A stretch of DNA of 64,000 nucleotides from a bacterium. GTDB taxonomy: Bacteria; Sysuimicrobiota; Sysuimicrobiia; Sysuimicrobiales; Kaftiobacteriaceae. The number at the start of each line of letters is the position of its first letter. The stretch's first letter is position 1. Location: assembly GCA_035300645.1 (NCBI GenBank), contig DATGVF010000076.1, forward strand, positions 59 to 64,058, read 5' to 3'. Below, piece after piece: positions 1-64,000 of the stretch. The notes beneath the pieces were generated by a model that worked only from the letters and a program-made list of their open reading frames with translations, did not search any database and had not been told where the DNA came from. The translations under genes were made by a program, and so were the position numbers.

Positions 1-39
1 TTCGACCATGGGAGCCGGACATCGGGTTGTGCTCCCATC

Positions 40-45
40 TATAAT
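40..45 (+). promoter_or_regulatory. TATAAT -10-like hexamer; no good -35 visible (window edge)
   Basis: Exact TATAAT at 40-45, directly after a GC hairpin (GGGAGC..GCTCCC, 10-36). It may instead be the A/U-rich tail of an upstream terminator. Confidence 0.2.
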
Positions 46-52
46 ATGTACC

Positions 53-150
53 CCAGTCCAGGCCCCCTAGACCCCCAAACCCCCGGACAGGAGGAACGCC
101 CGGCTGGGATGGGACCCCCCCGAAAGGCCGCGGTAGCGGCCGGTTTTGAT
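53..150 (+). ncRNA. Candidate small RNA (~95 nt), C-rich, ending in an intrinsic terminator
   Basis: Non-coding stretch between the TATAAT (40-45) and a hairpin plus U-tract (126-150). It contains three CCCCC runs (63-67, 72-76, 80-84) and a C7 run (115-121). No plausible ORF; sits upstream of the 191 CDS. Confidence 0.3.
126..150 (+). terminator. Rho-independent terminator-like hairpin GGCCGC-GGTA-GCGGCC followed by GGTTTTGATTGT
   Basis: Perfect 6-bp GC stem with a 4-nt loop, then a T-rich tract. Lies 40 nt upstream of the CDS start at 191. Confidence 0.45.
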
Positions 151-190
151 TGTCCGGGGAAGGCGGATCAGGTAGATTGGGGCCACAGAG

Positions 191-565
191 ATGCGATTTT
201 CACGGCGGAAGTTTGAGGCGCTCGTTGAGCGGGCTCTGGCATCCATTCCCCCCGAGATTCGCTCCCGCATGGACAACGTTCAGGTCGTGGTCGAACCCTG
301 GCCCAACAGTGAGCGCGTTGCCGAGGTGGGGCTTGAGCCAGGAGAAACGCTGTTCGGGCTCTACGAGGGCGTGCCTCTTGTCGAACGAGGTATCGTCACC
401 GAGCCGTTGCTGCCAGACAAGATTACGATCTTTCAGGGGCCGCTCGAAGAGGCGTGCGAGTCGGATGAGGAGATTGCCGAGGAGATCCGCCGCACCGTGA
501 TCCATGAGGTTGCTCATCATTTCGGCATCGACGAGGCGCGTCTGACTGAACTTGGGTATGACTAA
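191..565 (+). CDS. Small zincin-like metallopeptidase family protein (minimal MMP-like, DUF1025 type), HExxH motif
   Basis: 124 aa; HEVAHHFG motif near the C-terminus, the typical small standalone Zn-peptidase fold family; GC3-rich. Confidence 0.7.
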   Translation: MRFSRRKFEALVERALASIPPEIRSRMDNVQVVVEPWPNSERVAEVGLEPGETLFGLYEGVPLVERGIVTEPLLPDKITIFQGPLEEACESDEEIAEEIRRTVIHEVAHHFGIDEARLTELGYD

Positions 566-607
566 CCACGCTAGGGCCAAGCGCCCGCAACATCCCGGTG
601 ATGCGGT

Positions 608-1087
608 ATGACTCCGTGGGCGAAAGGTGCCCTTGCCGGTCTGGCCGTTGGGCTCTTGATCACGTTTTGGGGTGGGAAAACCTCCGTCGATGCGTTTGTT
701 CGGGTGACAGGAGACGGCCAACCTCTCCTCGACACCCGGGTCGATGAGTCGGTAGTCGGGCGCTTCGTCAACATACCGGTTGCTTCGCTTGGTGAGCTCT
801 CGGTTTCCAAACGGGTGTGGCTGGTGGCCACAAGCTATGTGTTCATGCTGCGTGTGCGGCCGGAACTCGCCTCGGGACCGGAGCGGCCGCTGACCAAGTT
901 GCTGGTCAATGTGCGTCTGCCCGGACGGGTCGTGACCACCAACGCCACCCGTGTCACTGGCGGAACGGCGGTGTGGGAGGGATTGCCGGCGGACGCGCTG
1001 GAGCTCCGCACGGTCGCCGTCGAGTGGGCGCGCGTCGCGATCCTCATAGTCGTTCTGGTCGTTGGACTGAGGCTGCGGAGGAGTTGA
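608..1087 (+). CDS. Hypothetical membrane protein (N- and C-terminal TM helices)
   Basis: 159 aa with a hydrophobic N-terminus (ALAGLAVGLLITFWGG) and C-terminus (VAILIVVLVVGL). Short gaps to flanking same-strand genes; coding-like GC3. Confidence 0.45.
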   Translation: MTPWAKGALAGLAVGLLITFWGGKTSVDAFVRVTGDGQPLLDTRVDESVVGRFVNIPVASLGELSVSKRVWLVATSYVFMLRVRPELASGPERPLTKLLVNVRLPGRVVTTNATRVTGGTAVWEGLPADALELRTVAVEWARVAILIVVLVVGLRLRRS

Positions 1088-1114
1088 TCGCCGCAGGCAT
1101 GAAGCACATGAGGG

Positions 1115-1930
1115 ATGGCCTCTTCTCACTCGCTTCGGATTCGCATCATACGCAGCGGCAGCAGCGGCAACGCGATCTTCCTTGAGGGCGGAGGGACCCG
1201 GCTGATAGTAGACGTGGGGCTCCCCGCAGAGGTCGTCACCCGGGAACTTTCCTCCATGCCAGACGCCATCCCGATTGATGCTATTCTTCTGACCCACGAG
1301 CACGAAGATCACGCCAAAGGGGCTGGCGTGCTGTCGCGTGCGCTCGGCGCACCCGTGTTGGCCAATGAGGGGACGTTGTCCGCTGCCGCGGCCATTCTCA
1401 ACGGCGCGGAGAGGGAGCGCTTTGCCACCGGGGTGCCGTTCCGTGTCGGGGAGCTGGAGGTCGAGGCGTTTCCGGTCCCGCACGACGCGGTCGAGCCCGT
1501 GGGGTTTGTCATTTCGTCCGGGCTGATCCGCGTCCTCATCGCCACCGACCTGGGCGCCGCTGACGCTCAGTTGACTGCCCGGGCGAAGGGCGTTGACGTC
1601 CTGATCCTGGAAGCGAACTATGACCTCCGCCTGTTATCGGTCAGCCCATACCCGTGGTTTCTTAAAAACCGCATCCTCAGCCCCACTGGGCATCTGTCAA
1701 ACGATGCGGCGGCTCGTGTGGTGGTCGAGGCAGCCTCCGAGCATTTGCAGACGGTGTTCTTGGTGCATCTCAGCGATATTAACAACCTGACACCGCTCGC
1801 CCGCGACACCGTGCAGTGGGCGTTGCAGCGCGAGGGCCTAGGAGCCGTCCGCGTGGAGGCCGTCCGGCCGAATGGCACTATGCCTCTGTGGTCCCACGCG
1901 GAGGGAAGTACAACGGAGTTGCACGGGTGA
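1115..1930 (+). CDS. MBL-fold metallo-hydrolase
   Basis: THEHEDH (HxHxDH) motif, 271 aa, typical metallo-beta-lactamase superfamily layout. Confidence 0.8.
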   Translation: MASSHSLRIRIIRSGSSGNAIFLEGGGTRLIVDVGLPAEVVTRELSSMPDAIPIDAILLTHEHEDHAKGAGVLSRALGAPVLANEGTLSAAAAILNGAERERFATGVPFRVGELEVEAFPVPHDAVEPVGFVISSGLIRVLIATDLGAADAQLTARAKGVDVLILEANYDLRLLSVSPYPWFLKNRILSPTGHLSNDAAARVVVEAASEHLQTVFLVHLSDINNLTPLARDTVQWALQREGLGAVRVEAVRPNGTMPLWSHAEGSTTELHG

Positions 1931-1990
1931 CGGGCCGCAACCGGCCCGCGACGTTCCTGCGGGACATCCTGCCAACGGATCGACGTCCCG

Positions 1991-3418
1991 GTGTTTGAAC
2001 AGACTCCCTTCGTGGGAAAACCTAACCTCCAACTTCGGAAGGCGGTAGCGGCCATCTTGACGGCTGCGGTGCGGGCTGTGGAGCCGGCGGCGGCCGTGCG
2101 ACGGGTGCTCGTGCGTCGCGGGCACCGCCTCCGCCTCGACACGCGGTGGTACGATCTGCGCCAGAGTCGGCGGATTCTTGTCGTGGGGATGGGAAAAGCC
2201 GCGGCTCCGATGGCGGCCGCGGTGGAACAGATCCTGGGGAGCCGCATTACCGACGGCTTGGTGGTCGTCAAGTACGGTCATACGGAACCCCTACGCCGGA
2301 TCCGCCTCGTGGAGGCCGGACATCCGCTGCCTGATGCCGCGGGCGAACGCGGCGCGGCGCAGATGTTGGAGCTGCTGCGCAGCGCATCCGAAGACGACTT
2401 AGTCGTGTGTTTGGTGTCAGGCGGGGGATCTGCGCTGTTGCCCGCCCCAGTGCCGGGGCTCAGGTTGCAGGATAAGATTGCCGTCACCGACCTCCTCTTG
2501 CGCAGCGGGGCAACGATCCAAGAGGTTAACATTGTCCGCAAGCACCTGTCCCAGGTGAAAGGCGGGCGCTTGGCACAGGCCGCCGCTCCGGCGCGATTGC
2601 TGGTTTTGGTCCTATCTGACGTGCTGGGCGATCCCCTCGACGCCATTGCGTCGGGACCGGCGTCGCCGGATCCCACGACGTTTGCAGATGCCTTCGCGGT
2701 TGTGCGACGATATCAGCTGGAGGATCGGCTGCCCGCCAGCGCCCTCGTCTACCTGCGCCGTGGCGCTTCAGGCCACGAAGCGGAGACCCCCAAGCCCGGA
2801 GATCCGCTGTTTGACCGCGTGCAGGTGGTCGTGGTGGGGAATAATATGCACGCGCTGACTGCGGCCGCCCAGCGCGCGAGAGGATTGGGATTCCGCGTCC
2901 TGGTGCTCACCCCGTTTCTGGAGGGGGAGGCGCGAGAGGTGGCGCGGGTGTTCGCGAGCATGGCACGGAGTGTCCGTGCCGTGCGGATCCCGCTGGGCTC
3001 GCCCGCGTGCGTGTTGGCCGGTGGAGAAACGACAGTGACGGTCCGGGGCGCCGGACGAGGGGGGCGGTGCCAGGAGTTTGCCCTCGCTGCGGCGGCCGCA
3101 ATCGCCGGACGGCCCGACACAGTCGTGGCCGGCTTCGGTACCGATGGCACGGATGGTCCGACTGACGCGGCGGGCGCTCTGGTCGACGGCGAGACGACGG
3201 CTCGGGCAACATCGTTGGGTGTGGATCTCGCTCGCGCGCTGGCTGACAATGACTCACACGCCGTCTTCCGCGACTTGGGGGATCTGCTCGTGACCGGTCC
3301 GACGAAGACAAACGTCAACGATATCTATCTCGCACTGGTGGGGCAGACGACCCCGAAGCGGCAGGAGACCCGCGTGAGTCGACGCATCAAACACGCCGCG
3401 CGGAAGACGCGCGGGTGA
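1991..3418 (+). CDS. Glycerate kinase (MOFRL family, glycerate 2-kinase / hydroxypyruvate reductase-like)
   Basis: N-terminal LRKAVAAILTAAVRAV, GHPLPD, SGGGSALL, KHLSxVKGGRLA and C-terminal GTDGTDGPTD motifs typical of MOFRL glycerate kinases. GTG start. Confidence 0.8.
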   Translation: MFEQTPFVGKPNLQLRKAVAAILTAAVRAVEPAAAVRRVLVRRGHRLRLDTRWYDLRQSRRILVVGMGKAAAPMAAAVEQILGSRITDGLVVVKYGHTEPLRRIRLVEAGHPLPDAAGERGAAQMLELLRSASEDDLVVCLVSGGGSALLPAPVPGLRLQDKIAVTDLLLRSGATIQEVNIVRKHLSQVKGGRLAQAAAPARLLVLVLSDVLGDPLDAIASGPASPDPTTFADAFAVVRRYQLEDRLPASALVYLRRGASGHEAETPKPGDPLFDRVQVVVVGNNMHALTAAAQRARGLGFRVLVLTPFLEGEAREVARVFASMARSVRAVRIPLGSPACVLAGGETTVTVRGAGRGGRCQEFALAAAAAIAGRPDTVVAGFGTDGTDGPTDAAGALVDGETTARATSLGVDLARALADNDSHAVFRDLGDLLVTGPTKTNVNDIYLALVGQTTPKRQETRVSRRIKHAARKTRG

Positions 3419-3438
3419 GCGTGACCGAGACGCGATCG

Positions 3439-4896
3439 ATGAAGATCCTTTTCTGCGTGTCCGAGGCTGTGCCGCTCGCCAAAACCGGTGGGTTGGCCGA
3501 CGTGGGCGGGGCTCTGCCGGCGGCTCTGGCCGCCGTGGGCTGCGATGTGCGGGTCGTGCTGCCGCGGTATCGTAGCATCGGCGAAAGGGGCTGGCGCCCG
3601 GTCGGCACGGTCGACGTCTCCAGCGGCGGCGAGGCAGTCAGCGGGACGATTCTCGACGGCACGATGCCGGAGACCGCCGTGCCCATCTGGCTCGTGGATC
3701 AGCCGAAATACTTTGACCGAAGCGGACTCTACGGGGAGGCGGGGCGGGACTATCCCGATAACCTGGCGAGGTTTGGGTTCTTCTGCCGGGCCGTGCTGGC
3801 CTGGGTGGGACGGCAGTCGTGGAAACCCGACCTCATTCACTGCAACGACTGGCAGACCGCGCTGATCCCCCCACTGATCCGGGCCGGGCGCGCCGAGAGA
3901 ACGCCGACGCTGCTGACGATTCACAACCTGGCGTACCAGGGATTGTTTCCAGCTCAGGACTTCGCGCTCACCGATCTGCCCCCATCGTTTTTCACCATGG
4001 CGGGGTTGGAGTTTTGGGGGCAGGTGAATGTGCTGAAGGGAGGGTTGGTGTTCGCCGATACGTTGACCACCGTGAGCGAGACTTATGCCCGCGAGATTCA
4101 GACCGAAGAGTTCGGCGCTGGTTTGGACGGTGTGTTGCGCGACCGCGCCCGGGATCTGTGGGGCATCCTCAATGGCGTCGACTACCGCGTGTGGGACCCG
4201 TCCCATGATCCGCTGATCCCTGCCCAGTACTCGGCGGAGGATCTGACGGGTAAGCGAATTTGTAAGGAACACCTCCAGAGGGAGTTCAGTCTGTACGAGC
4301 GACCGGATATCCCGATTGTCGGTATGGTGACGCGTCTGGTCGACCAGAAGGGCCTCGACCTGGTGGAGGCCGCGTTGGATGAGCTGTTTGCTCTGGGGGT
4401 GCAGCTGGTGGTCTTGGGGGCGGGAGATGCCCGCTACGAGCAGGTTTTCGGCGACCTTCCGCGCCGGTACCCCAAGCGGGCAGGGGTCCGGATCGGTTTT
4501 GACAATGCTCTGGCGCACCGCATCGAGGCCGGAACCGACATCTTTCTCATGCCGTCACGCTACGAGCCCTCCGGACTGAACCAGCTCTATAGCCTCCGCT
4601 ACGGCACGGTGCCGGTTGTGCGCCACACCGGGGGGCTGGCCGACTCAATTGTTGATACCACGCCAGATACGCTCGCCGCAGGCACCGCGAACGGATTCGT
4701 CTTCGTCGCCTATGAGGCGCAGGCGATGCTGCAAGCCCTGCGCCGGGCCCTGGATACGTTCCGGACTCCACACACCTGGCGCCGGGTCCAGAAGACAGGC
4801 ATGGCAGCCGACTTCTCCTGGACTGCGTCTGCCCGCAAGTACCATGCGCTTTACGACCGGACGCTCGCCCAATCCGTCCGGCCGGGTAAAGGATAA
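3439..4896 (+). CDS. glgA: Glycogen (starch) synthase, ADP-glucose type (GT5)
   Basis: MKILFCVSEAVPLAKTGGLADV (KTGGL motif), ~485 aa. The ORF is open from 3415, but the MKILF start at 3439 matches the GlgA consensus. Confidence 0.9.
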   Translation: MKILFCVSEAVPLAKTGGLADVGGALPAALAAVGCDVRVVLPRYRSIGERGWRPVGTVDVSSGGEAVSGTILDGTMPETAVPIWLVDQPKYFDRSGLYGEAGRDYPDNLARFGFFCRAVLAWVGRQSWKPDLIHCNDWQTALIPPLIRAGRAERTPTLLTIHNLAYQGLFPAQDFALTDLPPSFFTMAGLEFWGQVNVLKGGLVFADTLTTVSETYAREIQTEEFGAGLDGVLRDRARDLWGILNGVDYRVWDPSHDPLIPAQYSAEDLTGKRICKEHLQREFSLYERPDIPIVGMVTRLVDQKGLDLVEAALDELFALGVQLVVLGAGDARYEQVFGDLPRRYPKRAGVRIGFDNALAHRIEAGTDIFLMPSRYEPSGLNQLYSLRYGTVPVVRHTGGLADSIVDTTPDTLAAGTANGFVFVAYEAQAMLQALRRALDTFRTPHTWRRVQKTGMAADFSWTASARKYHALYDRTLAQSVRPGKG

Positions 4897-4939
4897 GGAG
4901 GGAATCCACGAGTGCGCTATTTCTCCTGGGGGTGTCTCT

Positions 4940-5998
4940 GTGCCTGAATTACGCAAAGACCCGATCTCTCGGCGCTGGGTCATTATCGCCACCGACCGCG
5001 CTGCCCGTCCCACGGACTTCAAGCACGAAGTCGTGGAGGCCGGCGACATTGACCGCTGCCCATTCTGCGAGGGCAAAGAAGCGCAGACGCCGCCGGAGAT
5101 TTTTGCGATCCGGGCGCCCGGGACCGCGCCCAACACGCCCGGGTGGACGGTACGCGTTGTCTCGAACAAGTTTCCTGCCCTGCGCATCGAGGGCAGTACG
5201 GATCGGACAAAGGTGGGGCTCTTTTCCCGGATGGACGGCGTGGGTGCGCACGAAGTGATCATTGAGACGCCAGACCACACCCGGCACCTGGGTCTGCAGC
5301 CGGTGGAGCACGTTACGGATGTCGTTCGGGCGTATCTGCAGCGCTACCGCGATTTGCGGGGAGACAAGCGGTTCGCCTACGGCCTGTTGTTCCGAAATCA
5401 CGGACGCACCGCGGGTGCATCCCTCTCGCATCCCCACTCACAGCTGATCGCGCTGCCGGTTGTCCCTCAGCGGGTGGCCATCGAGCTGGACGCCGCAGAG
5501 CATTACCTCGGCCTCCAAGGGACCTGCATCTTCTGTACGATGCTGGAGGATGAGCGCAAAGCGGGAGTGCGCATCGTCGTGGAGAACGACGCGTTTGTGG
5601 CGCTCGAACCGTATGCCGCGCGGTTCCCGTTTGAAACGTGGATTTTACCGAAAGTCCACGAAGCGGACTTTGGTGCGCTACGCTCGGACCAGGAGCTTGC
5701 GTTTGCCGGGATCCTCCGCGAAACTCTTCACCGCCTACATGTCAGCTTGGATAACCCGCCCTACAACTTCATCATCCACTCGCTGCCGTACCACAGTGAG
5801 GCGAAACCCGCGTACCACTGGCATGTCGAGGTCATGCCCCGCCTCACTCAGATAGCAGGGTTTGAGTGGGGCACAGGCTTCTACATCAACCCCGTCGTCC
5901 CAGAGGAAGCCGCCCGATATCTGCGGGAGACCGCACCGGTCGGGGTGTCCGTGGGTCCAGGGGTAGGCGTAAAGACGCACGGGGAAGTGGGAGATTAG
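4940..5998 (+). CDS. GalT-like HIT-family hexose-1-phosphate nucleotidyltransferase (galactose-1-P uridylyltransferase / ADP-glucose phosphorylase family)
   Basis: CPFCEG zinc motif and HPHSQL active-site His motif; ELRKDPISRRWVIIA N-terminus. Start is uncertain (GTG 4940; ORF open from 4616, overlapping glgA). Confidence 0.8.
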   Translation: MPELRKDPISRRWVIIATDRAARPTDFKHEVVEAGDIDRCPFCEGKEAQTPPEIFAIRAPGTAPNTPGWTVRVVSNKFPALRIEGSTDRTKVGLFSRMDGVGAHEVIIETPDHTRHLGLQPVEHVTDVVRAYLQRYRDLRGDKRFAYGLLFRNHGRTAGASLSHPHSQLIALPVVPQRVAIELDAAEHYLGLQGTCIFCTMLEDERKAGVRIVVENDAFVALEPYAARFPFETWILPKVHEADFGALRSDQELAFAGILRETLHRLHVSLDNPPYNFIIHSLPYHSEAKPAYHWHVEVMPRLTQIAGFEWGTGFYINPVVPEEAARYLRETAPVGVSVGPGVGVKTHGEVGD

Positions 5999-6095
5999 GA
6001 CGCTCGCGTGTCGAACGGCACGCGGCCACGTGCGGAGATGAGGTCGCCGCCGTGCCCAGATTGCCCGACTGCAGGAAGCACTTGCGACCAAATCG

Positions 6096-6143
6096 AACGC
6101 TAGGCACCACCAGCGTCTTGACCAAGGGGAGCAAACGCTAGGC
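6096..6143 (+). repeat. Direct repeat AACGCTAGGC x2 (6096-6105, 6134-6143) flanking a TTGACC -35-like hexamer upstream of the transporter operon
   Basis: Exact 10-nt direct repeat 38 nt apart, immediately upstream of the livH-like start at 6148. Confidence 0.3.
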
Positions 6144-6147
6144 GCAA

Positions 6148-7029
6148 ATGGACGTCCTCGTTGCCCAACTCCTGAATTCCCTCCTTTATGCCGCCGTGTT
6201 GTTCTTGATCGCCGGCGGGCTCAGCATGATCTATGGCGTCATGCGAATCGTCAATCTCGCGCACGGCACGCTCTATGCCCTCGGCGCGTATGTCATGGCG
6301 TGGGGGCTGTTGCGGCTCGCCGGGGAGTCGGGGTCGGAGCCGTTCTATCTCATCGCGTTCTTGCCGGTGGCCGCTGTGGCTGTTGCCGCGACCGGGGCTG
6401 TGGTGGAGCCGCTGCTCCTCCGTCCCCTGTACGCTCGGGCGGAAGAGTACCAGTTGCTGCTCACCTTCGGTTTACTGCTGATGCTCGAAGACGTGATGCG
6501 CTACATCTGGGGGCCGACACCTCTCACCGCGAGTTCGTTGTGGGCGTCATTTGGCACCCTGCACTTGTTGGGCGCAACCTATCCCGCCTACAACGTCGTG
6601 GTCATCATCTTGGGGTTGCTGGCGGCATTGATGCTGTGGGCGTTGATCTTCAAAACGCGCTTTGGCGTGATGCTGCGGGCGACCTCGCAGAACCGCCGCG
6701 TGGCCGCCGCGCTCGGTATCAACGTGAGTAGTGTGTACGTCCAGGCCTTTGCGCTCGGCTGCCTGATGGCCGGACTGGCAGGCGCCGTGGTGGTTCCCAT
6801 CCAGGGCGCGGTTCTGGGGATGGGCGTCGATGCCCTCGTGCTGGCCTTTGTGGTCGTGGTGATCGGGGGGTTGGGGAGTTTGGAGGGAGCGCTGGTTGGC
6901 GCGTTGATCGTCGGCGTGGTCCGCACGCTCGCGATCCAGTACTTCCCCGAGTTGGAGCTGGCGGTCCTCTACCTGATCGCCGCCGGTGTGTTGATCACGC
7001 GCCCCGCGGGTCTGTTGGGGCGGGCATGA
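6148..7029 (+). CDS. livH: HAAT-family (branched-chain amino acid / urea type) ABC transporter permease, LivH/UrtB-like
   Basis: 293 aa, polytopic, LivH-like N-terminus (LLNSLLYAAVLFLIAGGLSMIYGVMRIVNLAHG). Confidence 0.8.
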   Translation: MDVLVAQLLNSLLYAAVLFLIAGGLSMIYGVMRIVNLAHGTLYALGAYVMAWGLLRLAGESGSEPFYLIAFLPVAAVAVAATGAVVEPLLLRPLYARAEEYQLLLTFGLLLMLEDVMRYIWGPTPLTASSLWASFGTLHLLGATYPAYNVVVIILGLLAALMLWALIFKTRFGVMLRATSQNRRVAAALGINVSSVYVQAFALGCLMAGLAGAVVVPIQGAVLGMGVDALVLAFVVVVIGGLGSLEGALVGALIVGVVRTLAIQYFPELELAVLYLIAAGVLITRPAGLLGRA

Positions 7030-8078
7030 CCGTCAAGCAAGCGCCAGAGGCCACGATCGCGCTCGGCGCGGCCCCCGCCGGACGCCGCGCGGGGCCGGTC
7101 CCGTGGTATCTCGCGGTCCTGGCGGTCGTCGCCTTCGTCCTTCCGTTCCTCGAAAACGTCCCAGGGCTCGGCTGGCTGGCGTCTCCTTTCCAGCGGATTC
7201 AACTCACCTACGGTCTTGTCTTTGGCATCGCGGCGTTGGGGTTCAATCTGCTCCTCGGCTACACGGGGTTGCTGTCCTTCGGCCATGCGGCGTTCTTCGG
7301 CGGTGCGGCGTATGCCACGGGTTTGGTGGTGAAATACCTGCACGCGTCGTCGATCGAATCCTTCCTCCTTGCGGGCGTCGTGTTCAGCGTGGTGGTGGCC
7401 GTCGCATTCGGAGCGGTCTGCGTGCGGTACACGAAGATCTTTTTCTCGATCCTGACGATGGCGCTCTCGCAGGTGCTGTGGGCCCTGGCCCTCAAGTTCT
7501 TCTGGATCACCAATGGGTCGGACGGTCTCCGGATCCCGACCCCGACATTGTTGGGGGGCTTGATCCCCACCCCCGATGATAAGGTGCGGTTTCTATCGTT
7601 CACCTACTACTATTACGTCTTGGTCGTCTTCTGCGTCTGCGTGGCGGTGATGTGGCTGATTACCGCGTCCCCGTTCGGGAAAGCGCTGCAGGCCATTCGT
7701 GACAACGAGGTCCGCGCCCAGTTCATCGGCCTCGACGTGCCGCGGTACCGCGGGTTGGCATTTGTGGTCTCCGGGGCGTTTACCGGATTGGCGGGCGCCT
7801 TGTTTGCCCCCCTGAACGGGTTAACCACCCCGGATATTTTGCACTGGACCTTTTCAGGGAAGATCGTGTTTATGACCGTGCTGGGAGGATTCAAGACGTT
7901 CAGCGGGCCCATCCTGGGCGGGGTCGCCTACAACTACCTGGAAACGTACGTGATCAAGACCACCGAGTATTGGCAGATCCTCTTGGGAGCCATTCTCGTC
8001 GCGTTGGTGCTGCTGATGCCCCAGGGTATTATCGGGACGGTCGGCTGGCTGGTGGACTCTCGCCGGAGGCGCCGCTAG
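7026..8078 (+). CDS. livM: HAAT-family ABC transporter permease, LivM/UrtC-like
   Basis: 350 aa, polytopic; 4-nt overlap with the upstream permease. Confidence 0.8.
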   Translation: MTVKQAPEATIALGAAPAGRRAGPVPWYLAVLAVVAFVLPFLENVPGLGWLASPFQRIQLTYGLVFGIAALGFNLLLGYTGLLSFGHAAFFGGAAYATGLVVKYLHASSIESFLLAGVVFSVVVAVAFGAVCVRYTKIFFSILTMALSQVLWALALKFFWITNGSDGLRIPTPTLLGGLIPTPDDKVRFLSFTYYYYVLVVFCVCVAVMWLITASPFGKALQAIRDNEVRAQFIGLDVPRYRGLAFVVSGAFTGLAGALFAPLNGLTTPDILHWTFSGKIVFMTVLGGFKTFSGPILGGVAYNYLETYVIKTTEYWQILLGAILVALVLLMPQGIIGTVGWLVDSRRRRR

Positions 8079-8079
8079 C

Positions 8080-8826
8080 ATGCCCTTTCTCTTCGCGAAA
8101 GGGTTGCGGAAGTCGTTCGGGGAGACCCACGCCGTGGACGGGGTGGACTTTCGCGTCGAGAAAGAGGAGATCGTCTCGCTGGTGGGGTCAAACGGCGCCG
8201 GCAAGACGACGCTGCTCAACCTGCTCAGCGGGCTGTTGATGCCCGATGCGGGCCAGATCACTTTCGGCGACGCTGACATTACCGCTCTCTCCGTGGGGGA
8301 CCGTATCCGGGCGGGAATCGCGCGGAGTTTCCAGCTGGTCAACCTGTTCGATCAGCTCAGCGTGCTCGATAACATCCGCCTGACGATCTTTTCGCGCGAG
8401 GGCACCACCCGCCACCCCCTGCGCTTAGCCGAACGCGACACACGGACCAAGAGTGAGGCCATGGAGATCCTGCGAGCGTTTGGCCTGGAAAGCAAGTCGG
8501 AGGGTCCCGCCGCCGGATTGGCGCAGGGAGAGCGCAAGCTGCTGGATGTCGCGGTCGCATACGCCCTGCGTCCGAAGGTGATCCTGCTGGACGAACCGAC
8601 GAGTGGGGTGGGCACGCGCGAGAAGGGGACCATCATGGACGTGATCGCTCAAGTCGTGCGGGAGCGGTCCTTGGCTGCAGTGATTGTCGAACACGACATG
8701 GATATCGTGTTCAAATACTCGGCACGCATTGTGATGATGCACCAGGGATCGGTGCTCGCCGACGGAACACCGGAGCAGATTCGCGCCGATGCGCGGGTGG
8801 CGACCGCGCTACTAGGGAAGGCGTGA
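8080..8826 (+). CDS. livG: ABC transporter ATP-binding protein, LivG/UrtD-like
   Basis: Walker A GSNGAGKTT, 248 aa. Confidence 0.85.
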   Translation: MPFLFAKGLRKSFGETHAVDGVDFRVEKEEIVSLVGSNGAGKTTLLNLLSGLLMPDAGQITFGDADITALSVGDRIRAGIARSFQLVNLFDQLSVLDNIRLTIFSREGTTRHPLRLAERDTRTKSEAMEILRAFGLESKSEGPAAGLAQGERKLLDVAVAYALRPKVILLDEPTSGVGTREKGTIMDVIAQVVRERSLAAVIVEHDMDIVFKYSARIVMMHQGSVLADGTPEQIRADARVATALLGKA

Positions 8827-9557
8827 TGGACGAGGCGGCGGTGCTTCAGGTCAGTCACTTGGTCACCGATCGTGGTCGCGCGCACATTCTCCGGGATGTG
8901 TCTCTCGAGGTGCGCGCCGATGAGGTCGTCTGCTTGGTGGGGAGGAACGGGGCCGGCAAGACGACGACGATGGATAGCCTGATGGGATTGCTTCCGGTGC
9001 GGGGTGGCGCCATCCGGCTGCACGGACAGGACATTACCCGGCTGCCGGCCCACGCCCGTGCTCGGCGGGGGATCGGCTATGCACCCGAGGACGCCGGTGT
9101 CTTCCCGGATTTGACCGTCGACGAGAACCTCCAGATCGCCCAATGGCTCGGGACGGGGGGCCGTCCGGGGAATGGAGAGGGCACGGATAGCGGGACGGCA
9201 AAGGTGTTCGAACTCTTTCCAGAACTCCGTGGGCTGCGTTCTCGGCGGGCCCTGAACCTGAGCGGCGGAGAGAAGAAGATGGTGGCCATTGCGCGGGCGA
9301 TGCTGCTGCGTCCGTCGGTGATGTTGCTGGACGAGGCCTTCGAGGGGCTGGCGCCCGCGGTGGTGAAGCGTTTCGCCGAGGCGGTGACCCGCATCAAAGC
9401 GATGGGTATCGCGCTGTTCATTGCGGAGTCCAATATCATGACAGCGTCGCGGATCGCTGAACGCCTCTATGTCATGGACAGGGGAGAAATTCTCTTTGAG
9501 GGGACTCCTCAGGAGGCGTTTGCCAATGCGGAGGTCGTGCGGACCATCCGCGGATAA
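8823..9557 (+). CDS. livF: ABC transporter ATP-binding protein, LivF/UrtE-like
   Basis: Walker A GRNGAGKTT, LSGGEKKM signature, 244 aa; 4-nt overlap with livG. Confidence 0.85.
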   Translation: MMDEAAVLQVSHLVTDRGRAHILRDVSLEVRADEVVCLVGRNGAGKTTTMDSLMGLLPVRGGAIRLHGQDITRLPAHARARRGIGYAPEDAGVFPDLTVDENLQIAQWLGTGGRPGNGEGTDSGTAKVFELFPELRGLRSRRALNLSGGEKKMVAIARAMLLRPSVMLLDEAFEGLAPAVVKRFAEAVTRIKAMGIALFIAESNIMTASRIAERLYVMDRGEILFEGTPQEAFANAEVVRTIRG

Positions 9558-9566
9558 GGCCTACTG

Positions 9567-10289
9567 ATGCATAGCGCACACACGATCAACCAACGCTGGC
9601 GTACCCTGGGAGCCGACGGGCGCACGGTGGTGCGAGGTATCCTGGGCGCGATCCGACAGCGCAGCGGCGTGTTCGTGCTCGTCGTGGCCGCGATCGTCGC
9701 GCTGAATCTCATCCTGCCCCCCTTGGTCCTGTCCGTCGTGCGCAAGCCCTACGATCATTTCTCCTTCAACCCATGGTTGCACAACGTCCCCTCGTGGCTC
9801 CGGTCCGGGGAGGCGACGGTGGGGCGAAAGGTGGACTTCCTCTGGAACGCGGCGGTGCTGTGGTTCATCGCCTCCAGCGAGTATGACGAGGCGGAGTGGG
9901 GGTTTACTGTCACCGTGCGAGACGTCGCGCGATGGGTCCTCATGGGGACACTCTTCGGGGCGTACTTCAGCGTGTGGCTGCAGCGGCGCAGTCAACTGAA
10001 GCACGCGGGGCTGGCGGCAGGGCGGCGGGGCGGACGCGGCGGGGTGGTGGGGAGTGTGTTGAGCACGCTGGGAGTCACCACCATGCCGTGCAGCGTGGCC
10101 GGGTGTGGGGCCCCCGTGTTGCCGGTCGTAGGTCTGGCACTGACGGGGCTGTCTAGCGGAACGATTGCGTTGATGTCCAACGCGTCGCGGGTTCTGGTGT
10201 GGATTGTGATCGCCGGCGTCACCGCCTCCATCATCGTCTTGGCGAAGCAGGTGAGCGAGGGGAGTCTGAGCCCCGCTGCGCGCCTCTGA
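9567..10289 (+). CDS. Hypothetical polytopic membrane protein with a CxxxxC (CSVAGCGAP) motif in a TM region
   Basis: 240 aa, about 5-6 hydrophobic segments. Sandwiched between the two ABC transporter gene sets on the same strand. Confidence 0.5.
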   Translation: MHSAHTINQRWRTLGADGRTVVRGILGAIRQRSGVFVLVVAAIVALNLILPPLVLSVVRKPYDHFSFNPWLHNVPSWLRSGEATVGRKVDFLWNAAVLWFIASSEYDEAEWGFTVTVRDVARWVLMGTLFGAYFSVWLQRRSQLKHAGLAAGRRGGRGGVVGSVLSTLGVTTMPCSVAGCGAPVLPVVGLALTGLSSGTIALMSNASRVLVWIVIAGVTASIIVLAKQVSEGSLSPAARL

Positions 10290-10309
10290 AAGCTGGGCGC
10301 AACCGACCG

Positions 10310-11215
10310 ATGCGTCGTAGTCCACACCCTGCCGGCCGATCGCATGCGGCGCTGGCCGCGCTCTCCGTGGCCGTCGGCGTGGTTGCGTATGGACTTCTGT
10401 CGACCGGCTCCCGCTACGTCGATCTCGGCCAGTTCCCGGAGCCCGTACGCCACCTGCTGAGGGCCTCAGTCCTGCCCCCGCCCCAGGATCTCGTCGACAC
10501 CGTCATTCAGCTCGCGCAGGGGCGCACCGTCCCGATCGGTGACCCTCGTCACGTGAGTTCTCACCTGGAGACGCTGGCTCTGGCACACGTGACCTTGCAG
10601 GGGTCTCTTCTAGTGAGCACGCTGCGTGTGCTTATCGGGTTGAGCCTGGGCGTGCCCGCGGGCATCGCACTGGGGTTGGCGCTGGGATGGAATCAGAGGC
10701 TCGATGCGTATGGGCATCCTGTCTACATCCTTTTCCGCTCCATTCCCCCTCTGGCGCTGATCAGCTACGCCATGTTATGGCTGGGGCATACAGAGACCCA
10801 CGTGCTGATCCCTGTTGTGTATGCGGTCTGCACTGCGATGGTGATTCCCACCTACCACGGGATCCGTGACGTCGCGGGCGTTTATGTCTTGGCGGCGCGC
10901 ACGCTGGGGGCGCCTCGGGGTCTGTTCTTTTCGCGGGTCATCCTCCCGTCCGTCGGACCATCCATCATGTCCGGTCTCCGGTACGCGCTCGTCATTGCGT
11001 GGATGACGACCGTAGGTGCGGAGATGTTGATGGCTCGGACCGGAATGGGCGTCTTGCTTGTGGGGGGCGGGATCTGGTCATCTCGGTCTGAGATCGGCGT
11101 GGATCCCGCGGTAGTTATCGTGGGGATCCTGAGTCTGTCCGCAGCGGCATATGCGATGGATGCGGTCATCCGGCTCGCCTCTCGCCTCCCCGCGGCCGGA
11201 TGGGCAGACCGATGA
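10310..11215 (+). CDS. NitT/TauT-family (sulfonate/nitrate/taurine type) ABC transporter permease
   Basis: EAA-loop region AARTLGAPRGLFFSRVILPSVGPSIMSG; internal ATG at 10310 chosen because the ORF start at 10199 overlaps the upstream gene. Confidence 0.75.
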   Translation: MRRSPHPAGRSHAALAALSVAVGVVAYGLLSTGSRYVDLGQFPEPVRHLLRASVLPPPQDLVDTVIQLAQGRTVPIGDPRHVSSHLETLALAHVTLQGSLLVSTLRVLIGLSLGVPAGIALGLALGWNQRLDAYGHPVYILFRSIPPLALISYAMLWLGHTETHVLIPVVYAVCTAMVIPTYHGIRDVAGVYVLAARTLGAPRGLFFSRVILPSVGPSIMSGLRYALVIAWMTTVGAEMLMARTGMGVLLVGGGIWSSRSEIGVDPAVVIVGILSLSAAAYAMDAVIRLASRLPAAGWADR

Positions 11216-12012
11216 ATTTCAAGCGGGCGGTCCTTGCGTTCGCCGTGTTGGCGATCCTCTACGGCGTTGCCGCACAGGTTGGCAGTCCGTATCTCCCCCG
11301 CAGGGTCTGGTGGATCGCCCACCATGTGGATAATGTGGAGCTCCTCCCCACATACGCGTCACTGGCGGACGAGACGGTTTTCCTTGTCCGATCGGGCATC
11401 TTGCCTCAGGGTGTGGTCGTGAGCACCGGTCGCGTCCTGGCAGGTCTGTTGGTCGGCGTGGTCGTCGGTGTGGCCGTCGGCGTGTCCATGGCCCGGATGA
11501 CCCACGTGGACGACATCCTGAGTCCGTGGGTCGCTCTGGTGCGGTACACTCCGGCGCTCGCCTTGCTTCCTCTTTATGTGCTGTGGTTTGGTTTGGGAGA
11601 ACCCTCCAAGGTATTGTTGGTCGCGACCGCAGTCGGCCCTGTCATGCTGTTGGGCGCCTACCAGGGGGTCCGCGCAATCCCGCGCGTGCACCTGGATGCC
11701 GCCACACTGCTCGGCGCGCCGGGCAGCATGATTCTGAGACGGGTCGTCCTGCCGGGTGCGCTTCCCCATATCCTGTCGAGTTTCCGCATCGCCTTGGGTC
11801 TCGCTTGGGTGACCATCGTGGCCGCCGAACTGGTTGCGCCGACCATACCGAGCCTAGGGTATCTCCTCGCCGTGGCGGCGGCGTTTCCCCGAGTCCCGAC
11901 GATTGTCGTCGGGATCGTCACTATCGGCGGCCTCGTGCTGCTGTCCGATGCGATTACGCTCGGTGTTTACCGCGCGGCGACACAGTGGATGCCACGACGC
12001 GTTGAAGATTAA
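11212..12012 (+). CDS. NitT/TauT-family ABC transporter permease (second paralog)
   Basis: ATGA overlap with the upstream stop (start 11212). EAA-like region LLGAPGSMILRRVVLPGALPHI. Confidence 0.75.
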   Translation: MNFKRAVLAFAVLAILYGVAAQVGSPYLPRRVWWIAHHVDNVELLPTYASLADETVFLVRSGILPQGVVVSTGRVLAGLLVGVVVGVAVGVSMARMTHVDDILSPWVALVRYTPALALLPLYVLWFGLGEPSKVLLVATAVGPVMLLGAYQGVRAIPRVHLDAATLLGAPGSMILRRVVLPGALPHILSSFRIALGLAWVTIVAAELVAPTIPSLGYLLAVAAAFPRVPTIVVGIVTIGGLVLLSDAITLGVYRAATQWMPRRVED

Positions 12013-12802
12013 TCCCGCTCCCGCCGTCAAACTCGAAATTACCGACCTCGCCTATACCTATGCCGGTCGAACTTCGGTGCGGGCCCTAGACGGCGTCACC
12101 CTTGTCATCTCGGACAACGAATTCCTGGCGATCGTCGGACCAGTGGGGTGCGGAAAAACCACGCTGCTGCGCTGTGTGGCGGGTCTTCTGCGGCCCGCGC
12201 GAGGCACAATCACATGTGACGGCGCCCCCGTGGTCGGTCCGAGTCCCCAGCGCGGGTTCGTCTTTCAGGAAGAGGCCCTCTTCCCGTGGATGACGGTCGC
12301 GGACAACCTCGCTTTTGGCCTGCAAGCCCAGGGCGTGGAGGCGTCCCGGCAGCGGGCACTCGTCGACGAGATGATCGATCTGCTTGGGCTTCGCGGGTTC
12401 GAACGCGCCTACCCGAAAGACCTGTCCGGCGGGATGGTCAAGATGGTCGAAGTGGCCCGGGTGCTGATCGTTGACCCCGCCCTTCTCCTGCTCGATGAGC
12501 CATTCGGCCTGCTGGACGCGCAGACGCGTGTGAGGATGCAAGATGTCCTCATCGGGCTGTGGGAGAAGCGGACGAAGACGGTGATCCTGGTCACCCATGA
12601 CATTGAGGAGGCGGTGTACCTGGCGGACCGCGTCGTGGTCTTCTCCTCGCGACCAGGACGGGTGAAGGCCGAAGTGCGCGTGGATTTTCCACGCCCGCGG
12701 CGGCCGGCGATGCGGTATACCGCGGCGTTCTTAGAACTGAAAAAGCAGATTTGGGACAGACTCGATGCGGGGTCGGGGGAGATCCGGGACGGAGGCCGCT
12801 AG
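12002..12802 (+). CDS. NitT/TauT-family ABC transporter ATP-binding protein (SsuB/TauB-like)
   Basis: Walker A GPVGCGKTT, LSGGM signature. TTG at 12002 chosen as the start (ORF open from 11903). Confidence 0.8.
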   Translation: MKINPAPAVKLEITDLAYTYAGRTSVRALDGVTLVISDNEFLAIVGPVGCGKTTLLRCVAGLLRPARGTITCDGAPVVGPSPQRGFVFQEEALFPWMTVADNLAFGLQAQGVEASRQRALVDEMIDLLGLRGFERAYPKDLSGGMVKMVEVARVLIVDPALLLLDEPFGLLDAQTRVRMQDVLIGLWEKRTKTVILVTHDIEEAVYLADRVVVFSSRPGRVKAEVRVDFPRPRRPAMRYTAAFLELKKQIWDRLDAGSGEIRDGGR

Positions 12803-12816
12803 CGACCTCCGTCCCG
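12785..12816. terminator. 32-nt near-perfect palindrome/hairpin (11-bp GC stem) between convergent genes; putative bidirectional terminator
   Basis: CGGGACGGAGG-ccgctagcga-CCTCCGTCCCG. The TAG stop of the ATPase sits in the loop. No U-tract on either side. Confidence 0.4.
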
Positions 12817-12833
12817 ACATGTGAACGGTCTGA

Positions 12834-14204
12834 TTACCCTTTGACCTTCGGCCAGGTCTGGTCGATCCAGGTGTACGTGGACGTCGGCTCCCCCTTGGGC
12901 CATCCCGGGGGGGCCGTGATATTTCGGATCGGGATCGTGAACATCCGGCTGGGGTCCAGGACGAGGAACGGCAGGTTCTTGTCCCTCATCGAGAAGCCGG
13001 TCATCGCGTCCTTATACGCCTGGTGGTTGTCGGGTCGGATCTGGATGTACCCGGCGGGGGACTCCCAGGACAGGCCCTCCAGTTCGTGAATGATGGCGTC
13101 GTCCTCCGGCCACCCCCCCGTGAGTCGGTTCGCCCGCTTCATCGCGTTGTGGAGCATGTTGACGGCGGTGTAGGCGCCCTCCGCCTGGAAGTTCGGGTAT
13201 TCCTTCCAGCGATTGTAGTACTTGCGCACGAAGAGGGTGTTGAGGGGCCACCTATTGCCCGGCGGGAAATTCCAGTAGTAGTTGGAGTGCACGCCGGCAA
13301 TGACGCCTTCCGGGTGGTCGTTGCCGATCGCCTGCGGAGCGACCCCAAACGCCAACGTGCTGGCGAACTTCATCTTCTCGAACAGCCCGTAGCCCAACGC
13401 CTGCTTGTAGAAGGCGATGTAGTCGCCGCCCCAGACGGACGACATCAGCAAGTCGGGCTTGGCGGAAATCGTCTTCGTGATGTGCGCGATGAAATCGGCG
13501 GTGCCCAGCTTCGGCCACGCCTCAGAAACGACCTCGGTGCCCGGGAGCAACTTGCTGATGGCAATGCGGAAGTGGTCAAAGGCGTTGCGGCCGTAGGAGT
13601 AGTCCGGGTTGATGTACGCGATTTTCCGCACCTCCGGCCAGGTCGCAGCTGTCGCGATCGCGCAGGTGACGCCGTCCGCCGACTGGATGTTGGTGACGCG
13701 GAAGACGTACTTGGGATTCGGCACGGCTTTGTCAAAGAGGAAGTCGGTGCACCCGTCCACAAAGAGCGTGAGGACCTTCAAATCCTCGGCCACCGGGCCG
13801 ATCGCCGGCGTGTTGCTGCTCGACGTGATCCCCGTAAAGGCATCGATCTTCCCTTCGAGCTTCATCCGTTTGAACTCTTTTACGTTCGCGTCCGTGCCCG
13901 CATTTTCGTCGGCGGTGATGGTCTCAATCAACCGCTTGCCGAGCAACCCGCCCTCGGCGTTGATCTCCTCGGCGGCCAGCGTGTGCCCCTTGAGCATGGG
14001 CGCGCCGAGGACAGCCGCCGGGCCCGATTGGAAGGTCATGTGGCCGATTTTGTAAGCCGTAGTGGGGATCTTCCCCTGCGCGGGAGCCTGTGCCTCGGCA
14101 GGTGGCGGGAGCACCGTACTGGCGAGTCCGCCGATGGTGGCTGCGCCAACGGTCACGCCCAGTCCCTTGAGAAAATCTCGACGATTGACTTCACGGTCAG
14201 GCAT
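12834..14204 (-). CDS. PBP1-type (Leu/Ile/Val / urea / amide-binding family) ABC substrate-binding protein with a twin-arginine signal
   Basis: N-terminal NRRDFLKGLGVTVGAATIG Tat motif, 456 aa. Peripla_BP_6-like IGHMTFQSGPAAVLG...EINAEGGLLGKR. Confidence 0.8.
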   Translation of the reverse strand: MPDREVNRRDFLKGLGVTVGAATIGGLASTVLPPPAEAQAPAQGKIPTTAYKIGHMTFQSGPAAVLGAPMLKGHTLAAEEINAEGGLLGKRLIETITADENAGTDANVKEFKRMKLEGKIDAFTGITSSSNTPAIGPVAEDLKVLTLFVDGCTDFLFDKAVPNPKYVFRVTNIQSADGVTCAIATAATWPEVRKIAYINPDYSYGRNAFDHFRIAISKLLPGTEVVSEAWPKLGTADFIAHITKTISAKPDLLMSSVWGGDYIAFYKQALGYGLFEKMKFASTLAFGVAPQAIGNDHPEGVIAGVHSNYYWNFPPGNRWPLNTLFVRKYYNRWKEYPNFQAEGAYTAVNMLHNAMKRANRLTGGWPEDDAIIHELEGLSWESPAGYIQIRPDNHQAYKDAMTGFSMRDKNLPFLVLDPSRMFTIPIRNITAPPGWPKGEPTSTYTWIDQTWPKVKG

Positions 14205-14397
14205 CGTTTTGTCTCCTCCTTGCTAAAGAATCCGCGCCCAGCCTGAGTGTGTTCGGGCCTGCGCACATCCCGTCCGGCCGTTTGTGCCTCCCTTCCTCCT
14301 CTGGTCGCCCGGGATGAGAACTATCAGGCCGCTTCTGCACCTGGTGGAGTCATCCCTCCCCCCGAGGCTTGTCCCTGGTCCTGGCTCGCGGGTTCCG

Positions 14398-14403
14398 TAT
14401 AAT
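14398..14403 (+). promoter_or_regulatory. TATAAT -10 box 9 nt upstream of the glcD ATG (implies a leaderless or near-leaderless mRNA)
   Basis: Exact TATAAT at 14398-14403; ATG at 14413. Only a weak -35 (TGGTCC). Confidence 0.35.
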
Positions 14404-14412
14404 GGGGTCACG

Positions 14413-15846
14413 ATGATCCCCGCCGCCCTCATCGCCCACCTGCAGGAGATCGTCGGTCCTGCCCAAGTGTTAGTCCGCCCCGAAGACGTCGTCGTGTATG
14501 AGCAGGATGCCTTTCTCGTCGCACATAGCCTTCCTGATCTCGTCGTCCTGCCTGGGTCCACAGAGGAAGTCGCCGCCGTGGTGGGTGCAGCTGGCGAGGC
14601 TGGGGTGCCCATCGTCGCCCGGGGGGCCGGGACGGGCCTCAACGGCGGCTCGATTCCCATCCGCGGGGGGGTCATGGTCGTTCTGACACGGATGAATCAC
14701 ATCCTCGACCTCGATGCCCCCCACCGGCTGGCCGTCGTGGAGCCGGGTGTCGTCAACGTCGATCTCACCACTGCCGCTGCTCCCTATGGATTGTTTTACG
14801 CCCCCGACCCCGGCAGTCAGTCGGTATCGACCATCGGAGGCAACGTCGGCAACAATGCGGGAGGGCCCCACTGCCTGTCGTACGGCGTGACCAGCAATCA
14901 CGTGCTGGCCCTACAAGTCGTGCTGGCATCCGGGACGGTCGTCTGGGTCGGCAGCCACGCCGTCGATTCCCCCGGTTATGACTTGTGCGGTCTCCTTGTG
15001 GGATCCGAGGGCACTCTGGGCGTGGTCACGGCGGTCGTGGTCAGACTGTTGCGCAAGCCTGAGGCGGCGCGGACGCTCCTCGCGGTCTTCGAGTCAATCG
15101 ACGATGCGTCACAGACCGTGTCAGATGTGATTGGGGCGGGCATTGTGCCCACGGCAATGGAAATGATGGATGGTGTCGTGATGGCCGCGGTCGAGGCGTC
15201 CATCCACGCCGGCTACCCGGAAGATGCCGGGGCGGTGCTGCTGATCGAAGTGGAGGGGACGCAGGAGGCGCTGCCTCGCCAGATCGATCGGATCGGGGAA
15301 ATCTGCCGGCGGCATGAACTGCGAATGCTCCGCACGGCGGAGACCGAGCAGGAACGCCTCCTATTATGGAAGGGGCGCAAAGAGGGGGCCGGTGCGCTGG
15401 GTCGCCTGGCGCCCTCATATTATCTGCACGACGGCGTCGTGCCCCGCACCAAGCTGCCTGAGGTGATGCGTCGGGTCATGGCGATCGGCCAAGCGCATGA
15501 TTTGCGCATCGGCAACCTCTTCCACGCCGGCGACGGCAATTTGCATCCCATCATCCTGTTCAACCCCCGCGAACGTGGCATTATGCAACGCGTCGTGCAG
15601 GCAGGCGAGGAAATTCTCCACGCCTGCGTGGACGCGGGCGGCACGATTACAGGCGAACATGGCGTGGGGATCGAAAAACGAGAGTACATGCGCTGGTTGT
15701 TCACAGACGCCGATCTGCAGTCCATGCAGAACGTGAAGCACGTCTTCGACCCCGGCGGTATCATGAACCCGGGGAAGCTGCTCCCCGTGGGCGAACCAAC
15801 GGACCTCACCGTGAAGCGGGCGGTCGCGCCCGGGATGTGGACCTGA
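14413..15846 (+). CDS. glcD: Glycolate oxidase subunit GlcD-like FAD-linked oxidase
   Basis: FAD-binding PCMH domain (RGAGTGLNGG), ~477 aa. Start chosen at internal ATG 14413 (ORF open from 14284). Confidence 0.8.
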   Translation: MIPAALIAHLQEIVGPAQVLVRPEDVVVYEQDAFLVAHSLPDLVVLPGSTEEVAAVVGAAGEAGVPIVARGAGTGLNGGSIPIRGGVMVVLTRMNHILDLDAPHRLAVVEPGVVNVDLTTAAAPYGLFYAPDPGSQSVSTIGGNVGNNAGGPHCLSYGVTSNHVLALQVVLASGTVVWVGSHAVDSPGYDLCGLLVGSEGTLGVVTAVVVRLLRKPEAARTLLAVFESIDDASQTVSDVIGAGIVPTAMEMMDGVVMAAVEASIHAGYPEDAGAVLLIEVEGTQEALPRQIDRIGEICRRHELRMLRTAETEQERLLLWKGRKEGAGALGRLAPSYYLHDGVVPRTKLPEVMRRVMAIGQAHDLRIGNLFHAGDGNLHPIILFNPRERGIMQRVVQAGEEILHACVDAGGTITGEHGVGIEKREYMRWLFTDADLQSMQNVKHVFDPGGIMNPGKLLPVGEPTDLTVKRAVAPGMWT

Positions 15847-15885
15847 GGCTGTGTGCCAGATCGTAGTCGGACGAGGGCTTGGGTG

Positions 15886-17361
15886 ATGGCGAAACTCAGT
15901 CCATCGGAACAGAAGGCATCGCGTGTCACTCGAGACGCCTTGCTCCGGGAACTGCGAGCCGTCGTCGGCGACGCGTATGTCCTCGTGGAAAAAGAAGACA
16001 TCATCGTCTACGAGCAGGACGGCTCAATCCTCCAGGTGATGCCAGAGATCGTCGTCTTGCCCGCGAGTACGGAAGAGGTCGCCGGTGCGGTCCGGGCGGC
16101 GAAACGGGCAAACGTCCCAATCGTGCCGCGAGGGTCGGGGACTGGTTTGGCGGGGGGAGCAGTCCCCGCCGAGGGCGGGGTGATGATCTCGCTGGCGCGG
16201 ATGAACCACATCCGGGAGGTCGACTTGCCGAACCGGCTTGCGGTCGTGGAGCCCGGCGTCATCAACCAGGACGTCACGAAGGCGGTCTCTCCCGCGGGCT
16301 ACTTCTATGCTCCCGATCCCAGCAGCCAGGCGGCGTGCTCCATCGGCGGAAACGTCGCGAACAACTCCGGTGGCCCGCACACGCTCGCCTATGGCGTTAC
16401 GACTAATCACGTGCTCGGGCTGGAGGTCGTGCTTGATGATGGCCGAGTGGCCTCGCTGGGAGGACGCGTGTCGGATATCCCTGGCTACGACCTCTGCGGC
16501 GCCTTCGTCGGGTCTGAGGGGACCGTCGGCATAGCGACAGGAGTTGTGGTTCGTTTGATGCGGACCCGCGAGACAGTGCGGACGCTGCTGGCCATCTTCG
16601 ACCGCATGGAGGCGGCCACGCAGGCGGTAGTGGAAATCACGGGGGCGGGCATCGTCCCCGCCGCGTTAGAGATGATGGACCGCCTGACGATCGAAGCCGT
16701 GGAAACAGGCGCGCCAGTCGGGTATCCGCGCGACGCCGAAGCGGTGCTGCTCGTGGAGCTCGAGGGCGTACGCGAGGAGACTGCGCGAGCGGCGTCCATC
16801 GTGCAGACCATCTGTACCACCCGGGGGGCACGTGAGGTCCGGCTCGCCCAGGATGAGGCAGAACGGCAACGCCTGTGGAAAGGGCGCAAGGGCGCATTCG
16901 GCGCTCTGGGGGCTCTCGCGCCGAACTACTACGTGCAGGACGGCGTCGTGCCGCGCAGCCGACTGCCGGAGGTCATGGCGCAGATCGCTTCGATCAGCGC
17001 CCGGTACAACTTGCGCATCGCCAACGTCTTTCACGCCGGCGACGGCAACCTGCATCCGAACATCCTATTTGACATGCGTACGCCGGGTGATTTGGACCGG
17101 GTCATCGAGGCGGGTGCGGAGATCCTGCGTGCGTGCATCGCCGCGGGCGGCAGTATCACGGGTGAGCATGGCATCGGGCTGGAGAAAAAGGCGTACATCG
17201 GCCTCCTGTTTTCTCCCGCCGATTTGGACGCGATGGCGCGGGTCCGCCGCGTCTTCGATCCGGACGGCCGTTTCAATCCCGCGAAGATGTTTCCGACGCC
17301 TATTACGTGTGCCGAGATGCGGCGAGCGCCCGCGAAAATCCCGGCAGGACTGTGGATATGA
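15886..17361 (+). CDS. Second GlcD-like FAD-linked oxidase (paralog; could be D-lactate dehydrogenase-like)
   Basis: RGSGTGLAGG, ~490 aa; highly similar in architecture to the upstream gene. Confidence 0.75.
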   Translation: MAKLSPSEQKASRVTRDALLRELRAVVGDAYVLVEKEDIIVYEQDGSILQVMPEIVVLPASTEEVAGAVRAAKRANVPIVPRGSGTGLAGGAVPAEGGVMISLARMNHIREVDLPNRLAVVEPGVINQDVTKAVSPAGYFYAPDPSSQAACSIGGNVANNSGGPHTLAYGVTTNHVLGLEVVLDDGRVASLGGRVSDIPGYDLCGAFVGSEGTVGIATGVVVRLMRTRETVRTLLAIFDRMEAATQAVVEITGAGIVPAALEMMDRLTIEAVETGAPVGYPRDAEAVLLVELEGVREETARAASIVQTICTTRGAREVRLAQDEAERQRLWKGRKGAFGALGALAPNYYVQDGVVPRSRLPEVMAQIASISARYNLRIANVFHAGDGNLHPNILFDMRTPGDLDRVIEAGAEILRACIAAGGSITGEHGIGLEKKAYIGLLFSPADLDAMARVRRVFDPDGRFNPAKMFPTPITCAEMRRAPAKIPAGLWI

Positions 17362-17407
17362 GTGAGGAGGTCGGGAGGCGGCACCCTTCCGTGAGCGAGA
17401 TCAGACC

Positions 17408-18745
17408 ATGACCAACCATCACGTCGCAGAGGCAGACCTGACAGCTGAGCACCTTCCCGGCGATGCTCGTCTGAGCATTGCGGAACTGGACCAGTGCGTC
17501 CATTGTGGCCTGTGTCTGAATCATTGCCCGACCTACCGTGTCACCCAGCTGGAGCCCGAATCGCCTCGCGGCCGGATCCACTTGGTGCGCGCGGCGGCCG
17601 AAGGCCGCATCGAGCCGAACGCGAGGTTCGGCGAACACATCTACTTGTGCCTGATGTGCCGCGCCTGCGAGACGGCCTGTCCGTCCGGGGTGCAATACGG
17701 CCGCATCGCCGAGGCTGCCCGCGAGGTCTTGGGCCCCCCCGGCGGCCCGTTGGCGCGGACGCTCACCCGGCTGGCTTTCACGCAGCTGTTCCCCTACCCG
17801 CGTCGGTTGCGACTCGCGGCGACGCTGCTGCGTTTCTATCAGCGCTCCGGCTTGCAGTGGTTGGCCCGCCGCCTTCTGCCGCGGCGGTTGCGCGAGATGG
17901 ACGCGATGCTCCCGCCGATCCCGCGGAAGTTCTTTGCCCCGGAGTCCGACGTCCTGCCGGCGATCGGCCCCCGCCGCGCGCGAGTGGCGCTGCTGTCCGG
18001 CTGCGTGATGAGCACTCTCTTTGCCGACATCAACGACGCCACTGTGCGCGTCCTGCGACGTAACGGGTGCGAGGTGGTGATTCCGCGCACTCAAGTGTGC
18101 TGTGGGGCGCTCAACGTGCACAATGGAGAGTCCCATGCGGCCAAGAAGATGGCCCGGCGCAACGTTCGCAGTTTTCTCGACGCCGGAGTCGACGCGGTGA
18201 TCGTCAACGCATCCGGATGTGGTGCAGCCATGAAAGAATATGGGCACTTGCTCCGAGATGATCCGTCCTTGGCCGAGCCGGCCGCGCGCTTCGCGGCGCT
18301 GGTCAAAGACGCGAGCGAGTTCTTGGCCGCGTTGGGGCTGCTGCCCCCGACCGAGCGGATGGAGATGACCGTTACCTATCAGGATCCTTGCCATCTGGCT
18401 CACGGACAGAAGATCCGCAAGCCGCCGCGGCAACTGCTGGCTGCCATTCCCGGGCTGCGACTAGTGGAGATGGAGGGCTCGGATCGGTGTTGCGGCAGTG
18501 CCGGTATCTACAACATCACGCATCCCGAGATGTCGATGCAGCTGTTGCAAGAGAAGATGACCGCCGTCTCCCGTGCCGGGGCGCAGGCGATCGTGGCCCC
18601 CAACCCCGGCTGCATGGTGCAGCTGCGCGCAGGTGGTCTGCGGTACGGGCCAGCTCTTCCCGTGTACCACCTCATGGATTTGCTCGATCGGGCGTATGGG
18701 GACGGGGACGGTAGTTCGTCCCCCTCTCCGGACGCCCGTGAGTGA
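17408..18745 (+). CDS. glcF: Glycolate oxidase iron-sulfur subunit GlcF (4Fe-4S plus CCG domains)
   Basis: CVHCGLCLNHCPTY and CLMCRACETACPSGV ferredoxin motifs; C-terminal cysteine-rich CCG domains. Confidence 0.85.
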   Translation: MTNHHVAEADLTAEHLPGDARLSIAELDQCVHCGLCLNHCPTYRVTQLEPESPRGRIHLVRAAAEGRIEPNARFGEHIYLCLMCRACETACPSGVQYGRIAEAAREVLGPPGGPLARTLTRLAFTQLFPYPRRLRLAATLLRFYQRSGLQWLARRLLPRRLREMDAMLPPIPRKFFAPESDVLPAIGPRRARVALLSGCVMSTLFADINDATVRVLRRNGCEVVIPRTQVCCGALNVHNGESHAAKKMARRNVRSFLDAGVDAVIVNASGCGAAMKEYGHLLRDDPSLAEPAARFAALVKDASEFLAALGLLPPTERMEMTVTYQDPCHLAHGQKIRKPPRQLLAAIPGLRLVEMEGSDRCCGSAGIYNITHPEMSMQLLQEKMTAVSRAGAQAIVAPNPGCMVQLRAGGLRYGPALPVYHLMDLLDRAYGDGDGSSSPSPDARE

Positions 18746-18789
18746 TGAGCTAACGACCCGATGAGATCTCCCGCGGCACGGGAGGGCGC

Positions 18790-20097
18790 ATGGCGCTGAA
18801 GCTGGACGAACTTACCACTGCGCTGCATAGGGCCCTGGGATCCGGGGGGGTGCAGCTGGCCCCGGGCGCGCTGCGAGCGTGTACTGTCGATGGGATCACG
18901 CCCCACGTGCGGATCGCGCCGGCCGACGTTGAGCAGATCGCGGCTGCGCTGCGTCTGTGTGCCGAGCACGAGGCGGCGGTTGTCCCCTGGGGCGGGGGGA
19001 CGGCGATGCACTGGGGCAATGTGCCTCGCCATGCCGAGGTGGCGCTCAGTCTGGAACGGTTGACGGGGCTGGTCGAACACGATGACGCCAACCTGACGGC
19101 GACCGTGCAGGCCGGCGTGCCCTTAGTGTCGCTCCAAGAATTACTCGGGCGACGAAATCAGTTTCTGGCGATCGATGCGGCGCGTCCGCAACGGGCGACC
19201 GTAGGCGGCATCGTGGCCGCCAACACGAACGGACCACGACGCATGATGTATGGAAGCGTGCGCGACTTAGTGATTGGGATGAAGGTGGTCCTCGCGGACG
19301 GCACGCCGATCAAAGCTGGCGGCAAGGTCGTAAAGAATGTCGCCGGCTACGATATGTGCAAACTGTTTGTGGGATCTCTCGGGACGTTGGGCGTCATCAC
19401 GGAGGCGACGTTCAAGATGGCCCCGCAGCCCGAGACGGCCAGAACAGTCATGGCGCGTGGATCGTTCCCCCAGGCGGCCGAGCTCACGCGTGAGGTGTTT
19501 GCCTCGGCGCTCCTCCCGGCCGCCGTGGCCGTCGTGCACGGGGAGGTGGCCGCATCCGCCGGATTCCCGAGTGAGTCGGTGAGCGTCGCCGTGTGGGCCG
19601 AAGGTTTCGAAGAGGCCGTGGTGCGTCATGTCCGAGACGTGACGGGTATGGCCGAGCGCGGGGGGATGGCAGTAGATGTAGTCGACGGCGCGGGGCACCT
19701 CCGGCTGTGGGAGGTCCTGCGCGACTTCGGCGCGGATGGCATGGCCCCCGCCGTCGTGCGCGTGACAGTTCCTCTGGCGGCGGTGATGGATGTGATTCGC
19801 TTCGTGCAGCAGCCACACGATGGGGCGCTGCCCCAGTATGTGGCCCACGCTGGCACGGGTACCGTCTGGCTCACGATCGCCGACGCCGCCTCTGCCCCGA
19901 CGTGGGTCGGCCGTCTCACTACGATGGCAACGGAGCGTCACGGCCACGTTGTCCTGGCGTCCGCTCCGCCTGAAGTGAAGCGCAGACTTGATGTGTGGGG
20001 TCCGCCCCCGCCGACCCTCAGCTTGATGAAGGATCTCAAGCACCAGTTCGACCCCCACGGGCTGCTCAACCCCGGTCGCTTCGTCGCCCGGCTCTAG
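18790..20097 (+). CDS. glcE: Glycolate oxidase FAD-binding subunit GlcE-like
   Basis: FAD-binding PCMH-type domain; position after glcD/glcF. Confidence 0.7.
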   Translation: MALKLDELTTALHRALGSGGVQLAPGALRACTVDGITPHVRIAPADVEQIAAALRLCAEHEAAVVPWGGGTAMHWGNVPRHAEVALSLERLTGLVEHDDANLTATVQAGVPLVSLQELLGRRNQFLAIDAARPQRATVGGIVAANTNGPRRMMYGSVRDLVIGMKVVLADGTPIKAGGKVVKNVAGYDMCKLFVGSLGTLGVITEATFKMAPQPETARTVMARGSFPQAAELTREVFASALLPAAVAVVHGEVAASAGFPSESVSVAVWAEGFEEAVVRHVRDVTGMAERGGMAVDVVDGAGHLRLWEVLRDFGADGMAPAVVRVTVPLAAVMDVIRFVQQPHDGALPQYVAHAGTGTVWLTIADAASAPTWVGRLTTMATERHGHVVLASAPPEVKRRLDVWGPPPPTLSLMKDLKHQFDPHGLLNPGRFVARL

Positions 20098-20105
20098 CGT
20101 CGTCG

Positions 20106-22214
20106 ATGTCGGGTCGCGTCATTCTCTCGCTGGCCATTCACAATCATCAGCCGGTCGGTAACTTCGCTCACGTCTTTGAAGCCGCGTACCAGCAGGCGTA
20201 CCTGCCGATGGCCGACGCCCTCGCGCGCCATCCCGCCATCCGCGTCGGCCTCCATTACAGCGGCCCGTTGCTGGACTGGCTCGCGCAGTCGCATCCAGAC
20301 TTCTTCCCTCGCCTGCGTGCACTGGTCGCCCGCGACCAAGTGGAGGTCCTGACCGGCGGGTATGACGAGCCCATTTTGGCCATCATCCCAGACGCCGACA
20401 AAGTCGGACAGATTCGCAAGCTCACCGCCTACGTGCAGCGACAGTTGGGCACCCGCGCCCAGGGGCTGTGGCTGGCCGAACGCGTCTGGGAGCCGCACCT
20501 GCCCAAGCCGATTGCCCAGGCGGGCGCCGAGTACACGATCGTGGACGACACGCACTTCCTGGCCGCGGGCCTGTCGGACCAAGACCTGGCCGGCTACTTC
20601 GTGACCGAGGAAGACGGCGCGCTATTGAAGATTTTCCCCAGTCTCAAGCGGTTGCGCTATCTGATTCCCTGGCAACCTCCTGATGAGGTCTTGAGGTATC
20701 TGCGGGCCGCGGAGGCCGCTCCCGGCGCGGACGCCCCCGTTCTTCTCATGGGCGATGATGGTGAGAAATTCGGGCTGTGGCCGGGTACCTACGCGCTCTG
20801 TTGGGAGCGTGGGTGGATCGAGACGTTCTTCAGCGCCGTCGAAGCCGCCTCGGACTGGCTCACGGTCCTCCCGCCCGGTGAGGCGGCTCAGCGTCCCTCC
20901 GAAGGTCGTGTGTATTTGCCCACCGCGTCCTACGACGAAATGATGGAGTGGGTGTTGCCCCCCGACCGTGCGGTGGAATTTTCCGAGATCACACACCGCC
21001 TGGCAGACCGCGGCGATCCGGCCGTGCGCTACCTGCGCGGGGGATTCTGGCGGCAGTTCTTGGTTAAATACCCTGAGATCAACACGATGCACAAGCGCAT
21101 GTTGCGGGTCAGCCGGAAAGTTCACGCGATGCGGGCCGGACCGCGGCGCACCCAAGCCCTCGAGGACCTGTGGGCGGGTCAGTGCAACGAACCGTACTGG
21201 CATGGCGTCTTTGGGGGGATCTACCTCCCGCATATCCGGCGCGCAACCTTCGGACACCTAATCGCCGCCGAAGCGTTGGCGGATCGCGGGCGCGCGGCCG
21301 GGACCGAACAGGCTGACCTGGACGGCGACGGTGCCCCCGAAGTCGAGTTGGCTTCCCCGGCGATGGTCATTACTGCCGATCCCCAAGATGGTGGGGGAGT
21401 GGTCGAATGGCAATGGCGCGCGGCCCGCGTGAACCTGGCCAATGTTTTGTCCCGGCGCCCTGAAGCATACCACCGGCAGCTGCAGCAGCGCCCCGCCGTC
21501 GAGTCGAGCACGCCGGGGGTGGAGACGATTCACTCCACCCGGGTGCGCGTCAAAGAGCCCGGTTTAGAGCGGCTGTTGATCTATGATCGCTACCGGCGGG
21601 CAAGTTTTCTGGATCACGTGCTGGCCCCCGACGCGACGGCGGAGGCATTTGCTCGTGGAGAGTATCAGGAGCTGGGCACCTTCGTGACGGGGCCGTACGA
21701 GCCGACGCTGACGCGCGCGGCGAGTGGCGTGGCCGTCGCGCTGGTGCGCACGGGGAGTGTCACTGTCGCCGGCCGCTCTTTGCTGCTGCGAGTCGAGAAG
21801 CAGCTGGCCGTTTCCCGTCGTGCGCCTGAGCTGACAGCATCGTATCGGTTGCACAATCCCGGCAAGGAGCGTCTGGCCGTCCGGTTTGGCGTCGAAACAG
21901 TGTGGGCGGTAACCGATCCAGCATCGCAGATTCTCATCGATGAGCGATCGGCGCCTGCGCGCGAGATCGCGATGGCGCCTCTGGCAGGCGTGGTGCGGTT
22001 CACGGACTGGGGCTGGCCCGCGGCGGTGTCGCTGCGGCTGCCGCCTGGGGAGGTCTGGCTGCACCCGCTGGAGACGGTCTCCAACTCGGAGGCGGGATTT
22101 GAACGCATCTTTCAAGGAGTGGTCTGCCTCTGTCTGTGGGATGTCACCCTGCAGCCTCAGGAGTCGTGGAAGGCTGCGTTGCAATGCGTTCTGGGTGAAG
22201 GGATCAGCGTCTGA
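20106..22214 (+). CDS. Glycoside hydrolase family 57 protein (alpha-amylase / 4-alpha-glucanotransferase type)
   Basis: LAIHNHQPVGNF N-terminal GH57 signature, ~703 aa. Only 9 nt downstream of the glcE stop. Confidence 0.8.
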   Translation: MSGRVILSLAIHNHQPVGNFAHVFEAAYQQAYLPMADALARHPAIRVGLHYSGPLLDWLAQSHPDFFPRLRALVARDQVEVLTGGYDEPILAIIPDADKVGQIRKLTAYVQRQLGTRAQGLWLAERVWEPHLPKPIAQAGAEYTIVDDTHFLAAGLSDQDLAGYFVTEEDGALLKIFPSLKRLRYLIPWQPPDEVLRYLRAAEAAPGADAPVLLMGDDGEKFGLWPGTYALCWERGWIETFFSAVEAASDWLTVLPPGEAAQRPSEGRVYLPTASYDEMMEWVLPPDRAVEFSEITHRLADRGDPAVRYLRGGFWRQFLVKYPEINTMHKRMLRVSRKVHAMRAGPRRTQALEDLWAGQCNEPYWHGVFGGIYLPHIRRATFGHLIAAEALADRGRAAGTEQADLDGDGAPEVELASPAMVITADPQDGGGVVEWQWRAARVNLANVLSRRPEAYHRQLQQRPAVESSTPGVETIHSTRVRVKEPGLERLLIYDRYRRASFLDHVLAPDATAEAFARGEYQELGTFVTGPYEPTLTRAASGVAVALVRTGSVTVAGRSLLLRVEKQLAVSRRAPELTASYRLHNPGKERLAVRFGVETVWAVTDPASQILIDERSAPAREIAMAPLAGVVRFTDWGWPAAVSLRLPPGEVWLHPLETVSNSEAGFERIFQGVVCLCLWDVTLQPQESWKAALQCVLGEGISV

Positions 22215-22381
22215 GGCGGATAAGGGAACCCTAGCAGTCGGCGGTCTCTTCGATCTGGTGTCTCACGGCAGTCTGTACGGTCCCGCGTCCCTCACGTCCG
22301 CATGGGAGGAACTCACTGATTCGGTGGATTGGCGGGTCTCAATCCGGTCGGAGTACGCTCGCTTGGATCGTCCGTGTCGCC

Positions 22382-23653
22382 GTGCTCATGATTCTGATCG
22401 GCGGCCTGTACGAGTACATGGGCCGAACCGGAACGCTCCCGGGACAGAGGATCGGCGGCACGGTCACGGTGTTGGGGGTGTGGAGCGGGAGCGAGCTGGA
22501 GAGTTTCCTCGCTATGGTGAAGCCTTTCGAGGCCCGGACGGGAGTGAAAGTGCAGCTCGAAGGGATTCAGGAAAACGGAGTGCTCACCGCACGCATTCAG
22601 AGCGGGACCCCGCCGGATGTTGCTGTTCTGTCCGCCCCTGTGCAGATGAGGGAATTCGCCCGGGCCGGAAAACTGGTGCCGCTGAACAGCGTCCTGGACA
22701 TGAACGCCATGAGAAGCCAGTACGGGCAGAGCTGGATGGACCTGGCGTCAGTCGACGGGAAAATCTACGGCATCTTTGTCAAAGTCGCGCTAAAGGGATT
22801 GATCTGGTATAACCCCAAGGCGTTGGCGTCTGCAGGCTACACCGTCCCGACCACGTGGGACGAAATGCTGGCTCTGACCGAACGCCTCGCGACCGAGGGG
22901 AAGACGGCGTGGTGTATCGGCCTGGAAAGCAGCGCCGCCAGCGGCTGGCCGGCGACGGACTGGATCGAGGATATCGTGCTGCGCACGGCAGGGGCCAACG
23001 TGTACGACAAGTGGTCCCGCCACGAGATCGCGTGGACTGATCCGGCCGTACGACGCGCGTGGGAGCTCTTCGGCCAGATTGCTACCAACTCCAAGTACGT
23101 GTATGGCAGCCGCTATGGGGCACTGATCACGAACTTCAAGGAATCCGCGATCCCGCTGTTCACCGACCCTCCGGGGTGTTTCTTCCACCATCAGGCCACA
23201 TTCATCCAAGATTTCATTCAGCAGCAATATCCTGCCCTCAAACCAGGGGAGGGCTTTGACTTCTTCGCGTTTCCGCCGATCGATCCGGACGTGCCGAAAG
23301 CGGTGGAGATCGCGGGGGACTTGTTCGGGATGTTCCGCGATACGCCGCAGACCCGGGCACTCATCCAATATCTCACGACGCCCACCGCACAGGCGATCTG
23401 GGTCAAGCGCGGCGGGACAGTGTCGCCTAACCGCCGGGTGCGTCCCGAGGACTATCCCGATCCGCTGGCGCGCCGGGCGGCCCACATTCTGACCTCGGCA
23501 GACGTCGTGCGCTTCGACGCGAACGATCTGATGCCCGAGGCTGTGAACGCGGCGTTTTGGAAGGGGACGCTGGATTACGTTCAGAGTCCGGCGCAGCTAG
23601 ACGCCATCCTCCAGAATCTGGAGCGCGTTTCCCTTGAGGTCTACGGGAAATGA
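22382..23653 (+). CDS. Extracellular solute-binding protein, family 1 (sugar-type ABC SBP), orphan
   Basis: 423 aa, SBP_bac_1-like. No permease genes adjacent. Start uncertain; the hydrophobic anchor continues upstream of GTG 22382 in frame. Confidence 0.65.
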   Translation: MLMILIGGLYEYMGRTGTLPGQRIGGTVTVLGVWSGSELESFLAMVKPFEARTGVKVQLEGIQENGVLTARIQSGTPPDVAVLSAPVQMREFARAGKLVPLNSVLDMNAMRSQYGQSWMDLASVDGKIYGIFVKVALKGLIWYNPKALASAGYTVPTTWDEMLALTERLATEGKTAWCIGLESSAASGWPATDWIEDIVLRTAGANVYDKWSRHEIAWTDPAVRRAWELFGQIATNSKYVYGSRYGALITNFKESAIPLFTDPPGCFFHHQATFIQDFIQQQYPALKPGEGFDFFAFPPIDPDVPKAVEIAGDLFGMFRDTPQTRALIQYLTTPTAQAIWVKRGGTVSPNRRVRPEDYPDPLARRAAHILTSADVVRFDANDLMPEAVNAAFWKGTLDYVQSPAQLDAILQNLERVSLEVYGK

Positions 23654-23732
23654 CCCGCCCGCGCAGGCGCGGACGGCTAAGGCGTCCCCATCCGGTGCCG
23701 GCGAATGATAGGGTCCGCCAAGAACTCAGCAG

Positions 23733-24497
23733 TTAGTGGACTCTCTGATCGGGAGAATCGGGTCCCAGAGTCCGGACCAGACGTCGAAACCGCCGCCGCT
23801 GCCGCCACCGTCGGAACCAGACGATAGGATTCACGGTCCGCCGGTCCTGCTCGCGCACTCGCGCGCCGCGCGACGGTGATCGTCCCCCGCGGGGCAGGAG
23901 CTGTCCGTACCGCCCCCAGCGAAGGAACCACACGGCAACTGCGGGCCCGGCTAAGGCAAAGATCCCTAGTGGGGGGGGAAACGAGAAGACGGTTAAGACC
24001 AAAATGATCAGGCCGAGCCAGCGGGCCTGTATCGGGATGACGAAATACGCCAGGAGCACCTCGGACGGATTCATCGTCGCCCAGATGACCACGATAGACG
24101 CAAGCGGGAGTGCCACGCCGGCCAGCAGCACGTATCGGCCCGTCAGCATGCTGCCTACCTCGATTCCCAAGGCGGAGGTGACTGTGACGAGCGCCAAAAA
24201 CACGACGTACTGTCGGCTGCCCCACGCGCGTTCGAGACTACCGCCGAACAGCCACAGGATGTAGGCACTGAGGAGGACCCAGATAATCTGCCCGCCAGCG
24301 ACCAGAGGATAGGTCAGGAGCGTCCAGGGTTGCTGAAGGAAAGTTCCCGTGCCAAAAACCAATGCGTTTTGGAGGGATCCCGAACCGATAAAGCCGAGCA
24401 GAAATGTGAGCCCGTTGGCGATGATGAGTGCCCAGGTGACCGGACAGTCTCCAGGCAGCGGTTGGCGCCCAGTGGGTCTGTACAATGAACGGACCAT
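23733..24497 (-). CDS. Rhomboid-like polytopic membrane protein; catalytic GxSG/His not evident
   Basis: WLFGGSLERAWGS resembles the rhomboid TM2/L1 region. No clear GxSG or His dyad. Start set at ATG 24497 (MVRSLYRP); the ORF is open to 24626. Confidence 0.5.
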   Translation of the reverse strand: MVRSLYRPTGRQPLPGDCPVTWALIIANGLTFLLGFIGSGSLQNALVFGTGTFLQQPWTLLTYPLVAGGQIIWVLLSAYILWLFGGSLERAWGSRQYVVFLALVTVTSALGIEVGSMLTGRYVLLAGVALPLASIVVIWATMNPSEVLLAYFVIPIQARWLGLIILVLTVFSFPPPLGIFALAGPAVAVWFLRWGRYGQLLPRGGRSPSRGARVREQDRRTVNPIVWFRRWRQRRRFRRLVRTLGPDSPDQRVH

Positions 24498-24659
24498 GCG
24501 ATCTCCGGCGTGGTTCTTCGGCGCGGCGCCAGCCCGAGTCCGATCCCGGTGACCCGGAGCACATTCTCCGTCCCGGCGCGGGCGGATTCTTGGGCAGTGG
24601 TGACGTGAGTGGACGCCTGTCGACACTAGATTATCCCGTCGCCCCGCAGGATGCCAGGG

Positions 24660-24681
24660 GGGATGGGTTCCAACCCATCCC
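24660..24681. promoter_or_regulatory. Perfect 9-bp inverted repeat GGGATGGGT-tcca-ACCCATCCC in a 325-bp divergent intergenic region
   Basis: Sits between the rhomboid-like gene (minus) and otsAB (plus). No U-tract, so a candidate operator rather than a terminator. Confidence 0.3.
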
Positions 24682-24822
24682 GTGAACGATCAGGAAAACT
24701 CTCAACCAGAGGGCGGGACCCCACTAGGCACGGGCCGTGCCAACCTCTCCGGGTACCCGTTGCGATATGCTTGATCACGTCCACGAGGCCCGGCGATCGC
24801 CTTCCGGCGCCAAGGGACTCCG

Positions 24823-27072
24823 ATGATCAACACACGAGCTACTGACATTAGGGCACTCTTGGACGGTCGCCCGCTGGTTGTTGTCAGCAACCGGGAGCCC
24901 TATGAACATCGCCACAGCAGTCGCGGGATCATGGTCCATCGTCCCGCGAGCGGTCTGGCAGCGGCGTTGGATCCCGTGTTGCAAGCCGTCGGCGGGACGT
25001 GGGTAGCTTGGGGAAGCGGGGATGCCGACTTCGAGATCGCTGATCACGCGGGGCATGTGCAGGTGCCGCCGCAGGCACCGGCGTACGCCCTCCGCCGCGT
25101 GCGGCTCCCTGATGCGGAGATCCGCGGGTATTATTACGGCTACGCGAATCAGGCGCTTTGGCCGCTCTGCCACATGGCCACGCAACATGTGCGGTTCGTG
25201 CCGTCCCATTGGGAGGCCTATGTCGCCGCCAACCGTCGCTTCGCGCACGCTACCTTGGCCGAGGTGAGTGCCGGGGCAATCGTGTGGGTCCACGACTATC
25301 ATCTCGCGTTGTGCCCCCGCTACTTGCGGCAGGGAAAACCCGACCTGTTCGTGATGAGTTTCTGGCACATCCCCTGGCCCGAGTGGGAGGTCTGGCAGGT
25401 CTGTCCCCAGCGAGGTGAGTTGCTCGACGGTCTGTTGGCGAATGACCTGGTGGGTTTCCAGCATTCCCTCGATGTTCAGCACTTCCTCGAGTGTGCGGAG
25501 CGCGAACTTGGTGCGCAGGTGGACCGCGAGGAATCCATCGTGGACTACAACGGTCACTTGACCCACGTCCAGGCGTTTCCGATTAGTGTGGACGCCGCGG
25601 CGCTGGAGCGCACCGCACGCTCGCCCGCCTGCGAACGGTGGATCGCTCGCCTGCACGACCAGCTCGCCCTCGACGGGCGCCTGATCGCCGTAGGCGTCGA
25701 TCGGCTGGACTACACGAAAGGAATCCCGGAACGGTTGCACGCGTTGGAGGTCCTGTTCCAAAGCGCTCCGGCGTATCGGGAGCGACTGGTTTTCATTCAG
25801 AAGACCGCACCCAGCCGCACGGAGATCAAGAGCTACCGGGATCTTCAGCAGCGCGTGGAGGAGGAGACTGCGCGCATTAATGCGGCCTATGGCACGCCGC
25901 GCTGGCGCCCGATCATCCATTTGCAGCAGGCCATGCCGCAAGAGGGCTTGGCGGCTCTGTACCGGATGGCGGATGTGTGCATCGTGAGTTCGCTGGCGGA
26001 TGGGATGAACTTGGTGGCCAAGGAGTTTGTGGCATGCCAGGTCGATCAGCAGGGCGTGTTAGTGCTCAGCGAGTTGGCAGGGGCGGCGGACGAGCTGCCC
26101 TGGGCGATCTCGATCAACCCGCATGACGCCAAGGGGTTCGCCGCTCGCATCCAGCGGGCGCTTGAGTTAGAGCCAGAGGACCGTCGGGACCGGATGAAAC
26201 ACTTGCGCACGTACGTGGCGGATCACGACATTTTCCGCTGGATGACCGAGCACCTGCGATACGCTCGACACCTTCTTGCGTCCCGCGTCACCACCCACGC
26301 GGTGCTGGAGAGTGCGGCGCAAATCCGTAGCCGCATCAGAGGTCGGCCGCTTGCGCTGCTGCTGGACTTTGACGGCACCCTCACCCCCATCGTGTCCTCT
26401 CCCGAAGGGGCGATGTTGGCCGGAGGCGTACGGGAGACGCTGTCCAAACTGGCTGGTCGGCCTGATACCTTGGTGGCGGTGATCAGCGGTCGGTCACTCG
26501 AGGACATCCGTCACCGCGTAGGGCTGCCCGAGCTGATCTACGCAGGCAATCACGGTCTCGAAATCGCTTGGCAGGACTCCCTCTGGACGCTGCCCGAGGC
26601 CGAGGCGGCACGGGGGGACGTCGCGGAGGTCTGCCGGAGGTTGCGGGTCCGGTTGCGTCGCGTGGCGGGAGTGATCGTCGAGGACAAGGGGCTCACGGCG
26701 AGCATCCACTTCCGGCTGACGCCGTCTTCTCGCCTCGAAGAGGTGCGGGTCGCGGTCCTTGAGGAAGCCGAGCGTGCTCCGCAGCTTGTCGTGCGAGGGG
26801 GCAAGCAGGCGTGGGAACTGTGGCCGAACGTGGCGTGGAACAAGGGCGCGGCGGCCCAGACGATTCTCGGACGCGCCTTCGGCTCCGAGTGGGCACCGCG
26901 GGTCGCCATAGTCTACCTCGGTGATGACCGGACCGATGAAGACGCCTTCATGGCTCTGCCGGACCCGGCCGTGACCGTGAAGGTAGGAAGTCCCACCTCC
27001 CTGACGGCTGCCCGGTATGTCGCGGCGGATGTGGACGAGGTGGCCCAGTTTCTGGAATTGCTGGCCGCGTGA
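24823..27072 (+). CDS. otsA: Bifunctional trehalose-6-phosphate synthase (GT20) / trehalose-6-phosphate phosphatase (HAD) fusion
   Basis: 749 aa. N-terminal ~480 aa are OtsA-like. The C-terminus has the HAD motif LLLDFDGTLTP and YLGDDRTDEDAF (OtsB-like). Confidence 0.85.
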   Translation: MINTRATDIRALLDGRPLVVVSNREPYEHRHSSRGIMVHRPASGLAAALDPVLQAVGGTWVAWGSGDADFEIADHAGHVQVPPQAPAYALRRVRLPDAEIRGYYYGYANQALWPLCHMATQHVRFVPSHWEAYVAANRRFAHATLAEVSAGAIVWVHDYHLALCPRYLRQGKPDLFVMSFWHIPWPEWEVWQVCPQRGELLDGLLANDLVGFQHSLDVQHFLECAERELGAQVDREESIVDYNGHLTHVQAFPISVDAAALERTARSPACERWIARLHDQLALDGRLIAVGVDRLDYTKGIPERLHALEVLFQSAPAYRERLVFIQKTAPSRTEIKSYRDLQQRVEEETARINAAYGTPRWRPIIHLQQAMPQEGLAALYRMADVCIVSSLADGMNLVAKEFVACQVDQQGVLVLSELAGAADELPWAISINPHDAKGFAARIQRALELEPEDRRDRMKHLRTYVADHDIFRWMTEHLRYARHLLASRVTTHAVLESAAQIRSRIRGRPLALLLDFDGTLTPIVSSPEGAMLAGGVRETLSKLAGRPDTLVAVISGRSLEDIRHRVGLPELIYAGNHGLEIAWQDSLWTLPEAEAARGDVAEVCRRLRVRLRRVAGVIVEDKGLTASIHFRLTPSSRLEEVRVAVLEEAERAPQLVVRGGKQAWELWPNVAWNKGAAAQTILGRAFGSEWAPRVAIVYLGDDRTDEDAFMALPDPAVTVKVGSPTSLTAARYVAADVDEVAQFLELLAA

Positions 27073-27084
27073 ATGGCTAAGAGG

Positions 27085-28347
27085 TTACCGCAGAAGGGTC
27101 ACCATCAACGCGAGGTGCTCGGCGAGGTCCCGAGTGATGAGGAATTGTTCGCGGACGTACTCGCGGGCATTGCGGCCCATCTGGGCAGCCTCATCGGGGT
27201 TGTGGAGCAGACGGCGAATGCGGAATGCGCATCCCTCCGCCGAGTTGACCGTGTAGCCGGTGACGCCCCAGATGATCTGCACCGTAATCCCGCCCGCGAA
27301 ACCTCCAATGACGGGTTTGCCTTTCCACATTCCCTCGGCCACGGTGAGACCGAAGCCCTCGCGCGTGGACTTTTGAATGATGACGGTCGCCGCCCGCTGG
27401 AGGGCGTTGATCTCCCGGTGGGCGGTCGGGGGCAGCACGAGCACATGGATGTCCGGATCATCGTTGCGCGCGGTCAGGACCTCGGCTAAGACCTGCGCGC
27501 CTTCCGGGTCATCCTCGGCCGACCCTCCGGCGAGTACCAATCGGCAGTCATCATGCTTTTTCAACAACCGGTAGGCGGTGATGACGCCGAGCGGATCTTT
27601 GAAGTGGTCGAAGCGAGACACCTGCAGCAGGATGGGCTTGTCCTGGGGCACGCCGAGGCGCTGGAGCGTCGCCGTGATCTCCTCGGGGGTGAGGTCGCGG
27701 TTTTTCTCAGAGAGGGGGTCGATGCTCGGATAGATGAGGTATTGGGGAATCGGGAGACGCTGCGCAAACTTCGGTAAGGAGAAGATCGCGGCATCATACT
27801 GCGTGACAAACTGCTGCAAAAACGTCCAGGCGCGGCGTTGTGGTCGCGAGGCGTCGATGTGGCAGCGCCAGACCCACCGTCCGCGCCGCGTGCCATCTGC
27901 TTTGGGTTTGGCAGACGCGATGAGGGCGGCGGGTTGGGGGTCGTGGATGAGCACGACGTCGGCGTCGAGGTTCAGCCGTCGGGCATTTTCCTGATTCGTC
28001 TCCACGTACGTGCGGAGCATCGCATCCGTAAACGATTGGGACTGGCCCTGCAAAGCGTTGTGAAAACTCTTTGTGACCCGGAAGAACTCCTCCGTCCCGC
28101 GGACGACATCCCACCGCGTCGGCACGCCTAACTCTTCAAGCAGCGGCACGTAGCGCTGGAGGAGTTCCGCCACGCCCCCGCCCACCCGCGTGGAGTTAAT
28201 GTGGACCAGCGAGCGGCCGCGGACCCGATCAGCTAGCCGGCGCAAGAGGTCGAGAGTCGAGGCAGGGACGACCGCACGGTAGTCGTCCAAACGCACGGGT
28301 TCGTCCGCGACGCGTTGGCCCGCGGCCTGCCCCTCCGGCATCCTCAC
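27085..28347 (-). CDS. treT: Trehalose glycosyltransferring synthase TreT (GT4; NDP-glucose + glucose to trehalose)
   Basis: VHINSTRVGGGVAELL, LIHDPQPAALIA, WRCHID, REGFGLTVAEGMWKGKPVIGG blocks match archaeal/Thermus-type TreT; 420 aa. Confidence 0.8.
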   Translation of the reverse strand: MRMPEGQAAGQRVADEPVRLDDYRAVVPASTLDLLRRLADRVRGRSLVHINSTRVGGGVAELLQRYVPLLEELGVPTRWDVVRGTEEFFRVTKSFHNALQGQSQSFTDAMLRTYVETNQENARRLNLDADVVLIHDPQPAALIASAKPKADGTRRGRWVWRCHIDASRPQRRAWTFLQQFVTQYDAAIFSLPKFAQRLPIPQYLIYPSIDPLSEKNRDLTPEEITATLQRLGVPQDKPILLQVSRFDHFKDPLGVITAYRLLKKHDDCRLVLAGGSAEDDPEGAQVLAEVLTARNDDPDIHVLVLPPTAHREINALQRAATVIIQKSTREGFGLTVAEGMWKGKPVIGGFAGGITVQIIWGVTGYTVNSAEGCAFRIRRLLHNPDEAAQMGRNAREYVREQFLITRDLAEHLALMVTLLR

Positions 28348-28943
28348 GGGGCGTCTCCCAGGGCGGTATCACAGGCGGTCAGCAGCTGCGCTCGCATGCC
28401 TGCGAGACTGGTCACATACGGATTCAGACGGCGCATCTGAGTCACCACATCGTCCCGCCCGAGCTCAGTCTGGAGCCATGCTAAGGGGTCGGCCTCCGGC
28501 CGGCGGTAGGACTCGTAGAAGTGGTAGTAGATGGCGCTGGTGTCGACCCGTTCTAGCCCATCGCGGAACGCGCGCAGGGTCGTCACCGTGATCCCTGTCG
28601 GCACCTCGATGAGAACCGAGCGCATAAAGTGAAAGGGCTCGCCGTAGTCCGCGCGCGGGACGGTCTGCACGGTCGTGAGGTGGTGGTCGATGATGGTCAC
28701 AAGTTCCGCCCGCAACTGTTCGATGTCCGAGAAATCGAATGGGTCGACCACGGTGAGGCGCTCTCCGAGCACCCGATCGCGGATCTGAATGGCGGCCCAT
28801 GTGGCAAAGTCATTCGGGTAGGGGGCGGCCAAGTACCGGCTGCGGAGGAAGTAACTGCGAGTGTGGTAGGCGATCGATTCTGCAGGGACATCCTCAATGC
28901 CCGCCAGCAATTCGCGCTCGTCCCACGCCGTACGGCCGAGCAT
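28344..28943 (-). CDS. Conserved hypothetical protein, translationally coupled to treT
   Basis: Good GC3 bias; 4-nt overlap with the treT start. Start set at ATG 28943, just after the upstream GH57 stop (ORF open to 29132). Confidence 0.5.
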   Translation of the reverse strand: MLGRTAWDERELLAGIEDVPAESIAYHTRSYFLRSRYLAAPYPNDFATWAAIQIRDRVLGERLTVVDPFDFSDIEQLRAELVTIIDHHLTTVQTVPRADYGEPFHFMRSVLIEVPTGITVTTLRAFRDGLERVDTSAIYYHFYESYRRPEADPLAWLQTELGRDDVVTQMRRLNPYVTSLAGMRAQLLTACDTALGDAP

Positions 28944-28990
28944 CTCGCGGAGCTCCAGGCACTCGACAAACTCAAATGGACGCGCCGCGG

Positions 28991-31387
28991 TCACGGGTGT
29001 GCCTGCAAGATTTCCGCACTCAGGCGGTCCATGTTGAATCCCAGCCGGTCTCCGAGGGTGCGTAGCTGCGGGCCCGCGTCCTGGGCGCGGGCCGTTCGCA
29101 GAAGGCGATAGAAGCGGTTTTGCGCCTCCCACAGATCCAGGGTCAACTCCGCCGCGGCGGCCAGGTCCAAGACCTCGGTGGCCCGTTGGAGGCGGGTGGA
29201 GATGGGCAGGGGGCTGGAGAGGATCTCCTCGAGGCGCTGGCGGAGTAGGGGCTCGAACCGGTCCGCGCGCACTTCGCGTCCCCAGGAGCGGAGTTCGCTA
29301 ACCAGCGTATGAGTCTTCGGCGACAAGGGCTGGTCCGCGGGGGTGGAGAGCTCATCTTCTAAGTCATGGGTCAAGACAGCGACGGCGGCCATGACGATGG
29401 CCGGGGGAATCGGGGCATGCGCGTCCCGCAGGTACTCCATGAGCGTACGATTCTCTTGGTAGACACGTCGATATGTGCCGTCTAGCACCTGCAGTTGCTG
29501 TGCGGTGAGCGCGGCCAGCACGCGCCGGCGGTCGTCCAACAGCAGGTCTCGAAGCGTGAAGTACCCGGGTCCCAGCGCGGTGTCCAAAGTGCGAATCACT
29601 TCGCTAAGCACATCACGGCCGAACTGGCGCAGGAGAGTGGTCCGTAACGCTGCGTAGCGCTCGGCGGGGACTCCCACCTGCACGACGCAGTGAAACTCGT
29701 GGCCCCCGAAGTGGACGACCGCATAGGCGGCTTCTTGGTCTCCCGTGACCACCCATGTCACGCGGATGCGCCCGATCACGAGGACGTGGCCACTGGCTTC
29801 GGTCCGATCCGCGTCAAGCTGACGGATCGTGACCGCTGGCGTGGCAATGTGCACCGACGGCTCGACAATCGAGCGGATAGCATGTGTTGCCACGAGCCGC
29901 GTGGCGGGAACGGCCTGCGGCCGCACGAGTTGTTCGTACACCACCGCGCCGTCCGGATACGCCGTCGTGTTCCCGGGCGCCCCCCGCAGCCGCCCGACGT
30001 AAGGCTGCTCCAGTGTGTCATCCCAGGCACTGGCGAGGTCTATCGCACGGGACGCGTGTGTCAGGATCTGGACCGTCTCCCCCCCGGCGACGTCGTTGAA
30101 GAACCAGCCGTCGCTGCTCTGCATTAGCATTCCCTGGCGCTGCATTTCCAGCAGCCGAAGCGCAGTACTGCGTTGCTCCGTGGAGAGCTTGGTCGCAGCG
30201 TGCCGACCGAAGAAGGCTTCCAGCGCGCCGGGCTCGGGATCGATGAGGTCGATGGCGTCATCCCGCGCCGCCCAGGGGTCTTTGAGCAGCGCGCTTCCGT
30301 GTTGCTCGTACAGGCGGTCCAGCTCCTGCTTCAGCCACGTCATGGCCTCGCGCACAGGCGCCCGCCACCGCTGATGCGTGTTGGGGTCAGTGCGGTCCCC
30401 ACAGTCTGCGCGCCACCGCTCGACCCCATGCGGGCAACTCCACGATGTGCGCTCGCGGATGTCAACTTCTCCTGTGGGCGGGTGCATCGCGAGATAGGCC
30501 CCCAAGTTGGTCAGGCGGACCGCACCGTCGGCGGTCAGCCCCTGCAGCGCCGAGGCGAGCGCCATCTCGCCGAAACGGTGGTGGTGACCATAGGATTCGC
30601 CGTCAGTGGCGACGGCGCGGATGCGGGCGCCCCCATCGGGTAAGGGCGCTGCGAGCCTCTGGGCGAGGGCGGCACCGTCATTGAGGAGGCCTTCGAAGGC
30701 GATCGCCCGCGAGACGCTTGCGTCGTAGAAGAAGATGACAATCGATCGCCCACTGGGTAGACGGCACCGGTACGGGACCGTCGTGTCGAACTGTCCGTCG
30801 TGGACCTCGGTCCAGGGGCTTTCCGGGCTGCTGCGAACTCGTCCCGCTTGATGGGGGGCTAGAATGGTGAACGTCACGCGTTGGGCGGCCAGCACCTCCA
30901 ACGTGGGCACGTCGACCGCGGTCTCCGACAGCCACATTCCTTCTGGCTGGCGGCGGAATCGGCGCGCAAAGTCCTTGATGCCCCAGACGACTTGAGTGAC
31001 CTGATCCCGAGGAGACGTCAGGGGCATGATCACGTGGCTGTAGACCTGCGCCATGGCGTTGCCGTGTCCGAACTGCGCCTGCCGGCTGGTCCGATCCGCC
31101 TCCAGGATCGCCGCGTAGACCTCGGGGCTCTGACGCGCGAGCCACCGCAGCAACGTCGGACCGACATTGAAACTGATGCTGGCGTAGGTGCTGATGATGC
31201 GCACGATGCGCTTGGCGTCGTCGAGGATGCGCGCAGCTGCGTTGCGCGCGTAGCATTCGGCGGTCACGCGCTCATTCCAGTCGTGGTAGGGTGCGGCAGC
31301 CTCTGCGGGCGGGACGGCGTCAAGCCAGGGGTTTTCTCTGGCGGGTTGGTAAAAGTGTCCGTGGACGCAAACCCAGTGTGAGCTCAT
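28991..31387 (-). CDS. GH57-family protein with a long C-terminal extension (GH57 plus DUF3536-type architecture)
   Basis: N-terminal VHGHFYQPARENPWL signature, 798 aa. Confidence 0.75.
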   Translation of the reverse strand: MSSHWVCVHGHFYQPARENPWLDAVPPAEAAAPYHDWNERVTAECYARNAAARILDDAKRIVRIISTYASISFNVGPTLLRWLARQSPEVYAAILEADRTSRQAQFGHGNAMAQVYSHVIMPLTSPRDQVTQVVWGIKDFARRFRRQPEGMWLSETAVDVPTLEVLAAQRVTFTILAPHQAGRVRSSPESPWTEVHDGQFDTTVPYRCRLPSGRSIVIFFYDASVSRAIAFEGLLNDGAALAQRLAAPLPDGGARIRAVATDGESYGHHHRFGEMALASALQGLTADGAVRLTNLGAYLAMHPPTGEVDIRERTSWSCPHGVERWRADCGDRTDPNTHQRWRAPVREAMTWLKQELDRLYEQHGSALLKDPWAARDDAIDLIDPEPGALEAFFGRHAATKLSTEQRSTALRLLEMQRQGMLMQSSDGWFFNDVAGGETVQILTHASRAIDLASAWDDTLEQPYVGRLRGAPGNTTAYPDGAVVYEQLVRPQAVPATRLVATHAIRSIVEPSVHIATPAVTIRQLDADRTEASGHVLVIGRIRVTWVVTGDQEAAYAVVHFGGHEFHCVVQVGVPAERYAALRTTLLRQFGRDVLSEVIRTLDTALGPGYFTLRDLLLDDRRRVLAALTAQQLQVLDGTYRRVYQENRTLMEYLRDAHAPIPPAIVMAAVAVLTHDLEDELSTPADQPLSPKTHTLVSELRSWGREVRADRFEPLLRQRLEEILSSPLPISTRLQRATEVLDLAAAAELTLDLWEAQNRFYRLLRTARAQDAGPQLRTLGDRLGFNMDRLSAEILQAHP

Positions 31388-31450
31388 CTCAGGCCGCCCC
31401 AGGGTGACAGCCCGACCAGCGCAGGGGGGCGTCGGCAGTCGGGGGCGTCC

Positions 31451-32659
31451 TCATTCCCGCGCGCGCGTGGGTCCCCTCGGCAGTACCGTGATCCCCGCTT
31501 CTCCGGCGCTCCCGTCGACGCCGAGACGCGTTCCGTTCTCGATGACGTTGTAGCGGTCGGCGATCACCCGTCGCAGCCGTGCCCCGGCGCCCACGACCGT
31601 GTGGTCGAGGAGGACCGACTCGTCCACAACCGCTCCCGGCAACAGGCGGACATCCCGTCCGAGGATTGACCGGCGCACGGTGGCGCCGTCGATGATGGAC
31701 CCTTCGCCGAGCTGGCAATCCACGATTGTCCCATCGACGATGCGTGCGGAGGGGCCGCGGTAGGGGGCCGTGTGGATGGGCCAGGACCGATTGGCCAGTT
31801 CGAACTTGGGCGTGCGCCCGAGCAAGTCCATGTGCGCCTGCCAATACGCCTCAATCGTTCCGACGTCGCGCCAGTACCCGACTTCCTCGTAGGGCTGGAT
31901 CCCTGGGAGGGCATTGTCCAGAAAGTTGTACGCATACACGCGCGTGTGGGGGACAAGTTCAGGCAGAATGGTGCGACCAAAATCATGGTCGGTGCTGCGT
32001 CGGGCATCTTCGATCAACGCGTCCACCAACACCTCACGCGTGAAGAGGTAGTTGCCCATGGAGGCGAGACACCGGGTCGGATCCCCCGGCATCGGCGTGG
32101 GAGACGCGGGCTTTTCTTCAAACCGCACGATCCGACCGTCCGCCTCTGTGGCGATGATCCCAAAACTGCTGGCTTGGCTCACCGGCACAGGGAGAGCGGC
32201 CACGGTAATGTCGGCCCGGCGCTCCTGCGCGAACGCCAGCATCTGCGTGATGTCCATGCGGTAGATGTGGTCGGACCCAAAGATGGCGACCATGTCCGGA
32301 GCGAAGTCTAGCAGCAGGTTCAGGTTTTGGTACACGGCATCGGCCGTGCCCTGGTACCACGTCTCGCCCCACCGCATCTGCGGGGGGACAACGATGACGA
32401 AGTGGTCCGGCAGCCCCCCCAAGCGCCAGGCGTTGCGCAGATGTTCGATCAGTGACTGGGCTTTGTATTGGACCAGGACATACAGCGCGTAGACGCCCGA
32501 GTTGACGAAGTTGGACAAGACGAAATCGATGATTCGGTATTTGCCGCCAAAGGGCACGGCGGGTTTTCCCCGCTCACGGGTGAGCGGGTATAGCCGTTCG
32601 CCTTTGCCGCCGGCGAGGATGAAGGCCAGGACACGCGGACGGGTCATCGAGGCCGTCAC
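31451..32659 (-). CDS. glgC: Glucose-1-phosphate adenylyltransferase
   Basis: ILAGGKGERLYPLTRERGKPAVPFGGKYRIIDFVLSN N-terminus plus C-terminal left-handed beta-helix. Start may be ATG 32647. Confidence 0.9.
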   Translation of the reverse strand: MTASMTRPRVLAFILAGGKGERLYPLTRERGKPAVPFGGKYRIIDFVLSNFVNSGVYALYVLVQYKAQSLIEHLRNAWRLGGLPDHFVIVVPPQMRWGETWYQGTADAVYQNLNLLLDFAPDMVAIFGSDHIYRMDITQMLAFAQERRADITVAALPVPVSQASSFGIIATEADGRIVRFEEKPASPTPMPGDPTRCLASMGNYLFTREVLVDALIEDARRSTDHDFGRTILPELVPHTRVYAYNFLDNALPGIQPYEEVGYWRDVGTIEAYWQAHMDLLGRTPKFELANRSWPIHTAPYRGPSARIVDGTIVDCQLGEGSIIDGATVRRSILGRDVRLLPGAVVDESVLLDHTVVGAGARLRRVIADRYNVIENGTRLGVDGSAGEAGITVLPRGPTRARE

Positions 32660-34368
32660 GCCGCGGTGGTGCGGGAGGCCTCCACGACATGCGTCAGCAC
32701 GTCAGGGAACACAAAGTTTTGCGCTTCACGGGCTGCCAGGAATTCCTCATCCCCCGCAGGCATCGTTCCTCCGGATGCGACATGATGGAGCATCTGCGCG
32801 AGGCGGGTAAACGTCGCATAGTGCTCGGCGACGCGGGCCTCGGCGTAGTCGCGCGCGGCCCACGTCGTAATCAAGAACTGCCAGTCCGACGCCTGCAGCA
32901 AGAGCAGTTCGCGAGCGAGTTGGCTGAGAAGGCGCCGGCCGGACTCGCTGGCTCGCATGTTGGGTTGCTTGGCTAGGGTCCAGAACTCGTCCTCGGCTCC
33001 GTACACCCGTTCCCACGTCCACTCTGTCTCGTGGTTTAACCAGACCCGGTGATCGCCGCCTTCTCCCCACGACCCTTCAAGGAGGGTCGTCGTCTCTTGT
33101 GGGGGGCGGGCTTGGAGCGCAGTGACACAGTCCTGCGGCACAATACCGGCCTGCGGCAAGCGGGCGAAGACTTCCTGCAGCCAGCGGGGACCTTCAAACC
33201 ACCAATGCCCAAACAACTCCGTGTCGTAGGGGCTGCACACGATCGCCTGCGGTCCATCGGGGGCCGCCGCGAGCACGCGGTGCAAGAGATCGGTAAAGTG
33301 TTCAGCGTGTGCGCGGGTCTGCTCCTGGGCCCGAGTTGGATCGTAAGGGAGTTTGGCGCCCAGATCGGTCTTCGCCTCGGTGACCCGCCAATAGCGCAGT
33401 CCTCCGGGGAAGTGTTTCTTGTGAAACTCGAGGTACCACCCATCGCCTGGGTAACCCCGTTCTCGGCTCCAGACCTGTAGGGTCGTCTCGGGATCCCGCA
33501 CGAATGCGGCGGCGCTTCCTCCTCCTCCACGGGACGCGATGAGGTACGGCCGGTATGGCGAGCGATCGGGTCGATAGGAGGGGGGTTGAGGACCGGGCAC
33601 TAAGTGCAGCGCCGGGTAATAATCACGGTACGCGGACAGCGGACTTCCGCCGCGCATCAGGTGCGTATCGGTGATGAAAAACTTGATGCCGAACTGGGCC
33701 AAGAATTCTTCGATCCCGCGGCGGCGGAGATGGACGCGGCCCTTGTGGGGACCGACAGGCGGCGTCCACTCGTAGCGGGGGCGGTACCCGCACTCCGGTA
33801 ACCAGATGCCTCCCGGAGGTCGGCCAAAGTGCCGCTGATGTGTGGCCACGGCGACGCGCAACTGCAAGTCCACCGACTCTTCGCGGCTGAGAAGCGGCAG
33901 GTACCCGTGGGTGGCCGCGCAGGTGATGAGGGTCAGGTGCCCTTCATCAGCGAGGTGGCGGAAGCGGCCGAGCAGATCTCCATTGAGACGTTCGAACTGC
34001 TCGAGCCGGTCGCGATAGAGACGTTCCCACCCCGTGGCGAGGTTGGCCAGATCCCCCCGTCCTGCGGCTTCAAACTCCGTGCGGTTCTCCCGGGCTGACT
34101 GGATGCGGGCTCGCAAGTAGTCGTCGAATTCGGTGCGAAACGCGGCCGAGGCAAGTTGCTCAGCCAAGACCGGGGAGATATCGATCGTCATGTGGGGCGA
34201 GATGCCGGAAGCAGTGAGCGCAGTGGCGGCGTCCAGCAGGGGGAGGTAGCATCCGACCGCCACTTCCATCAGCCAGTCGCTCCCGTGCGGCCATTTCCCA
34301 TGTCCTATGACAAAGGGGAGATGCGAATGCAGGACGAGGGCAAAGTAGCCGATGGGTTGCGCCGCCAC
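32656..34368 (-). CDS. GH57-family 1,4-alpha-glucan branching enzyme
   Basis: FALVLHSHLPFV N-terminal signature of GH57 branching enzymes; 570 aa; GTG start with a strong GAAGGAG RBS. Confidence 0.8.
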   Translation of the reverse strand: MAAQPIGYFALVLHSHLPFVIGHGKWPHGSDWLMEVAVGCYLPLLDAATALTASGISPHMTIDISPVLAEQLASAAFRTEFDDYLRARIQSARENRTEFEAAGRGDLANLATGWERLYRDRLEQFERLNGDLLGRFRHLADEGHLTLITCAATHGYLPLLSREESVDLQLRVAVATHQRHFGRPPGGIWLPECGYRPRYEWTPPVGPHKGRVHLRRRGIEEFLAQFGIKFFITDTHLMRGGSPLSAYRDYYPALHLVPGPQPPSYRPDRSPYRPYLIASRGGGGSAAAFVRDPETTLQVWSRERGYPGDGWYLEFHKKHFPGGLRYWRVTEAKTDLGAKLPYDPTRAQEQTRAHAEHFTDLLHRVLAAAPDGPQAIVCSPYDTELFGHWWFEGPRWLQEVFARLPQAGIVPQDCVTALQARPPQETTTLLEGSWGEGGDHRVWLNHETEWTWERVYGAEDEFWTLAKQPNMRASESGRRLLSQLARELLLLQASDWQFLITTWAARDYAEARVAEHYATFTRLAQMLHHVASGGTMPAGDEEFLAAREAQNFVFPDVLTHVVEASRTTAA

Positions 34369-34484
34369 CTAAGGCTCCTTCATTTGGGGGAATCCGTGCT
34401 GACCCTTTCGCTACCCATCATGGGATTACCCCTACAAATGAGGTTGTCAGAAAGGGAGCGGGCCGCCGGAGCTGGCGCAGCGGA

Positions 34485-35402
34485 TTAGCGCGCGATCCGG
34501 CACCATTCCACCGTCGTCCGCAGACCGTCCACCAGTGGAGTGGTGGGCGTCCATCCCAACCATTGCGCCGCGTGAGACGGGTCGATCGCAATCCGATAGA
34601 CTTCGCCGGGACGCGGAGCAGCATGCAGCGGGTCGCCCTGAAAGCCGCTGAGCGCGGCGAGGTGGCGCGCGATATCGTTGACCGATGTTTCCACGCCGGT
34701 GCCGATATTCACCAATCCGGACGTCGGAACTGCGGTCGCCAGGAGATTGGCCCGCGCGACGTCTTCGACGAAAACGAAGTCGCGCGTCTGTGTGCCGTCT
34801 CCGAAGATCGTCGGTGCCCGCCCATCGAGCATCGCCGCGGCGAAAATCGCAATGACACCAGCCTCCCCGTGGGGATCCTGCCGCGGACCGTAGACGTTGG
34901 CGTAGCGCAAGATGGCCCACGTCACCCCGGCCCCTTGAAAGTACCGCACATAGTACTCGCCGGCGAGCTTGCTAATCCCATAGGGCGAGAGGGGAGTCGC
35001 GGGGTGATCTTCTGTGGCAGGCAGGGCGCATGGCTCGCCGTAAATCGCGCCTCCGGTCGATGCAAAGACGATGCGGCGTACGCGGTGTTGCGCGCACAGG
35101 GTCAGGAGGTGCAGAGTGCCCAGCACGTTGACGTCCGCATCCGCCCGGGGATCGGCGACTGAGGCGACGACCGACGCCTGCGCCGCATGGTGGTTGACGA
35201 CCTCGGGCCGTTCGCGTTCGAAGACGTCACGAAGGCGCGGGGCCCGGAGATCTACCTCATATAGGCGCGCGGAGGAGTTGACGTGGTCGCGCTGACCCCT
35301 CGTGAGGTTGTCCACCACGGCGACCTGGTGGCCGGCGGCGATGTAGGCGTCGACGACATGCGAGCCGATGAACCCGGCCCCTCCCGTGACAAGGACTTTC
35401 AT
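34485..35402 (-). CDS. NAD-dependent sugar epimerase/dehydratase (UDP-glucose 4-epimerase-like SDR)
   Basis: MKVLVTGGAGFIGSH Rossmann motif, YxxxK-type SDR, 305 aa. Confidence 0.8.
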   Translation of the reverse strand: MKVLVTGGAGFIGSHVVDAYIAAGHQVAVVDNLTRGQRDHVNSSARLYEVDLRAPRLRDVFERERPEVVNHHAAQASVVASVADPRADADVNVLGTLHLLTLCAQHRVRRIVFASTGGAIYGEPCALPATEDHPATPLSPYGISKLAGEYYVRYFQGAGVTWAILRYANVYGPRQDPHGEAGVIAIFAAAMLDGRAPTIFGDGTQTRDFVFVEDVARANLLATAVPTSGLVNIGTGVETSVNDIARHLAALSGFQGDPLHAAPRPGEVYRIAIDPSHAAQWLGWTPTTPLVDGLRTTVEWCRIAR

Positions 35403-35485
35403 TAGTACAGCCCCCCTTGGGAGTCCGGCTCACTCCTGCCGGAGTGCGATGAGTCCACGGTACAACATATGCGGAGACCGGAAGG

Positions 35486-36025
35486 TTACCGAGGAGGGCC
35501 GGACTGCGGGCCTCTATTCCCGAATACCTCGAGCCGTCCGTTCGGAATCGTCCACACTTCTCCGCTGGATGTCCGGATCTGGATCGTTCGGATGCCGACC
35601 CGTTCCACGGTCCCCGTGTGCGTTTCGTAGGTGATGACATCGCCAACGTGGACCAGACCCTCCGAGAGGAGAGCGATCCCCGCCAGCACGTCGCGGACCA
35701 GATGCTGCGCGCCCAGACCGAATGCCAAACCCACGACCCCTGCGCTAGCAAGAATTGCCGTGACGTCCACGTTCAGGCGTTGCAGGATTATGATGAAGGC
35801 CGTGAAGTACACCACAAACCGGACCGCCCTCTCCACTAGTGGCTCCAATGTCTGCCAGCGCATTTCGTCCATGAGCCGGGCGGCAGGCGCCCGTAGCGTC
35901 CGGCGGATTAGGACCCCCGACAGACGTAGGGCCACTGCGGCGCCGATGAGGATCAGGGCGATCGTTCCCACAGGGTCGAGCCAGCGGATGGCGTCGCGCA
36001 GGGCAGCCCACCGATCGGCGCTCAT
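35486..36025 (-). CDS. Short MscS-family mechanosensitive channel protein (lacks the C-terminal alpha-beta domain)
   Basis: Pore-helix region GVVGLAFGLGAQHLVRDVLAGIALL plus a beta-domain GDVITYETHTGTVERVGIRTIQIRT; only 179 aa. Confidence 0.6.
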   Translation of the reverse strand: MSADRWAALRDAIRWLDPVGTIALILIGAAVALRLSGVLIRRTLRAPAARLMDEMRWQTLEPLVERAVRFVVYFTAFIIILQRLNVDVTAILASAGVVGLAFGLGAQHLVRDVLAGIALLSEGLVHVGDVITYETHTGTVERVGIRTIQIRTSSGEVWTIPNGRLEVFGNRGPQSGPPR

Positions 36026-36104
36026 GACGTGCTTGGGACGTGGACACGACGTATCGCGCGAGATGCCGATCGCATCGGACTGATGCGGGCAGGAGTCGTG
36101 CGCT

Positions 36105-36464
36105 TCATGACCGGCGGCGACGAAACGAGCGCGGGGGAGGCGGGACGGGCGCCGGGGCGGCGGGCCGCCGCCGCGGACGGTGTTGCGTCACGAACTGGGC
36201 CGCGGTGGTGACGCCCTCGAGCGGTACGGTCCCGAGCCGCCAGCGGATGGCGCGGATCACTTCGCCGCGCGTCATTTCAGGGACCGGACGCGGGGAGATC
36301 TTCCAGGGGCGTGATTTCTCCAGCAACGCCAGGAGCTGTCGCTGCACCTGCATCGGCAACTGGACGGAGGCGACTTTCACCTGTTCGCGCAATTCACGCA
36401 GTCGCCGGATTTCCGATCCTGATAACCGCGTCGTCCCGCGGGGAAACGGGAGGTCACTCACCAC
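36105..36464 (-). CDS. Hypothetical small basic protein (Pro/Arg-rich C-terminus)
   Basis: 119 aa, strong GC3 bias; no recognisable motif. Confidence 0.35.
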   Translation of the reverse strand: MVSDLPFPRGTTRLSGSEIRRLRELREQVKVASVQLPMQVQRQLLALLEKSRPWKISPRPVPEMTRGEVIRAIRWRLGTVPLEGVTTAAQFVTQHRPRRRPAAPAPVPPPPRSFRRRRS

Positions 36465-36549
36465 CGTGTAGTTCGCCTTGGGGGAGGTTGTCTACCTGTC
36501 GGTCCTGTGGGCAGGTGTTGCCTACGCATCGGCGAAGGGGAGCACCGTG

Positions 36550-37596
36550 ATGCGGGTGGAATCCTCGGTGCGCGCGCCGCGCGATCCTCACGGGATGTTG
36601 CAATTGATCCAGCGCTTCCCCCAGATGTGTGAGGAAGCGTGGGGGCTCCCCGCCGAGCCGGCAGGACGGATCCCCTCGCCCCAAGCCATCGTCGCGTTGG
36701 GGATGGGCGGATCCGGAATCGGGGGCGATCTCCTCCGCGCTGTGCTCTTCGATGAAGCCGTCGGCCCCGTCATCCCCGTCAAGGAATACCGTGCGCCCGC
36801 CTTCGTGGGGCCGCAGACGCTCGTGATCGCTTGCAGTTACTCCGGGGACACCGAGGAAACGCTAGCGGCCTATGACGAGGCGACCAACCGCGGCGCGCCC
36901 TGCGTGGCGATCACCTCCGGCGGGGCGTTGTTGAAGCGCGCGCAGCAGAGGCGGCACCCTGCTGTCGTGGTCCCGCCCGGGCTGCCTCCCCGCGCGGCTC
37001 TCCCGTACTTGTTCCTCCCCATGCTGGCGGTGTTGGCGCGAGCTGGGGCGGTGCGATCCTTTGATGCCGACCTGCGCGAAGCCGTGGATGTGCTGCGGCG
37101 TGTCGTTGCCGACTACACTCCGGACCGCTCCGAGAGCCCCGCGCGGCGGCTCGGGGAGGCGCTGAGCGGGCGCATCCCCGTAGTCTACAGCGGCGTCCCG
37201 TTCCTCGAGCCCGCCGCCGAACGCTGGAAAGACCAATTTAACGAGAATGGCAAGACCGCAGCGGTGTGGAACACCTTTCCCGAGCTCAATCACAATGAGA
37301 CCGTCGGCTGGGGGTTGGATGCCGCGCTGGCCGCAGTGCTGCACGTCATCATTCTCCGGGATGCGGTCGAGGCGGACAGGCTGGCGCGGCGTGTGGCGAT
37401 CACGCGGGAACTCGCGTTCGCGCGGGCGGGAGGGATCGACGAGGTGCGCGCCATCGGGAAAGGGAAGCTGGCGCGATTGCTCTCGACGATCCTGATCGGC
37501 GATTTTGTCAGTTGGTGCGTGGCAGTGCAGCGCGGGGTCGATCCCTATCCGGTCGCCGTGATCGATGAGCTGAAGCGCCGTTTGGCGCAGCCGTGA
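36550..37596 (+). CDS. Bifunctional phosphoglucose/phosphomannose isomerase (SIS domain, archaeal/Thermus-type PGI/PMI)
   Basis: GMGGSGIGGDLL and CSYSGDTEET SIS motifs. ATG 36550 with an AAGGGGAG RBS (ORF open from 36478; ATG 36595 also possible). Confidence 0.7.
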   Translation: MRVESSVRAPRDPHGMLQLIQRFPQMCEEAWGLPAEPAGRIPSPQAIVALGMGGSGIGGDLLRAVLFDEAVGPVIPVKEYRAPAFVGPQTLVIACSYSGDTEETLAAYDEATNRGAPCVAITSGGALLKRAQQRRHPAVVVPPGLPPRAALPYLFLPMLAVLARAGAVRSFDADLREAVDVLRRVVADYTPDRSESPARRLGEALSGRIPVVYSGVPFLEPAAERWKDQFNENGKTAAVWNTFPELNHNETVGWGLDAALAAVLHVIILRDAVEADRLARRVAITRELAFARAGGIDEVRAIGKGKLARLLSTILIGDFVSWCVAVQRGVDPYPVAVIDELKRRLAQP

Positions 37597-37716
37597 CGAT
37601 CGCGCCGTCCCCTGGTGCCAGACGAGCGGGCTGCGACGGATTGGGGGGCCCCGCGGACTCGGATCGAACGCGGTAGAATGAGACCAGCCCCATCAGGTGA
37701 ACAAGGAGGATAGCTC

Positions 37717-38817
37717 GTGGCGAGGGTGCAGCTGCAGGGAGTGACCAAGAAGTTTGGTGCCGTCACTGCCGTGAACGACATCACGCTCGAGATTCCCGAC
37801 AAACAGTTCACGGTGCTCGTGGGGCCCTCGGGGTGCGGGAAGACGACTGCCCTGCGATTAATCGCGGGACTCGAAGAGGCCAGCGGCGGCGACATCTTCA
37901 TCGGAGACCGTCGGGTGAATGACGTTCCCCCGAAGGACCGCGACATCGCGATGGTGTTCCAGAACTACGCGTTGTACCCCCACATGACGGTGTACGACAA
38001 TATGGCGTTCGGCCTGCGCCTACGCAAGTACCCCAAGCCGGAGATCGACCGGCGGGTCAAAGAAGCGGGCGAGATGCTGGGCATCGGCACGCTGCTCGAC
38101 CGCAAGCCCAAGCAGTTGTCCGGCGGACAACGGCAGCGCGTGGCGTTGGGCCGGGCCATTGTCCGGGAGCCGCAGGTCTTCCTGATGGACGAGCCCCTCT
38201 CCAACCTCGATGCCAAGCTCCGCGTCCAGACCCGTGCGGAGATCAAAAAACTCCACGCCCGCCTTCAGACGACCACGATCTACGTGACCCACGACCAGAT
38301 CGAGGCGATGACGATGGGGGACCGCATCGTCGTGATGAACGTCGGTCAGATCCAGCAGGTGGACACGCCCATCAACCTCTACGAGAAACCTGCCAACCTC
38401 TTCGTCGCAGGATTCATCGGCAGCCCGGCTATGAACTTCATCGACGCCACGGTAGCCGACAGCGCGGGGCGGTTGTTTGTCGATGCGGGAAGCTTCCGCG
38501 TGGAAATCCCCCCGAGTTGGGTGCCCACGGCAAAGCCGTGGGTCGGTCGTCGCGTGATCTTTGGGATTCGGCCCGAGGATATTGCCGACCGCGCGTTAAC
38601 AAACGGGGCCTCGCCGTCTGAGACGATCCAGGCTACGGTCGACGTGCACGAGCCTCTGGGATCGGATGTTATCCTCTACCTCACGACAGGCCCCCACTCC
38701 ATCGTGGCGCGCGTGGAGGCGCGGTCGCAGGCGAAGATGGGGCAGAATATCGAGGTCGTGATGGGGATGAGGAAGATGCACCTGTTCAATCCGGACACGC
38801 AGCAGGCCATCATCTAG
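37717..38817 (+). CDS. Sugar ABC transporter ATP-binding protein (MalK/MsiK/UgpC type), orphan
   Basis: Walker A GPSGCGKTT, LSGGQRQRVALGRAIV, C-terminal TOBE-like domain, 366 aa. No adjacent permeases. Confidence 0.85.
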   Translation: MARVQLQGVTKKFGAVTAVNDITLEIPDKQFTVLVGPSGCGKTTALRLIAGLEEASGGDIFIGDRRVNDVPPKDRDIAMVFQNYALYPHMTVYDNMAFGLRLRKYPKPEIDRRVKEAGEMLGIGTLLDRKPKQLSGGQRQRVALGRAIVREPQVFLMDEPLSNLDAKLRVQTRAEIKKLHARLQTTTIYVTHDQIEAMTMGDRIVVMNVGQIQQVDTPINLYEKPANLFVAGFIGSPAMNFIDATVADSAGRLFVDAGSFRVEIPPSWVPTAKPWVGRRVIFGIRPEDIADRALTNGASPSETIQATVDVHEPLGSDVILYLTTGPHSIVARVEARSQAKMGQNIEVVMGMRKMHLFNPDTQQAII

Positions 38818-38825
38818 AAATCCCC

Positions 38826-38853
38826 GGCCCGGCGGGGGCTCCCCCGCGGGCCA
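38826..38853. terminator. GC-rich imperfect hairpin between the convergent malK-like and SPFH genes; putative bidirectional terminator
   Basis: GGCCCGGCGGGGG..CCCCCGCGGGCC with one bulge, located between the two stop codons. Confidence 0.3.
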
Positions 38854-38873
38854 GGTCTGTCGTGGGAGTCGCT

Positions 38874-39752
38874 CTACTTTTGGCCCTCCGCCTCGCGGAC
38901 GAAGTCCGTAATCGGCTGCAGCAGTCTCGTGAATTCCAGCGGGAAGATGAACTTGGTGGACGCGCCCTCGCCCAGCACCTTCAATGCTTCCAGGTACTGG
39001 AGAGTGAGGGTCTTGCTGTCGATGTTCTTGGCCACCGAGAAGATTCTGTCGAGCGCCAGCGAGAAGCCTTCGGCGCGCAGAATCGCGGCCTGACGTTCCC
39101 CTTCAGCGCGCAGGATCGCCGACTGTTTATCTCCTTCCGCGACGGTGATCGTGGCCTGGCGCTTGCCCTCCGCCTCGGTGACCACAGCCCGGCGGGTTCG
39201 CTCGGCGGACATCTGGCGGGTCATCGCCTCCTGCACTTCGCGCGGCGGCAGGATCTCGCGGATCTCCACCGTCGTGACCTTCACGCCCCACCGTTCGGTG
39301 ACCTCGTCGAGTTTCGCCCGCAGCACCTGATTGATTTTCTCGCGCTGGGCCAGCACGTCGTCGAGGCTGATGTCGCCGACGACGGCACGCAGGGTGGTCA
39401 TGGCGATGCCGCGGGCGGCGCCGGCGAAGTCAGTGACCTGAATCACCGTCTGGTCTGGTTCGAAGACCTTGAAGTAAATCAGGAAGTCGATGTTGATCGA
39501 CGCGTTGTCCTTGGTGATACACGTCTGCGACGGGATCTCCAAGAAGAACTCACGCAGATCCACCCACACCGGTTTGTCGACGATGGGAATCAGGAAGACC
39601 AGGCCGGGGCCCTTTTGGCCCTGGGATCGGCCGAGCCGGAAGACGACCAGCCGTTGGTACTCCCGGACGACTTTGATGGCGGAGCTGATGATCGAGAATC
39701 CGACGATCAGAATCGCCGCCACCACTGTCAACAACGTCAGAAACGAGGACAT
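38874..39752 (-). CDS. SPFH/band-7 (stomatin/prohibitin-like) membrane protein
   Basis: N-terminal TM helix plus an SPFH domain, and a C-terminal repeat AEGERQAAILRAEG; strong GAGGAGG RBS. Confidence 0.85.
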   Translation of the reverse strand: MSSFLTLLTVVAAILIVGFSIISSAIKVVREYQRLVVFRLGRSQGQKGPGLVFLIPIVDKPVWVDLREFFLEIPSQTCITKDNASINIDFLIYFKVFEPDQTVIQVTDFAGAARGIAMTTLRAVVGDISLDDVLAQREKINQVLRAKLDEVTERWGVKVTTVEIREILPPREVQEAMTRQMSAERTRRAVVTEAEGKRQATITVAEGDKQSAILRAEGERQAAILRAEGFSLALDRIFSVAKNIDSKTLTLQYLEALKVLGEGASTKFIFPLEFTRLLQPITDFVREAEGQK

Positions 39753-39873
39753 CCCGCTACCTCCTCAGACCTATATCTCGCGATCCGGCTTTCGTACTCT
39801 TCCTGCCTCGCGTAGGGGATTCCTATCCGCGACCCACGCCGCGGGGGCCCCGACACCCTTGAGAGCAGAGCAA

Positions 39874-41259
39874 TCAGTCGCGGACGGCGGTGAGGCGGGG
39901 GGCGAGGGCGGAGAGGTCGATGCGACGCTGCACGAAATTCGTGTACACTTCGCCCCGGCGGAAGAAGGCATTATCCAAGACCATGAGGTGGAACGGGATC
40001 GTCGTGGGGACGCCGCTGATCTCAAACTCCATGAGGGCACGCCGCATACGGGCGATCGCCTCCGGGCGATCGGCGCCCCAGGCGATGACCTTCGCGAGCA
40101 GCGAGTCGTAGTACGGAGGAATGACATAGCCCGCGTACGCGTGGGTATCGACCCGGACCCCTGGACCTCCTGGAGGGACAAAGGCGGTCAGCGTGCCGGG
40201 GGAGGGGCGGAAGTCGTGGTGCGGGTCTTCCGCGTTGATCCGGCATTCGATCGCATGCCCGCTGTAGTGCACATCCCCCTGGTTGATCCCGAGTTTCTCT
40301 TTGGCCGCGACGGCGATCTGCATCTTGACGATGTCCAACCCGGTGATCATTTCGGTGACGGGATGCTCGACCTGGATACGGGTGTTCATCTCCATGAAGT
40401 AAAAACGGCCATCGCGATCCATGAGGAACTCGATCGTTCCGGCCCCCGTGTAGTTGATGGCGTGCGCCGCGCGCACGGCGGATTTGCCTAGCGCCCCGAG
40501 GTACCGCTCCCGCAAACTCGGGGGGGGCGATTCCTCGAGTAGCTTCTGGTGCCGGCGTTGAATTGAGCAATCGCGGGCGCCCAGATACAGGGTGTTTTTG
40601 AAGCCATCCGCCATGATCTGAATCTCAATGTGGCGAGGTTCCTCGACGTATTTCTCGAGATAGACCTCCCCACTCCCAAACGCCGCCTCGGCCTCGGCTT
40701 GGGCGGTCTGGAGCGCCCGGCGCAGATCTTCCCGCGTGTGCACGATGCGCATGCCGTGGCCCCCACCGCCGGCGGCAGCTTTGACGATGAGCGGAAACCC
40801 AATCGTCTTGGACACTTCGATCGCCTCCGCCTCATTGCGCACGGGGCCGTTACTGCCGGGAATGACGGGCACCCCGGCCGCTTTCATGCGCTGGCGAGCC
40901 GCGGCTTTGTTGCCCATGATCGCGATCGCCTCCGGGGTGGGGCCCACGAAGGTGATGTTCACGTCTTGGCAGATTTCGGAGAAGTGCGGGTTTTCCGCAT
41001 GAAAACCGTACCCGGGGTGGATGGCGTCGACGCCGAGGAGTTCGGCCGTGCTCATGATGTTGGGGATGTTGAGGTAGGATTCCGCGGCCGGCGGCGGGCC
41101 GATACAAAACGCCTCGTCTGCCAGACGCACATGCAGCGCGTGGCGGTCGGCCTCCGAATAGACGGCCACGGTGCGAATGCCCAGTTCGCGGCACGCGCGG
41201 ATCACACGCACCGCAATCTCGCCTCGGTTGGCGATCAGAAGCTTGCGAAACATCGGCAT
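39874..41259 (-). CDS. accC: Acetyl-CoA carboxylase biotin carboxylase subunit
   Basis: MFRKLLIANRGEIAVRVIRACRELGI N-terminus, ATP-grasp fold, 461 aa. Confidence 0.9.
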   Translation of the reverse strand: MPMFRKLLIANRGEIAVRVIRACRELGIRTVAVYSEADRHALHVRLADEAFCIGPPPAAESYLNIPNIMSTAELLGVDAIHPGYGFHAENPHFSEICQDVNITFVGPTPEAIAIMGNKAAARQRMKAAGVPVIPGSNGPVRNEAEAIEVSKTIGFPLIVKAAAGGGGHGMRIVHTREDLRRALQTAQAEAEAAFGSGEVYLEKYVEEPRHIEIQIMADGFKNTLYLGARDCSIQRRHQKLLEESPPPSLRERYLGALGKSAVRAAHAINYTGAGTIEFLMDRDGRFYFMEMNTRIQVEHPVTEMITGLDIVKMQIAVAAKEKLGINQGDVHYSGHAIECRINAEDPHHDFRPSPGTLTAFVPPGGPGVRVDTHAYAGYVIPPYYDSLLAKVIAWGADRPEAIARMRRALMEFEISGVPTTIPFHLMVLDNAFFRRGEVYTNFVQRRIDLSALAPRLTAVRD

Positions 41260-41310
41260 GGGTTCGTACGACCGGTCCGTCCGTCGGGGAGAGAGCCCCC
41301 GCGTCCTACC

Positions 41311-41790
41311 TTATGGGGCGGTGGTGTCCACGAGCATGAGCAGCTGCCCGTATTCGACCGGGGAAGCGTTTTCCACCAGAATCTTCGCTACGCGTCCCCG
41401 GACCTCACTTTGGATCTCATTGAAGAGTTTCATTGCCTCGATGACGCACACCGCTTGTCCGGGTTCGACCGCGTCGCCTTCGGCGACGAACGGCGGTGCG
41501 TCGGGCTTGGGCGCGCGGTAAAATGTCCCGACCATCGGGGCGGTGATGGGCACGAGCTGGTCGGTCGGCCCGGTCGTCACCGAGGGCGGGGCGAACGGGA
41601 CTGCTCCAGGGGAGGTGGAGGGGGAAGCAGAGGGGGTCGAGACGACCGCCCGGACTGCGCCCGCGACCTTTCTCACAACAACCTTGAGGGTCTCCGACGC
41701 CACCTCCAACTCTGCGACGTCCGGCGACTCACTGGCAATCTTGATGACAGCCCGGATCTGATCAAGGTCGAGCTTCGGCTCGGTCACCAT
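41311..41790 (-). CDS. accB: Biotin carboxyl carrier protein
   Basis: EAMKLFNEI biotinyl-lysine motif and a Pro/Ala-rich linker; 159 aa. Confidence 0.85.
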
Positions 41791-42769
41791 CGCCTCCCGC
41801 GGCCAGGGTCTCGACGACCCGGCCGATGCGGCGGTACTTCGCGTACCGTCGGTCTAGAAGAACTTCGCGGGGCACCTCGCGCAACGCCTTCAGGTGTCGG
41901 CCCAGCCCATCACGCACGACGCGAAAGACCGCCTCGGCATCCCGGTGCGCCCCGCCCAGGGGCTCGGGAAGGACTTCGTCTATAATGCCCAGGTCCTGGA
42001 GGTCGCGGGCGGTCAGCTTGAGGGCGGCGGCCGCATCGCGCCCGCGCGAGGCGTCGTGCCAGAGGATCGCGGCACAGCCTTCGGGAGAGATCACCGTGTA
42101 GACGGCGTACTGCAGCATCAAGACCGCGTCCCCGACCGCGATCGCCAGGGCCCCTCCGCTGCCGCCCTCGCCTGTGATCACCACAAGGATGGGGGATTTT
42201 AAGCGGCTCATCTCTTGGATGTTGCGGGCGATCGCCTCCGCCTGGCCCCGTTCCTCCGCTTCAGCACCCGGGTGAGCGCCAGTGGTGTCGACAAACGAGA
42301 TGACCGGGTAGCCGAATTTCTCGGCCAGCCGCATCGCCCGTAGGGCCTTCCGGTACCCCTCGGGATTGGGCATCCCGAAGTTTCGGGCAACGTTTTCCTT
42401 CGTGTCCTTTCCTCTATTATGGCCCACCACCACGACCGGCTGGCCGTCGAAGCGACCCAACGCGGTCAAGAGGGCGGGGTCGTCCCCGTACAGCCGATCC
42501 CCGTGGATCTCGATGACGTCGGTAAACAGAGACCCCAGAAAATCGACCAAACGGGGTCGCTGGATCTGGCGAGCGAGCTGCACGATGTGCCAGGGCGAGG
42601 GATTGCGGTAGATCTCCTCCCGCAGTTGCGCCGCCCGTTGCTCCAGCGCGGCGATCTCCGTTTCCCGCGACCCGGACTGGTCGCGGGCCCGCACGCGCAC
42701 GATTTCCTCCTCAAGTTCGGCGAGCTGATGATCGAGATCAACAGCCGGGCGCGGGGGGCGTTGCGTCAT
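41762..42769 (-). CDS. accA: Acetyl-CoA carboxylase carboxyltransferase alpha subunit
   Basis: Crotonase-like carboxyltransferase domain with GGSGGALA, 335 aa. Confidence 0.85.
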
Positions 42770-43641
42770 GGCTGCGCGGCGGGAGCGGGTTCCTGCGGCG
42801 TTGGCGCAACGCGAGGAGCACCGAAGAAGGCGAGGAGCCGGGCCACGGTGGGGCGCATCTCGACGCGCGAGACGACCATGTCGATTAATCCCCGCTGCAG
42901 GCAGAACTCGGCGGTTTGGAAATCGTCGGGGAGTTTGCGGCGAATCGTCTGCTCAATGACCCGCCGACCCGCGAACCCGATGAGCGCGCCCGGCTCGGCC
43001 AGGATCACATCGCCCAAGAAGGCGAAGCTAGCCGTCACCCCTCCGGTCGTGGGGTCGCACATGACGGAGAGGTAGGGCAATCCGGCCTCGTGGAGCCGGC
43101 CGATCGCGGCACTCGTCTTGGCCAGCTGCATCAGGGAGAGGACACCCTCCTGCATGCGGGCACCGCCGGAGGCGGAAAAGACAACAAGCGGCAAGCGGCT
43201 CTGCACCGCCCGTTCCGCGGCGCGCGTAATTTTCTCTCCGACCGCCGATCCCATCGAGCCACCCATGAAGTTGAAGTCCAACGCGGCGATAACGGTGCGC
43301 CAGCCGTCAATTGTGCCATCGCCCGTGATCACGGCCTCGGCCTGGCCCGTTTTCTCTCGCGCCTCGGCGAGTTTGGCGCCGTACCCCTCGAAGCCCAGCG
43401 GGTCGGTCGAGGTCAGCGATGCATCGTACTCCTCAAACGCATGCTCGTCTAGAGTGATTTCCAAACGCTCCACGGCCGAGAGGCGGTGATGGTAGCCGCA
43501 CTTCGGGCACACCATCAGATTCCGCTCCAGTTCTTTGCGGTAGATGAGGTTGCGGCAGCGCGGGCATTTATCCCAGATGCCGGCCGGCATCTCGCGGCGC
43601 TCCAGCGAACCGTACTTGGGCCGGCGCAACCAGTTCAGCAC
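42766..43641 (-). CDS. accD: Acetyl-CoA carboxylase carboxyltransferase beta subunit
   Basis: N-terminal zinc ribbon CPRCRNLIY...[10 protein letters not shown], 291 aa. Confidence 0.85.
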
Positions 43642-43754
43642 GTCGCACCTGCCGGGAGAAGAGAGGATGACTGCGAAATACGATTATAGCCTACCCGCGT
43701 CGTGCCGAGCAAATCTCGGTTACGCGCCGGCGGACGCGGATCGCACCCGCGCGC

Positions 43755-44042
43755 GTGCAGAAGAGAGAGTCCATCGACCGCTCGCGCATCCAGATGCGAT
43801 GGAAAGTGTACCCATCTGGTCATTCTTTCAGTCGGCGCGCGTCGACGATCCTGACGCAGGGGGATCCATCCCAGAGTGCTTGCGTTCCCGTCTTCAACGT
43901 CGAGTACGTGCTGAACCTGGCGCCGGATGCCTACGCGAAGTCCTACGCCCATGGATTTGTTCCCGATGTCACGCGGAGCTCGCTGGGCGCGCTGACCACG
44001 ACACCGCCACCAGACTCCCTCAAGACGGACGCGCCCAAGTAG
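43755..44042 (+). CDS. Candidate short ORF in a long intergenic region (strong GC3 bias only in the 3' half; start unclear)
   Basis: The 3' ~150 nt show the genome-typical C/G-ending codon bias. No homology recognised; could be a gene remnant. Confidence 0.2.
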   Translation: MQKRESIDRSRIQMRWKVYPSGHSFSRRASTILTQGDPSQSACVPVFNVEYVLNLAPDAYAKSYAHGFVPDVTRSSLGALTTTPPPDSLKTDAPK

Positions 44043-44078
44043 GCATCACGGCACCCAACTGGGCTACCTTCCCCTGCG

Positions 44079-44106
44079 TTGCTGGTGCGCATTCAATTGT
44101 TATAAT
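44079..44106 (+). promoter_or_regulatory. Sigma-70-type promoter: -35 TTGCTG, 16-nt spacer, extended -10 TGTTATAAT
   Basis: TTGCTG 44079-44084 and TATAAT 44101-44106 preceded by TGT. About 130 nt upstream of the htrA ATG. Confidence 0.55.
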
Positions 44107-44235
44107 GAACAGAGCAACTATTCGTTCGCGCAAGGACTCATTGCGATCGGCTTGAAGCAGCCAATATGGCGGGGCAAGACAGTCGATTTGCAACCCACTG
44201 ATCCCACCACATAGGAAGCGGGGCTGAGGCGTTCA

Positions 44236-45366
44236 ATGCGCATGCGTTTGAACACGACGCCGAACAATTTTCTCGTCCTGGTCGTGCTTGCCGCGGTCGT
44301 GGGCGGCACGGTAGGCACCGCCGTTTTGCCGAAGTACGTCGGCGGGGCTTCGCCGACCAACTCGGCCCCCGCGCCTGAGATGCTACCCCCGCAGATTGCT
44401 CAGACGCCACCTCCGCCCCCCACGACGCTCACGCCAGAAGAGCTCACGATCATCCACGTGGTCGAGCGGGTGCGCCCGTCCGTCGTGAACATCGATACGG
44501 TGGCCCAGGTCCAGACGGCGGTCGGGATCTTCCCGCAGAAAGGCGCGGGGTCCGGGGTGATTGTGAGCCCCGATGGCTACATCTTGACCAATAACCACGT
44601 TGTGGAGGGTGCCCAACAGATCAGGGTCACCTTATTGTCGGGCAAATCCTACACGGCACGGCTGGTGGGCGCCGACCCTTTTTCCGACGTCGCGGTCGTC
44701 AAGGTGCAAGCCCCCGATCGCCTCTCCGCCGCGCAGCTGGGGAACTCCGGGGCGCTACGGGTCGGTCAGCTCGCCGTGGCGATCGGAAACCCCTTTGGGT
44801 TAGGGCACACCGTGACGGTCGGCGTCGTGAGCGCGCTGAATCGTAGCATTGAGCGGGAGAGTGCCGCGGGTCCGAATATCGAAAACCTTATTCAAACCAG
44901 CGCCGCAATCAACCCGGGCAACAGCGGCGGAGCGCTGGCCGACAGCGCCGGGTCGATCATCGGTATCAACACCGCGATCATTCCCTACGCCCAGGGCATC
45001 GGCTTCGCGATTCCGATCGATGCGGCGCGCGCGATCATGGATCAATTGATCCGCAACGGGCGCGTCATCCGGCCGTATGTGGGGATCACGTTCGGCGGCG
45101 ACATTGACCCCGGCACCGCCAACCAGTACAACCTCCCGGTCGACCACGGCGTGTTCGTGCGGGAGGTCAGCCCCGGCGGCCCCGCGGCCGCGGGGGGATT
45201 GCAGGCCGGCGATATCATCGTGGCGGTTGACGGCAAACGCATCAGCAATTGGAATGAGTTCATCCGCGAGCTATTCAGCAAGCGCCCGGGAGATCGTGTC
45301 CGCATCGAGTACTTCCGCGAGAGCAAGCGGGGAACGGCGGAGGTTACCCTCGGCCAACGCCCCTAG
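44236..45366 (+). CDS. htrA: HtrA/DegP-family trypsin-like serine protease with a PDZ domain
   Basis: N-terminal TM anchor, TNNHVV, GNSGGAL catalytic-Ser motif, C-terminal PDZ; 376 aa. Confidence 0.85.
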   Translation: MRMRLNTTPNNFLVLVVLAAVVGGTVGTAVLPKYVGGASPTNSAPAPEMLPPQIAQTPPPPPTTLTPEELTIIHVVERVRPSVVNIDTVAQVQTAVGIFPQKGAGSGVIVSPDGYILTNNHVVEGAQQIRVTLLSGKSYTARLVGADPFSDVAVVKVQAPDRLSAAQLGNSGALRVGQLAVAIGNPFGLGHTVTVGVVSALNRSIERESAAGPNIENLIQTSAAINPGNSGGALADSAGSIIGINTAIIPYAQGIGFAIPIDAARAIMDQLIRNGRVIRPYVGITFGGDIDPGTANQYNLPVDHGVFVREVSPGGPAAAGGLQAGDIIVAVDGKRISNWNEFIRELFSKRPGDRVRIEYFRESKRGTAEVTLGQRP

Positions 45367-45483
45367 CAGCCGGTCTGGACGGACACCACGCCCCGGCGGC
45401 CACCGGTGAGTTCGACGCCGCGGGTCCCGCGTTCCCCATCCCGTAGAGAGCCGAGTTCGCACTGACGTGCTGTCCACGCAACG

Positions 45484-47190
45484 ATGTACACATACGAACA
45501 GACCAAACGAGACATCGTAGAAGCCATCCGCCGGGCCGCAGGCGCCGACGTAGATCTCGCCCTGTCCGTCCCCCCCTCAGGGGTCATGGCGGACTTGGCT
45601 CTTCCGTGCTTTCCGCTGGCGAGCCGGCTGCATAAGTCCCCGCACGAAGTCGCTTCTTCTCTCGCGGGGGTCGTGCACCCCGGACCGCGGGTGGACTCGG
45701 TACGCGCTGACGGCGGATATCTTAACTTTACGTTGGCCCGTGCCCCGTTCGCCGCCGGTGTGATGTCCGACCTAGCCCGGTGGAAAGACCGCTACGGTAG
45801 TCACGACGTAGGGGCCGGGCGTGCAGTAGTGATCGACTACTCCTCGCCCAATATCGCCAAACCGATGTCGGTTGGCCACCTGCGCTCCACGGTCATCGGT
45901 GCCGCGTTGCACCGTCTGTATGCCAACATCGGGTATGCGCCGGTGGGCATCAACCACATCGCCGATTGGGGGACGCAGTTCGGCAAGCTATTGTATGCCT
46001 TCACGGTCTGGGTCGATCGTCAAGCGTACGCGGAAGCCCCCCTCCGCGAGTTGCTGCGTCTCTATGTAAAGTTCGAGCAGGAGGCGCAGCGTGATCCGAC
46101 CCTTGAAGAGCGCGGCCGGGAGTGGTCCTTGAAACTCGAGCGCGGTGACCCGCAGGCGCGGGCGCTGTGGCAGGAGTTCGTCCGGCACAGTATGAGTGAG
46201 TTCAACAAGATTTATGATCTCCTCGACGTCCGGTTCGAGCACACACTCGGCGAGAGTTTTTACGCGGATAAAGTCGACGAGGTGATCAACGAGGCGATCC
46301 GACGGGGGGTCGCCGTCGAAGATCAGGGGGCGCTCATCGTGCGGCTGGACGACGTCGGGCTGTCCACGCCCCTGATTCTCCGGCGCAGCGATGGAGCCAC
46401 CCTGTACCACACCCGCGACTTGGCCGCGGCCATTTACCGCATCCAGACGTGGAATCCTGCACAGCTCATCTACGTCGTCGGCGCGGATCAGCGACTGCAC
46501 TTTCGCCAGCTATTCGCGACGCTGCGGAAACTGGGCTACGAGGGATTGTTCGTCCACGTCGACTTCGGACTGATCACGCTTCCGGAAGGGCGGATGAGCA
46601 CGCGCAAAGGCCGGGTTGTGTTTTTGGAAGATGTCTTGGAGGAAGCGATGCTGCGGGCCCGGCGGCTGGTAGACGAAAAGAACCCGGAGCTGTCCGCAGA
46701 CGAACGCGCCGAGGTGGCGCGGATCATCGGGATTGGCGCCGTCAAGTACGCGGATTTGTCTCAGAACCGCGTGAAGAACATTGTCTTTGACTGGGACCGG
46801 ATGCTGTCGCTGGATGGGGATAGCGCCCCGTACCTGCAGTACACGTACGTGCGCGCCCGCAGTATCCTGCGCAAGGGTGGCGAGGTTGCTCCCGAGGGTG
46901 TGTTTGACCCGCGAGCGGCCGCCTCCGCGCCCGAATGGGGGCTCATCGCCCTGCTGGCGCGGTTCCCCGAGATCGTGCTCGAGGCGGCGCAAAGCTACCA
47001 TCCGCATCTCGTGGCCACCTTCCTCCTCTCGCTGGCGCAGGCCTTTCACGGGTTCTACCATGAGGTCCCGGTGCTGCAAGCGGAGGACGCGCCGCTGCGG
47101 CAAAGCCGCCTGCAGCTTGTCGGGGGGGTGGCGTCGGTAATGCGATGTGGGCTCGACTTGCTGGGGATTCGTGTCCCCGAGCGCATGTAA
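45484..47190 (+). CDS. argS: Arginine--tRNA ligase
   Basis: SSPNIAKPMSVGHLRS (class I HIGH region, ArgS type) and a C-terminal DALR anticodon-binding domain; 568 aa. Confidence 0.9.
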   Translation: MYTYEQTKRDIVEAIRRAAGADVDLALSVPPSGVMADLALPCFPLASRLHKSPHEVASSLAGVVHPGPRVDSVRADGGYLNFTLARAPFAAGVMSDLARWKDRYGSHDVGAGRAVVIDYSSPNIAKPMSVGHLRSTVIGAALHRLYANIGYAPVGINHIADWGTQFGKLLYAFTVWVDRQAYAEAPLRELLRLYVKFEQEAQRDPTLEERGREWSLKLERGDPQARALWQEFVRHSMSEFNKIYDLLDVRFEHTLGESFYADKVDEVINEAIRRGVAVEDQGALIVRLDDVGLSTPLILRRSDGATLYHTRDLAAAIYRIQTWNPAQLIYVVGADQRLHFRQLFATLRKLGYEGLFVHVDFGLITLPEGRMSTRKGRVVFLEDVLEEAMLRARRLVDEKNPELSADERAEVARIIGIGAVKYADLSQNRVKNIVFDWDRMLSLDGDSAPYLQYTYVRARSILRKGGEVAPEGVFDPRAAASAPEWGLIALLARFPEIVLEAAQSYHPHLVATFLLSLAQAFHGFYHEVPVLQAEDAPLRQSRLQLVGGVASVMRCGLDLLGIRVPERM

Positions 47191-47220
47191 CGCCGAGGAT
47201 ATGTGGGGCCCAACTAGGGG

Positions 47221-47226
47221 TATAAT
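47221..47226 (+). promoter_or_regulatory. TATAAT -10-like hexamer in the argS-SLH intergenic region
   Basis: Exact TATAAT; weak -35. Followed by a 6-bp hairpin (47247-47264) and the motifs CTAGAC..CCCCGGAC, CCCGGTTTTG, which resemble those near position 65-150. Confidence 0.2.
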
Positions 47227-47430
47227 AGAAGGAGATAGGGGACCGGCAGGGATTCTCTTCCCTGAGACGAACCGTCCCCGACGAGCCTCTAGACAGCTAG
47301 ACCCCGGACGGCCGGCACTCCAGCCCGGTTTTGGTCGCGTGTATCGAGTGATTCCAGTCCACCCCGCCGGCGGTCACATAGGATTGCCAACCAGGCCTTC
47401 CCAACTGGTAGACGATTTAGAGGAGACAGG

Positions 47431-48687
47431 ATGAGAAGACAGATAGAGCACCGCTGGCACCTAAGCGCGTGGACGGCCGTCGTGCTGGTGGCCGCCGTCG
47501 CGGGGACCGCGGCAGGGGCGATCTTCGGCGACGTGGTTGGCCTGCCCGCGCAGCGAGCGATCGAGCGGTTGGCGGCAAAGGGCATCTTCAAGCTTGGGGA
47601 TGACAAATTCACCCCGGCCGGTACGCTCTCGCGGGCGGACTTCTCCGTGTTGCTGACTCGTGTCCTGGCATTGTCTGGCCAGGGGGTGCCGTTGCCTAAT
47701 TTCAAAGACGCGGCCGAGATTCCGAAGGATGCCCAACCGGCCGTCGCCGCCGTGACCAATCTGGGAACAGTGTCGCCAACAAGGGCAGAGGTGCGCACCG
47801 GCCCGCTGGTTTACGTGCTCGCCACCGACAAGACGGTCTATGGGCCCACCGACACAGTGCAACTGACCTTTACCATCTCCAACACCGGCAAGGAAAACGT
47901 CAAATTCGAGTTCGCGAACTCGCAGCAGTACGATTTCCTCATCAAGAATGGCGAGGGAGCAGAAGTCGCCCGGTGGTCGCTGGGTTTGGCGTTCCGCCCG
48001 TTGGACGGGCCGATCACGCTGGCGGCAGGGAAATCATTCGAGTACCACACTATCTGGAAGCAGCTCGATCAGAACGACGAACCGGTGCCTCCCGGTCGCT
48101 ATGAGCTCCAGGCGATCCAGACGACCAAGAGTTCTCCCACGGTGCTCTCGGTCGTTTTGTACCGTGGAGTCCTCCCTGGGTATGCGGATAACACGTTTCG
48201 CCCGAAGGAGGACGTCACGCGGGTCGATGTAGCGGCCGTCATCGTGCGGGTGCTAGGCTGGGGCGAAACTCCCCAACAGTCCCTCGCCGTGACCGATGTA
48301 GACGCGATCCCCTCCGCGTTGCGTGGTGTCGTCGGGGTCGCCCTAGAGCGCGGCGTCATTAACGCCCTGCCTGATCGGACGTTCCGACCGGCGCGAGCGG
48401 CGACGCGTGCGGAGATCGCCTGGGCGCTGGACAAGGTCATGGATACTCTCCAGCGCTACGACTTCTCCGCGGGCAAGCTAAAGGATATCCGAGTGGGCAC
48501 GCCGACTCTGCTCGTGGTCGAGGATCTCAAACAGGCTCAACGCACGTACCGCGTGGCTCGCGCGCATGCCGTGTACCGCAACAACGCCGCAACGGAGCTC
48601 GCAGCGCTGAAGCCCGGCGACGCCCTGCTGTTCCTGAAAGTCGGCGACGTGGGCGACGTGGCCTATATCGAAGCGACCGGCAACTGA
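47431..48687 (+). CDS. SLH-domain cell-surface protein with an internal BsuPI-like (intracellular proteinase inhibitor) domain
   Basis: The N-terminal region and two C-terminal regions match the SLH consensus. The central block TVQLTFTISNTGKENVKFEFANSQQYDFLIKNGEG is BsuPI-like. Confidence 0.7.
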   Translation: MRRQIEHRWHLSAWTAVVLVAAVAGTAAGAIFGDVVGLPAQRAIERLAAKGIFKLGDDKFTPAGTLSRADFSVLLTRVLALSGQGVPLPNFKDAAEIPKDAQPAVAAVTNLGTVSPTRAEVRTGPLVYVLATDKTVYGPTDTVQLTFTISNTGKENVKFEFANSQQYDFLIKNGEGAEVARWSLGLAFRPLDGPITLAAGKSFEYHTIWKQLDQNDEPVPPGRYELQAIQTTKSSPTVLSVVLYRGVLPGYADNTFRPKEDVTRVDVAAVIVRVLGWGETPQQSLAVTDVDAIPSALRGVVGVALERGVINALPDRTFRPARAATRAEIAWALDKVMDTLQRYDFSAGKLKDIRVGTPTLLVVEDLKQAQRTYRVARAHAVYRNNAATELAALKPGDALLFLKVGDVGDVAYIEATGN

Positions 48688-48703
48688 TCGGAGGGATGCG
48701 CCG

Positions 48704-49375
48704 ATGAAGTTCTTTCTTGATACCGCTAATGTCGAGGAGATTCGCAACGCGCATCGTTGGGGCATCCTGGATGGGGTCACCACCAACCCCACTCTCATCG
48801 CGCGGGAAGGGGCCGACTATCGCACGGTAGTGCGGGAGATTGCCACCATCACGAGTGGACCAATCTCGGTGGAAACCACCTCTGATCGCGCGGAGGAGAT
48901 GATTACGCAGGGGAGGGCTTATGCCACGTGGGCCCCCAACGTCGTCGTGAAGGTCCCGGCCACGCCCGACGGAATCACAGCGGGCGCCACGCTGGCACGC
49001 GAGGGGCTCCGGGTGAATGTCACCCTGATTTTCTCTGTGAATCAAGCATTGCTCGCCGCGAAGATCGGCGCGTACTTCGCGAGCCCGTTCTTGGGCCGGC
49101 TGGATGATATCGGCCAAGACGGCATGCAGGTGGTTCGTGAGGCGGTCCAGATCTACCGGACGTATGGGTTCACGACGCAGGTGCTTGCCTCCAGCCTGCG
49201 CCACCCGCTGCACGTGACCCAGGCCGCGCTTGCAGGCGCGCACATTGCCACCATGCCATTCAAGGTGGTCTCAGCGCTCTTCACCCACCCCCTGACCGCC
49301 CAGGGGCAGGAACGGTTCTTGTCCGACTGGCGACAACTCCAGGTTGCACTCGAGCAGCGAAAGACAAAAGTGTAG
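48704..49375 (+). CDS. tal: Transaldolase (short Tal/Fsa subfamily)
   Basis: MKFFLDTANVEEI...GVTTNPTLIA, 223 aa. Confidence 0.85.
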   Translation: MKFFLDTANVEEIRNAHRWGILDGVTTNPTLIAREGADYRTVVREIATITSGPISVETTSDRAEEMITQGRAYATWAPNVVVKVPATPDGITAGATLAREGLRVNVTLIFSVNQALLAAKIGAYFASPFLGRLDDIGQDGMQVVREAVQIYRTYGFTTQVLASSLRHPLHVTQAALAGAHIATMPFKVVSALFTHPLTAQGQERFLSDWRQLQVALEQRKTKV

Positions 49376-49483
49376 AGGGGATCAGGCGACCCGGCCCGCG
49401 CCGTCAACGGCGGAATCGCGGGACCACGGCGCTGTCTACCTGCACAAACACGGTGGTATACCGCACCCGAGGGGGCATAGGCA

Positions 49484-50746
49484 GTGACGGCAATTGCTGA
49501 GCTAGAGACCAAAACAATGGCGGAGCTCCAGGATATGGCCAAGGAGCTCAACATCGCCAACTTAAAGCGCTATCGCAAGCAAGAACTAATCATGCGTATC
49601 CTGCAAGCCCAGACCGAACAATCCGGCTTGATGTTCCGGTCAGGCATCTTGGAGATCATGCCGGAAGGGTATGGATTCCTCCGCCATGAGGGCTACCTTC
49701 CGGGGGCCGAAGACATCTATGTTTCGCCCTCGCAGATCAAGCGCTTTGGGTTGCGCGTGGGCGACGAAGTGTTAGGCCAAGTGCGACCGCCCAAGGACAA
49801 CGAGAAGTACTACGCGCTGCTGCGGGTCGAGGCCGTCAACGGATTGGATCCTGAGCAGGCGCGCAACCGGCCCGATTTTGAACGGCTCACCCCGGTCTTC
49901 CCCCATGAACGCATCAAGCTTGAGAGCGACGGCGACGTCACGACACGCATGATCGATTTATTCGCCCCGATCGGCAAAGGGCAGCGCGCGATGATCGTCT
50001 CCCCGCCCAAGGCAGGCAAGACCACCATCCTGAAGAAGGTCGGGCAGGCTGTCGTGAGCAACTTTCCGGAAATTTACGCCATGGTGCTGCTGCTGGATGA
50101 GCGGCCCGAAGAGGTGACGGATATGCGCCGCTCGGTGGAGGCGGAGGTGGTGGCGTCCACCTTCGACCGGCCCCCCGAGGAGCACATTCAGGTGGCCGAC
50201 CTGGTCCTGGAGCGGGCCAAACGCCTGGTCGAAGGAGGGCGCGATGTCGTTATCCTGCTGGACAGCCTCACCCGATTCTCCCGCGCCAACAACCTGGTCA
50301 TCCCACCCTCCGGCCGGACGCTGTCGGGAGGCCTGGATCCGGCCGCGCTGCACCGCCCCAAGCGCTTCTTCGGTGCCGCGCGGAAGATCGAGGAGGGCGG
50401 GAGTCTCACGATCGTGGCCACCGCGCTAATCGACACCGGCAGCCGGATGGACGACGTGATCTACGAAGAGTTCAAGGGTACCGGCAACATGGAGATGCAC
50501 CTAAACCGCAAACTCCAGGAGCGGCGGACCTTCCCGGCAATCGACATCAAGATGAGCAGCACGCGGCGGGAGGAGCTGCTGTTGACCGAGGACGAGTTGC
50601 GCAAAGTGTGGGTGCTGCGTAAGAGCCTGGAGCAGCTCGACACCGTGGCGATGACCGAGTTAATCCTTGACCGACTGCGCAAGACCGCCAACAACCAGGC
50701 ATTCCTCAAGTCCATCGTCAAGAGCGCCGAGGAGGATGCCCAGTAG
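49484..50746 (+). CDS. rho: Transcription termination factor Rho
   Basis: N-terminal Rho_N ([16 protein letters not shown]), OB-fold, RecA-type ATPase with PPKAGKT Walker A; 420 aa. Confidence 0.95.
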
Positions 50747-50975
50747 GGCGACGGCACTTCGGTACCTCCTGCGGATGACACGCAGGCGGCCAAGGGGCGA
50801 GGTGTCTGCGCGCCACCCTCTCCGGAGGTCACTGCCCCGCTTACCGTGGGCGCGTCTTCGTCTCGGGGCCTCGATGCCTGGGCAGAAATTCGATGCGCTG
50901 CGTCGGAGATGGAAGACATCGATTGACGGCCTGCGCACGCCGCCCGCTGTGATTCGCCCGGCCGAACGCACCGAA

Positions 50976-52079
50976 ATGGCGATAAGGACCCGGAGAGTGC
51001 GGCGGTCGTGGCTCCAGGTGTTTGTCTTAGGCTTCTTCCTCCTTCCGGCCTTCAGCGCGCCAGAACTTCCCAACTGGCCCTTCGTCTCAGACTCCGTCGC
51101 GTTCTTGGATGCCGTAGAGGTCCACAGGCACGCCGTGGAGACCTTGGTTTCCAACGCGATGATTCCCGCGATCTCTTTGACCCCATCGCTGCCAGCCGCC
51201 ATGGACCCTAAAGTGTCGAGTACGCTGACTGCCGCCCGACCCCGGTTCCGGGGGACGTCAGCATCGCTCGTCTCTCGGAGCAACGGAGCTTCCGTTGACC
51301 CTTTCGTCATCGTGGCCGAGGGGCAGACGTTGTGGGGGATCGCCCAGAGCCACGGCGTCGCCGTCGAAGACCTGGCCGCTACCAACGGCCTCGGTGTCAA
51401 AGATCTCCTGGGGGTCGGCCAGCAGCTGGTTATCCCGCCGAAAAGCTCCTTGGCAGGGCGTGGTGGGCTGGCTGGCGCCGTGCCGGCGGTGTCCCGGCCG
51501 ATCGGCGCGACCCGACCGGTCACCGTGCGAGTCCGTGAAGGGGAGACGCTGTGGGAAATTGCTGAGGCTACGGGCCTCCCGGTGGACGCGATCGTGAACG
51601 CCAACGAGATCCCAGATAGCGCCTCGGTCCATACTGGGCAGCGGTTGACGATCCCGGGTGGAGCACTCGATGTGTTGAGGCGTGTCACCGCAGCGCGGAG
51701 AGTCGTCAGTATCGCTCAGAACTTCGTGTGGCCCGTGCGCGGCCAGTTGACGTCTCGCTTTGGCTGGCGCCTGACCGGTCATCACAACGGGATCGATATC
51801 GCCGCCCCGCGAGGCTCGCAGATCTTAGTGGCCAAGGATGGCCACGTTGTCTATGCGGGATGGTTCTTTGCGTATGGACTGGCCGTCATCGTGGATCACG
51901 GCAACGGCATCAGCACAGTGTACGGGCACGCATCCAAGCTGCTCGTTCCTATCGGGGAGGTCGTGGAGACAGGGCAGGTGATCGGCCTGGTGGGTTCGAC
52001 CGGGGATGCCACAGGTCCCCACCTGCACTTCGAGATCCGGAGCAACGGAATCCCTCTCAACCCCATGAAATACCTCTAG
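50976..52079 (+). CDS. Secreted LysM-repeat M23-family peptidase
   Basis: Signal peptide MAIRTRRVRRSWLQVFVLGFFLLPAFSA, two LysM repeats, C-terminal M23 domain (HNGIDIAAPRGS...HLHFEIR). Start chosen by signal peptide (ORF open from 50667). Confidence 0.8.
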   Translation: MAIRTRRVRRSWLQVFVLGFFLLPAFSAPELPNWPFVSDSVAFLDAVEVHRHAVETLVSNAMIPAISLTPSLPAAMDPKVSSTLTAARPRFRGTSASLVSRSNGASVDPFVIVAEGQTLWGIAQSHGVAVEDLAATNGLGVKDLLGVGQQLVIPPKSSLAGRGGLAGAVPAVSRPIGATRPVTVRVREGETLWEIAEATGLPVDAIVNANEIPDSASVHTGQRLTIPGGALDVLRRVTAARRVVSIAQNFVWPVRGQLTSRFGWRLTGHHNGIDIAAPRGSQILVAKDGHVVYAGWFFAYGLAVIVDHGNGISTVYGHASKLLVPIGEVVETGQVIGLVGSTGDATGPHLHFEIRSNGIPLNPMKYL

Positions 52080-52196
52080 TCTGCAGGCAGACCTCCTCGT
52101 GCTCGGAGACCGGTGTGAGAGGGGGGCTGGTTGTCCGAGACGTCATCACGTGCTACAATGCTCTGGCTTTTCCGGCGCCTCTCGCCTGAGGCGGGG

Positions 52197-52212
52197 GGCG
52201 TCAATTGACGCC
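52197..52212. promoter_or_regulatory. Perfect 16-bp palindrome GGCGTCAATTGACGCC 27 nt upstream of rpmE; candidate operator, preceded by a TACAAT -10-like box (52154-52159) and a small hairpin (52176-52193)
   Basis: Exact palindrome read directly from the sequence. Confidence 0.35.
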
Positions 52213-52238
52213 GGGGCTTAAAGCGTGCGGCGTCCGAG

Positions 52239-52451
52239 GTGTTCCAGATGAAAAAGGGAGTCCATCCTGCGTACTACCAGGCGACAGTGACGTGTGCTTG
52301 CGGCAACACGTTTTTGACGGGGTCGACCAAAAAAGATATCCGCGTCGAGATCTGCTCACGCTGCCACCCGTTCTACACCGGCGAGCGCAAGTTTATTGAT
52401 GCCGAAGGCCGGGTCCAGAAGTTTGCCAAGAAATACGGGCTGAAGGTGTAA
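52239..52451 (+). CDS. rpmE: 50S ribosomal protein L31 (Zn-ribbon C+ form)
   Basis: [10 protein letters not shown]...CACGN...[10 protein letters not shown], 70 aa. Confidence 0.95.
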
Positions 52452-52482
52452 GCGCGTTCGACGGGTCCAAAAAAGATTAACG

Positions 52483-53160
52483 GTGGGGGTGGCTGGTCCG
52501 CCCCCACCGTTGACGTCTGAGGGGGACGCACGGGCGGGAGACCAGTCCCTCAGTCTATCCTCTTCCGTGGGGTGGGCCGTGGATGGCGGTCGGGCAGTAG
52601 GCCGCATTGAGGTCATTTGCGGCAGCATGTTCAGCGGAAAAAGTGAGGAGCTGATCCGGCGGGTGCGCCGCGCGCAGATCGCCCGCCAGCGCGTGCAGGT
52701 GTTCAAACCAGTCCTCGACGACCGGTATGGCCGGCAGCAGGTCGCATCGCATGATGGCTCGCGCCTGGAAGCGGTTCCCATCGCCCGTAGCGAGGAGATT
52801 CTGACTCACCTGCAGGCAGGTGTCACGGTCGTCGCGGTGGATGAGGCCCAGTTTCTTGATGAGCAACTGCCCAATGTGGCCGGACAGCTCGCCGCCCGTG
52901 GCCTCCGCGTCATTGCTGCGGGCCTCGACCTGGACTTTCGTGGCGAGCCCTTTGGGGCCATGCCCCGCCTGATGGCGATGGCCGAAACCGTCGACAAGCT
53001 GCAAGCCATCTGCATGGTCTGCGGGGCTCCCGCTAGTCGCACCCAACGGCTGGTGAATGGTTCTCCAGCGAAGTACACCGACCCCGTGATTCTAATTGGC
53101 GCGCAGGACGTCTATGAAGCCCGCTGCCGTCTCCACCACGTCGTGCTGGGCGGACGATAG
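52483..53160 (+). CDS. tdk: Thymidine kinase
   Basis: [18 protein letters not shown]-loop and a C-terminal Zn-binding CxxC...CxxC. The true start is probably an internal GTG (52567 or 52579). Confidence 0.85.
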
Positions 53161-53162
53161 CC

Positions 53163-54134
53163 GTGTCCCATCCGGGGAGAGAGCCCCTGTCATTCGTGGT
53201 GGAGGAAGTCGAGCGGAAGACGCGTCTGCTGCCCGGTGCGCGCACTCGTCTGCTGATCGGCGGTCAGGCTGTGATCGAGGGTGTGATGATGCGGTCTCCC
53301 CAGTGGACGTCGACCGCGATCCGCCGTCCGGACGGGGCGATTCGCGCGGTCACCGAGCCACATGCCTCTCTCCTGTTGCATTTCCGCTGGTTGCGGGCCC
53401 CCGTCGTGCGGGGGTGTGTGGCCCTCTATGAGTCCCTCACGATCGGCATCAAAGCGCTGCTGCTGTCGGCCGGTCTGGCCACCGCAGAGCAGGCATCTCT
53501 CACCGGTCGGCAGGTCGCTGCGACGGTGAGTGCCGGGGTAGGAGTAGCCCTGGGTCTGTTTTTCGTGCTGCCGGCTGCGGTCATCCGATCGCTGGACGTG
53601 TACGTTCCAAGTGTCGTCGTGTCGAATTTGGCCGAAGGTGCCTTGCGTGTCTTGATCCTCCTCACCTACGTTGCCGGGATTGGCCGCTTGCCCGACGTGG
53701 CCCGCGTCTACGCGTATCACGGCGCCGAGCACAAGGCGGTGAATGCGTATGAGGCGGGGGCGCAACTGCGGGCGGAGGCGACCCGCGGCTTCAGCCGGTT
53801 CCACGTGCGGTGTGGGACAAGTTTTCTCCTCATTGTGATGATCATGGCGATCGTCGTTTTCTCGTTCCTCGGACGGCCCCCGCTTGCACTTCGCCTCGCC
53901 TCTCGTATTGCGCTCATCCCGCTCGTCGCCGGGTTCAGTTATGAGCTGATCCGCGCGGCCGCACGCTTCCGGTGGCTTCGTCCCGTAGTGGTCCCCGGCC
54001 TGTGGCTGCAGCGGCTGACCACCCGGGAGCCGGACGACCGGCAACTTGAGGTCGCCGTGCGGGCCCTGCGCGAAGTGGTCGAACGCGAAGACGCCGCGCC
54101 CTCGTCCGGACCCTCGCCTGCAGCCATCTCGTAG
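53163..54134 (+). CDS. DUF1385-family membrane protein (YqhQ-like)
   Basis: GGQAVIEGVMMR N-terminal signature, polytopic C-terminal half. Confidence 0.7.
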   Translation: MSHPGREPLSFVVEEVERKTRLLPGARTRLLIGGQAVIEGVMMRSPQWTSTAIRRPDGAIRAVTEPHASLLLHFRWLRAPVVRGCVALYESLTIGIKALLLSAGLATAEQASLTGRQVAATVSAGVGVALGLFFVLPAAVIRSLDVYVPSVVVSNLAEGALRVLILLTYVAGIGRLPDVARVYAYHGAEHKAVNAYEAGAQLRAEATRGFSRFHVRCGTSFLLIVMIMAIVVFSFLGRPPLALRLASRIALIPLVAGFSYELIRAAARFRWLRPVVVPGLWLQRLTTREPDDRQLEVAVRALREVVEREDAAPSSGPSPAAIS

Positions 54135-54164
54135 CGTTCTCCTGTTCGGTATAATGGACGTGCG

Positions 54165-55250
54165 ATGGGAGTCCAAACGCCGCTCATGCTGGATAAACTA
54201 GAGGCGCTCGCCGCCCGCCACGAGGAACTCCTCCGCGGCATGGCCGATCCCAAGGTCCTGGCGAGCCCGGATCGGTTCCAGCAGTTGGCGCGTGAGCAGG
54301 CGTCACTCGCGGATACGGTGTCTACGTTTCGGGAGTTCCAGCGCGTGGCACGAGAAGCGGAAGAAGCCGCGGCGATGGCTCAGGGCGAGCAAGACCCCGA
54401 GATCCGCGAAATGGCGCGGGCCGAGGAGACTCGCCTCCGCGCCCAGCAGCGGACGCTGGAAGCAAAGCTGCGCGAGTTGCTCATGCCCAAAGATCGTCTC
54501 GCCGATCGCAACATCATCATGGAAATCCGCGCGGGGGCGGGCGGAGATGAGGCAAGCCTCTTTGCCGGCGAACTGCTGCGGATGTACTCGCGATACGCCG
54601 AGCGCAAAGGCTGGAAAGTCGAAGTCTTGGAGAGCAGCCCCACGGCCCTGAGAGGATATAAGGAGATCATCTTCGCCATCCAGGGCAAGGGGGTGTACCG
54701 TCAATTGAAGTACGAAAGCGGCGTGCACCGCGTGCAGCGGGTGCCGGTGACCGAATCGTCCGGCCGGATCCACACCTCCACAGCTACCGTCGCTGTGCTC
54801 CCCGAAGCGGAGGAAGTTGACGTGCAGATCCGCCCGGATGAGATCGAAGTTGATACTTACCGTGCCGGCGGCGCCGGCGGGCAAAACGTCAACAAGGTCG
54901 AAACCGCGGTCCGCATTCGCCACCTGCCTACTGGTTTAGTCGTTGCCACCCAAGACGAACGCTCGCAGCACCAGAATCGGGAAAAGGCGATGCGCATCTT
55001 GCGCGCCAGGCTGCTGGAGATGGAGGTGCGGCGGCAGCAACAAGCCATTGCCCAACAGCGTAAGCAGCAGGTCGGCACAGGGGAGCGCAGCGAGAAAGTC
55101 CGCACGTACAACTACCCCCAGAATCGTGTGACGGATCACCGCATCGGCCTGTCGCTCCATCGATTGGACGCCGTCTTGGATGGCGACCTGGATGAGTTGA
55201 TTCAAGCGCTTGCGTCCGCCGAATTTGCTGCTGTGGCTGCGGCCCCGTAA
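54165..55250 (+). CDS. prfA: Peptide chain release factor 1
   Basis: GGQ motif ([18 protein letters not shown]) and PxT-type decoding region; 361 aa. Confidence 0.95.
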
Positions 55251-55264
55251 GGTCGCTCAAGTCT

Positions 55265-56221
55265 GTGGTCAGAGCCGAACGTCCCGATCACTTACAGGTC
55301 GTCCATCCCCCCGTGCCGACCATCCACGAGGGGTATCTGTGGGGGTGCGAGCACCTCGCGGCCTCTGGCAGTGCGGAGGCGGCGATTGAGGCCGAGGTGC
55401 TCCTGCGCCACGTCCTGGGCCTCGACCGGGCTGGCCTCTACATCCGATGGATGCAATCTCTGACAGAGGAGGCGTGGGGGAGATACCGCCGGCTCCTGGA
55501 GGAGCGCGCCACCGGCCGTCCTGTTCACTATATCGTCGGGCAGCGAGAATTTATGGGGCTGCCATTCACGGTGGATGAACGGGTGATGATCCCCCGGCCG
55601 GAGACGGAAGGACTTGTCGAATACGTGATCCGGGCCGCTCAGACGGCCGACGCCCCGTTGCGTCGGGGGGGAGATCGCCGCACGGGACCCAAGGCTGACG
55701 TCGTGGTGGTCGACGTCGGGACCGGCAGCGGCTGCATTGCCGTGAGCGTCGCGCACTACTTGCCTGAGGCGACGGTGTTTGCCATTGATATCTCGGAAGA
55801 CGCCCTGACGGTGGCTCGGAGTAACGCCATCCGCCATGGAGTTGATGGGCAGATCCGGTGGCTCCACGGCGACCTGCTTAGTTCTCTGCCAGTCGACATG
55901 GCCGGGCGTGTGGATGTGGTCGCTAGCAATCCTCCGTACGTGTCCCGCGGCCAGCGCGAGGGGCTCCCCCGCGAGATCCGCGATTTCGAGCCATCAGGGG
56001 CAGTATTTGTCGACGGCGACGGGACCGCTGTCCATCGGCGCCTTATCGCTGACGCTCCCACCTGGCTGGCAAAGGCGGGGCAGCTGGTGATGGAGGTCGG
56101 TTTCGGTCAGGCTGACGCTGTCGCAGACGCCGTCCGGCAGGATCACAGGTATGCCACCGTCTCGATCATGCCGGACTACGCCGGCATTCCGCGCGTCGTG
56201 GCCGCCACGCGACAGCGCTAG
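55265..56221 (+). CDS. prmC: Release factor glutamine N5-methyltransferase PrmC/HemK
   Basis: VVASNPPYV (NPPY) motif and VVDVGTGSGCIAV SAM-binding motif. Start likely internal (around 55300-55330). Confidence 0.85.
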   Translation: MVRAERPDHLQVVHPPVPTIHEGYLWGCEHLAASGSAEAAIEAEVLLRHVLGLDRAGLYIRWMQSLTEEAWGRYRRLLEERATGRPVHYIVGQREFMGLPFTVDERVMIPRPETEGLVEYVIRAAQTADAPLRRGGDRRTGPKADVVVVDVGTGSGCIAVSVAHYLPEATVFAIDISEDALTVARSNAIRHGVDGQIRWLHGDLLSSLPVDMAGRVDVVASNPPYVSRGQREGLPREIRDFEPSGAVFVDGDGTAVHRRLIADAPTWLAKAGQLVMEVGFGQADAVADAVRQDHRYATVSIMPDYAGIPRVVAATRQR

Positions 56222-56269
56222 GGGATGCCTGCGGAGGGACGCCGGAGGGTCGGGCGGAACTAGTAGACG

Positions 56270-56938
56270 ATGTCCTACTCCGGCCTCACCTTTGCTAACC
56301 TTCAGCCGTTCGATCCACGTCCAGTTCCGATCATTCGAGCGATAGGCGAGGACTCGCAGGTCCCCCGGCGCGCCATCGAGGCTCTCCGGCGGGGACAAGC
56401 GATTGTGTTTCCCACCGACACCGTCTACGGTCTGGGATGCCGCATCGACGACGAAGGGGCCGTCCGGCGCATCTACGAGATCAAAGGCCGGCCGCCCACC
56501 GAACCACTTCCGGTTTTGCTGGCCGATCCTATTCAGGTGCAGACCTACGCGCGCAGCGTGAACGCCGCAGCGCAACGCCTCATGAGCCGCTTTTGGCCCG
56601 GGGCCCTGACACTCGTGTTTCTCCGTTCCGATCGCATCCCGCTGGCTGTGGCGGGGGGCGGGGAGACGGTGGGATTGCGGGTCCCGGCCCATCCTATTCC
56701 GCGTGCGCTTGCGCGCGCCATGCTGATACCCATCGTCGGCACCAGCGCGAACTCCCACGGCATGCCTGCGCCCGTCACCGCGCAACTTGCCGTGTGGGAC
56801 CTGGGCGACCGCGTGGACCTGGTGCTCGATGGCGGCCGCGCGACGCTCGCGCGGGAGTCGACGGTGGTGGATGTGACGGGCAGTGTTCCCCGCCTCGTTC
56901 GCCAAGGAGCGATCCCCGCAGGAGAATTGGGCCTGTGA
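56270..56938 (+). CDS. tsaC: L-threonylcarbamoyladenylate synthase TsaC/YrdC/Sua5 family (YwlC-like)
   Basis: AIVFPTDTVYGLGC and IKGRPPTEPLPVL YrdC-domain motifs; 222 aa. Confidence 0.85.
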   Translation: MSYSGLTFANLQPFDPRPVPIIRAIGEDSQVPRRAIEALRRGQAIVFPTDTVYGLGCRIDDEGAVRRIYEIKGRPPTEPLPVLLADPIQVQTYARSVNAAAQRLMSRFWPGALTLVFLRSDRIPLAVAGGGETVGLRVPAHPIPRALARAMLIPIVGTSANSHGMPAPVTAQLAVWDLGDRVDLVLDGGRATLARESTVVDVTGSVPRLVRQGAIPAGELGL

Positions 56939-56942
56939 GCCG

Positions 56943-57440
56943 ATGAAGATAGCGATCGCAAGCGACCATGCCGGGTTCCGCCTGAAAGAGGAGATCAAGC
57001 AACTCCTCCGCGAGCTCGGGCACGAGGTGCGGGATTTCGGCGCACACTCCGAGGAGCCGGTGGATTATCCCGATTTCATTGTGCAGGCAGCGGACGCGGT
57101 GCGGCGAGCGGAGTGCGAGCGCGCCATCGTGCTCGGCGGGTCCGGCAATGGCGAGGCGATGGTTGCGAACAAGGTGCCGGGAATCCGGTGCGCGCTGTGC
57201 CATGATGTGACGACGGCGCGCCTGGCCCGCGCCCACAATGATGCGAACGTGCTCGCCCTCGGTCAGCGCATCACGGGGAGCGAAGTCGCCAAGGATGTCG
57301 TCGAAATGTGGCTGGACACTCCCTTTGAGGGAGGGCGCCATCAGCGGCGACTAGACAAGATGGCAGCCGTGGAAGCCAAGCTGGCCGGACGGGCCGCGCC
57401 GGCGCGCAGTGGAGCACACAAGACCCGACGAGGGGGATGA
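56943..57440 (+). CDS. rpiB: Ribose-5-phosphate isomerase B
   Basis: [19 protein letters not shown]-terminus. ATG 56943 chosen for a GGAGA RBS (ORF open from 56883). Confidence 0.85.
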
Positions 57441-58135
57441 GAGATATGAGCAAAGGGTCGGCGTCCCGCGCCGGGGGGCAAACACGCGGCGGTGGTACCG
57501 CGGCGACGGGGAAGCTCTACGTCTTTGACCACCCGCTGATTCTGCACAAACTGACGATCCTCCGCGACAAGCGCACGGGCCACAAAGAGTTTCGGGAGCT
57601 AGTCGAAGAGTTGGCTATGCTCATGGCGTTTGAGGTCACACGCTCCCACCCGACCCGGGAGATCGAGGTCGAGACCCCGCTGGCACGGACGAAAGGCCGC
57701 AGTATCGCGGGGCGGGAGATCGCGGTCATCCCGATTCTGCGCGCCGGCTTGGCGATGGAAGTGGGGATCACGCGACTGATTCCCACCGCTCGCGTCGGGC
57801 ATGTGGGCATCTACCGGGACCCCGAGAGCCTGGAACCTGTTACCTACTACTCGAAGCTCCCCGTGGACATCGCGGAGCGCGAGGCGATGATCGTGGACCC
57901 GATGCTCGCGACCGGGGGGTCCATTGTCGCCTGCATCGACGCTCTCAAGCAGCGGGGATGCAAGACGATCAAGGTGATGACCATCATTTCGGCGCCCGAG
58001 GGGATTAAGAAGGTGCACGAGGCCCATCCGGACATTGAAATCTACACCGCCGCCGTAGATAGTCACCTCAACGACCACGGCTACATTGTCCCCGGGCTCG
58101 GCGATGCAGGCGACCGGTTGTTCGGGACAAAGTAG
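57437..58135 (+). CDS. upp: Uracil phosphoribosyltransferase (with a ~25-aa Gly/Ser/Arg-rich N-terminal extension)
   Basis: [18 protein letters not shown] core; ATGA overlap with the rpiB stop. Confidence 0.85.
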
Positions 58136-58236
58136 AGGAGTGCGATGATAGAGCGATTGGCTCTCATGAACTCGATGACGGCGGGGCCGGCGACGCGGGT
58201 GCGGCGGCGGAACCCGACCCGAAGGGCGTCCTCCCC

Positions 58237-58698
58237 ATGAGCAGGCCCTCGTGGGATACATATTTCATGCGAATGGCGCAACTTGCTTCAACGCGCTCGA
58301 CGTGCGTCCGCCGCAAAGTCGGCGCGGTGATTGTCAAAGACCGCATGGTCCTCACAACCGGGTACAACGACACTCCTCGGGGGGTGCGCAATTGTGGTGA
58401 CGGGGGATGTGCGCGCTGTGCGGGAGATGCACCGTCGGGCACCGGCCACGACACATGTCTGTGCATTCACGCCGAAATGAACTGTGTCATTCAGGCAGCC
58501 TACCATGGGGTCTCGGTGGCCGCCGGGACGCTGTACTGCACGTATCTCCCGTGTCTGACGTGCGCGAAGACTCTCCTCAACGTCGGGATCAAGCGGATTG
58601 TTTTCGAAGGCGACTACCCCGATGCGCTCTCCTTGGATCTTCTCACGACTGCAGATGTCGATTTGGTCCGCTACGCGAAAGAGAGCGTCCACGGGTAG
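58237..58698 (+). CDS. dCMP/cytidine-deoxycytidylate deaminase (ComEB-like)
   Basis: HAEMNCV...PCLTCAK zinc-binding CDA motifs; 153 aa. Confidence 0.85.
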   Translation: MSRPSWDTYFMRMAQLASTRSTCVRRKVGAVIVKDRMVLTTGYNDTPRGVRNCGDGGCARCAGDAPSGTGHDTCLCIHAEMNCVIQAAYHGVSVAAGTLYCTYLPCLTCAKTLLNVGIKRIVFEGDYPDALSLDLLTTADVDLVRYAKESVHG

Positions 58699-58764
58699 GC
58701 GTTCGGGCCTGGGTGGCGCCCTGCTCGTGCACGGAATCCGCGCATTTCCCGTTTCCTGTAGGTA

Positions 58765-58773
58765 TGCTATAAT
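58765..58773 (+). promoter_or_regulatory. Extended -10 promoter element TGCTATAAT upstream of the L25 gene
   Basis: TGC plus TATAAT (58768-58773); weak -35 TTTCCC at a 17-nt spacer. Confidence 0.4.
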
Positions 58774-58788
58774 CCGCTTCGGCTTTCG

Positions 58789-58810
58789 GCCGGATGGCAG
58801 CCGGCTTTTT
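58789..58810 (+). terminator. Intrinsic terminator-like hairpin GCCGG-atggcag-CCGGC followed by TTTTTCGTTT; either the terminator of the upp-dCMP deaminase unit or an attenuator in the L25 leader
   Basis: 5-6-bp GC stem with a 7-nt loop, then a T5 run; 13 nt upstream of the L25 RBS (GGAGA). Confidence 0.45.
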
Positions 58811-58824
58811 CGTTTGGAGACGGG

Positions 58825-59643
58825 ATGGAACGGGTCACCCTAGAAGCAAAAACGCGTGAGGGCCTAGGCAAAAACCAGGTCCGCAGACTCCGCCTTGACG
58901 GGCGGATTCCGGGAATTGTGTACGGACGTGGTCGCGAACCGCTGCCAGTCGCAGTAGACGCCAAGGCGCTGGGAGCGGTCCTGCACACCCAGGCCGGGCG
59001 AAACGTCCTCATCGACTTGGCCATCGGCAATGGAGACCGCGGCGCCGAAACGGTCATAGTGAAAGAACTCCAGCGTGACATCTTCCGACGCGACATCACC
59101 CACGTCGACTTCTACGCGATCGATCTCACCCGCCCCTTGGAAGCCTCTGTCCCCATCACTTTCGTCGGTCAGGCGGCCGGGATCGCCGACGGGGGTGTCT
59201 TCGAGGTGCACCTGCGTGAGGTCGTTGTAAAGTGTCTGCCCACGCAGATTCCCGAGCACATTGAGGTAAACATCAACGCGTTAGGCGTGGGCGATGCGAT
59301 CCACGTTCGAGACCTGGTCCTCCCCGCGGAGGCCACGGTCGTGACCGCTCCGGAGGAAGTTGTTGCGACCGTCGTGGTTCCGAAGGTAGTGGAGGAAGTG
59401 ACGACGACGGCAGCGGCACTTGCGGAGGCGGGAGCCCCCTCAGCAGCAGCGGCGCCTGAAGCTGCGGCAGAAGCGAAGCCGGCCGAGGCCAAGCCTGCTG
59501 CGGCCAAGTCTGCAGCTGCGCCCGAGAAAGCCGAGAAGGCAAAGACGGAGGCATCAGGGGCCAAGGCGAAGACAGAGACAGGACCGAAAGCGAAGCCAGA
59601 CGCAGGGGCAAAGGCAAAACCAGAGACAGGCTCAAAGGCATAG
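58825..59643 (+). CDS. rplY: 50S ribosomal protein L25 / general stress protein Ctc, with an Ala/Lys/Pro/Glu-rich low-complexity C-terminal tail
   Basis: N-terminal LEAKTREGLGKNQVRRLRLDGRIPGIVYG. C-terminal ~80 aa are AKP-rich (AEAKPAEAKPAAAKSAAAPEKAEKAKTE...). Confidence 0.9.
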   Translation: MERVTLEAKTREGLGKNQVRRLRLDGRIPGIVYGRGREPLPVAVDAKALGAVLHTQAGRNVLIDLAIGNGDRGAETVIVKELQRDIFRRDITHVDFYAIDLTRPLEASVPITFVGQAAGIADGGVFEVHLREVVVKCLPTQIPEHIEVNINALGVGDAIHVRDLVLPAEATVVTAPEEVVATVVVPKVVEEVTTTAAALAEAGAPSAAAAPEAAAEAKPAEAKPAAAKSAAAPEKAEKAKTEASGAKAKTETGPKAKPDAGAKAKPETGSKA

Positions 59644-59663
59644 GCTGCCAGCCGTCTAGAGGG

Positions 59664-59721
59664 GCAGCAGGCAGGATGCAGAAGGCAGCGATGACGCTGT
59701 CTGGTGCGATCTGCCTGCTGC
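59664..59721 (+). repeat. 11-bp perfect inverted repeat GCAGCAGGCAG ... CTGCCTGCTGC with a 36-nt spacer, between the L25 and pth genes
   Basis: Read directly from the sequence; a potential long stem-loop in the rplY-pth spacer. Confidence 0.35.
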
Positions 59722-59740
59722 TTCGTGCTGACTGGGGACC

Positions 59741-60367
59741 GTGCGGATGAAACTCATCGTCGGTCTCGGAAATCGCGATCGCCGCTATCGACGGACCCGC
59801 CACAATGTGGGATGGGACGTCATCGATCGGATGGCCCGTCGGTGGGGGGTAACGGTGGACCAGGAAGACGGCTGGGCCCAGGTGGGGAGCGCGAAGGTCG
59901 GCCGTAACCGTATCCTCCTGGCCAAACCTCAAACCTACGTGAACCGCAGTGGAGTGGCGGTCGCTGATTTGCTCCGGCGGCACCGCGTGAAGATTGGAGA
60001 CCTTCTAGTGATCGCAGACGATCTCGATCTGCCGTTGGGGCGGCTGCGCCTGCGGGGTAGGGGCAGCCACGGCGGGCACAACGGCCTGCGGTCCATCATC
60101 GAGGCCCTCGGCCGCGACGACTTTCCGCGATTGCGTGTGGGGATCGGTCGCCCCCCCGCTGGCGTCGATCCTGCCGAATTTGTGCTCACGCCTTTTCACG
60201 AAGACGAAGACGCCGTGATGCAGGGAGCTCTGGACCGTGCTGCGGACGCCGTCGAGACCGTTCTCCGCGAGGGGCTGCCAACGGCCATGAACCGTTTCAA
60301 CACCCGGGGGCCGGGGAACGAGGGCACCGATAAGGCCGCTCGGCGCGTGTCGCCCTCTGGCTCCTGA
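59741..60367 (+). CDS. pth: Peptidyl-tRNA hydrolase
   Basis: KLIVGLGN...HNVGW N-terminus and catalytic His region; 208 aa (start may be ATG 59747). Confidence 0.9.
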   Translation: MRMKLIVGLGNRDRRYRRTRHNVGWDVIDRMARRWGVTVDQEDGWAQVGSAKVGRNRILLAKPQTYVNRSGVAVADLLRRHRVKIGDLLVIADDLDLPLGRLRLRGRGSHGGHNGLRSIIEALGRDDFPRLRVGIGRPPAGVDPAEFVLTPFHEDEDAVMQGALDRAADAVETVLREGLPTAMNRFNTRGPGNEGTDKAARRVSPSGS

Positions 60368-60379
60368 TGCTGGGACTCA

Positions 60380-60385
60380 TATAAT
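60380..60385 (+). promoter_or_regulatory. TATAAT -10 hexamer upstream of the pyrophosphatase gene
   Basis: Exact TATAAT, about 60 nt upstream of the ATG. -35 weak/ambiguous. Confidence 0.3.
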
Positions 60386-60445
60386 AAATGAAGTGAGATT
60401 GCGCCACGCGGGAGGGCCGCGGCGGCAGATTGGACAGGGGGAGCG

Positions 60446-62788
60446 ATGAGCGAGGCATCCTCGAGACTACCGCAGTTTGGCCCATTAGAGACGACGTTGC
60501 TGTGGATTGTGCTCCTCAGTAGCGTCGTCGCTCTCGTTTATGGTTTCTATTTGCGTTCCCGCGTGAACAGCCGTGATCCAGGGCCGCCGTCGATGACGGC
60601 TGTGGCCGCCGCCATCCAGGAAGGCGCCATGGCGTATTTGTGGCGGCAACTCCGGACGATGTTGGTGATCATCGTCGCGATCACGGTCGGACTGTACTTG
60701 CTCTACCGACCGATCTACGCGGACCACCCCGTGCTAGCCATCGGGATTGCCGTGGCGTTTCTGCTCGGCTGTTTCGCCTCCTATGGCGCAGGGTTTGTCG
60801 GCATGACCTCGGCGGTCCGCGGCAACGTCCGCACGGCGAATGCGGCTCGGCGCAGCTACCCGGAGGCCCTTCACATCGCCTTCCAGGCCGGCACGGTCTC
60901 CGGGATGTTTACGGTGGGATTAGGGCTGCTTGGCGCCACGATCATGTTCATGCTGTTCCGCGAAAACGCGATGCGTGTGTTGGTCGGCTTTGGTTTCGGG
61001 GGATCCCTGGTAGCCGCGTTCATGCGGGTGGGCGGGGGCATTTACACCAAGGCCGCCGATGTTGGAGCGGATCTGGTGGGGAAGGTTGAGGTAGGCATTC
61101 CGGAAGATGATCCGCGCAATGCCGCTGTCATTGCCGACAACGTTGGCGACAACGTGGGAGATTGCGCCGGGATGGCCGCGGACGTGTTTGAAAGTTATGA
61201 AGTGACGCTGGTTGCCGCCATCATCCTGGGCGCCGCGACGCTTCTCGACCCGGCCTTCGTGGCTCACTACGGCGGGGCGGCCGGCGCCGGAGCCTTCGCG
61301 CTGAAACTGATCATTTTCCCGCTACTGGTCCGAGCCATCGGGGTCTTCGCCTCGATAATCGGCACCTGGGTCGTCCGCGGTCGGGATGAGGAACGCGATC
61401 CGATGCGGCCCATTAACGCGGGTTTCTACGCTGCGGCGATCGCTTCGGTCATCGGCTTTGGTCTCGTCAACGTATTTTACTTGCGCGATCCCGCCACCGG
61501 CGCGCCGGACTTTCGGTTCTTCTTCGCTACGCTGACCGGGATACTCCTGGCGCTCGTAATCGCGTGGCTTACCGAGCAGTTCACGCATCCAGATCGTGGT
61601 CCCGTCACTGAGATCGCGTATGCGACCAAGACGGGGGCCGCCACCATGTTGCTCACGGGCCTAGGCACGGGGCTGGAGAGCACCGTGTGGGCCATCCTCG
61701 CCATCGCCGTGACGCTAGGGGCCTCCTACGCCATCTTTGGCGGATCCGTCGCACTGGCCGCCTACGGGATCGCCCTGACCGGTTTGGGTCTGCTGACGAC
61801 CACCGGGTACATCCTCGCGATGGACACGTTTGGACCGATCGTGGACAATGCCAACGGGATTTTTGAAATGTCTGGCATTGAACGCGGGAAGTCTCAAGCG
61901 GGGCGCATCGTGGCCCGGCTCGACCAGATCGGCAACACCACCAAGGCGCTCACCAAGGGGTTTGCCATTGCCACAGCCGTCGTCGCCGCCATTGCGTTGT
62001 TCCGGTCTTTCATCGACGAGGCGCGCCTGTTCACCACTGTGCAGGAGCTGGCAACCGCCGGGGCCCAGCAGGCCGGGGCCTTGCTCTCGCGCATTGGCAT
62101 CCAGGTGAACCTCCCGCTCGTCTTCATCGGGTTACTCCTCGGGGGCGCGGTGCCGTTTCTTATCTCCGCATTCCTAATTCGTGCTGTTGGTCGGTCGGCG
62201 TTTTTGGTGGTCGAAGAAGTGCGCCGGCAGTTTCGGGAGATTCCCGGTCTGCTGGAGGGCCGCGCCCGGCCCGACTACTCTACGTGCGTCGACATCGTCA
62301 CCCGCGCCGCGCAGCGCGAGCTCCTCGGCCCGGGGATCATCGCGATCAGCGTGCCGATCCTTGTGGGGTTCGCCTTGGGCCCCGCACCCCTCGGTGCGTA
62401 CTTGGCCGGGGCCATCCTGACCGCGCAACTGCTCGCGGTGTTCATGGCCAATACGGGCGGGGCCTGGGACAATGCAAAGAAGAAAATTGAAGACGGCTAC
62501 CTCGGCGGAAAAGGAACAGATGCCCACAAGGCCGCGGTCATCGGCGACACGGTGGGAGACCCCCTGAAGGATACCGCCGGCCCGGCCCTCAACCCGGTGA
62601 TCAAGGTGATGAACCTCGTGGCGATTCTGATCGCCCCGGTCGTGATCAAGCCATTGCCTGACGCCGTGCGGTTCACCGTCATCGGGGTGGCACTAGTACT
62701 GGTGGTGACCGCGGTGACTATCAGTCGGCGCACAACCATCCCCGTGGATGCGGCCCTGCCCGAAACTGCAGGAGTGGGTAAGCGCTAA
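60446..62788 (+). CDS. hppA: Membrane-bound proton/sodium-translocating pyrophosphatase (V-type PPase)
   Basis: ADNVGDNVGDCAGMAADVFESYEV, DTxGDPxKD and GGAWDNAKK motifs; 780 aa with ~16 TM segments. Confidence 0.95.
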   Translation: MSEASSRLPQFGPLETTLLWIVLLSSVVALVYGFYLRSRVNSRDPGPPSMTAVAAAIQEGAMAYLWRQLRTMLVIIVAITVGLYLLYRPIYADHPVLAIGIAVAFLLGCFASYGAGFVGMTSAVRGNVRTANAARRSYPEALHIAFQAGTVSGMFTVGLGLLGATIMFMLFRENAMRVLVGFGFGGSLVAAFMRVGGGIYTKAADVGADLVGKVEVGIPEDDPRNAAVIADNVGDNVGDCAGMAADVFESYEVTLVAAIILGAATLLDPAFVAHYGGAAGAGAFALKLIIFPLLVRAIGVFASIIGTWVVRGRDEERDPMRPINAGFYAAAIASVIGFGLVNVFYLRDPATGAPDFRFFFATLTGILLALVIAWLTEQFTHPDRGPVTEIAYATKTGAATMLLTGLGTGLESTVWAILAIAVTLGASYAIFGGSVALAAYGIALTGLGLLTTTGYILAMDTFGPIVDNANGIFEMSGIERGKSQAGRIVARLDQIGNTTKALTKGFAIATAVVAAIALFRSFIDEARLFTTVQELATAGAQQAGALLSRIGIQVNLPLVFIGLLLGGAVPFLISAFLIRAVGRSAFLVVEEVRRQFREIPGLLEGRARPDYSTCVDIVTRAAQRELLGPGIIAISVPILVGFALGPAPLGAYLAGAILTAQLLAVFMANTGGAWDNAKKKIEDGYLGGKGTDAHKAAVIGDTVGDPLKDTAGPALNPVIKVMNLVAILIAPVVIKPLPDAVRFTVIGVALVLVVTAVTISRRTTIPVDAALPETAGVGKR

Positions 62789-62812
62789 GCCTGCGAGGAC
62801 ACCAAACCCGTC

Positions 62813-63904
62813 TTAGGGGGCAGCCCACGACGGGATTTTCACCACCCGGTCGGACTCCACAGGTCGCCGGAGCACGACGAGGGCGGACGCGACCATCCGC
62901 TCAAAGCCGTCAGACGGCGTATTAACGATGCGGCCTCCGACGACCATGGTCGCGGAGCCGCCGCCATCCAAATTCATGGCGTCCTGGGCTCCCAAGCTAA
63001 CCATCAGGGCGCCCATCTCCGGCAAGGTCATCCCCGGATTCTGACGACTTCCTCCGTCCACCGTCACCAGCAGTAGTTTGCCTAAGGTGGTGATCCCGAC
63101 CGCCGTGCGCGCCGCCCGCCGCCAGGTCAACGGAGACGAGAACGATTCCCATGCAAACGGGACGAATGCCCGACCGCCTTTTACGAGCCGGGGGCCTCCT
63201 CCTAATGCATTCACCACGTGGAGGTCAGGATCGAGATCGAGCGACAGGGCGAGGCGCTGCCCAGGGTGCAGGTGCGCCAGAAACTCGGTATCCCCTTCGC
63301 TCGCGGTGAGCACGTATCCGTCGCGCGGGATGAGGATGCGTCCAGACGGCACGCGTTCTACGATGTCGCGCCGCACGACTGCGCCCAACGCGACGGGCGG
63401 GGTCAGGGGACCGTACTGCGGCATGAAGACGGTCATCCCTCCGGGTTGGGGCAGGCTGTTCACGCCCGTGATGGGAGCCCACTGGTCTTTCTGCGCGTAG
63501 ACGCGTCCAGCAAATTGGAAATCGCGAATCAACGGCGGCCCCGCATGCGGGAATGCCAGGACCGAGCGCCGAGGAAGCGGGAGGGACACGAGCTCGCCAT
63601 TGATGACGACAAGACCCAACGGCATGGCCGGACCCCCGAAGTAGCCCCCGTTCACGGCCGCCACCGCCTCGTGTCGCGTGGCGATCGTACTGGTTGTTTC
63701 CGTCCCGGAGACCATGTCGACAGCCAGCACGGGCCGGATCTCGAGTTCCGGATCTTCGGGGTTGATGCGCAGCAGGTGCACCCCTGTTGTGCCCGCCCGG
63801 GTGTGGGCTCGGAGCGCTTCGTACGCCACGCTCCGCGGCAAGGAAGCGGTTGCCAGCTCAGGAGGAATGATGACCACAGTCACCGTTGACGGTTCTGTGG
63901 TCAT
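62813..63904 (-). CDS. Phosphodiester glycosidase family protein (NAGPA-like, DUF2233); possibly extends beyond the window
   Basis: GGYFGG...NLDGGGSATMVVGG family motifs. The reading frame stays open upstream of ATG 63904 to the window end (no in-frame stop), so the N-terminus may lie outside. Confidence 0.65.
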   Translation of the reverse strand: MTTEPSTVTVVIIPPELATASLPRSVAYEALRAHTRAGTTGVHLLRINPEDPELEIRPVLAVDMVSGTETTSTIATRHEAVAAVNGGYFGGPAMPLGLVVINGELVSLPLPRRSVLAFPHAGPPLIRDFQFAGRVYAQKDQWAPITGVNSLPQPGGMTVFMPQYGPLTPPVALGAVVRRDIVERVPSGRILIPRDGYVLTASEGDTEFLAHLHPGQRLALSLDLDPDLHVVNALGGGPRLVKGGRAFVPFAWESFSSPLTWRRAARTAVGITTLGKLLLVTVDGGSRQNPGMTLPEMGALMVSLGAQDAMNLDGGGSATMVVGGRIVNTPSDGFERMVASALVVLRRPVESDRVVKIPSWAAP

Positions 63905-64000
63905 GTAGGTCTTGTACCGGGCCGGCCGGCGGAGGTCAATCTGGACGCGGGCGACATCTGGGGTTAGTTGGTTGACGCGGACTCCCTGGACGAACGGATG

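Follow-up and report, generated by a model that had tools for sequence, protein, structure and literature searches.

In the window, by which we mean the whole 64-kb stretch of DNA analyzed here, a glycerate-2-kinase-like gene, glgA, and a gene for a GalT-like HIT nucleotidyltransferase follow one another on the same strand, and glgC lies within a separate α-glucan and trehalose gene island (Table 1). The galT-like gene resembles the Arabidopsis gene At5g18200, and we examined its position, family, active site, and neighbors in related genomes.

Table 1. Features of the window, with positions numbered from its first nucleotide.
Feature	Position	Strand	Description
DUF4147/MOFRL gene (glycerate-2-kinase-like)	1991..3418	+	Pfam PF13660 and PF05161; directly upstream of glgA
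glgA	3439..4896	+	GT5 glycogen synthase, ADP-glucose type; TAA stop 4894-4896
glgA/GalT-like spacer	4897..4939	+	43 nt; G-rich GGGGG at 4928-4932, 7 nt ahead of the GTG start
GalT-like HIT nucleotidyltransferase	4940..5998	+	352 aa; At5g18200-type, predicted ADP-glucose phosphorylase; Pfam PF01087 and PF02744
C40-P-F-C43 codons	5057..5068	+	Two of four predicted structural Zn ligands (others H113, H164)
H164-P-H166-S-Q168 codons (HxHxQ)	5429..5443	+	H166, predicted nucleotidyl-accepting histidine
α-Glucan/trehalose gene island	19995..35402		Separate from the glgA pair; Pfam and NCBIfam scans
GH57 4-α-glucanotransferase	19995..22214		Island member
Sugar-binding protein	22382..23653		Island member
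OtsA-OtsB fusion	24823..27072		Island member
TreT-like gene	27085..28347	-	Island member
GH57/DUF3536 gene	28991..31387	-	Island member
glgC (glucose-1-phosphate adenylyltransferase)	31451..32659	-	NF002023, 527 bits (cut-off 458); TIGR02091, 426 bits (cut-off 424.9)
GH57 branching enzyme	32656..34368	-	Island member
SDR epimerase (GalE-like)	34485..35402	-	Island member

Organization of the glgA locus

The glgA product is 44% identical to Escherichia coli GlgA and scored above the cut-offs of NF001899 (572 bits; cut-off 459) and of TIGR02095, the "ADP-glucose type" model (568 bits; cut-off 328). Both model alignments begin at residue 1 of the product that starts at ATG 3439, the E. coli match begins at the same position, and comparison of the N-termini of relatives places the conserved sequence MKILFCVSE there, 20 nt past the stop of the upstream gene. 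The 4-nt overlap between the two genes in the original prediction arises only with the alternative start GTG 3415 and disappears with the conserved start. In the close relatives L001-L003, the conserved glgA start itself overlaps the upstream stop (GTGA or ATGA), so coupling of the kinase-like gene to glgA is right for the lineage and ambiguous in the window. The upstream product matches the NCBIfam glycerate 2-kinase models below cut-off (233 bits versus 550). Its gene adjoins glgA in L001-L007 and L090 and is separated from it by two to three genes in L086-L089; it is a lineage-specific syntenic partner of glgA, outside the conserved core.

The GalT-like gene starts at a GTG codon (VPELRKDP...), and this N-terminus is conserved across all homologues. 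The motifs CPFCEG (5057-5074) and HPHSQL (5429-5446), on which its assignment to the GalT family had been based, are both present, and the spacing, predicted to be about 45 nt, is 43 nt. The product also matches Pfam DUF4921/DUF4931_N. As had been observed, its frame is open through the end of glgA, as far as TGA 4577-4579 (120 codons). We rejected this as evidence and regard it as a GC artefact without meaning: all homologues begin at PELRKD, and such stretches are common at 64% GC, with open runs of 125 codons or more covering 40% of all window positions. The proposed translational coupling to glgA did not hold for the window, where the genes stand apart; a TGATG stop/start overlap of the two genes occurs only in the relatives L086 and L087, and one relative with this overlap is 60% identical.

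The two genes are most likely co-transcribed: they share a strand, the spacer is short and has no terminator-like site, and their adjacency is kept in relatives. A terminator scan found no terminator-like hairpin in the spacer, and the spacers of close relatives likewise carry GAGG- or GGAGG-like boxes. Promoter and terminator scans of the window returned nothing informative, and an Rfam scan of the whole window matched no RNA family.

Family placement and active-site residues

In phmmer searches of the PDB, At5g18200 (1Z84/2H39) was the top match with 252 bits, followed by Pyrobaculum aerophilum GalT (PaGalT; 125 bits), E. coli GalT (82 bits), and human GALT (55 bits); identities are 39% to At5g18200, 34% to PaGalT, and 27% to E. 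coli GalT. A plant ADP-glucose phosphorylase HMM scored the window protein at 306 bits versus 221 for an archaeal GalT HMM, and it outscored the archaeal model for all 87 bacterial homologues, by 46 to 111 bits. In neighbor-joining trees, plant and bacterial proteins formed one clade in 200 of 200 bootstraps, with the characterized archaeal GalT outside and the bacteria monophyletic in 194 of 200. The phylogenetic grouping with the plant enzyme that had been anticipated was thus recovered. Foldseek searches with an AlphaFold2 model returned At5g18200 structures (1ZWJ/1Z84/2H39) as the top six PDB matches, including the ADP-glucose complex 2H39 (E ~1e-25; target TM-score, 0.81-0.84); the model was built on a 28-sequence alignment (pLDDT 68.5, pTM 0.75, active-site loops below 50) and serves for fold ranking only. 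On sequence and predicted structure, the product is a two-HIT-domain protein of the class I GalT fold in the At5g18200 branch, and it falls in the same ~350-aa length class. Following McCoy et al. (2006), both PMC6329318 and a 2026 BlGalT2 preprint describe At5g18200 as an ADP-glucose phosphorylase and not a GalT.

An ordinary Leloir enzyme (UDP-glucose:galactose-1-phosphate uridylyltransferase), adjacent to glgA by chance, would explain several of these observations, and yet we consider it very unlikely. The protein does pass the galT equivalog TIGR00209 (113.4 bits versus a cut-off of 102.1), its distance to the archaeal GalT clade exceeds that to the plant enzyme only moderately, and the catalytic HxHxQ and zinc site are those of GalT. 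However, the pass is narrow, by 11 bits, and NF008724 fails by far (142 bits versus 448). Homologues carry galT-type names because the NCBI galT model just passes, and these names (galT; UDPglucose--hexose-1-phosphate uridylyltransferase), which might themselves be taken to favor a Leloir enzyme, imply galactose use; the gene of the window would likewise be labeled galT by automatic annotation. The tree joins the protein with a plant enzyme that is reported in PMC6329318 to have no GalT activity.

The residues expected of the catalytic center are conserved. The predicted zinc ligands C40, C43, H113, and H164 align with C63, C66, H133, and H184 of At5g18200, and the first two with C52/C55 of E. 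coli GalT; C40 is present in 87 and C43 in 84 of the 87 bacterial homologues. The HxHxQ motif aligns with H184-S-H186-S-Q188 of At5g18200 and with H164/H166/Q168 of E. coli GalT, and H164, H166, and Q168 are conserved in 87, 86, and 85 of the 87. We take His186 of At5g18200 to be the histidine of the adenylyl-enzyme, and this numbering agrees with our alignment; the 2H39 chain has Gly at position 186. The 2026 BlGalT2 preprint states that the first HIT histidine binds zinc in every class I structure, including that of At5g18200.

Residues of the substrate site set the protein beside the plant enzyme in some respects and apart from it in others. H104, N276, F308, and N317 are common to the window protein and plant ADP-glucose phosphorylase and differ in E. 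coli GalT and PaGalT; the motifs PPYN and GFExGTGxYINP are likewise common to the plant and bacterial proteins and not found in those two GalTs, as judged at the sequence level by alignment. A second CxxC...H...H constellation is also shared with At5g18200. In the active-site comparison called for in the original prediction, the nucleophilic histidine, the glutamine, and all four Cys2His2 ligands are therefore conserved along with these four plant-type residues. Against a Leloir function, HMMER aligns the protein to E. coli GalT only as far as residue 306/307, short of the C-terminal hexose-binding segment, which is replaced in the window protein; G307 and E309 are the sole matches in a MAFFT alignment. 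The hexose-binding residues of the E. coli enzyme are reportedly K311, F312, V314, Y316, E317, and Q323 (Thoden et al. 1997). The bacterial proteins are not simply plant-like, because they retain E182/H280/H295/E297, a constellation that corresponds to the Fe site of both E. coli GalT and PaGalT and has been lost in plants (R/F/Q in place of E182/H295/E297).

The nucleotide side leaves some room for a same-fold nucleotidyltransferase with other substrates, which would combine phosphate with UDP-glucose or a different NDP-hexose, or make another ADP-sugar by ADP-glucose:sugar-1-phosphate transfer. Where E. coli GalT has Asp78 for uridine binding, the bacterial proteins have Lys (K77), the plant proteins Leu, and PaGalT Arg; a further nucleotide-contact segment reads TPPE in bacteria versus CAPE in plants, and no adenine signature was identified among the positions that correspond to the uridine contacts of E. 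coli GalT. Specificity often shifts at 39% identity, and archaeal GalT stands at 34%. At5g18200 is also said to accept several phosphates. Some GlgA enzymes use UDP-glucose, according to a Pseudomonas aeruginosa paper, and a neighbor of the gene in Zixibacteria and Ignavibacteria is a sugar nucleotidyltransferase without assigned specificity. We nonetheless judge such substrates unlikely, since GlgA and GlgC of the window both exceed the cut-offs of ADP-glucose-type models, and the sugar-side GFExGTGxYINP motif and the four plant-type residues are common to the ADP-glucose enzyme.

Gene neighborhoods across lineages

Gene content argues further against galactose metabolism. With E. coli GalK and GalM as tblastn queries, neither galK nor galM was found in the 64-kb window, in keeping with the earlier remark that no gal genes lie nearby; they are also absent from 88 related loci (L001-L083 and L086-L090). 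The only GalE-like genes are one in L030, at a distance of 6 kb, and the epimerase of the window, which scores 187 bits versus a GalE cut-off of 262. As a positive control, two archaeal GalT relatives adjoin galK. Among the related bacterial loci, the galK and galE neighbors that would point to a canonical GalT amount to the single GalE-like gene of L030. glgA is the immediate same-strand neighbor in 17 of 80 species loci.

These 17 loci span ~10 phylum-level labels and both gene orders, with gaps of ~18-266 nt. glgA precedes the gene in the CSP1-3/"Armatimonadota" group, L007, L022, and L038, and follows it in Zixibacteria, Ignavibacteria, Nitrospirota, Dormibacterota, Planctomycetota, and Syntrophorhabdaceae. 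The pair is also found in 8 of 8 metagenome loci. Such recurrence is far beyond chance (for which our estimate is ~2 in the ~3000 genes of a genome) and speaks against a chance neighborhood with a Leloir enzyme. In Zixibacteria and Ignavibacteria, the gene is flanked by glgA and the sugar nucleotidyltransferase (PF13562 plus hexapeptide), and in the Scalindua locus L081 it is surrounded by GlgB, GH57, MalQ, GlgC, and, within 8 kb, a GlgP-like gene. On the opposing side, the 52 Acidobacteriota loci among the 80 lack a glycogen neighbor and have the order cysS-aminotransferase-UPF0102-gene.

A glgC gene elsewhere in the region, as had been noted, scores above both of its cut-offs and encodes a protein 39% identical to E. 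coli GlgC; the organism thus makes ADP-glucose, although glgC lies 25 kb from the glgA pair. No match to GlgP/MalP, GlgX, or GH13 GlgB was found within the window. The TreT-like gene of the island led us to consider a link through trehalose (trehalose + ADP → ADP-glucose), which we rejected: a TreT or OtsA homologue adjoins the gene in 0 of 83 loci.

A predicted ADP-glucose phosphorylase beside glycogen synthase

Placement, active site, and neighbors together favor the proposal that the gene encodes an ADP-glucose phosphorylase rather than a galactose enzyme. We put at about 0.6 the probability that its product belongs to the At5g18200 branch and acts as a bacterial ADP-glucose phosphorylase that controls the ADP-glucose pool beside glgA. 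Because the protein is 39% identical to the plant enzyme and nucleotide specificity is not readable from sequence, we treat this activity as well supported rather than as demonstrated fact.

The reaction would follow the ping-pong, nucleotidyl-histidine mechanism expected in common with class I Leloir GalTs (E. coli 1HXP/1GUP, P. aerophilum 6K5Z, and human GALT), which have the same two-HIT-domain fold, HxHxQ motif, and zinc site but a different C-terminal hexose-binding segment; the window protein also lies outside their clades and its gene never adjoins galK in the loci examined. His166 would attack the α-phosphate of ADP-glucose with departure of glucose-1-phosphate, the adenylyl-His166 intermediate would be stabilized by Gln168, and C40, C43, H113, and H164 would hold the structural zinc beside the nucleophile. 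Phosphate would then accept the AMP group to give ADP, for a net reaction of ADP-glucose + Pi ↔ ADP + glucose-1-phosphate. Phosphate is likewise the acceptor for the His-bound nucleotidyl group in the Ap4A phosphorylases Apa1/2, Rv2613c, and the plant GDP-L-galactose phosphorylases VTC2/5. Over its HxHxQ region, the window protein matches Pfam Ap4A_phos_N weakly, and Foldseek gives remote matches to 3ANO and 3WO5. Those enzymes are far more distant, match over partial domains, use other substrates, and have no glycogen-gene link.

Produced together with glycogen synthase from a probable operon, an arrangement impossible for the plant gene, the enzyme would tie the ADP-glucose pool to Pi, ADP, and glucose-1-phosphate. 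At high phosphate or when synthesis stalls, it would convert ADP-glucose to glucose-1-phosphate and ADP with the phosphoanhydride bond kept, as an energy-conserving counterpart to hydrolytic ADP-sugar pyrophosphatases. In E. coli, glycogen synthesis is opposed by the ADP-sugar pyrophosphatase AspP/NudF, which consumes ADP-glucose; this Nudix-fold enzyme hydrolyzes it to AMP and glucose-1-phosphate, losing that bond. AspP/NudF would be a functional analogue only, similar in the kind of pool control but unrelated in fold, and phosphorolysis instead keeps ADP. As a counterpoint, an ADP-glucose phosphorylase produced alongside GlgA and GlgC would, if unregulated, run a futile cycle (ATP + Pi → ADP + PPi).

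The same chemistry might instead cooperate with GlgA, either by making ADP-glucose from ADP and glucose-1-phosphate without ATP or, with GlgA reversed, as an ADP-catalyzed two-enzyme glycogen phosphorylase. Operon partners normally serve a common pathway, and these two genes stay together over ~10 lineages and overlap in L086; the lack of a GlgP/MalP homologue in the window despite the large α-glucan island is also consistent with cooperation, although it covers 64 kb of the genome only, and the Scalindua locus has its GlgP-like gene. The equilibrium constant of the At5g18200 reaction is reportedly 5-40. On thermodynamic reasoning from this value, only the degradative net direction would be favorable at cellular Pi/glucose-1-phosphate ratios, so that synthesis of ADP-glucose from ADP and glucose-1-phosphate would be unfavorable in vivo. 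For reversal of a GT5 glycogen synthase at useful rates we know of no documented case. We therefore consider cooperation with GlgA doubtful. On a further reading, improbable in our estimate, GlgA and the HIT enzyme would be a dedicated two-enzyme module with catalytic ADP (glycogen + ADP ↔ ADP-glucose, with GlgA in reverse; ADP-glucose + Pi → ADP + glucose-1-phosphate) or, alternatively, a valve that senses Pi and renders glycogen synthesis reversible at the level of ADP-glucose. If true, the module would mobilize glycogen without a phosphorylase while conserving energy, and either version would extend the textbook GlgC-GlgA-GlgB/GlgP-GlgX scheme by a new reaction in 10 or more bacterial phyla.

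Under the preferred reading of an ADP-glucose phosphorylase acting on the pool, what appears new is that an enzyme of known kind has a member in bacteria, and that its link to glycogen synthase is conserved. Neither the glgA link nor a bacterial ADP-glucose phosphorylase was found reported in the literature searched, whose coverage was incomplete, so that a prior mention elsewhere is possible, and no biochemistry was found there for any bacterial member; the lone bacterial "ADP-glucose phosphorylase" is a slip for GlgC. The gene is carried by at least 597 species genomes, and its protein clusters number in the thousands. If these encode ADP-glucose phosphorylases, metabolic reconstructions wrongly credit a Leloir step and miss an ADP-glucose-consuming reaction. 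The role of the plant enzyme has, to our knowledge, been unclear since 2006. The finding points to an unrecognized step in bacterial glycogen metabolism, and the orthologues tied to glgA offer a tractable setting for the purpose of ADP-glucose phosphorolysis, which may be pool control, energy-conserving salvage, or bypass of glycogen phosphorylase.

Gene order and starts at the glgA locus

The DUF4147/MOFRL gene, glgA and the GalT-family gene (HIT gene) form a head-to-tail trio on the plus strand of the window, whose G+C content stays at 62–67% throughout. We placed the glgA start at ATG 3439 (MKILFCVSE...), where the profile alignments and likewise the alignment with E. coli GlgA begin, and the HIT-gene start at a GTG, from the N terminus VPELRKDP... 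common to all homologues. The HIT protein carries the motifs CPFCEG (C40-P-F-C43-E-G) and HPHSQL (H164-P-H166-S-Q168-L) exactly as the original prediction had quoted them. Its proposal that the gene is translationally coupled to glgA does not hold in the usual sense, 43 nt lying between the glgA TAA and the GTG. The two genes are co-directional and close, a terminator scan found no terminator-like hairpin in the 43-nt spacer, and they are probably co-transcribed. The frame upstream of the GTG is indeed open, for 120 codons back to TGA 4577-4579; since open stretches of 125 codons or more cover 40% of the window's six-frame positions, its reaching into glgA carries no weight.

A 4-nt overlap between the MOFRL gene and glgA, also proposed, exists if glgA starts at GTG 3415, but the conserved ATG 3439 lies 20 nt past the MOFRL stop. 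The conserved glgA start (M/V-R-V-L-F-C) overlaps the MOFRL stop as GTGA or ATGA in three close relatives (L001–L003), so the genes are tightly joined in this lineage, though the window case is ambiguous. A glycerate-kinase-like gene joined this tightly to a glycogen synthase is an unusual pairing. Upstream, a 427-aa ORF matched neither Pfam nor NCBIfam families; it could be an uncharacterised gene or, given the high GC content, a spurious antisense frame. No Rfam family reached its gathering score anywhere in the 64-kb window.

Features of the window and of loci holding HIT-gene relatives (L numbers)
Locus	Feature	Position	Strand	Remarks
Window	ORF	200-1483	-	427 aa
Window	DUF4147/MOFRL gene	1991-3418	+	resembles glycerate 2-kinases, below NCBIfam cut-offs
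Window	glgA	ATG 3439 to TAA 4894-4896	+	passes curated GlgA models including TIGR02095 "ADP-glucose type"
Window	GalT-family (HIT) gene	4940-5998	+	352 aa, start GTG 4940
Window	8-kb block, two ABC-transporter gene sets	6148-14204
Window	glcD genes	14284-18745
Window	alpha-glucan/trehalose island	19995-35402		separate from glgA; includes glgC
Window	glgC	31451-32659	-	passes two GlgC models
Window	GalE-like gene	34485-35402
Window	H+-translocating pyrophosphatase	60446-62788		PF03030, 805 bits
L001; L002; L003	MOFRL-stop/glgA-start overlap	4489-4492; 4489-4492; 4235-4238		GTGA/ATGA
L001; L002	region after HIT gene: lutABC-like, then glcD/glcD-like/glcF	7170-10007; 7036-9760
L011; L012; L019; L043; L083	PF13562 (NTP_transf_4) + hexapeptide sugar nucleotidyltransferase, HIT gene, glgA	356-4222; 3665-7521; 6576-10517; 97-3961; 6756-10522
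L057, L061, L071 7572-11400; L081 8001-11300; L051, L054	HIT gene with flanking regulators			DksA-family gene 5′, triple-GAF histidine kinase (+ response regulator) 3′
L022	Fervidobacterium-labelled homologue	5817-6806		CPFD
L033; L064; L066	tandem HIT-gene paralogues	996-3023; 8001-10045; 1793-3927

Branch of the GalT family and conserved residues

Pfam matched both GalT half-domains weakly in the window protein (52 and 37 bits), which cleared the galT equivalog TIGR00209 by just 11 bits and missed the Enterobacterial-type NF008724 by 300 bits. Among all PDB sequences, Arabidopsis At5g18200 was the best match by far (252 bits, E 6e-74), followed by Pyrobaculum GalT (125 bits), E. coli GalT (82) and human GALT (55). 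Work on this plant "GalT homologue" showed ADP-glucose phosphorylase activity and no GalT activity (McCoy et al. 2006, cited in PMC6329318 and in a 2026 preprint). We built HMMs from 113 plant ADP-glucose-phosphorylase homologues and 117 archaeal GalT homologues of the Pyrobaculum aerophilum (Pa) type. The window protein scored 306 bits with the plant HMM versus 221 with the archaeal one, and all 87 collected bacterial homologues preferred the former, by 46–111 bits. Phylogenetic placement bore out the suggested kinship with the plant enzyme: plants and bacteria formed one clade in 200 of 200 replicates of a neighbour-joining tree (35 sequences, 302 columns, 200 bootstraps, outgroup E. coli GalT). 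The bacterial sequences were monophyletic in 194 of 200. Left outside were the archaeal GalTs, among them a sequence 99% identical to the crystallised PaGalT. The fold agrees, At5g18200 structures being the six best PDB matches of the AlphaFold model (pLDDT 68.5). Identity of the window protein is 34% to PaGalT, 27% to E. coli GalT and 39% to At5g18200, a sobering figure that tempers what the placement suggests.

Comparison of the active sites showed the nucleophile His, the Gln and the Zn-ligand residues all kept. H166 aligns with the nucleophile position of At5g18200, His186, which is Gly in the ADP-glucose complex 2H39; H166 and the following Gln, Q168, are conserved in 85–87 of 87 bacterial sequences. 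The predicted Zn ligands C40, C43, H113 and H164 correspond to C63, C66, H133 and H184 of At5g18200 and to C52, C55, H115 and H164 of E. coli GalT; the second Cys is Asp in 3 of 87 sequences, and the Fervidobacterium-labelled homologue reads CPFD instead of CPFC. A second constellation, C196/C199/H240/H293, is common to the bacterial clade, plants and PaGalT. The bacterial clade shares H104, N276, F308, N317 and GFExGTGxYINP with the plant ADP-glucose phosphorylases, unlike both characterised GalTs. Conversely, E182/H280/H295/E297 are kept in bacteria but lost in plants, and match the residues that form a structural Fe site in E. coli GalT and the Pyrobaculum enzyme, as described in the 2026 preprint. 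At the site equivalent to E. coli Asp78, bacteria have Lys, plants Leu and PaGalT Arg. We identified no residues telling adenine from uracil in the alignment of bacteria, plants and GalTs. A different NDP-sugar specificity of the enzyme is, we think, unlikely.

Three loci hold tandem paralogues with 42–48% identity to the window protein. HxHxH takes the place of HxHxQ in the second copies of L033 and L064, and one L066 copy reads HSRSQ, Arg replacing the nucleophile His. A possible role for such copies is that of a regulatory or inactive partner in a heterodimer.

Gene neighbourhoods of the relatives

Gene neighbourhoods provide the strongest evidence. Scanning one genome per GTDB species turned up relatives in at least 597 species; among the best 80 loci, which were kept, glgA was the immediate same-strand neighbour in 17. 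It precedes the HIT gene in the group nearest the window and in one MAG each labelled "Firmicutes", Fervidobacterium and Verrucomicrobiota, and follows it in Zixibacteria, Ignavibacteria, Nitrospirota, Dormibacterota, Planctomycetota and Syntrophorhabdaceae. That nearest group consists of hot-spring MAGs under the labels Armatimonadota or Candidatus Fervidifonticultor, which NCBI taxonomy places in Candidatus Sysuimicrobiota/CSP1-3, so the window probably comes from an uncultured bacterium of this group. Exact-protein look-up recovered the glgA–HIT pair in 8 of 8 loci, and in two metagenomic loci (L086/L087, 60% identity) the glgA stop and HIT-gene start overlap as TGATG. Because the MOFRL gene has drifted 2–3 genes away from the pair in L086–L089, glgA and the HIT gene make up the conserved core, and the pairing with the glycerate-kinase-like gene reflects synteny within the lineage.

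Zixibacteria and Ignavibacteria loci conserve a nucleotidyltransferase/HIT/glgA trio, often followed by a large multi-pass membrane protein without a Pfam match; the nucleotidyltransferase might substitute for GlgC. A Scalindua locus has GlgB, GH57, MalQ, a GlgP-like gene and GlgC around the HIT gene, and in 52 Acidobacteriota loci its neighbours are housekeeping genes, with no glycogen genes among them. Several loci from Thermodesulfobacteriota, Nitrospirota and Scalindua have the order DksA–HIT gene–GAF histidine kinase, a hint of regulation of a starvation or stringent type.

Downstream in L001 and L002, lutABC-like genes come straight after the HIT gene. These are missing from the window, where the 8-kb block (urt/liv-type permeases and ATPases, a Peripla_BP_6 binding protein, and a further permease and ATPase) separates the HIT gene from the glcD genes.

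As originally proposed, no gal genes lie nearby: E. coli GalK and GalM queries had no match in the 64 kb, and the sole GalE-like gene is a generic SDR epimerase (187 bits versus the GalE cut-off of 262). None of the 88 loci contains galK or galM. As a positive control, the genes of two archaeal GalT relatives of the Pa type are accompanied by galK, overlapping it in Vulcanisaeta and lying in a galK-GH57-MFS-GH1-galT cluster in Pyrococcus. That the window protein is a true Leloir GalT is very improbable.

The glgC gene expected elsewhere in the region is present in the alpha-glucan/trehalose island. The glucan enzymes of the island are all GH57-type (4-alpha-glucanotransferase, DUF3536-GH57 and branching enzyme); it also holds an OtsA-OtsB fusion, a sugar-binding protein and a TreT-like trehalose synthase gene (390 bits versus a cut-off of 775). 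No GH13 GlgB, GlgX or GlgP/MalP homologue was found within the window. A further reading, in which GlgA works in reverse ahead of the HIT enzyme to give ADP-catalysed phosphorolysis of glycogen, we consider unlikely.

Proposed function and significance

The HIT protein is most likely an ADP-glucose:phosphate adenylyltransferase. What the analysis shows is its fold, conserved active-site and Zn-ligand residues, clade and gene context; the substrates are a biochemical inference at 39% identity. His166, positioned by Gln168 and Zn-bound His164, would take the AMP group of ADP-glucose, freeing glucose-1-phosphate (G1P), and phosphate would resolve the adenylyl-enzyme to ADP. McCoy reportedly found Keq to favour ADP + G1P by 5- to 40-fold, so that at cellular Pi the enzyme would draw ADP-glucose down. 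Through co-expression with GlgA, the size of the ADP-glucose pool could come to depend on Pi and energy status, and G1P and ADP could be recovered when synthesis stalls. If unregulated, the enzyme and GlgC would run a futile ATP + Pi -> ADP + PPi cycle, a risk that makes it likely that the enzyme is controlled in some way or cooperates with GlgA. The membrane H+-translocating pyrophosphatase of the window is relevant only in that this cycle would make PPi.

To our knowledge, a single plant protein represents the known ADP-glucose phosphorylases. The literature searched held no characterisation of the bacterial clade, whose named members bear galT-type names, and no report of its glgA link; the description of the phylum Sysuimicrobiota makes no mention of glycogen, galactose or trehalose. 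Reading these proteins as ADP-glucose phosphorylases would correct a widespread galT-type annotation and would give the long-unexplained ADP-glucose phosphorylase a testable physiological setting.

Follow-up and report, generated by a model that had tools for sequence, protein, structure and literature searches.

In the archaeon Thermoproteus tenax, whose trehalose glycosyltransferring synthase (TreT) was reportedly characterised by Kouril et al. in 2008 (Arch Microbiol 190:355), the TreT gene is accompanied by orfY. The sequence of T. tenax OrfY (PDB 4CSO) itself falls in the Pfam family PF19027 (DUF5752), its gene overlaps the start of a TreT gene by 4 nt, and DUF5752 and TreT genes are arranged in the same way in Pyrobaculum. 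TreT is reversible in Thermococcales, where it is encoded in a sugar-uptake cluster, and its reverse operation has been proposed for Thermococcus litoralis. Some channels of the MscS family carry swapped C-terminal sensor domains, such as the cyclic-nucleotide-binding bCNG channels. The T. tenax operon msc-gt-tpsp connects a small mechanosensitive channel with a trehalose-phosphate synthase complex; trehalose serves there as a compatible solute, the fused synthase/phosphatase (TPSP) shares its operon with the channel, and the TreT pathway of Thermoproteus is unidirectional, working in synthesis only (PMC3634074). TreTs accept ADP-, UDP- and GDP-glucose as donors (review, PMC11046441). GH57 enzymes of the DUF3536 type show weak activity, on short chains: Amo45, from a Thermocrinis-like metagenomic source, accepts only a maltotrioside for cleavage and leaves polymers intact (PMC4017763), and PoGH57 of Pontibacter sp. 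trims chains longer than DP6 to DP3-4 (PMC11206854). The two reports disagree on whether such enzymes are hydrolases or 4-alpha-glucanotransferases.

The window analysed here, a stretch of 64,000 nucleotides, comes from an uncultured Armatimonadota bacterium of soil and holds a gene island that probably responds to stress and links trehalose with alpha-glucan metabolism; its DUF5752 protein is 99% identical to that of MAG 13_1_40CM_64_14. The features of the island are:

19995..22214, plus strand: GH57 enzyme of the alpha-amylase / 4-alpha-glucanotransferase type, 739 aa (GH57, AmyA-A_glucT_m, AmyA-gluTrfs_C)
22382-23653: sugar-binding protein, within the island
24823..27072, plus strand: fused trehalose-phosphate synthase/phosphatase, TPS-TPP (GT20, Trehalose_PPase, NF011071)
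27085..28347, minus strand: TreT, GT4 (Pfam TreT_GT1 and Glycos_transf_1)
28344..28994, minus strand: OrfY / DUF5752, 216 aa (Pfam PF19027; longest ORF 28344-29132)
28991..31387, minus strand: GH57 + DUF3536 protein, 798 aa (Pfam domains)
31451..32659, minus strand: GlgC, glucose-1-phosphate adenylyltransferase (NF002023, TIGR02091)
32656..34368, minus strand: GH57 glycogen branching enzyme (Pfam GH57 and BE_C), preceded by an AAGGAG ribosome-binding site
34485..35402, minus strand: NAD-dependent sugar-nucleotide epimerase/dehydratase, GalE-like (Pfam Epimerase, 1.7e-60)
35486..36025, minus strand: truncated MscS-type mechanosensitive channel, 179 aa (Pfam MS_channel_1st and MS_channel_2nd)
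36478..37596, plus strand: bifunctional phosphoglucose/phosphomannose isomerase (NF006426, 336 bits, cut-off 295)
37717-38817: MalK-like ATPase, within the island

The five minus-strand genes from the branching enzyme to TreT, which a preliminary description had proposed as one operon, are all present as open reading frames where it had placed them, with the Pfam and NCBIfam domain content it gave. The module had, however, been drawn too small, as the truncated MscS, the epimerase and the convergent TPS-TPP share the conserved neighbourhood, whose minus-strand order is (small MscS, epimerase), GH57 branching enzyme, GlgC, GH57/DUF3536, OrfY, TreT; the convergent treT and TPS-TPP genes end in stop codons 12 nt apart. 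The isomerase gene is divergent from the MscS gene at the edge of the sugar island, and the two also adjoin in loci L001, L004 and L006. The 739-aa GH57 enzyme, the third GH57 protein of the island, has a homologue in 7 related loci.

The 4-nt overlap between the branching enzyme and glgC that was described before reads GTGA if glgC begins at GTG 32659; the public gene call begins at ATG 32647 and leaves a gap of 8 nt. The GH57/DUF3536 gene follows glgC after 63 nt, and its own stop is overlapped, again as GTGA, by orfY GTG 28994. This was one of two arrangements considered earlier, and the other, a start at ATG 28943 after a spacing of 45 nt, we rejected, the Pfam match beginning 13 residues before that methionine. 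The extent of the Pfam match, a conserved N-terminal motif (PFEFVxCxEL, kept in homologues) and public gene calls, which yield exactly this product, all place the start at GTG 28994, so that the protein has 216 aa and not the roughly 200 aa (28344-28943) first given. The overlap of orfY with treT likewise stands but reads GTGA instead of ATGA, with treT starting at GTG 28347 or, alternatively, at an ATG two codons downstream. AAGGAG ahead of the branching-enzyme gene is the strongest ribosome-binding site of the operon but not, as had been thought, the only one: treT has its own GGGAG 8 nt 5' of its GTG. The overlaps at both ends of orfY suggest translational coupling to the neighbouring genes. 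Internal terminators or promoters, earlier named as what might separate the genes, are not apparent: we found no terminator-like site on the minus strand of the operon interior, and the single promoter-like match inside it is no more than chance would be expected to give.

The five-gene order was found again in 11 independent genome loci, at protein identities of 55-98%; such recurrence means that the arrangement is not due to chance, and upholds the view of these genes as a conserved, tightly coupled unit. Of the 66 genome loci that could be evaluated, drawn from at least five phyla including Armatimonadota, Thermodesulfobacteriota/delta, Binatia, Methylomirabilota and Nitrospirota, 65 have DUF5752 immediately upstream of TreT; the full set numbers 67 loci, one of which meets a contig end and one of which is a real exception. 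The median spacing between the DUF5752 and TreT matches is 26 nt. The genes around orfY-treT are always related to trehalose or alpha-glucans in these 67 loci: TPS/TPP in 24, GlgC in 24, GH57/DUF3536 in 25, TreY/TreZ-like genes in some and GlgE-TreS-Mak in others. In other phyla TreY/TreZ, TPS/TPP or TreS-Mak-GlgE occupy the positions that glgC, the branching-enzyme gene and GH57/DUF3536 have here. What evolution has kept as a core is OrfY-TreT only, and these three genes are lineage-specific additions of the Armatimonadota lineage and partly of Binatia. The functional tie to TreT that had been predicted from the position of orfY is thereby borne out; a role in ADP-glucose chemistry, predicted with it, is not assignable from position alone because the attachment of glgC is lineage-limited.

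Since orfY-treT is found elsewhere unaccompanied by glgC, branching-enzyme or GH57/DUF3536 genes, and since 63 nt separate glgC from the GH57/DUF3536 gene, it might be argued that a glycogen operon simply abuts an independent and functionally uncoupled orfY-treT pair. We consider this highly improbable. The GTGA overlaps connect orfY to both GH57/DUF3536 and treT across an interior free of terminator-like sites, and the five-gene order persists at identities down to 55-65%. GlgC-GH57/DUF3536-OrfY-TreT appears again in the Binatia/delta-labelled loci L038, L043 and L052 (L054 ends before TreT), and a trehalose/GlgE cluster of Pontibacter also holds a DUF3536-type GH57.

The gene once listed as a conserved unknown does encode a conserved protein, but one that belongs to a named family. 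In profile searches it matches PF19027 with 182 bits and 4CSO with an E value of 3e-19 at 22% identity, by which the 216-aa protein is identified as a bacterial OrfY, from a family with a solved structure. Both this family assignment and the linkage of orfY to treT are shown directly by our searches. As in T. tenax, a 216-aa DUF5752 gene lies directly upstream of a GT4 TreT gene and overlaps it by 4 nt, and a fused TPS-TPP is present in the organism or locus (PMC3634074). The window pair is bacterial rather than archaeal and sits in a longer operon that also encodes GlgC, a GH57 branching enzyme and GH57/DUF3536, and its OrfY carries many invariants of the bacterial subfamily, such as RDRVLGE and GEPFHFM, that are absent from T. 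tenax OrfY. The window OrfY is built from a module of about 105 aa that has been duplicated in tandem. Across the family, whose members are uniformly acidic (pI 4.9-6.0, net charge -4 to -11), invariance is limited to the paired FxF, H and DFxxW motifs. The repeat, the few invariants and the acidic pI suggest that OrfY is non-catalytic and does not bind DNA. The most conserved segment, residues 52-81, is nevertheless the lowest-confidence part of the structure model.

The bacterial subfamily has conserved His, Asp, Glu and Arg residues (H44, D62, R72, D73, R74, E78, H105, R114, E119, H158), which could be those of a pathway enzyme, for example a phosphatase or hydrolase supplying free glucose or an isomerase with the TreT product as its substrate. 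Most of them are not kept family-wide or in T. tenax OrfY, the protein resembles no enzyme fold, and no enzyme family in Pfam or NCBIfam matches. We regard an enzymatic role as quite unlikely; the channel fusions, in which DUF5752 replaces a structural or regulatory domain, suit a sensor better.

These fusions join DUF5752 to the C-terminus of MscS transmembrane helices and beta domain in 10-11 of the best 150 DUF5752 family representatives, and 5 of the same 150 are fusions to maltokinase. As the MscS beta domain and DUF5752 are at most 17 residues apart, DUF5752 stands in for the alpha-beta domain of the channel. TreT follows directly in all four MscS~DUF5752 cases examined, two of which read TPS-TPP-[MscS~OrfY]-TreT, and TreT also follows the maltokinase fusion. 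DUF5752 occupies the place where other MscS paralogues bear ligand-sensing domains, with the differences that a biosynthetic TreT gene comes next and that channel and DUF5752 are separate genes in the window. The small MscS of the window has only the transmembrane helices and beta domain (positions 18-175 of the 280-position NCBIfam model) and lacks the C-terminal alpha-beta domain; it stops 14 aa past the PNGRL motif, the point at which DUF5752 enters in the fusions. Its length is conserved (178-179 aa in L001, L004 and L006), the truncation is confined to the Armatimonadota group, and only 11 of the 67 loci have an MscS gene at a distance of 10 kb or less from orfY-treT.

The depositors of 4CSO named the molecule 'ORFY PROTEIN, TRANSCRIPTION FACTOR', and a small protein gene beside its putative target is a common regulator arrangement, so OrfY might regulate the treT operon as a transcription factor. 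This appears unlikely to us: repeated fusion to membrane channels and maltokinase-like enzymes is unlike a free DNA-binding regulator, as is the acidity of the whole family, and the stop/start overlap with TreT suggests matched production beyond what a regulator usually needs.

As in msc-gt-tpsp, the window combines a fused TPSP with a short MscS-like channel without a large cytoplasmic domain (179 aa, against 197 aa in T. tenax), and a stress-response logic was proposed there too (PMC3634074). The window TPSP, however, has no adjoining GT4 activator gene, and its channel gene precedes the glycogen/TreT operon instead of adjoining TPSP. Sequence comparison did not show the small bacterial MscS to be homologous to the archaeal channel, nor did it detect a relationship between the window MscS and a 194-aa neighbour in Pyrobaculum.

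TreT of the window (TreT_GT1, 6.7e-57, plus Glycos_transf_1) aligns over its full length with the Thermoproteus uzoniensis enzyme 6ZJ4 (E 4.4e-119, 401 bits, about 55% identity) and with P. horikoshii 2X6Q (E 1.3e-105, 357 bits), and is a close relative of characterised TreTs. GlgC scores 526.6 bits against NF002023 (cut-off 458) and 426 against TIGR02091 (cut-off 424.9); because TreTs accept ADP-glucose, its supplying TreT, as first proposed, is plausible. The accompanying idea of a self-contained branched-glucan module is not supported, as no glycogen synthase gene was found at the window positions that were annotated (about 10,200-63,900); a phosphorylase gene was not found there either. 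The branching enzyme matches solved GH57 branching enzymes (5WU7, E 6e-131; 3N8T, E 3e-127) and contains both fingerprints, HSHLP and ELFGHW, of PMC11206854. TPS-TPP is assigned by GT20 (1.6e-130), Trehalose_PPase (6.9e-40) and the bifunctional equivalog NF011071 (655 bits, cut-off 634). The epimerase, whose gene precedes that of the branching enzyme in 8 related loci, reaches 186.7 bits against TIGR01179 (galE), below the equivalog cut-off of 262. Judged from sequence, the GH57/DUF3536 protein represents a divergent GH57 subfamily with candidate catalytic Glu and Asp retained. It resembles PoGH57 and Amo45 in architecture (GH57, DUF3536 and a C-terminal extension) and motifs (CSR-I HGHFY; CSR-IV ESYGHH versus ETYGHH), and the PoGH57 gene likewise lies among trehalose/GlgE-pathway genes (PMC11206854). 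No structural match was found for the roughly 280 C-terminal residues of the window protein.

Given the reversibility of Thermococcales TreT and its sugar-uptake context, flux in the window may go in either direction. TreT could run in reverse, converting trehalose and ADP to ADP-glucose and glucose, and the operon would then carry imported or stored trehalose, by way of ADP-glucose and the branching enzyme, into glycogen. Such recycling would suit the sugar-binding protein and MalK-like ATPase, the glycogen-synthesis genes for branching enzyme and GlgC, and the trehalose-to-glucan enzymes (maltokinase, TreS, GlgE) that are encoded around orfY-treT in loci of Nitrospirota and NC10. We find it doubtful: annotation of the island revealed no ABC permease genes beside either the binding protein or the MalK-like protein, ADP-glucose made by TreT would render GlgC superfluous, and TPSP as a second synthesis route, together with MscS, fits solute synthesis. 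TreT is, moreover, nearer to the enzyme of Thermoproteus, whose pathway is synthetic only (PMC3634074), than to that of Pyrococcus.

We favour, at a probability of roughly 0.55, an osmotic or desiccation-stress module that shifts glucose between the glycogen and trehalose pools and in which OrfY is a partner of TreT without catalysis of its own. GlgC would convert glucose-1-phosphate to ADP-glucose, and TreT would join an NDP-glucose to free glucose to form trehalose. The GH57/DUF3536 protein may shorten the alpha-1,4 chains, or short maltooligosaccharides, of stored glucan and, with the nearby GH57 glucanotransferase-type enzyme, might provide the glucose acceptor. The branching enzyme would tie the ADP-glucose pool to glycogen, and carbon would shuttle between glycogen and the compatible solute. 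Made in step with TreT through translational coupling, OrfY may serve as sensor or adaptor domain, coupling TreT activity to osmotic state, possibly through a ligand. In some organisms, where OrfY forms the cytoplasmic part of an MscS channel, the osmotic link would be direct, and it is this link to MscS that we consider the valuable lead.

All five minus-strand open reading frames of the preliminary description are present at their coordinates, and Pfam and NCBIfam searches upheld their assignments. The unit had, however, been drawn too small, and now takes in a fused trehalose-phosphate synthase/phosphatase (TPS-TPP), an epimerase and an MscS-type channel.

Genes of the sugar-related island (coordinates in the window, strand, product and supporting matches)
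19995-22214, plus strand: third GH57 enzyme, AmyA/4-alpha-glucanotransferase type
22382-23653, plus strand: lone sugar-binding protein, after the third GH57 gene
24823-27072, plus strand: fused TPS-TPP (NF011071, 655.1 bits, cut-off 634; GT20 PF00982 and trehalose-phosphatase PF02358)
27085-28347, minus strand: TreT (Pfam TreT_GT1 and Glycos_transf_1)
28344-29132, longest open reading frame, minus strand: OrfY (Pfam DUF5752)
28991-31387, minus strand: GH57/DUF3536 protein (Pfam GH57 and DUF3536)
31451-32659, minus strand: GlgC (above the curated cut-offs of NF002023 and TIGR02091)
32656-34368, minus strand: GH57 branching enzyme (Pfam GH57 and BE_C)
34485-35402, minus strand: GalE-like epimerase, upstream of the operon
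35486-36025, minus strand: MscS-type channel of 179 aa, upstream of the operon
37717-38817: lone MalK-like ATPase, beyond the MscS gene

The five-gene operon is conserved and tightly coupled, and several of its junctions read differently from the first account. The 4-nt overlap claimed between the branching-enzyme gene and glgC, a GTGA, holds if glgC starts at GTG, and becomes an 8-nt gap if it starts at ATG 32647. A gap of 63 nt separates glgC from the GH57/DUF3536 gene, which in turn shares a GTGA with orfY. The start of orfY had been placed at ATG 28943; it lies at GTG 28994 and gives a product of 216 aa, because the Pfam match begins upstream of the Met at 28943, the N-terminal motif PFEFVxCxEL is kept in homologues, and public gene calls yield exactly the same 216-aa product. 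orfY lies directly upstream of treT on the same strand, their overlap being GTGA instead of the ATGA first read, and treT has its own GGGAG ribosome-binding site, contrary to the view that a strong site stands only at the first gene. Consensus scans yielded no minus-strand terminator-like site within the five-gene unit, and the sole promoter-like match in the operon is at chance level. No Rfam family was detected in window positions 19000-40000, and the 116-nt leader of the branching-enzyme gene shows no unusual structure (z 0.38). That two independent units merely happen to be adjacent is a weaker explanation of this arrangement.

The protein encoded between the GH57/DUF3536 gene and treT, which had been left without an assigned function, belongs to a named family, DUF5752 or OrfY (PF19027), which it matches at 182.3 bits (cut-off 23) over profile positions 2-207 of 208. 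It has the fold of the solved OrfY structure 4CSO, whose own sequence is assigned to PF19027 and is matched over its full length by a profile of bacterial DUF5752 proteins (E 3e-19). A protein 99% identical to it comes from a soil metagenome-assembled genome (MAG), Armatimonadetes bacterium 13_1_40CM_64_14. OrfY is a tandem duplication (residues 1-112 against 113-216, hhalign probability 97.8%, E 1e-12), and in 110 diverse members of the family, which include archaeal proteins as well as fusion domains, the near-invariant positions fall in equivalent pairs: F7/F121, F9/F123, H44/H158, D62/D169 and W66/W173. The bacterial subfamily has additional invariant residues that are missing from the archaeal protein, and every member examined is acidic (pI 4.9-6.0). 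Among the structural neighbours of OrfY there is no enzyme fold and no DNA-binding fold; we consider weaker both the reading of OrfY as an enzyme and its reading as a transcription factor, although the PDB label calls it one. The literature searched contained no paper mentioning DUF5752, none pairing OrfY with Thermoproteus, and nothing relevant on 4CSO. Kouril et al. reportedly noted orfY in 2008 as an open reading frame of unknown function upstream of treT in Thermoproteus tenax.

The linkage of OrfY to TreT is near-obligate across bacteria and archaea. In a scan of one genome per species, TreT follows DUF5752 directly and on the same strand in 65 of the 67 loci encoding DUF5752, with a median hit-to-hit distance of 26 nt; one of the remaining two lies at a contig end, and the other, L021, is a genuine exception. 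The loci come from Armatimonadota, Thermodesulfobacteriota/'delta', Binatia, Methylomirabilota and Nitrospirota. On the T. tenax contig that carries the exact 4CSO sequence, the OrfY gene overlaps the start of the TreT gene by 4 nt, and the Pyrobaculum homologue is arranged likewise, adjoined by a fused TPS-TPP, a GT4 gene and a small membrane protein. The window's order of all five genes is found only in 11 loci of an Armatimonadota-like group; the shorter order GlgC-GH57/DUF3536-OrfY-TreT is also seen in loci that carry a Binatia or Deltaproteobacteria label. Elsewhere TreY-like and TreZ-like GH13 enzymes occupy the position upstream of OrfY, genes downstream include GlgE, TreS and maltokinase, and TPS/TPP genes flank the pair in 24 of the 67 loci. 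Since these surroundings vary and yet are always related to trehalose or alpha-glucan, the conserved core is OrfY-TreT itself.

Several loci are peculiar in other respects. L021 (4136-6149), the only evaluable locus without TreT after DUF5752, has a 1.3-kb AT-richer stretch devoid of long open reading frames between DUF5752 and a GlgC-like gene. Three loci with the five-gene order at 70-84% protein identity (L008, L003 and L009) are labelled Gemmatimonadetes or 'Bacillati bacterium ANGP1', which suggests that either the operon moved laterally or the MAGs were inconsistently classified or binned. Two OrfY-TreT pairs stand side by side in the NC10-type loci L047 (10001-15737) and L073 (3354-9499), and the OrfY of one pair bears a maltokinase-like fusion partner on its N-terminal side. 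L014 (10659-11768, minus strand) and L015 (7487-8545, minus strand) each have, on the opposite strand, a further TreT paralogue (43-45% identity) that has no DUF5752 next to it, so that TreT paralogues with and without OrfY coexist in one locus. Two Nitrospirota loci carry the string MscS-GlgC-TreY-YtxH-OrfY-TreT-GlgE-TreS-Mak, in which a YtxH-like gene of about 190-200 aa (L057, 9384-9980; L049, 9424-9993) sits between the TreY-like GH13 gene and OrfY; YtxH is a general-stress protein family.

TreT has the TreT-specific N-terminal domain PF21269 (191.6 bits) and a GT4 C-terminal domain (PF00534, 88 bits), and it is similar over its full length to TreTs characterised by biochemistry and structure: it aligns with the Thermoproteus uzoniensis enzyme 6ZJ4 at about 55% identity over residues 25-416 (E 4.4e-119) and with the Pyrococcus horikoshii enzyme 2X6Q (E 1.3e-105). 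Its score of 389.5 bits against the equivalog NF041139 (TreT_Thcocales) is below the cut-off of 775; this model is specific for Thermococcales, and the miss therefore argues only against that narrow clade. TreTs accept ADP-, UDP- and GDP-glucose as donors (PMC11046441). GlgC scores 526.6 bits against NF002023 (cut-off 458) and 426 bits against TIGR02091 (cut-off 424.9). The 570-aa branching enzyme contains HSHLP and ELFGHW, in agreement with the GH57 branching-enzyme fingerprints HxHLP (CSR-I) and ELF(Y)GHW (CSR-IV) (Xiang et al. 2021, quoted in PMC11206854). It carries BE_C (PF09210, 74 bits), matches the solved GH57 branching enzymes 5WU7 (E 5.7e-131), 3N8T (E 2.6e-127) and 1UFA (E 1.7e-115), and remains below two lineage-specific NCBIfam equivalogs (485 against a cut-off of 1000, and 479 against 920).

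The 798-aa protein consists of a GH57 catalytic domain followed by DUF3536, a branch of GH57 with at least 8,000 homologues. E155 (in WLSE) and D262 (in TDGE) are invariant in 27 homologues, and by the conserved regions of GH57 they are the candidate nucleophile Glu (CSR-III) and acid/base Asp (CSR-IV). A sequence search of the PDB returned no match; a fold search alone placed the protein among GH57 enzymes, and its C-terminal ~280 residues gave no match there. Both branching-enzyme fingerprints are absent: where they read HxHLP and ELFGHW, the protein has HGHFY and ESYGHH. Similar motifs occur in PoGH57 of Pontibacter sp., which is no branching enzyme (PMC11206854). PoGH57, which has been interpreted as a 4-alpha-glucanotransferase, shortens chains of more than DP6 to DP3-4 (PMC11206854). 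Amo45 acted on a maltotrioside substrate alone and left polymers uncleaved (PMC4017763). The activity of these two characterised DUF3536-type enzymes is weak, with a preference for short chains (PMC4017763, PMC11206854).

In the window, the fused TPS-TPP gene converges on treT at a distance of 12 nt, and two independent trehalose routes are thus encoded, as in Thermoproteus and Pyrobaculum. No permease genes accompany the sugar-binding protein, and a phosphoglucose isomerase gene also lies beyond the MscS gene. This layout around the five genes is kept in three related loci (L001, L004 and L006). No glycogen synthase or phosphorylase was found among the annotated open reading frames of window positions about 10,200-63,900, and the flanks hold glycolate-oxidase-like, acetyl-CoA carboxylase, ArgRS, RF and H+-PPase genes. 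Two FAD-linked oxidase genes followed by an Fe-S/CCG-domain gene (14284-18745, plus strand) resemble glycolate oxidase GlcDEF and are unrelated to the sugar island. Neither Pfam nor NCBIfam gives a match for two plus-strand open reading frames, 36040-36471 (143 aa) and 38862-39815 (317 aa); the latter has a low third-position GC (0.62 against about 0.78 in its neighbours) and may be foreign, or no real gene.

The MscS protein of the window retains the pore-lining TM3 and the beta domain (PF21088 and PF00924) and lacks the C-terminal alpha-beta domain that completes the cytoplasmic cage, matching positions 18-175 of a 280-position model. It is no pseudogene, since a length of 178-179 aa is kept in relatives, and it ends where DUF5752 joins in the MscS~DUF5752 fusions of other organisms. 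Fusions of OrfY to MscS and to maltokinase are recurrent: the best 150 representatives of 707 DUF5752 clusters include 10-11 of the former and five of the latter. In the MscS fusions DUF5752 begins at most 17 residues past the beta domain, and therefore replaces the alpha-beta domain. TreT stays beside OrfY whatever OrfY is fused to. It directly follows all four MscS~OrfY fusions whose contigs were read, two of which lie in TPS-TPP-[MscS~OrfY]-TreT strings of overlapping genes, and it likewise comes after a maltokinase~OrfY fusion, in a cluster that also contains another OrfY and a TreS-like gene.

Alternative frames with few stop codons, as they arise in high-GC DNA, would pass for gene fusions in a naive search. 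Long open reading frames suggesting GH57/DUF3536~DUF5752 fusions (L052 7661-10642, L038 and L054) and a 'TreT-plus' protein (L047, 10611-13100) were rejected as spurious, either because of RG-rich nonsense upstream or because there is no Pfam match and the frame differs from that of the real gene. The 194-aa membrane protein beside the Pyrobaculum orfY-treT has no BLASTP match to the small MscS of the window, and in Pfam reaches MS_channel_1st_1 only at a sub-threshold E of 0.05.

These gene contents suggest a pathway in which GlgC would supply ADP-glucose, the GH57/DUF3536 protein and the neighbouring GH57 would convert stored glucan into short chains or glucose, and TreT would condense ADP-glucose with free glucose to trehalose. 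The branching enzyme may keep the same ADP-glucose pool tied to glycogen, TPS-TPP would provide a second route to trehalose, and MscS would release solute upon osmotic downshift. That TreT works in the catabolic direction is a weaker reading. We propose that OrfY is a non-catalytic partner of TreT, a sensor or adaptor, because it appears to be translationally coupled to TreT, has a repeat architecture with paired binding-type motifs, is acidic, has no enzyme-like fold, and serves as the cytoplasmic domain of channels. A bolder reading, to which we would give about one chance in four, sees in OrfY a detachable sensor domain on the cytoplasmic side of MscS-type channels, one that would also bind or regulate TreT and so physically couple solute release to solute synthesis. 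In the fused form OrfY would stand in place of the MscS alpha-beta domain, and in the split form of the window free OrfY would dock onto the truncated 179-aa MscS. On this reading, the paired His/Asp/Trp motifs of the two repeats might together make a pseudo-symmetric site suited to trehalose, a C2-symmetric molecule.

The individual components fall into known families, and orfY-treT as a pair is known from one archaeon, where it is said to have been described once (2008), OrfY having reportedly been crystallised without a function. Apparently undescribed in the literature searched are the bacterial operon that unites this pair with GlgC, a GH57 branching enzyme and a DUF3536-type GH57, how broad and nearly invariant the OrfY-TreT linkage is, the duplication within OrfY, and its fusions to MscS and maltokinase.

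Soil and thermophilic microbes rely on trehalose as a main protectant against drying, salt and heat, and, outside the OtsA/OtsB route, the protein-level on/off control of its synthesis is poorly known. In at least five bacterial phyla OrfY-TreT forms a widespread two-gene unit that hardly varies, and the repeated building of OrfY into mechanosensitive channels and maltokinase turns a domain of unknown function into a concrete, testable hypothesis. The locus also gives the poorly characterised DUF3536 branch of GH57 a proposed metabolic setting, the conversion of glycogen to trehalose, and suggests candidate substrates. A direct physical link between the emergency valve for solute release and the enzyme that makes the solute is suggested as a possibility; if OrfY does act as a detachable sensor, compatible-solute synthesis would be tied directly to membrane tension or to the trehalose level in the cell, and the maltokinase fusions would extend this coupling to the conversion of trehalose into glucan.

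Follow-up and report, generated by a model that had tools for sequence, protein, structure and literature searches.

The genes accD and htrA lie back to back in the 64,000-nucleotide stretch of DNA analyzed here (the window), with accD on the minus strand, htrA on the plus strand and a spacer of 594 bp between them. The contig has a GC content of 64% and belongs to a clade of uncultured soil bacteria whose metagenome-assembled genomes (MAGs) were labelled Armatimonadota by their depositors. Gene order around the spacer is accB, accA and accD on the minus strand, and htrA followed by argS on the plus strand. The start codon of accD is a GTG at 43641, and htrA has a second ATG at 44242 that aligns with the start codon of the outgroups (tblastn against L088 starts at query residue 3). 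An earlier note on this DNA had singled out the spacer as unusually long at about 600 bp, and measurement bears this out, as it is the longest run without a gene-like open reading frame (ORF) in the window, the runner-up being 403 bp at 52080-52482. The gene map used was crude; the other apparent large gaps were re-checked, and all but 52080-52482 hold gene-like ORFs. The spacer region is identical to that of the MAG contig DAIUEU010000001.1 (GCA_036844965.1). Its features are as follows:

42766-43641, minus strand: accD, acetyl-CoA carboxylase carboxyltransferase beta subunit (Pfam Carboxyl_trans and Zn_ribbon_ACC; also called on public contigs)
43642-43676, minus strand: predicted accD 5' UTR, with the transcription start placed from the sequence
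43683-43712, minus strand: accD promoter-like site, TTGCTC at 43712-43707, an 18-nt spacer and TATAAT at 43688-43683 (pattern match)
43713-43866, no strand assigned: relic noncoding DNA, found 5' of the glycosidase start in gene-keeping relatives (alignments to L086, L090 and L087)
43755-44042, plus strand: 95-codon ORF with a GTG start, NCBI hypothetical protein VK201_04005, read here as a composite of 38 fortuitously open codons and a gene remnant
43807-43833, plus strand: bipartite block TGTACCC-N16-AGTC, with spacing conserved in relatives
43867-43871, no strand assigned: deletion junction (alignments)
43872-44042, plus strand: what is left, at the 3' end, of a GH114/GH191-type (TM1410-like) glycoside hydrolase gene, its final 56 codons and a TAG stop (tblastn)
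44079-44106, plus strand: predicted htrA promoter P1, -35 TTGCTG at 44079-44084, a 16-nt spacer and extended -10 TGTTATAAT at 44098-44106 (sequence and conservation)
44113-44235, plus strand: predicted htrA 5' leader of about 123 nt, with the start placed about 7 nt after the -10
44236-45366, plus strand: htrA, S1C serine protease with a PDZ domain (Pfam Trypsin_2 and PDZ)

A search of 43400-44500 against Rfam (E<=10) returned only a chance snoRNA match inside accD. Across the whole window no Rfam model matched at its gathering score, and a scan for tRNA and tmRNA was likewise empty; the 403-bp run at 52080-52482 has no Rfam match at E<=1. No repeat or mobile-element copies of the leader or the remnant were found elsewhere in the window or in other loci.

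The 95-codon ORF had been described as gene-like in its 3' half and not in its 5' half, and base composition agrees. The 3' part (43872-44042) has GC contents of 0.61/0.49/0.79 at codon positions 1/2/3, against 0.64-0.75/0.43-0.49/0.78-0.82 in the real genes of the window, and the 5' part (43755-43868) has 0.53/0.53/0.71. When the ORF was used in a word-indexed protein search, the only matches were the ORF itself and three relatives, which share its C-terminal part and have unrelated N-termini, so a fragment was suspected. Pfam gave no match to the 95 amino acids, and no Shine-Dalgarno sequence precedes the GTG at 43755, the ATG at 43794 or the internal GTG. Two other ORFs, an overlapping one of 203 amino acids on the plus strand and one of 105 amino acids on the minus strand, were set aside as spurious, having the wrong GC3 phase and no Pfam match.

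The source of the 3' half is apparent in contig L086, whose HtrA is 92% identical to that of the window. Here an intact 372-amino acid glycoside hydrolase gene lies between accD and htrA, in htrA orientation and with a host-like composition (GC3 of 0.78). When the L086 protein was used in tblastn, residues 317-372 matched window positions 43872-44039 with 79% identity (E=2e-22). The C-terminal end of the protein (...CVPTFNVEYALTLAPDAYAKSYARGYVLYVTRRSLGALTTTPPPDYFKIDAPK*) and the window ORF are collinear between 43872 and the stop codon (44040-44042). The protein matches Pfam PF03537 (Glyco_hydro_114) over residues 94-354 (E=6.6e-13, 48.9 bits against a cutoff of 27) and TIGR01370 (MJ1477/TM1410) at E=9e-35, the latter score of 120 bits lying below the cutoff of 181. 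It also matches the PDB entries 9ep5, 2aam, 9eux and 9euz. All four structures, 9ep5 (Env-GH191), 2aam (TM1410) and 9eux/9euz, are assigned to a new family, GH191, which is sister to the GH114 endo-alpha-1,4-galactosaminidases (PMC12054363). An exhaustive HMMER search with a 100-amino acid ORF of contig L085 (P0002) found 157 proteins, and the match was nearly always to the C-terminal ~93 residues of much longer ones; a GH114 domain was present in six of six matches tested.

The catalytic domain of GH114 and GH191 is a (beta/alpha)8 barrel of about 230-300 residues with a catalytic Asp and Glu. The window remnant corresponds by homology to the C-terminus of such enzymes (PF03537; TIGR01370; PDB 2aam, 9ep5), but it comprises 56 of about 372 codons and lacks the N-terminal region and every barrel strand before the last. 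Instead of a complete barrel with both catalytic residues, the window holds residues 317-372, at most 38 of which belong to the domain. Judged from its sequence, the remnant cannot work as a hydrolase, since only about 15% of the barrel enzyme is left.

The 5' half of the ORF has a different origin. Within 43755-43866, window positions 43779-43866 align with DNA that in L086 and L090 precedes the start codon of the glycosidase. At 43867-43871 approximately 1.0-1.1 kb of the L090 and L086 sequence is absent, namely the rest of the upstream region and glycosidase codons 1-316, and the identical junction is found in the independent assemblies L001, L002, L089, L092 and L095. The frame of the 38 N-terminal codons is noncoding in relatives and is interrupted by a stop codon in L085. 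The coding-like look would thus be confined to the 3' half because the 5' half is former upstream DNA and the 3' half a gene remnant. On this comparative reading the 95 codons do not make up a gene but a pseudogene fragment, with a 5' half that is open by chance. Of the two options that had been proposed, the degraded gene is therefore borne out, given the match to the last 56 codons of the L086 gene, and the short gene starting further downstream is not supported.

We compared 14 orthologous spacers from relatives whose HtrA identity is 92% or higher, collected by a metagenome scan with a conserved leader pattern and by contig look-ups. The locus exists in at least eight states, comprising the intact gene, an in-frame stop and six different deletions:

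State 1, L086: intact gene
State 2, L090: full length, with CAG changed to TAG at codon 54 (L090 1248-1250)
State 3, L085: last 113 codons
State 4, the window, L001, L002, L089, L092, L095 and the right side of L084: last 56 codons
State 5, L097 (matches protein P0004): last ~35 codons
State 6, L091 and L094: first ~25 codons joined to the last 7
State 7, L087 and L096: no coding sequence, with the DNA upstream of the gene present
State 8, L003 (98-99% identical to the window): an extra deletion of ~211 bp at 43839-44049, with the entire remnant and its stop gone

The intact state of L086 and the stop of L090 are each represented by one metagenomic contig. The TAG at codon 54 of L090 may be a true nonsense allele or an error of sequencing in that single contig. 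Read as a set, the alleles imply that there must have been at least four independent inactivations, namely the L090 stop, the L091/L094 deletion, the L087/L096 deletion and the series L085/window/L097/L003, because states 2, 6 and 7 and the nested series of states 3, 4, 5 and 8 are not derivable from one another. Outgroups have spacers of only 151-284 bp without the gene (L088 with 82% HtrA identity, L098 with 78%, L100 with 75%, L101/L103 with 73% and L104 with 70%), and L005, which is beyond these outgroups in distance, has a short spacer too. Since the outgroup spacers are short and lack the gene, the simplest history would be one insertion in the ancestor of the clade with HtrA identity of at least 92%, followed by repeated loss that is still in progress.

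Taken with the homology and the deletion alleles observed here and the conservation of the promoter motif described below, we consider it about 90% probable that the spacer is the debris of an inserted and mostly deleted glycoside hydrolase gene, that the ORF is a pseudogene fragment and that P1 is probably a real promoter. The spacer would then measure 594 bp because it has the wreck of a gene inside it. Under this reading, a recent ancestor of the clade would have carried a GH114/GH191-type (TM1410-like) gene of ~1.1 kb between accD and htrA, in htrA orientation. A deletion of ~1 kb in the window lineage would have removed the proximal upstream region together with codons 1-316, leaving behind the last 56 codons and the stop (43872-44042), and this remnant would by chance have come to lie directly behind, and in frame with, 38 open codons of what had been upstream DNA, giving the 95-codon ORF. 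The functional content would lie at the two ends of the spacer, with the accD promoter and its short leader on the minus strand and htrA P1 and its ~123-nt leader on the plus strand.

Substitution patterns were compared between the intact gene and the remnant. Over the whole glycosidase gene, L086 and L090 differ by 33, 20 and 96 substitutions at codon positions 1, 2 and 3, respectively, so constraint acted on the gene for most of the divergence between the two. For the remnant the corresponding counts are 1/6/8 between the window and L090 and 1/7/6 between the window and L085, and htrA gives 9/4/48 for the latter pair. The remnant differs from htrA (Fisher p=0.017) and shows an excess at position 2 (p=0.01), although these counts are small. 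Compared with the intact glycosidase pair, positions 1 and 2 against position 3, the remnant does not differ significantly (p=0.41), again with small counts. Purifying selection on the remnant was not found, either in the position counts, small as they are, or in its distribution, as it is deleted in L003, L087 and L091. The structural evidence is stronger than the substitution counts: the remnant covers 15% of the barrel domain and has no Shine-Dalgarno sequence, and a near-identical strain lacks the fragment.

These data bear directly on whether the ORF, or a version of it with a later start, could be a real small protein, that is, a C-terminal hydrolase fragment with a new function. The frame is open in the window and in the five near-identical assemblies L001, L002, L089, L092 and L095, the GC3 of the 3' part is gene-like, and the NCBI pipeline annotates a hypothetical protein. 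However, no candidate start has a Shine-Dalgarno sequence, the 38 N-terminal codons are noncoding in relatives with the L085 stop in the same frame, and gene-like GC3 is what the fragment would inherit from its parent gene. The fragment is shorter or missing in L097, L091/L094, L087/L096 and the near-identical L003, and its substitutions are as frequent at position 2 as at position 3. Compared across relatives, the check that the earlier note itself had put forward, the ORF taken as a gene is not conserved, and we regard a functional small protein as very unlikely.

An assembly artefact, in which the long spacer or the remnant came from a chimeric or collapsed contig, was also considered, as the related contig L084 is clearly a hybrid. 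Against this, the exact junction and its flanks recur across projects, in an NCBI MAG, in ENA, in two WNF* records and in JGI Ga0099794, and an artefact is hardly credible as an account of the window. L084 (the same as L093, JGI Ga0137415_10040908) is identical to the window from 43902 rightwards. Positions 1-821 of its locus are unrelated DNA (52-56% GC), in which an ORF (MHVHIVGNG...) runs on in frame into the remnant; this left part stems from chimeric assembly or from a true rearrangement. The MHVHIVGNG... gene, presumably amidohydrolase-like, has no match in Pfam, NCBIfam or PDB over the L084 part. It was entertained as the source of the remnant and rejected, being foreign DNA of 52-56% GC, the true parent being the gene seen in L086.

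The promoter that had been proposed for htrA, TTGCTG, a 16-nt spacer and TGTTATAAT, is located exactly at 44079-44106, and TG[ACT]TATAAT is invariant in 13 of 13 relatives' spacers read in alignments and listings (HtrA identity of 70-100%), the rest of the spacer being unalignable. The -35 is more variable: TTGCTG or TTGCTC is present in most of the clade and in L088, and is absent from L086 and L100. The window's TTGCTG matches the consensus at three of six positions, and a consensus promoter and terminator scanner reported no sites in 43400-44500 because its rule requires a -35 with at least four of six. Within the 64 kb, TGNTATAAT occurs at two sites against 0.10 expected, and none of 100 shuffles reached two. 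The window's other TGnTATAAT (TGCTATAAT) is at 58765-58773 on the plus strand, approximately 50 nt 5' of an ORF starting MERVTLEAKTREGLGKNQVRRLR, and this position next to an ORF start suggests that the motif may mark real promoters in this genome.

In sigma-70-type promoters with an extended -10 (TGn), the extended -10 can carry recognition. P1 resembles these in having TG one base before a perfect TATAAT, a weak -35 and a 16-nt spacer, and a conserved TGnTATAAT with a variable -35 therefore fits a promoter recognized through its extended -10. It differs from the extended -10 promoters of sister lineages in a predicted leader that is about 100 nt longer. All deletions stop upstream of P1, the nearest being that of L003 at 29 nt before the -35. 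Because TGnTATAAT is conserved in every relative and spared by every deletion, P1 is probably real.

A second conserved element is the bipartite block at 43807-43833. The spacing T[GA]CCC-N15/16-AGTC is kept in the outgroups L088, L098, L100, L101 and L103 within spacers that are otherwise unalignable, and in these five lineages the block stands 35-45 nt 5' of the htrA -35. It is also present in all deletion alleles that extend that far: the deletions of the L097, window and L085 alleles start 9-60 nt 3' of the block, and the extra deletion of L003 starts 5 nt after it. The block shows no enrichment within the 64-kb window. Promoters of the ECF-sigma type, such as that of E. coli degP, have a GGAAC-like -35, a CGTC- or TCnAA-like -10 and a spacer of 16-17 nt. 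E. coli degP, a protease gene of the same family, is served by a sigma-E/CpxR promoter, and htrA of the window likewise has an upstream block together with a housekeeping-type promoter. The -35 half of the block is unlike GGAAC and the known ECF consensus sequences, no match to the consensus GGAAC...TCnAA/CGTC is found and no cognate sigma factor was identified, so this is resemblance and not membership. By analogy, htrA may have a second promoter in this block, of an ECF-sigma-like type, or the block may be the site of a regulator; if so, the glycosidase gene would have been inserted between the block and P1.

This arrangement raises the question of whether repeated loss of the glycosidase has been selected, and not neutral, by restoring the ancestral geometry of the htrA control region. 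Such a reading, in which the block would be a stress promoter of the ECF-sigma type or an activator site, follows from every deletion having spared both the block and the extended -10, and from the L003 deletion, which brings the two to ~37 nt apart, as in the outgroups; we consider it unlikely. The accD promoter, the bipartite block and the htrA extended -10 survive every deletion and are candidate functional sites.

The earlier note had suggested that the long htrA leader could host a thermosensor or another regulatory structure. The leader contains GAGG at 44226-44229, and an in-frame stop at 44212-44214 upstream of the htrA ATG rules out an N-terminal extension of HtrA. The long leader is found only in the clade with HtrA identity of at least 92%. 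The -10 is 130 nt before the ATG in this clade and only 35-38 nt before it in outgroups, whose leader is about 28 nt; by this difference, about 100 nt have been added to the leader in the window's clade. In well-studied bacteria htrA is a heat and envelope-stress gene, and a cis-regulatory RNA in which ~44129-44146 pairs with the Shine-Dalgarno sequence and AUG at 44226-44240, acting as a thermosensor or binding site that occludes the ribosome-binding site, is a candidate. RNAalifold, applied to six related sequences from about four lineages, does predict a long-range helix between the 5' part of the leader and the GAGG and AUG. In the consensus, 93.7% of paired cells are standard pairs, and there are three compensatory pairs, against 1.0+-0.9 in shuffles, a number reached by 28 of 500 shuffles.

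Nevertheless, the pairing measures as a group are reached by 28-46 of 500 shuffles of these six related sequences, and the covariation term is unfavorable at +0.53. The minimum free energy of the leader, -37.5 kcal/mol, is no better than that of shuffled sequences (z=+0.83; 157 of 200 shuffles fold with equal or greater stability), and no Rfam family matches at E<=10. Identity of the leader between lineages is 0.67-0.84, not above the 0.77-0.87 of htrA third positions, indicating change at about the synonymous rate, and some 28 nt of leader suffice in every outgroup. Predicted folding of the leader over the Shine-Dalgarno sequence and AUG is a likeness to RNA thermometers such as ROSE and fourU; unlike these, it has no family match and its fold is not better than chance. 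The suggestion of a regulatory structure thus gained no positive support from Rfam, folding energy, identity or covariation, and an RNA of this kind seems decidedly unlikely; we infer that the leader has no special regulatory fold. Two further candidates within the region were rejected: an 11-codon upstream ORF (ATG at 44166) that is not conserved in L086 or L087, and an inverted repeat (44086-44096 / 44232-44242) that we attribute to chance, as one arm is 5' of the predicted transcription start and the repeat is not conserved in L085.

Like other remnants of pseudogenes that deletions have left between bacterial genes, that of the window is truncated, promoterless, variable in extent among close relatives and relaxed in its substitutions; in contrast to the usual case, the locus is unusually well sampled, with eight states captured in metagenomes. 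The main value of the analysis is a correction of annotation: the entry VK201_04005 ought to be marked as the 3' fragment of a pseudogene, and a simple history accounts for the length of the intergenic region. An ordinary decaying pseudogene beside conserved promoters is a known kind of feature and is no surprise to a specialist. A minor point is that the locus shows, with good resolution, an uncultured soil lineage in the course of losing a gene, with eight states and at least four independent inactivations, and it is mildly noteworthy how well public metagenomes capture such stepwise loss.

At the other end of the spacer, TTGCTC, an 18-nt spacer and TATAAT form a probable accD promoter. Both GATTATAGCC and GCAAA at this site are conserved in all relatives, and the block corresponding to the accD 5' UTR hardly varies in any of the relatives with HtrA identity of 73% or more. 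The accD Shine-Dalgarno sequence, AGGTG, is the reverse complement of 43646-43650. Firing of this promoter and of P1, as well as the positions of both transcription starts, is predicted from sequence. Downstream, accB and accA overlap by 29 nt (41762-41790) and accA and accD by 4 nt (42766-42769), and these overlaps point to a tightly coupled accD-accA-accB operon that would be transcribed from the spacer promoter. Finally, accD is called as two pieces of 180 and 151 amino acids in L109 (GCA_031459735.1, 256-1349), where five sister assemblies have a single gene; the split is a frameshift or an assembly error.
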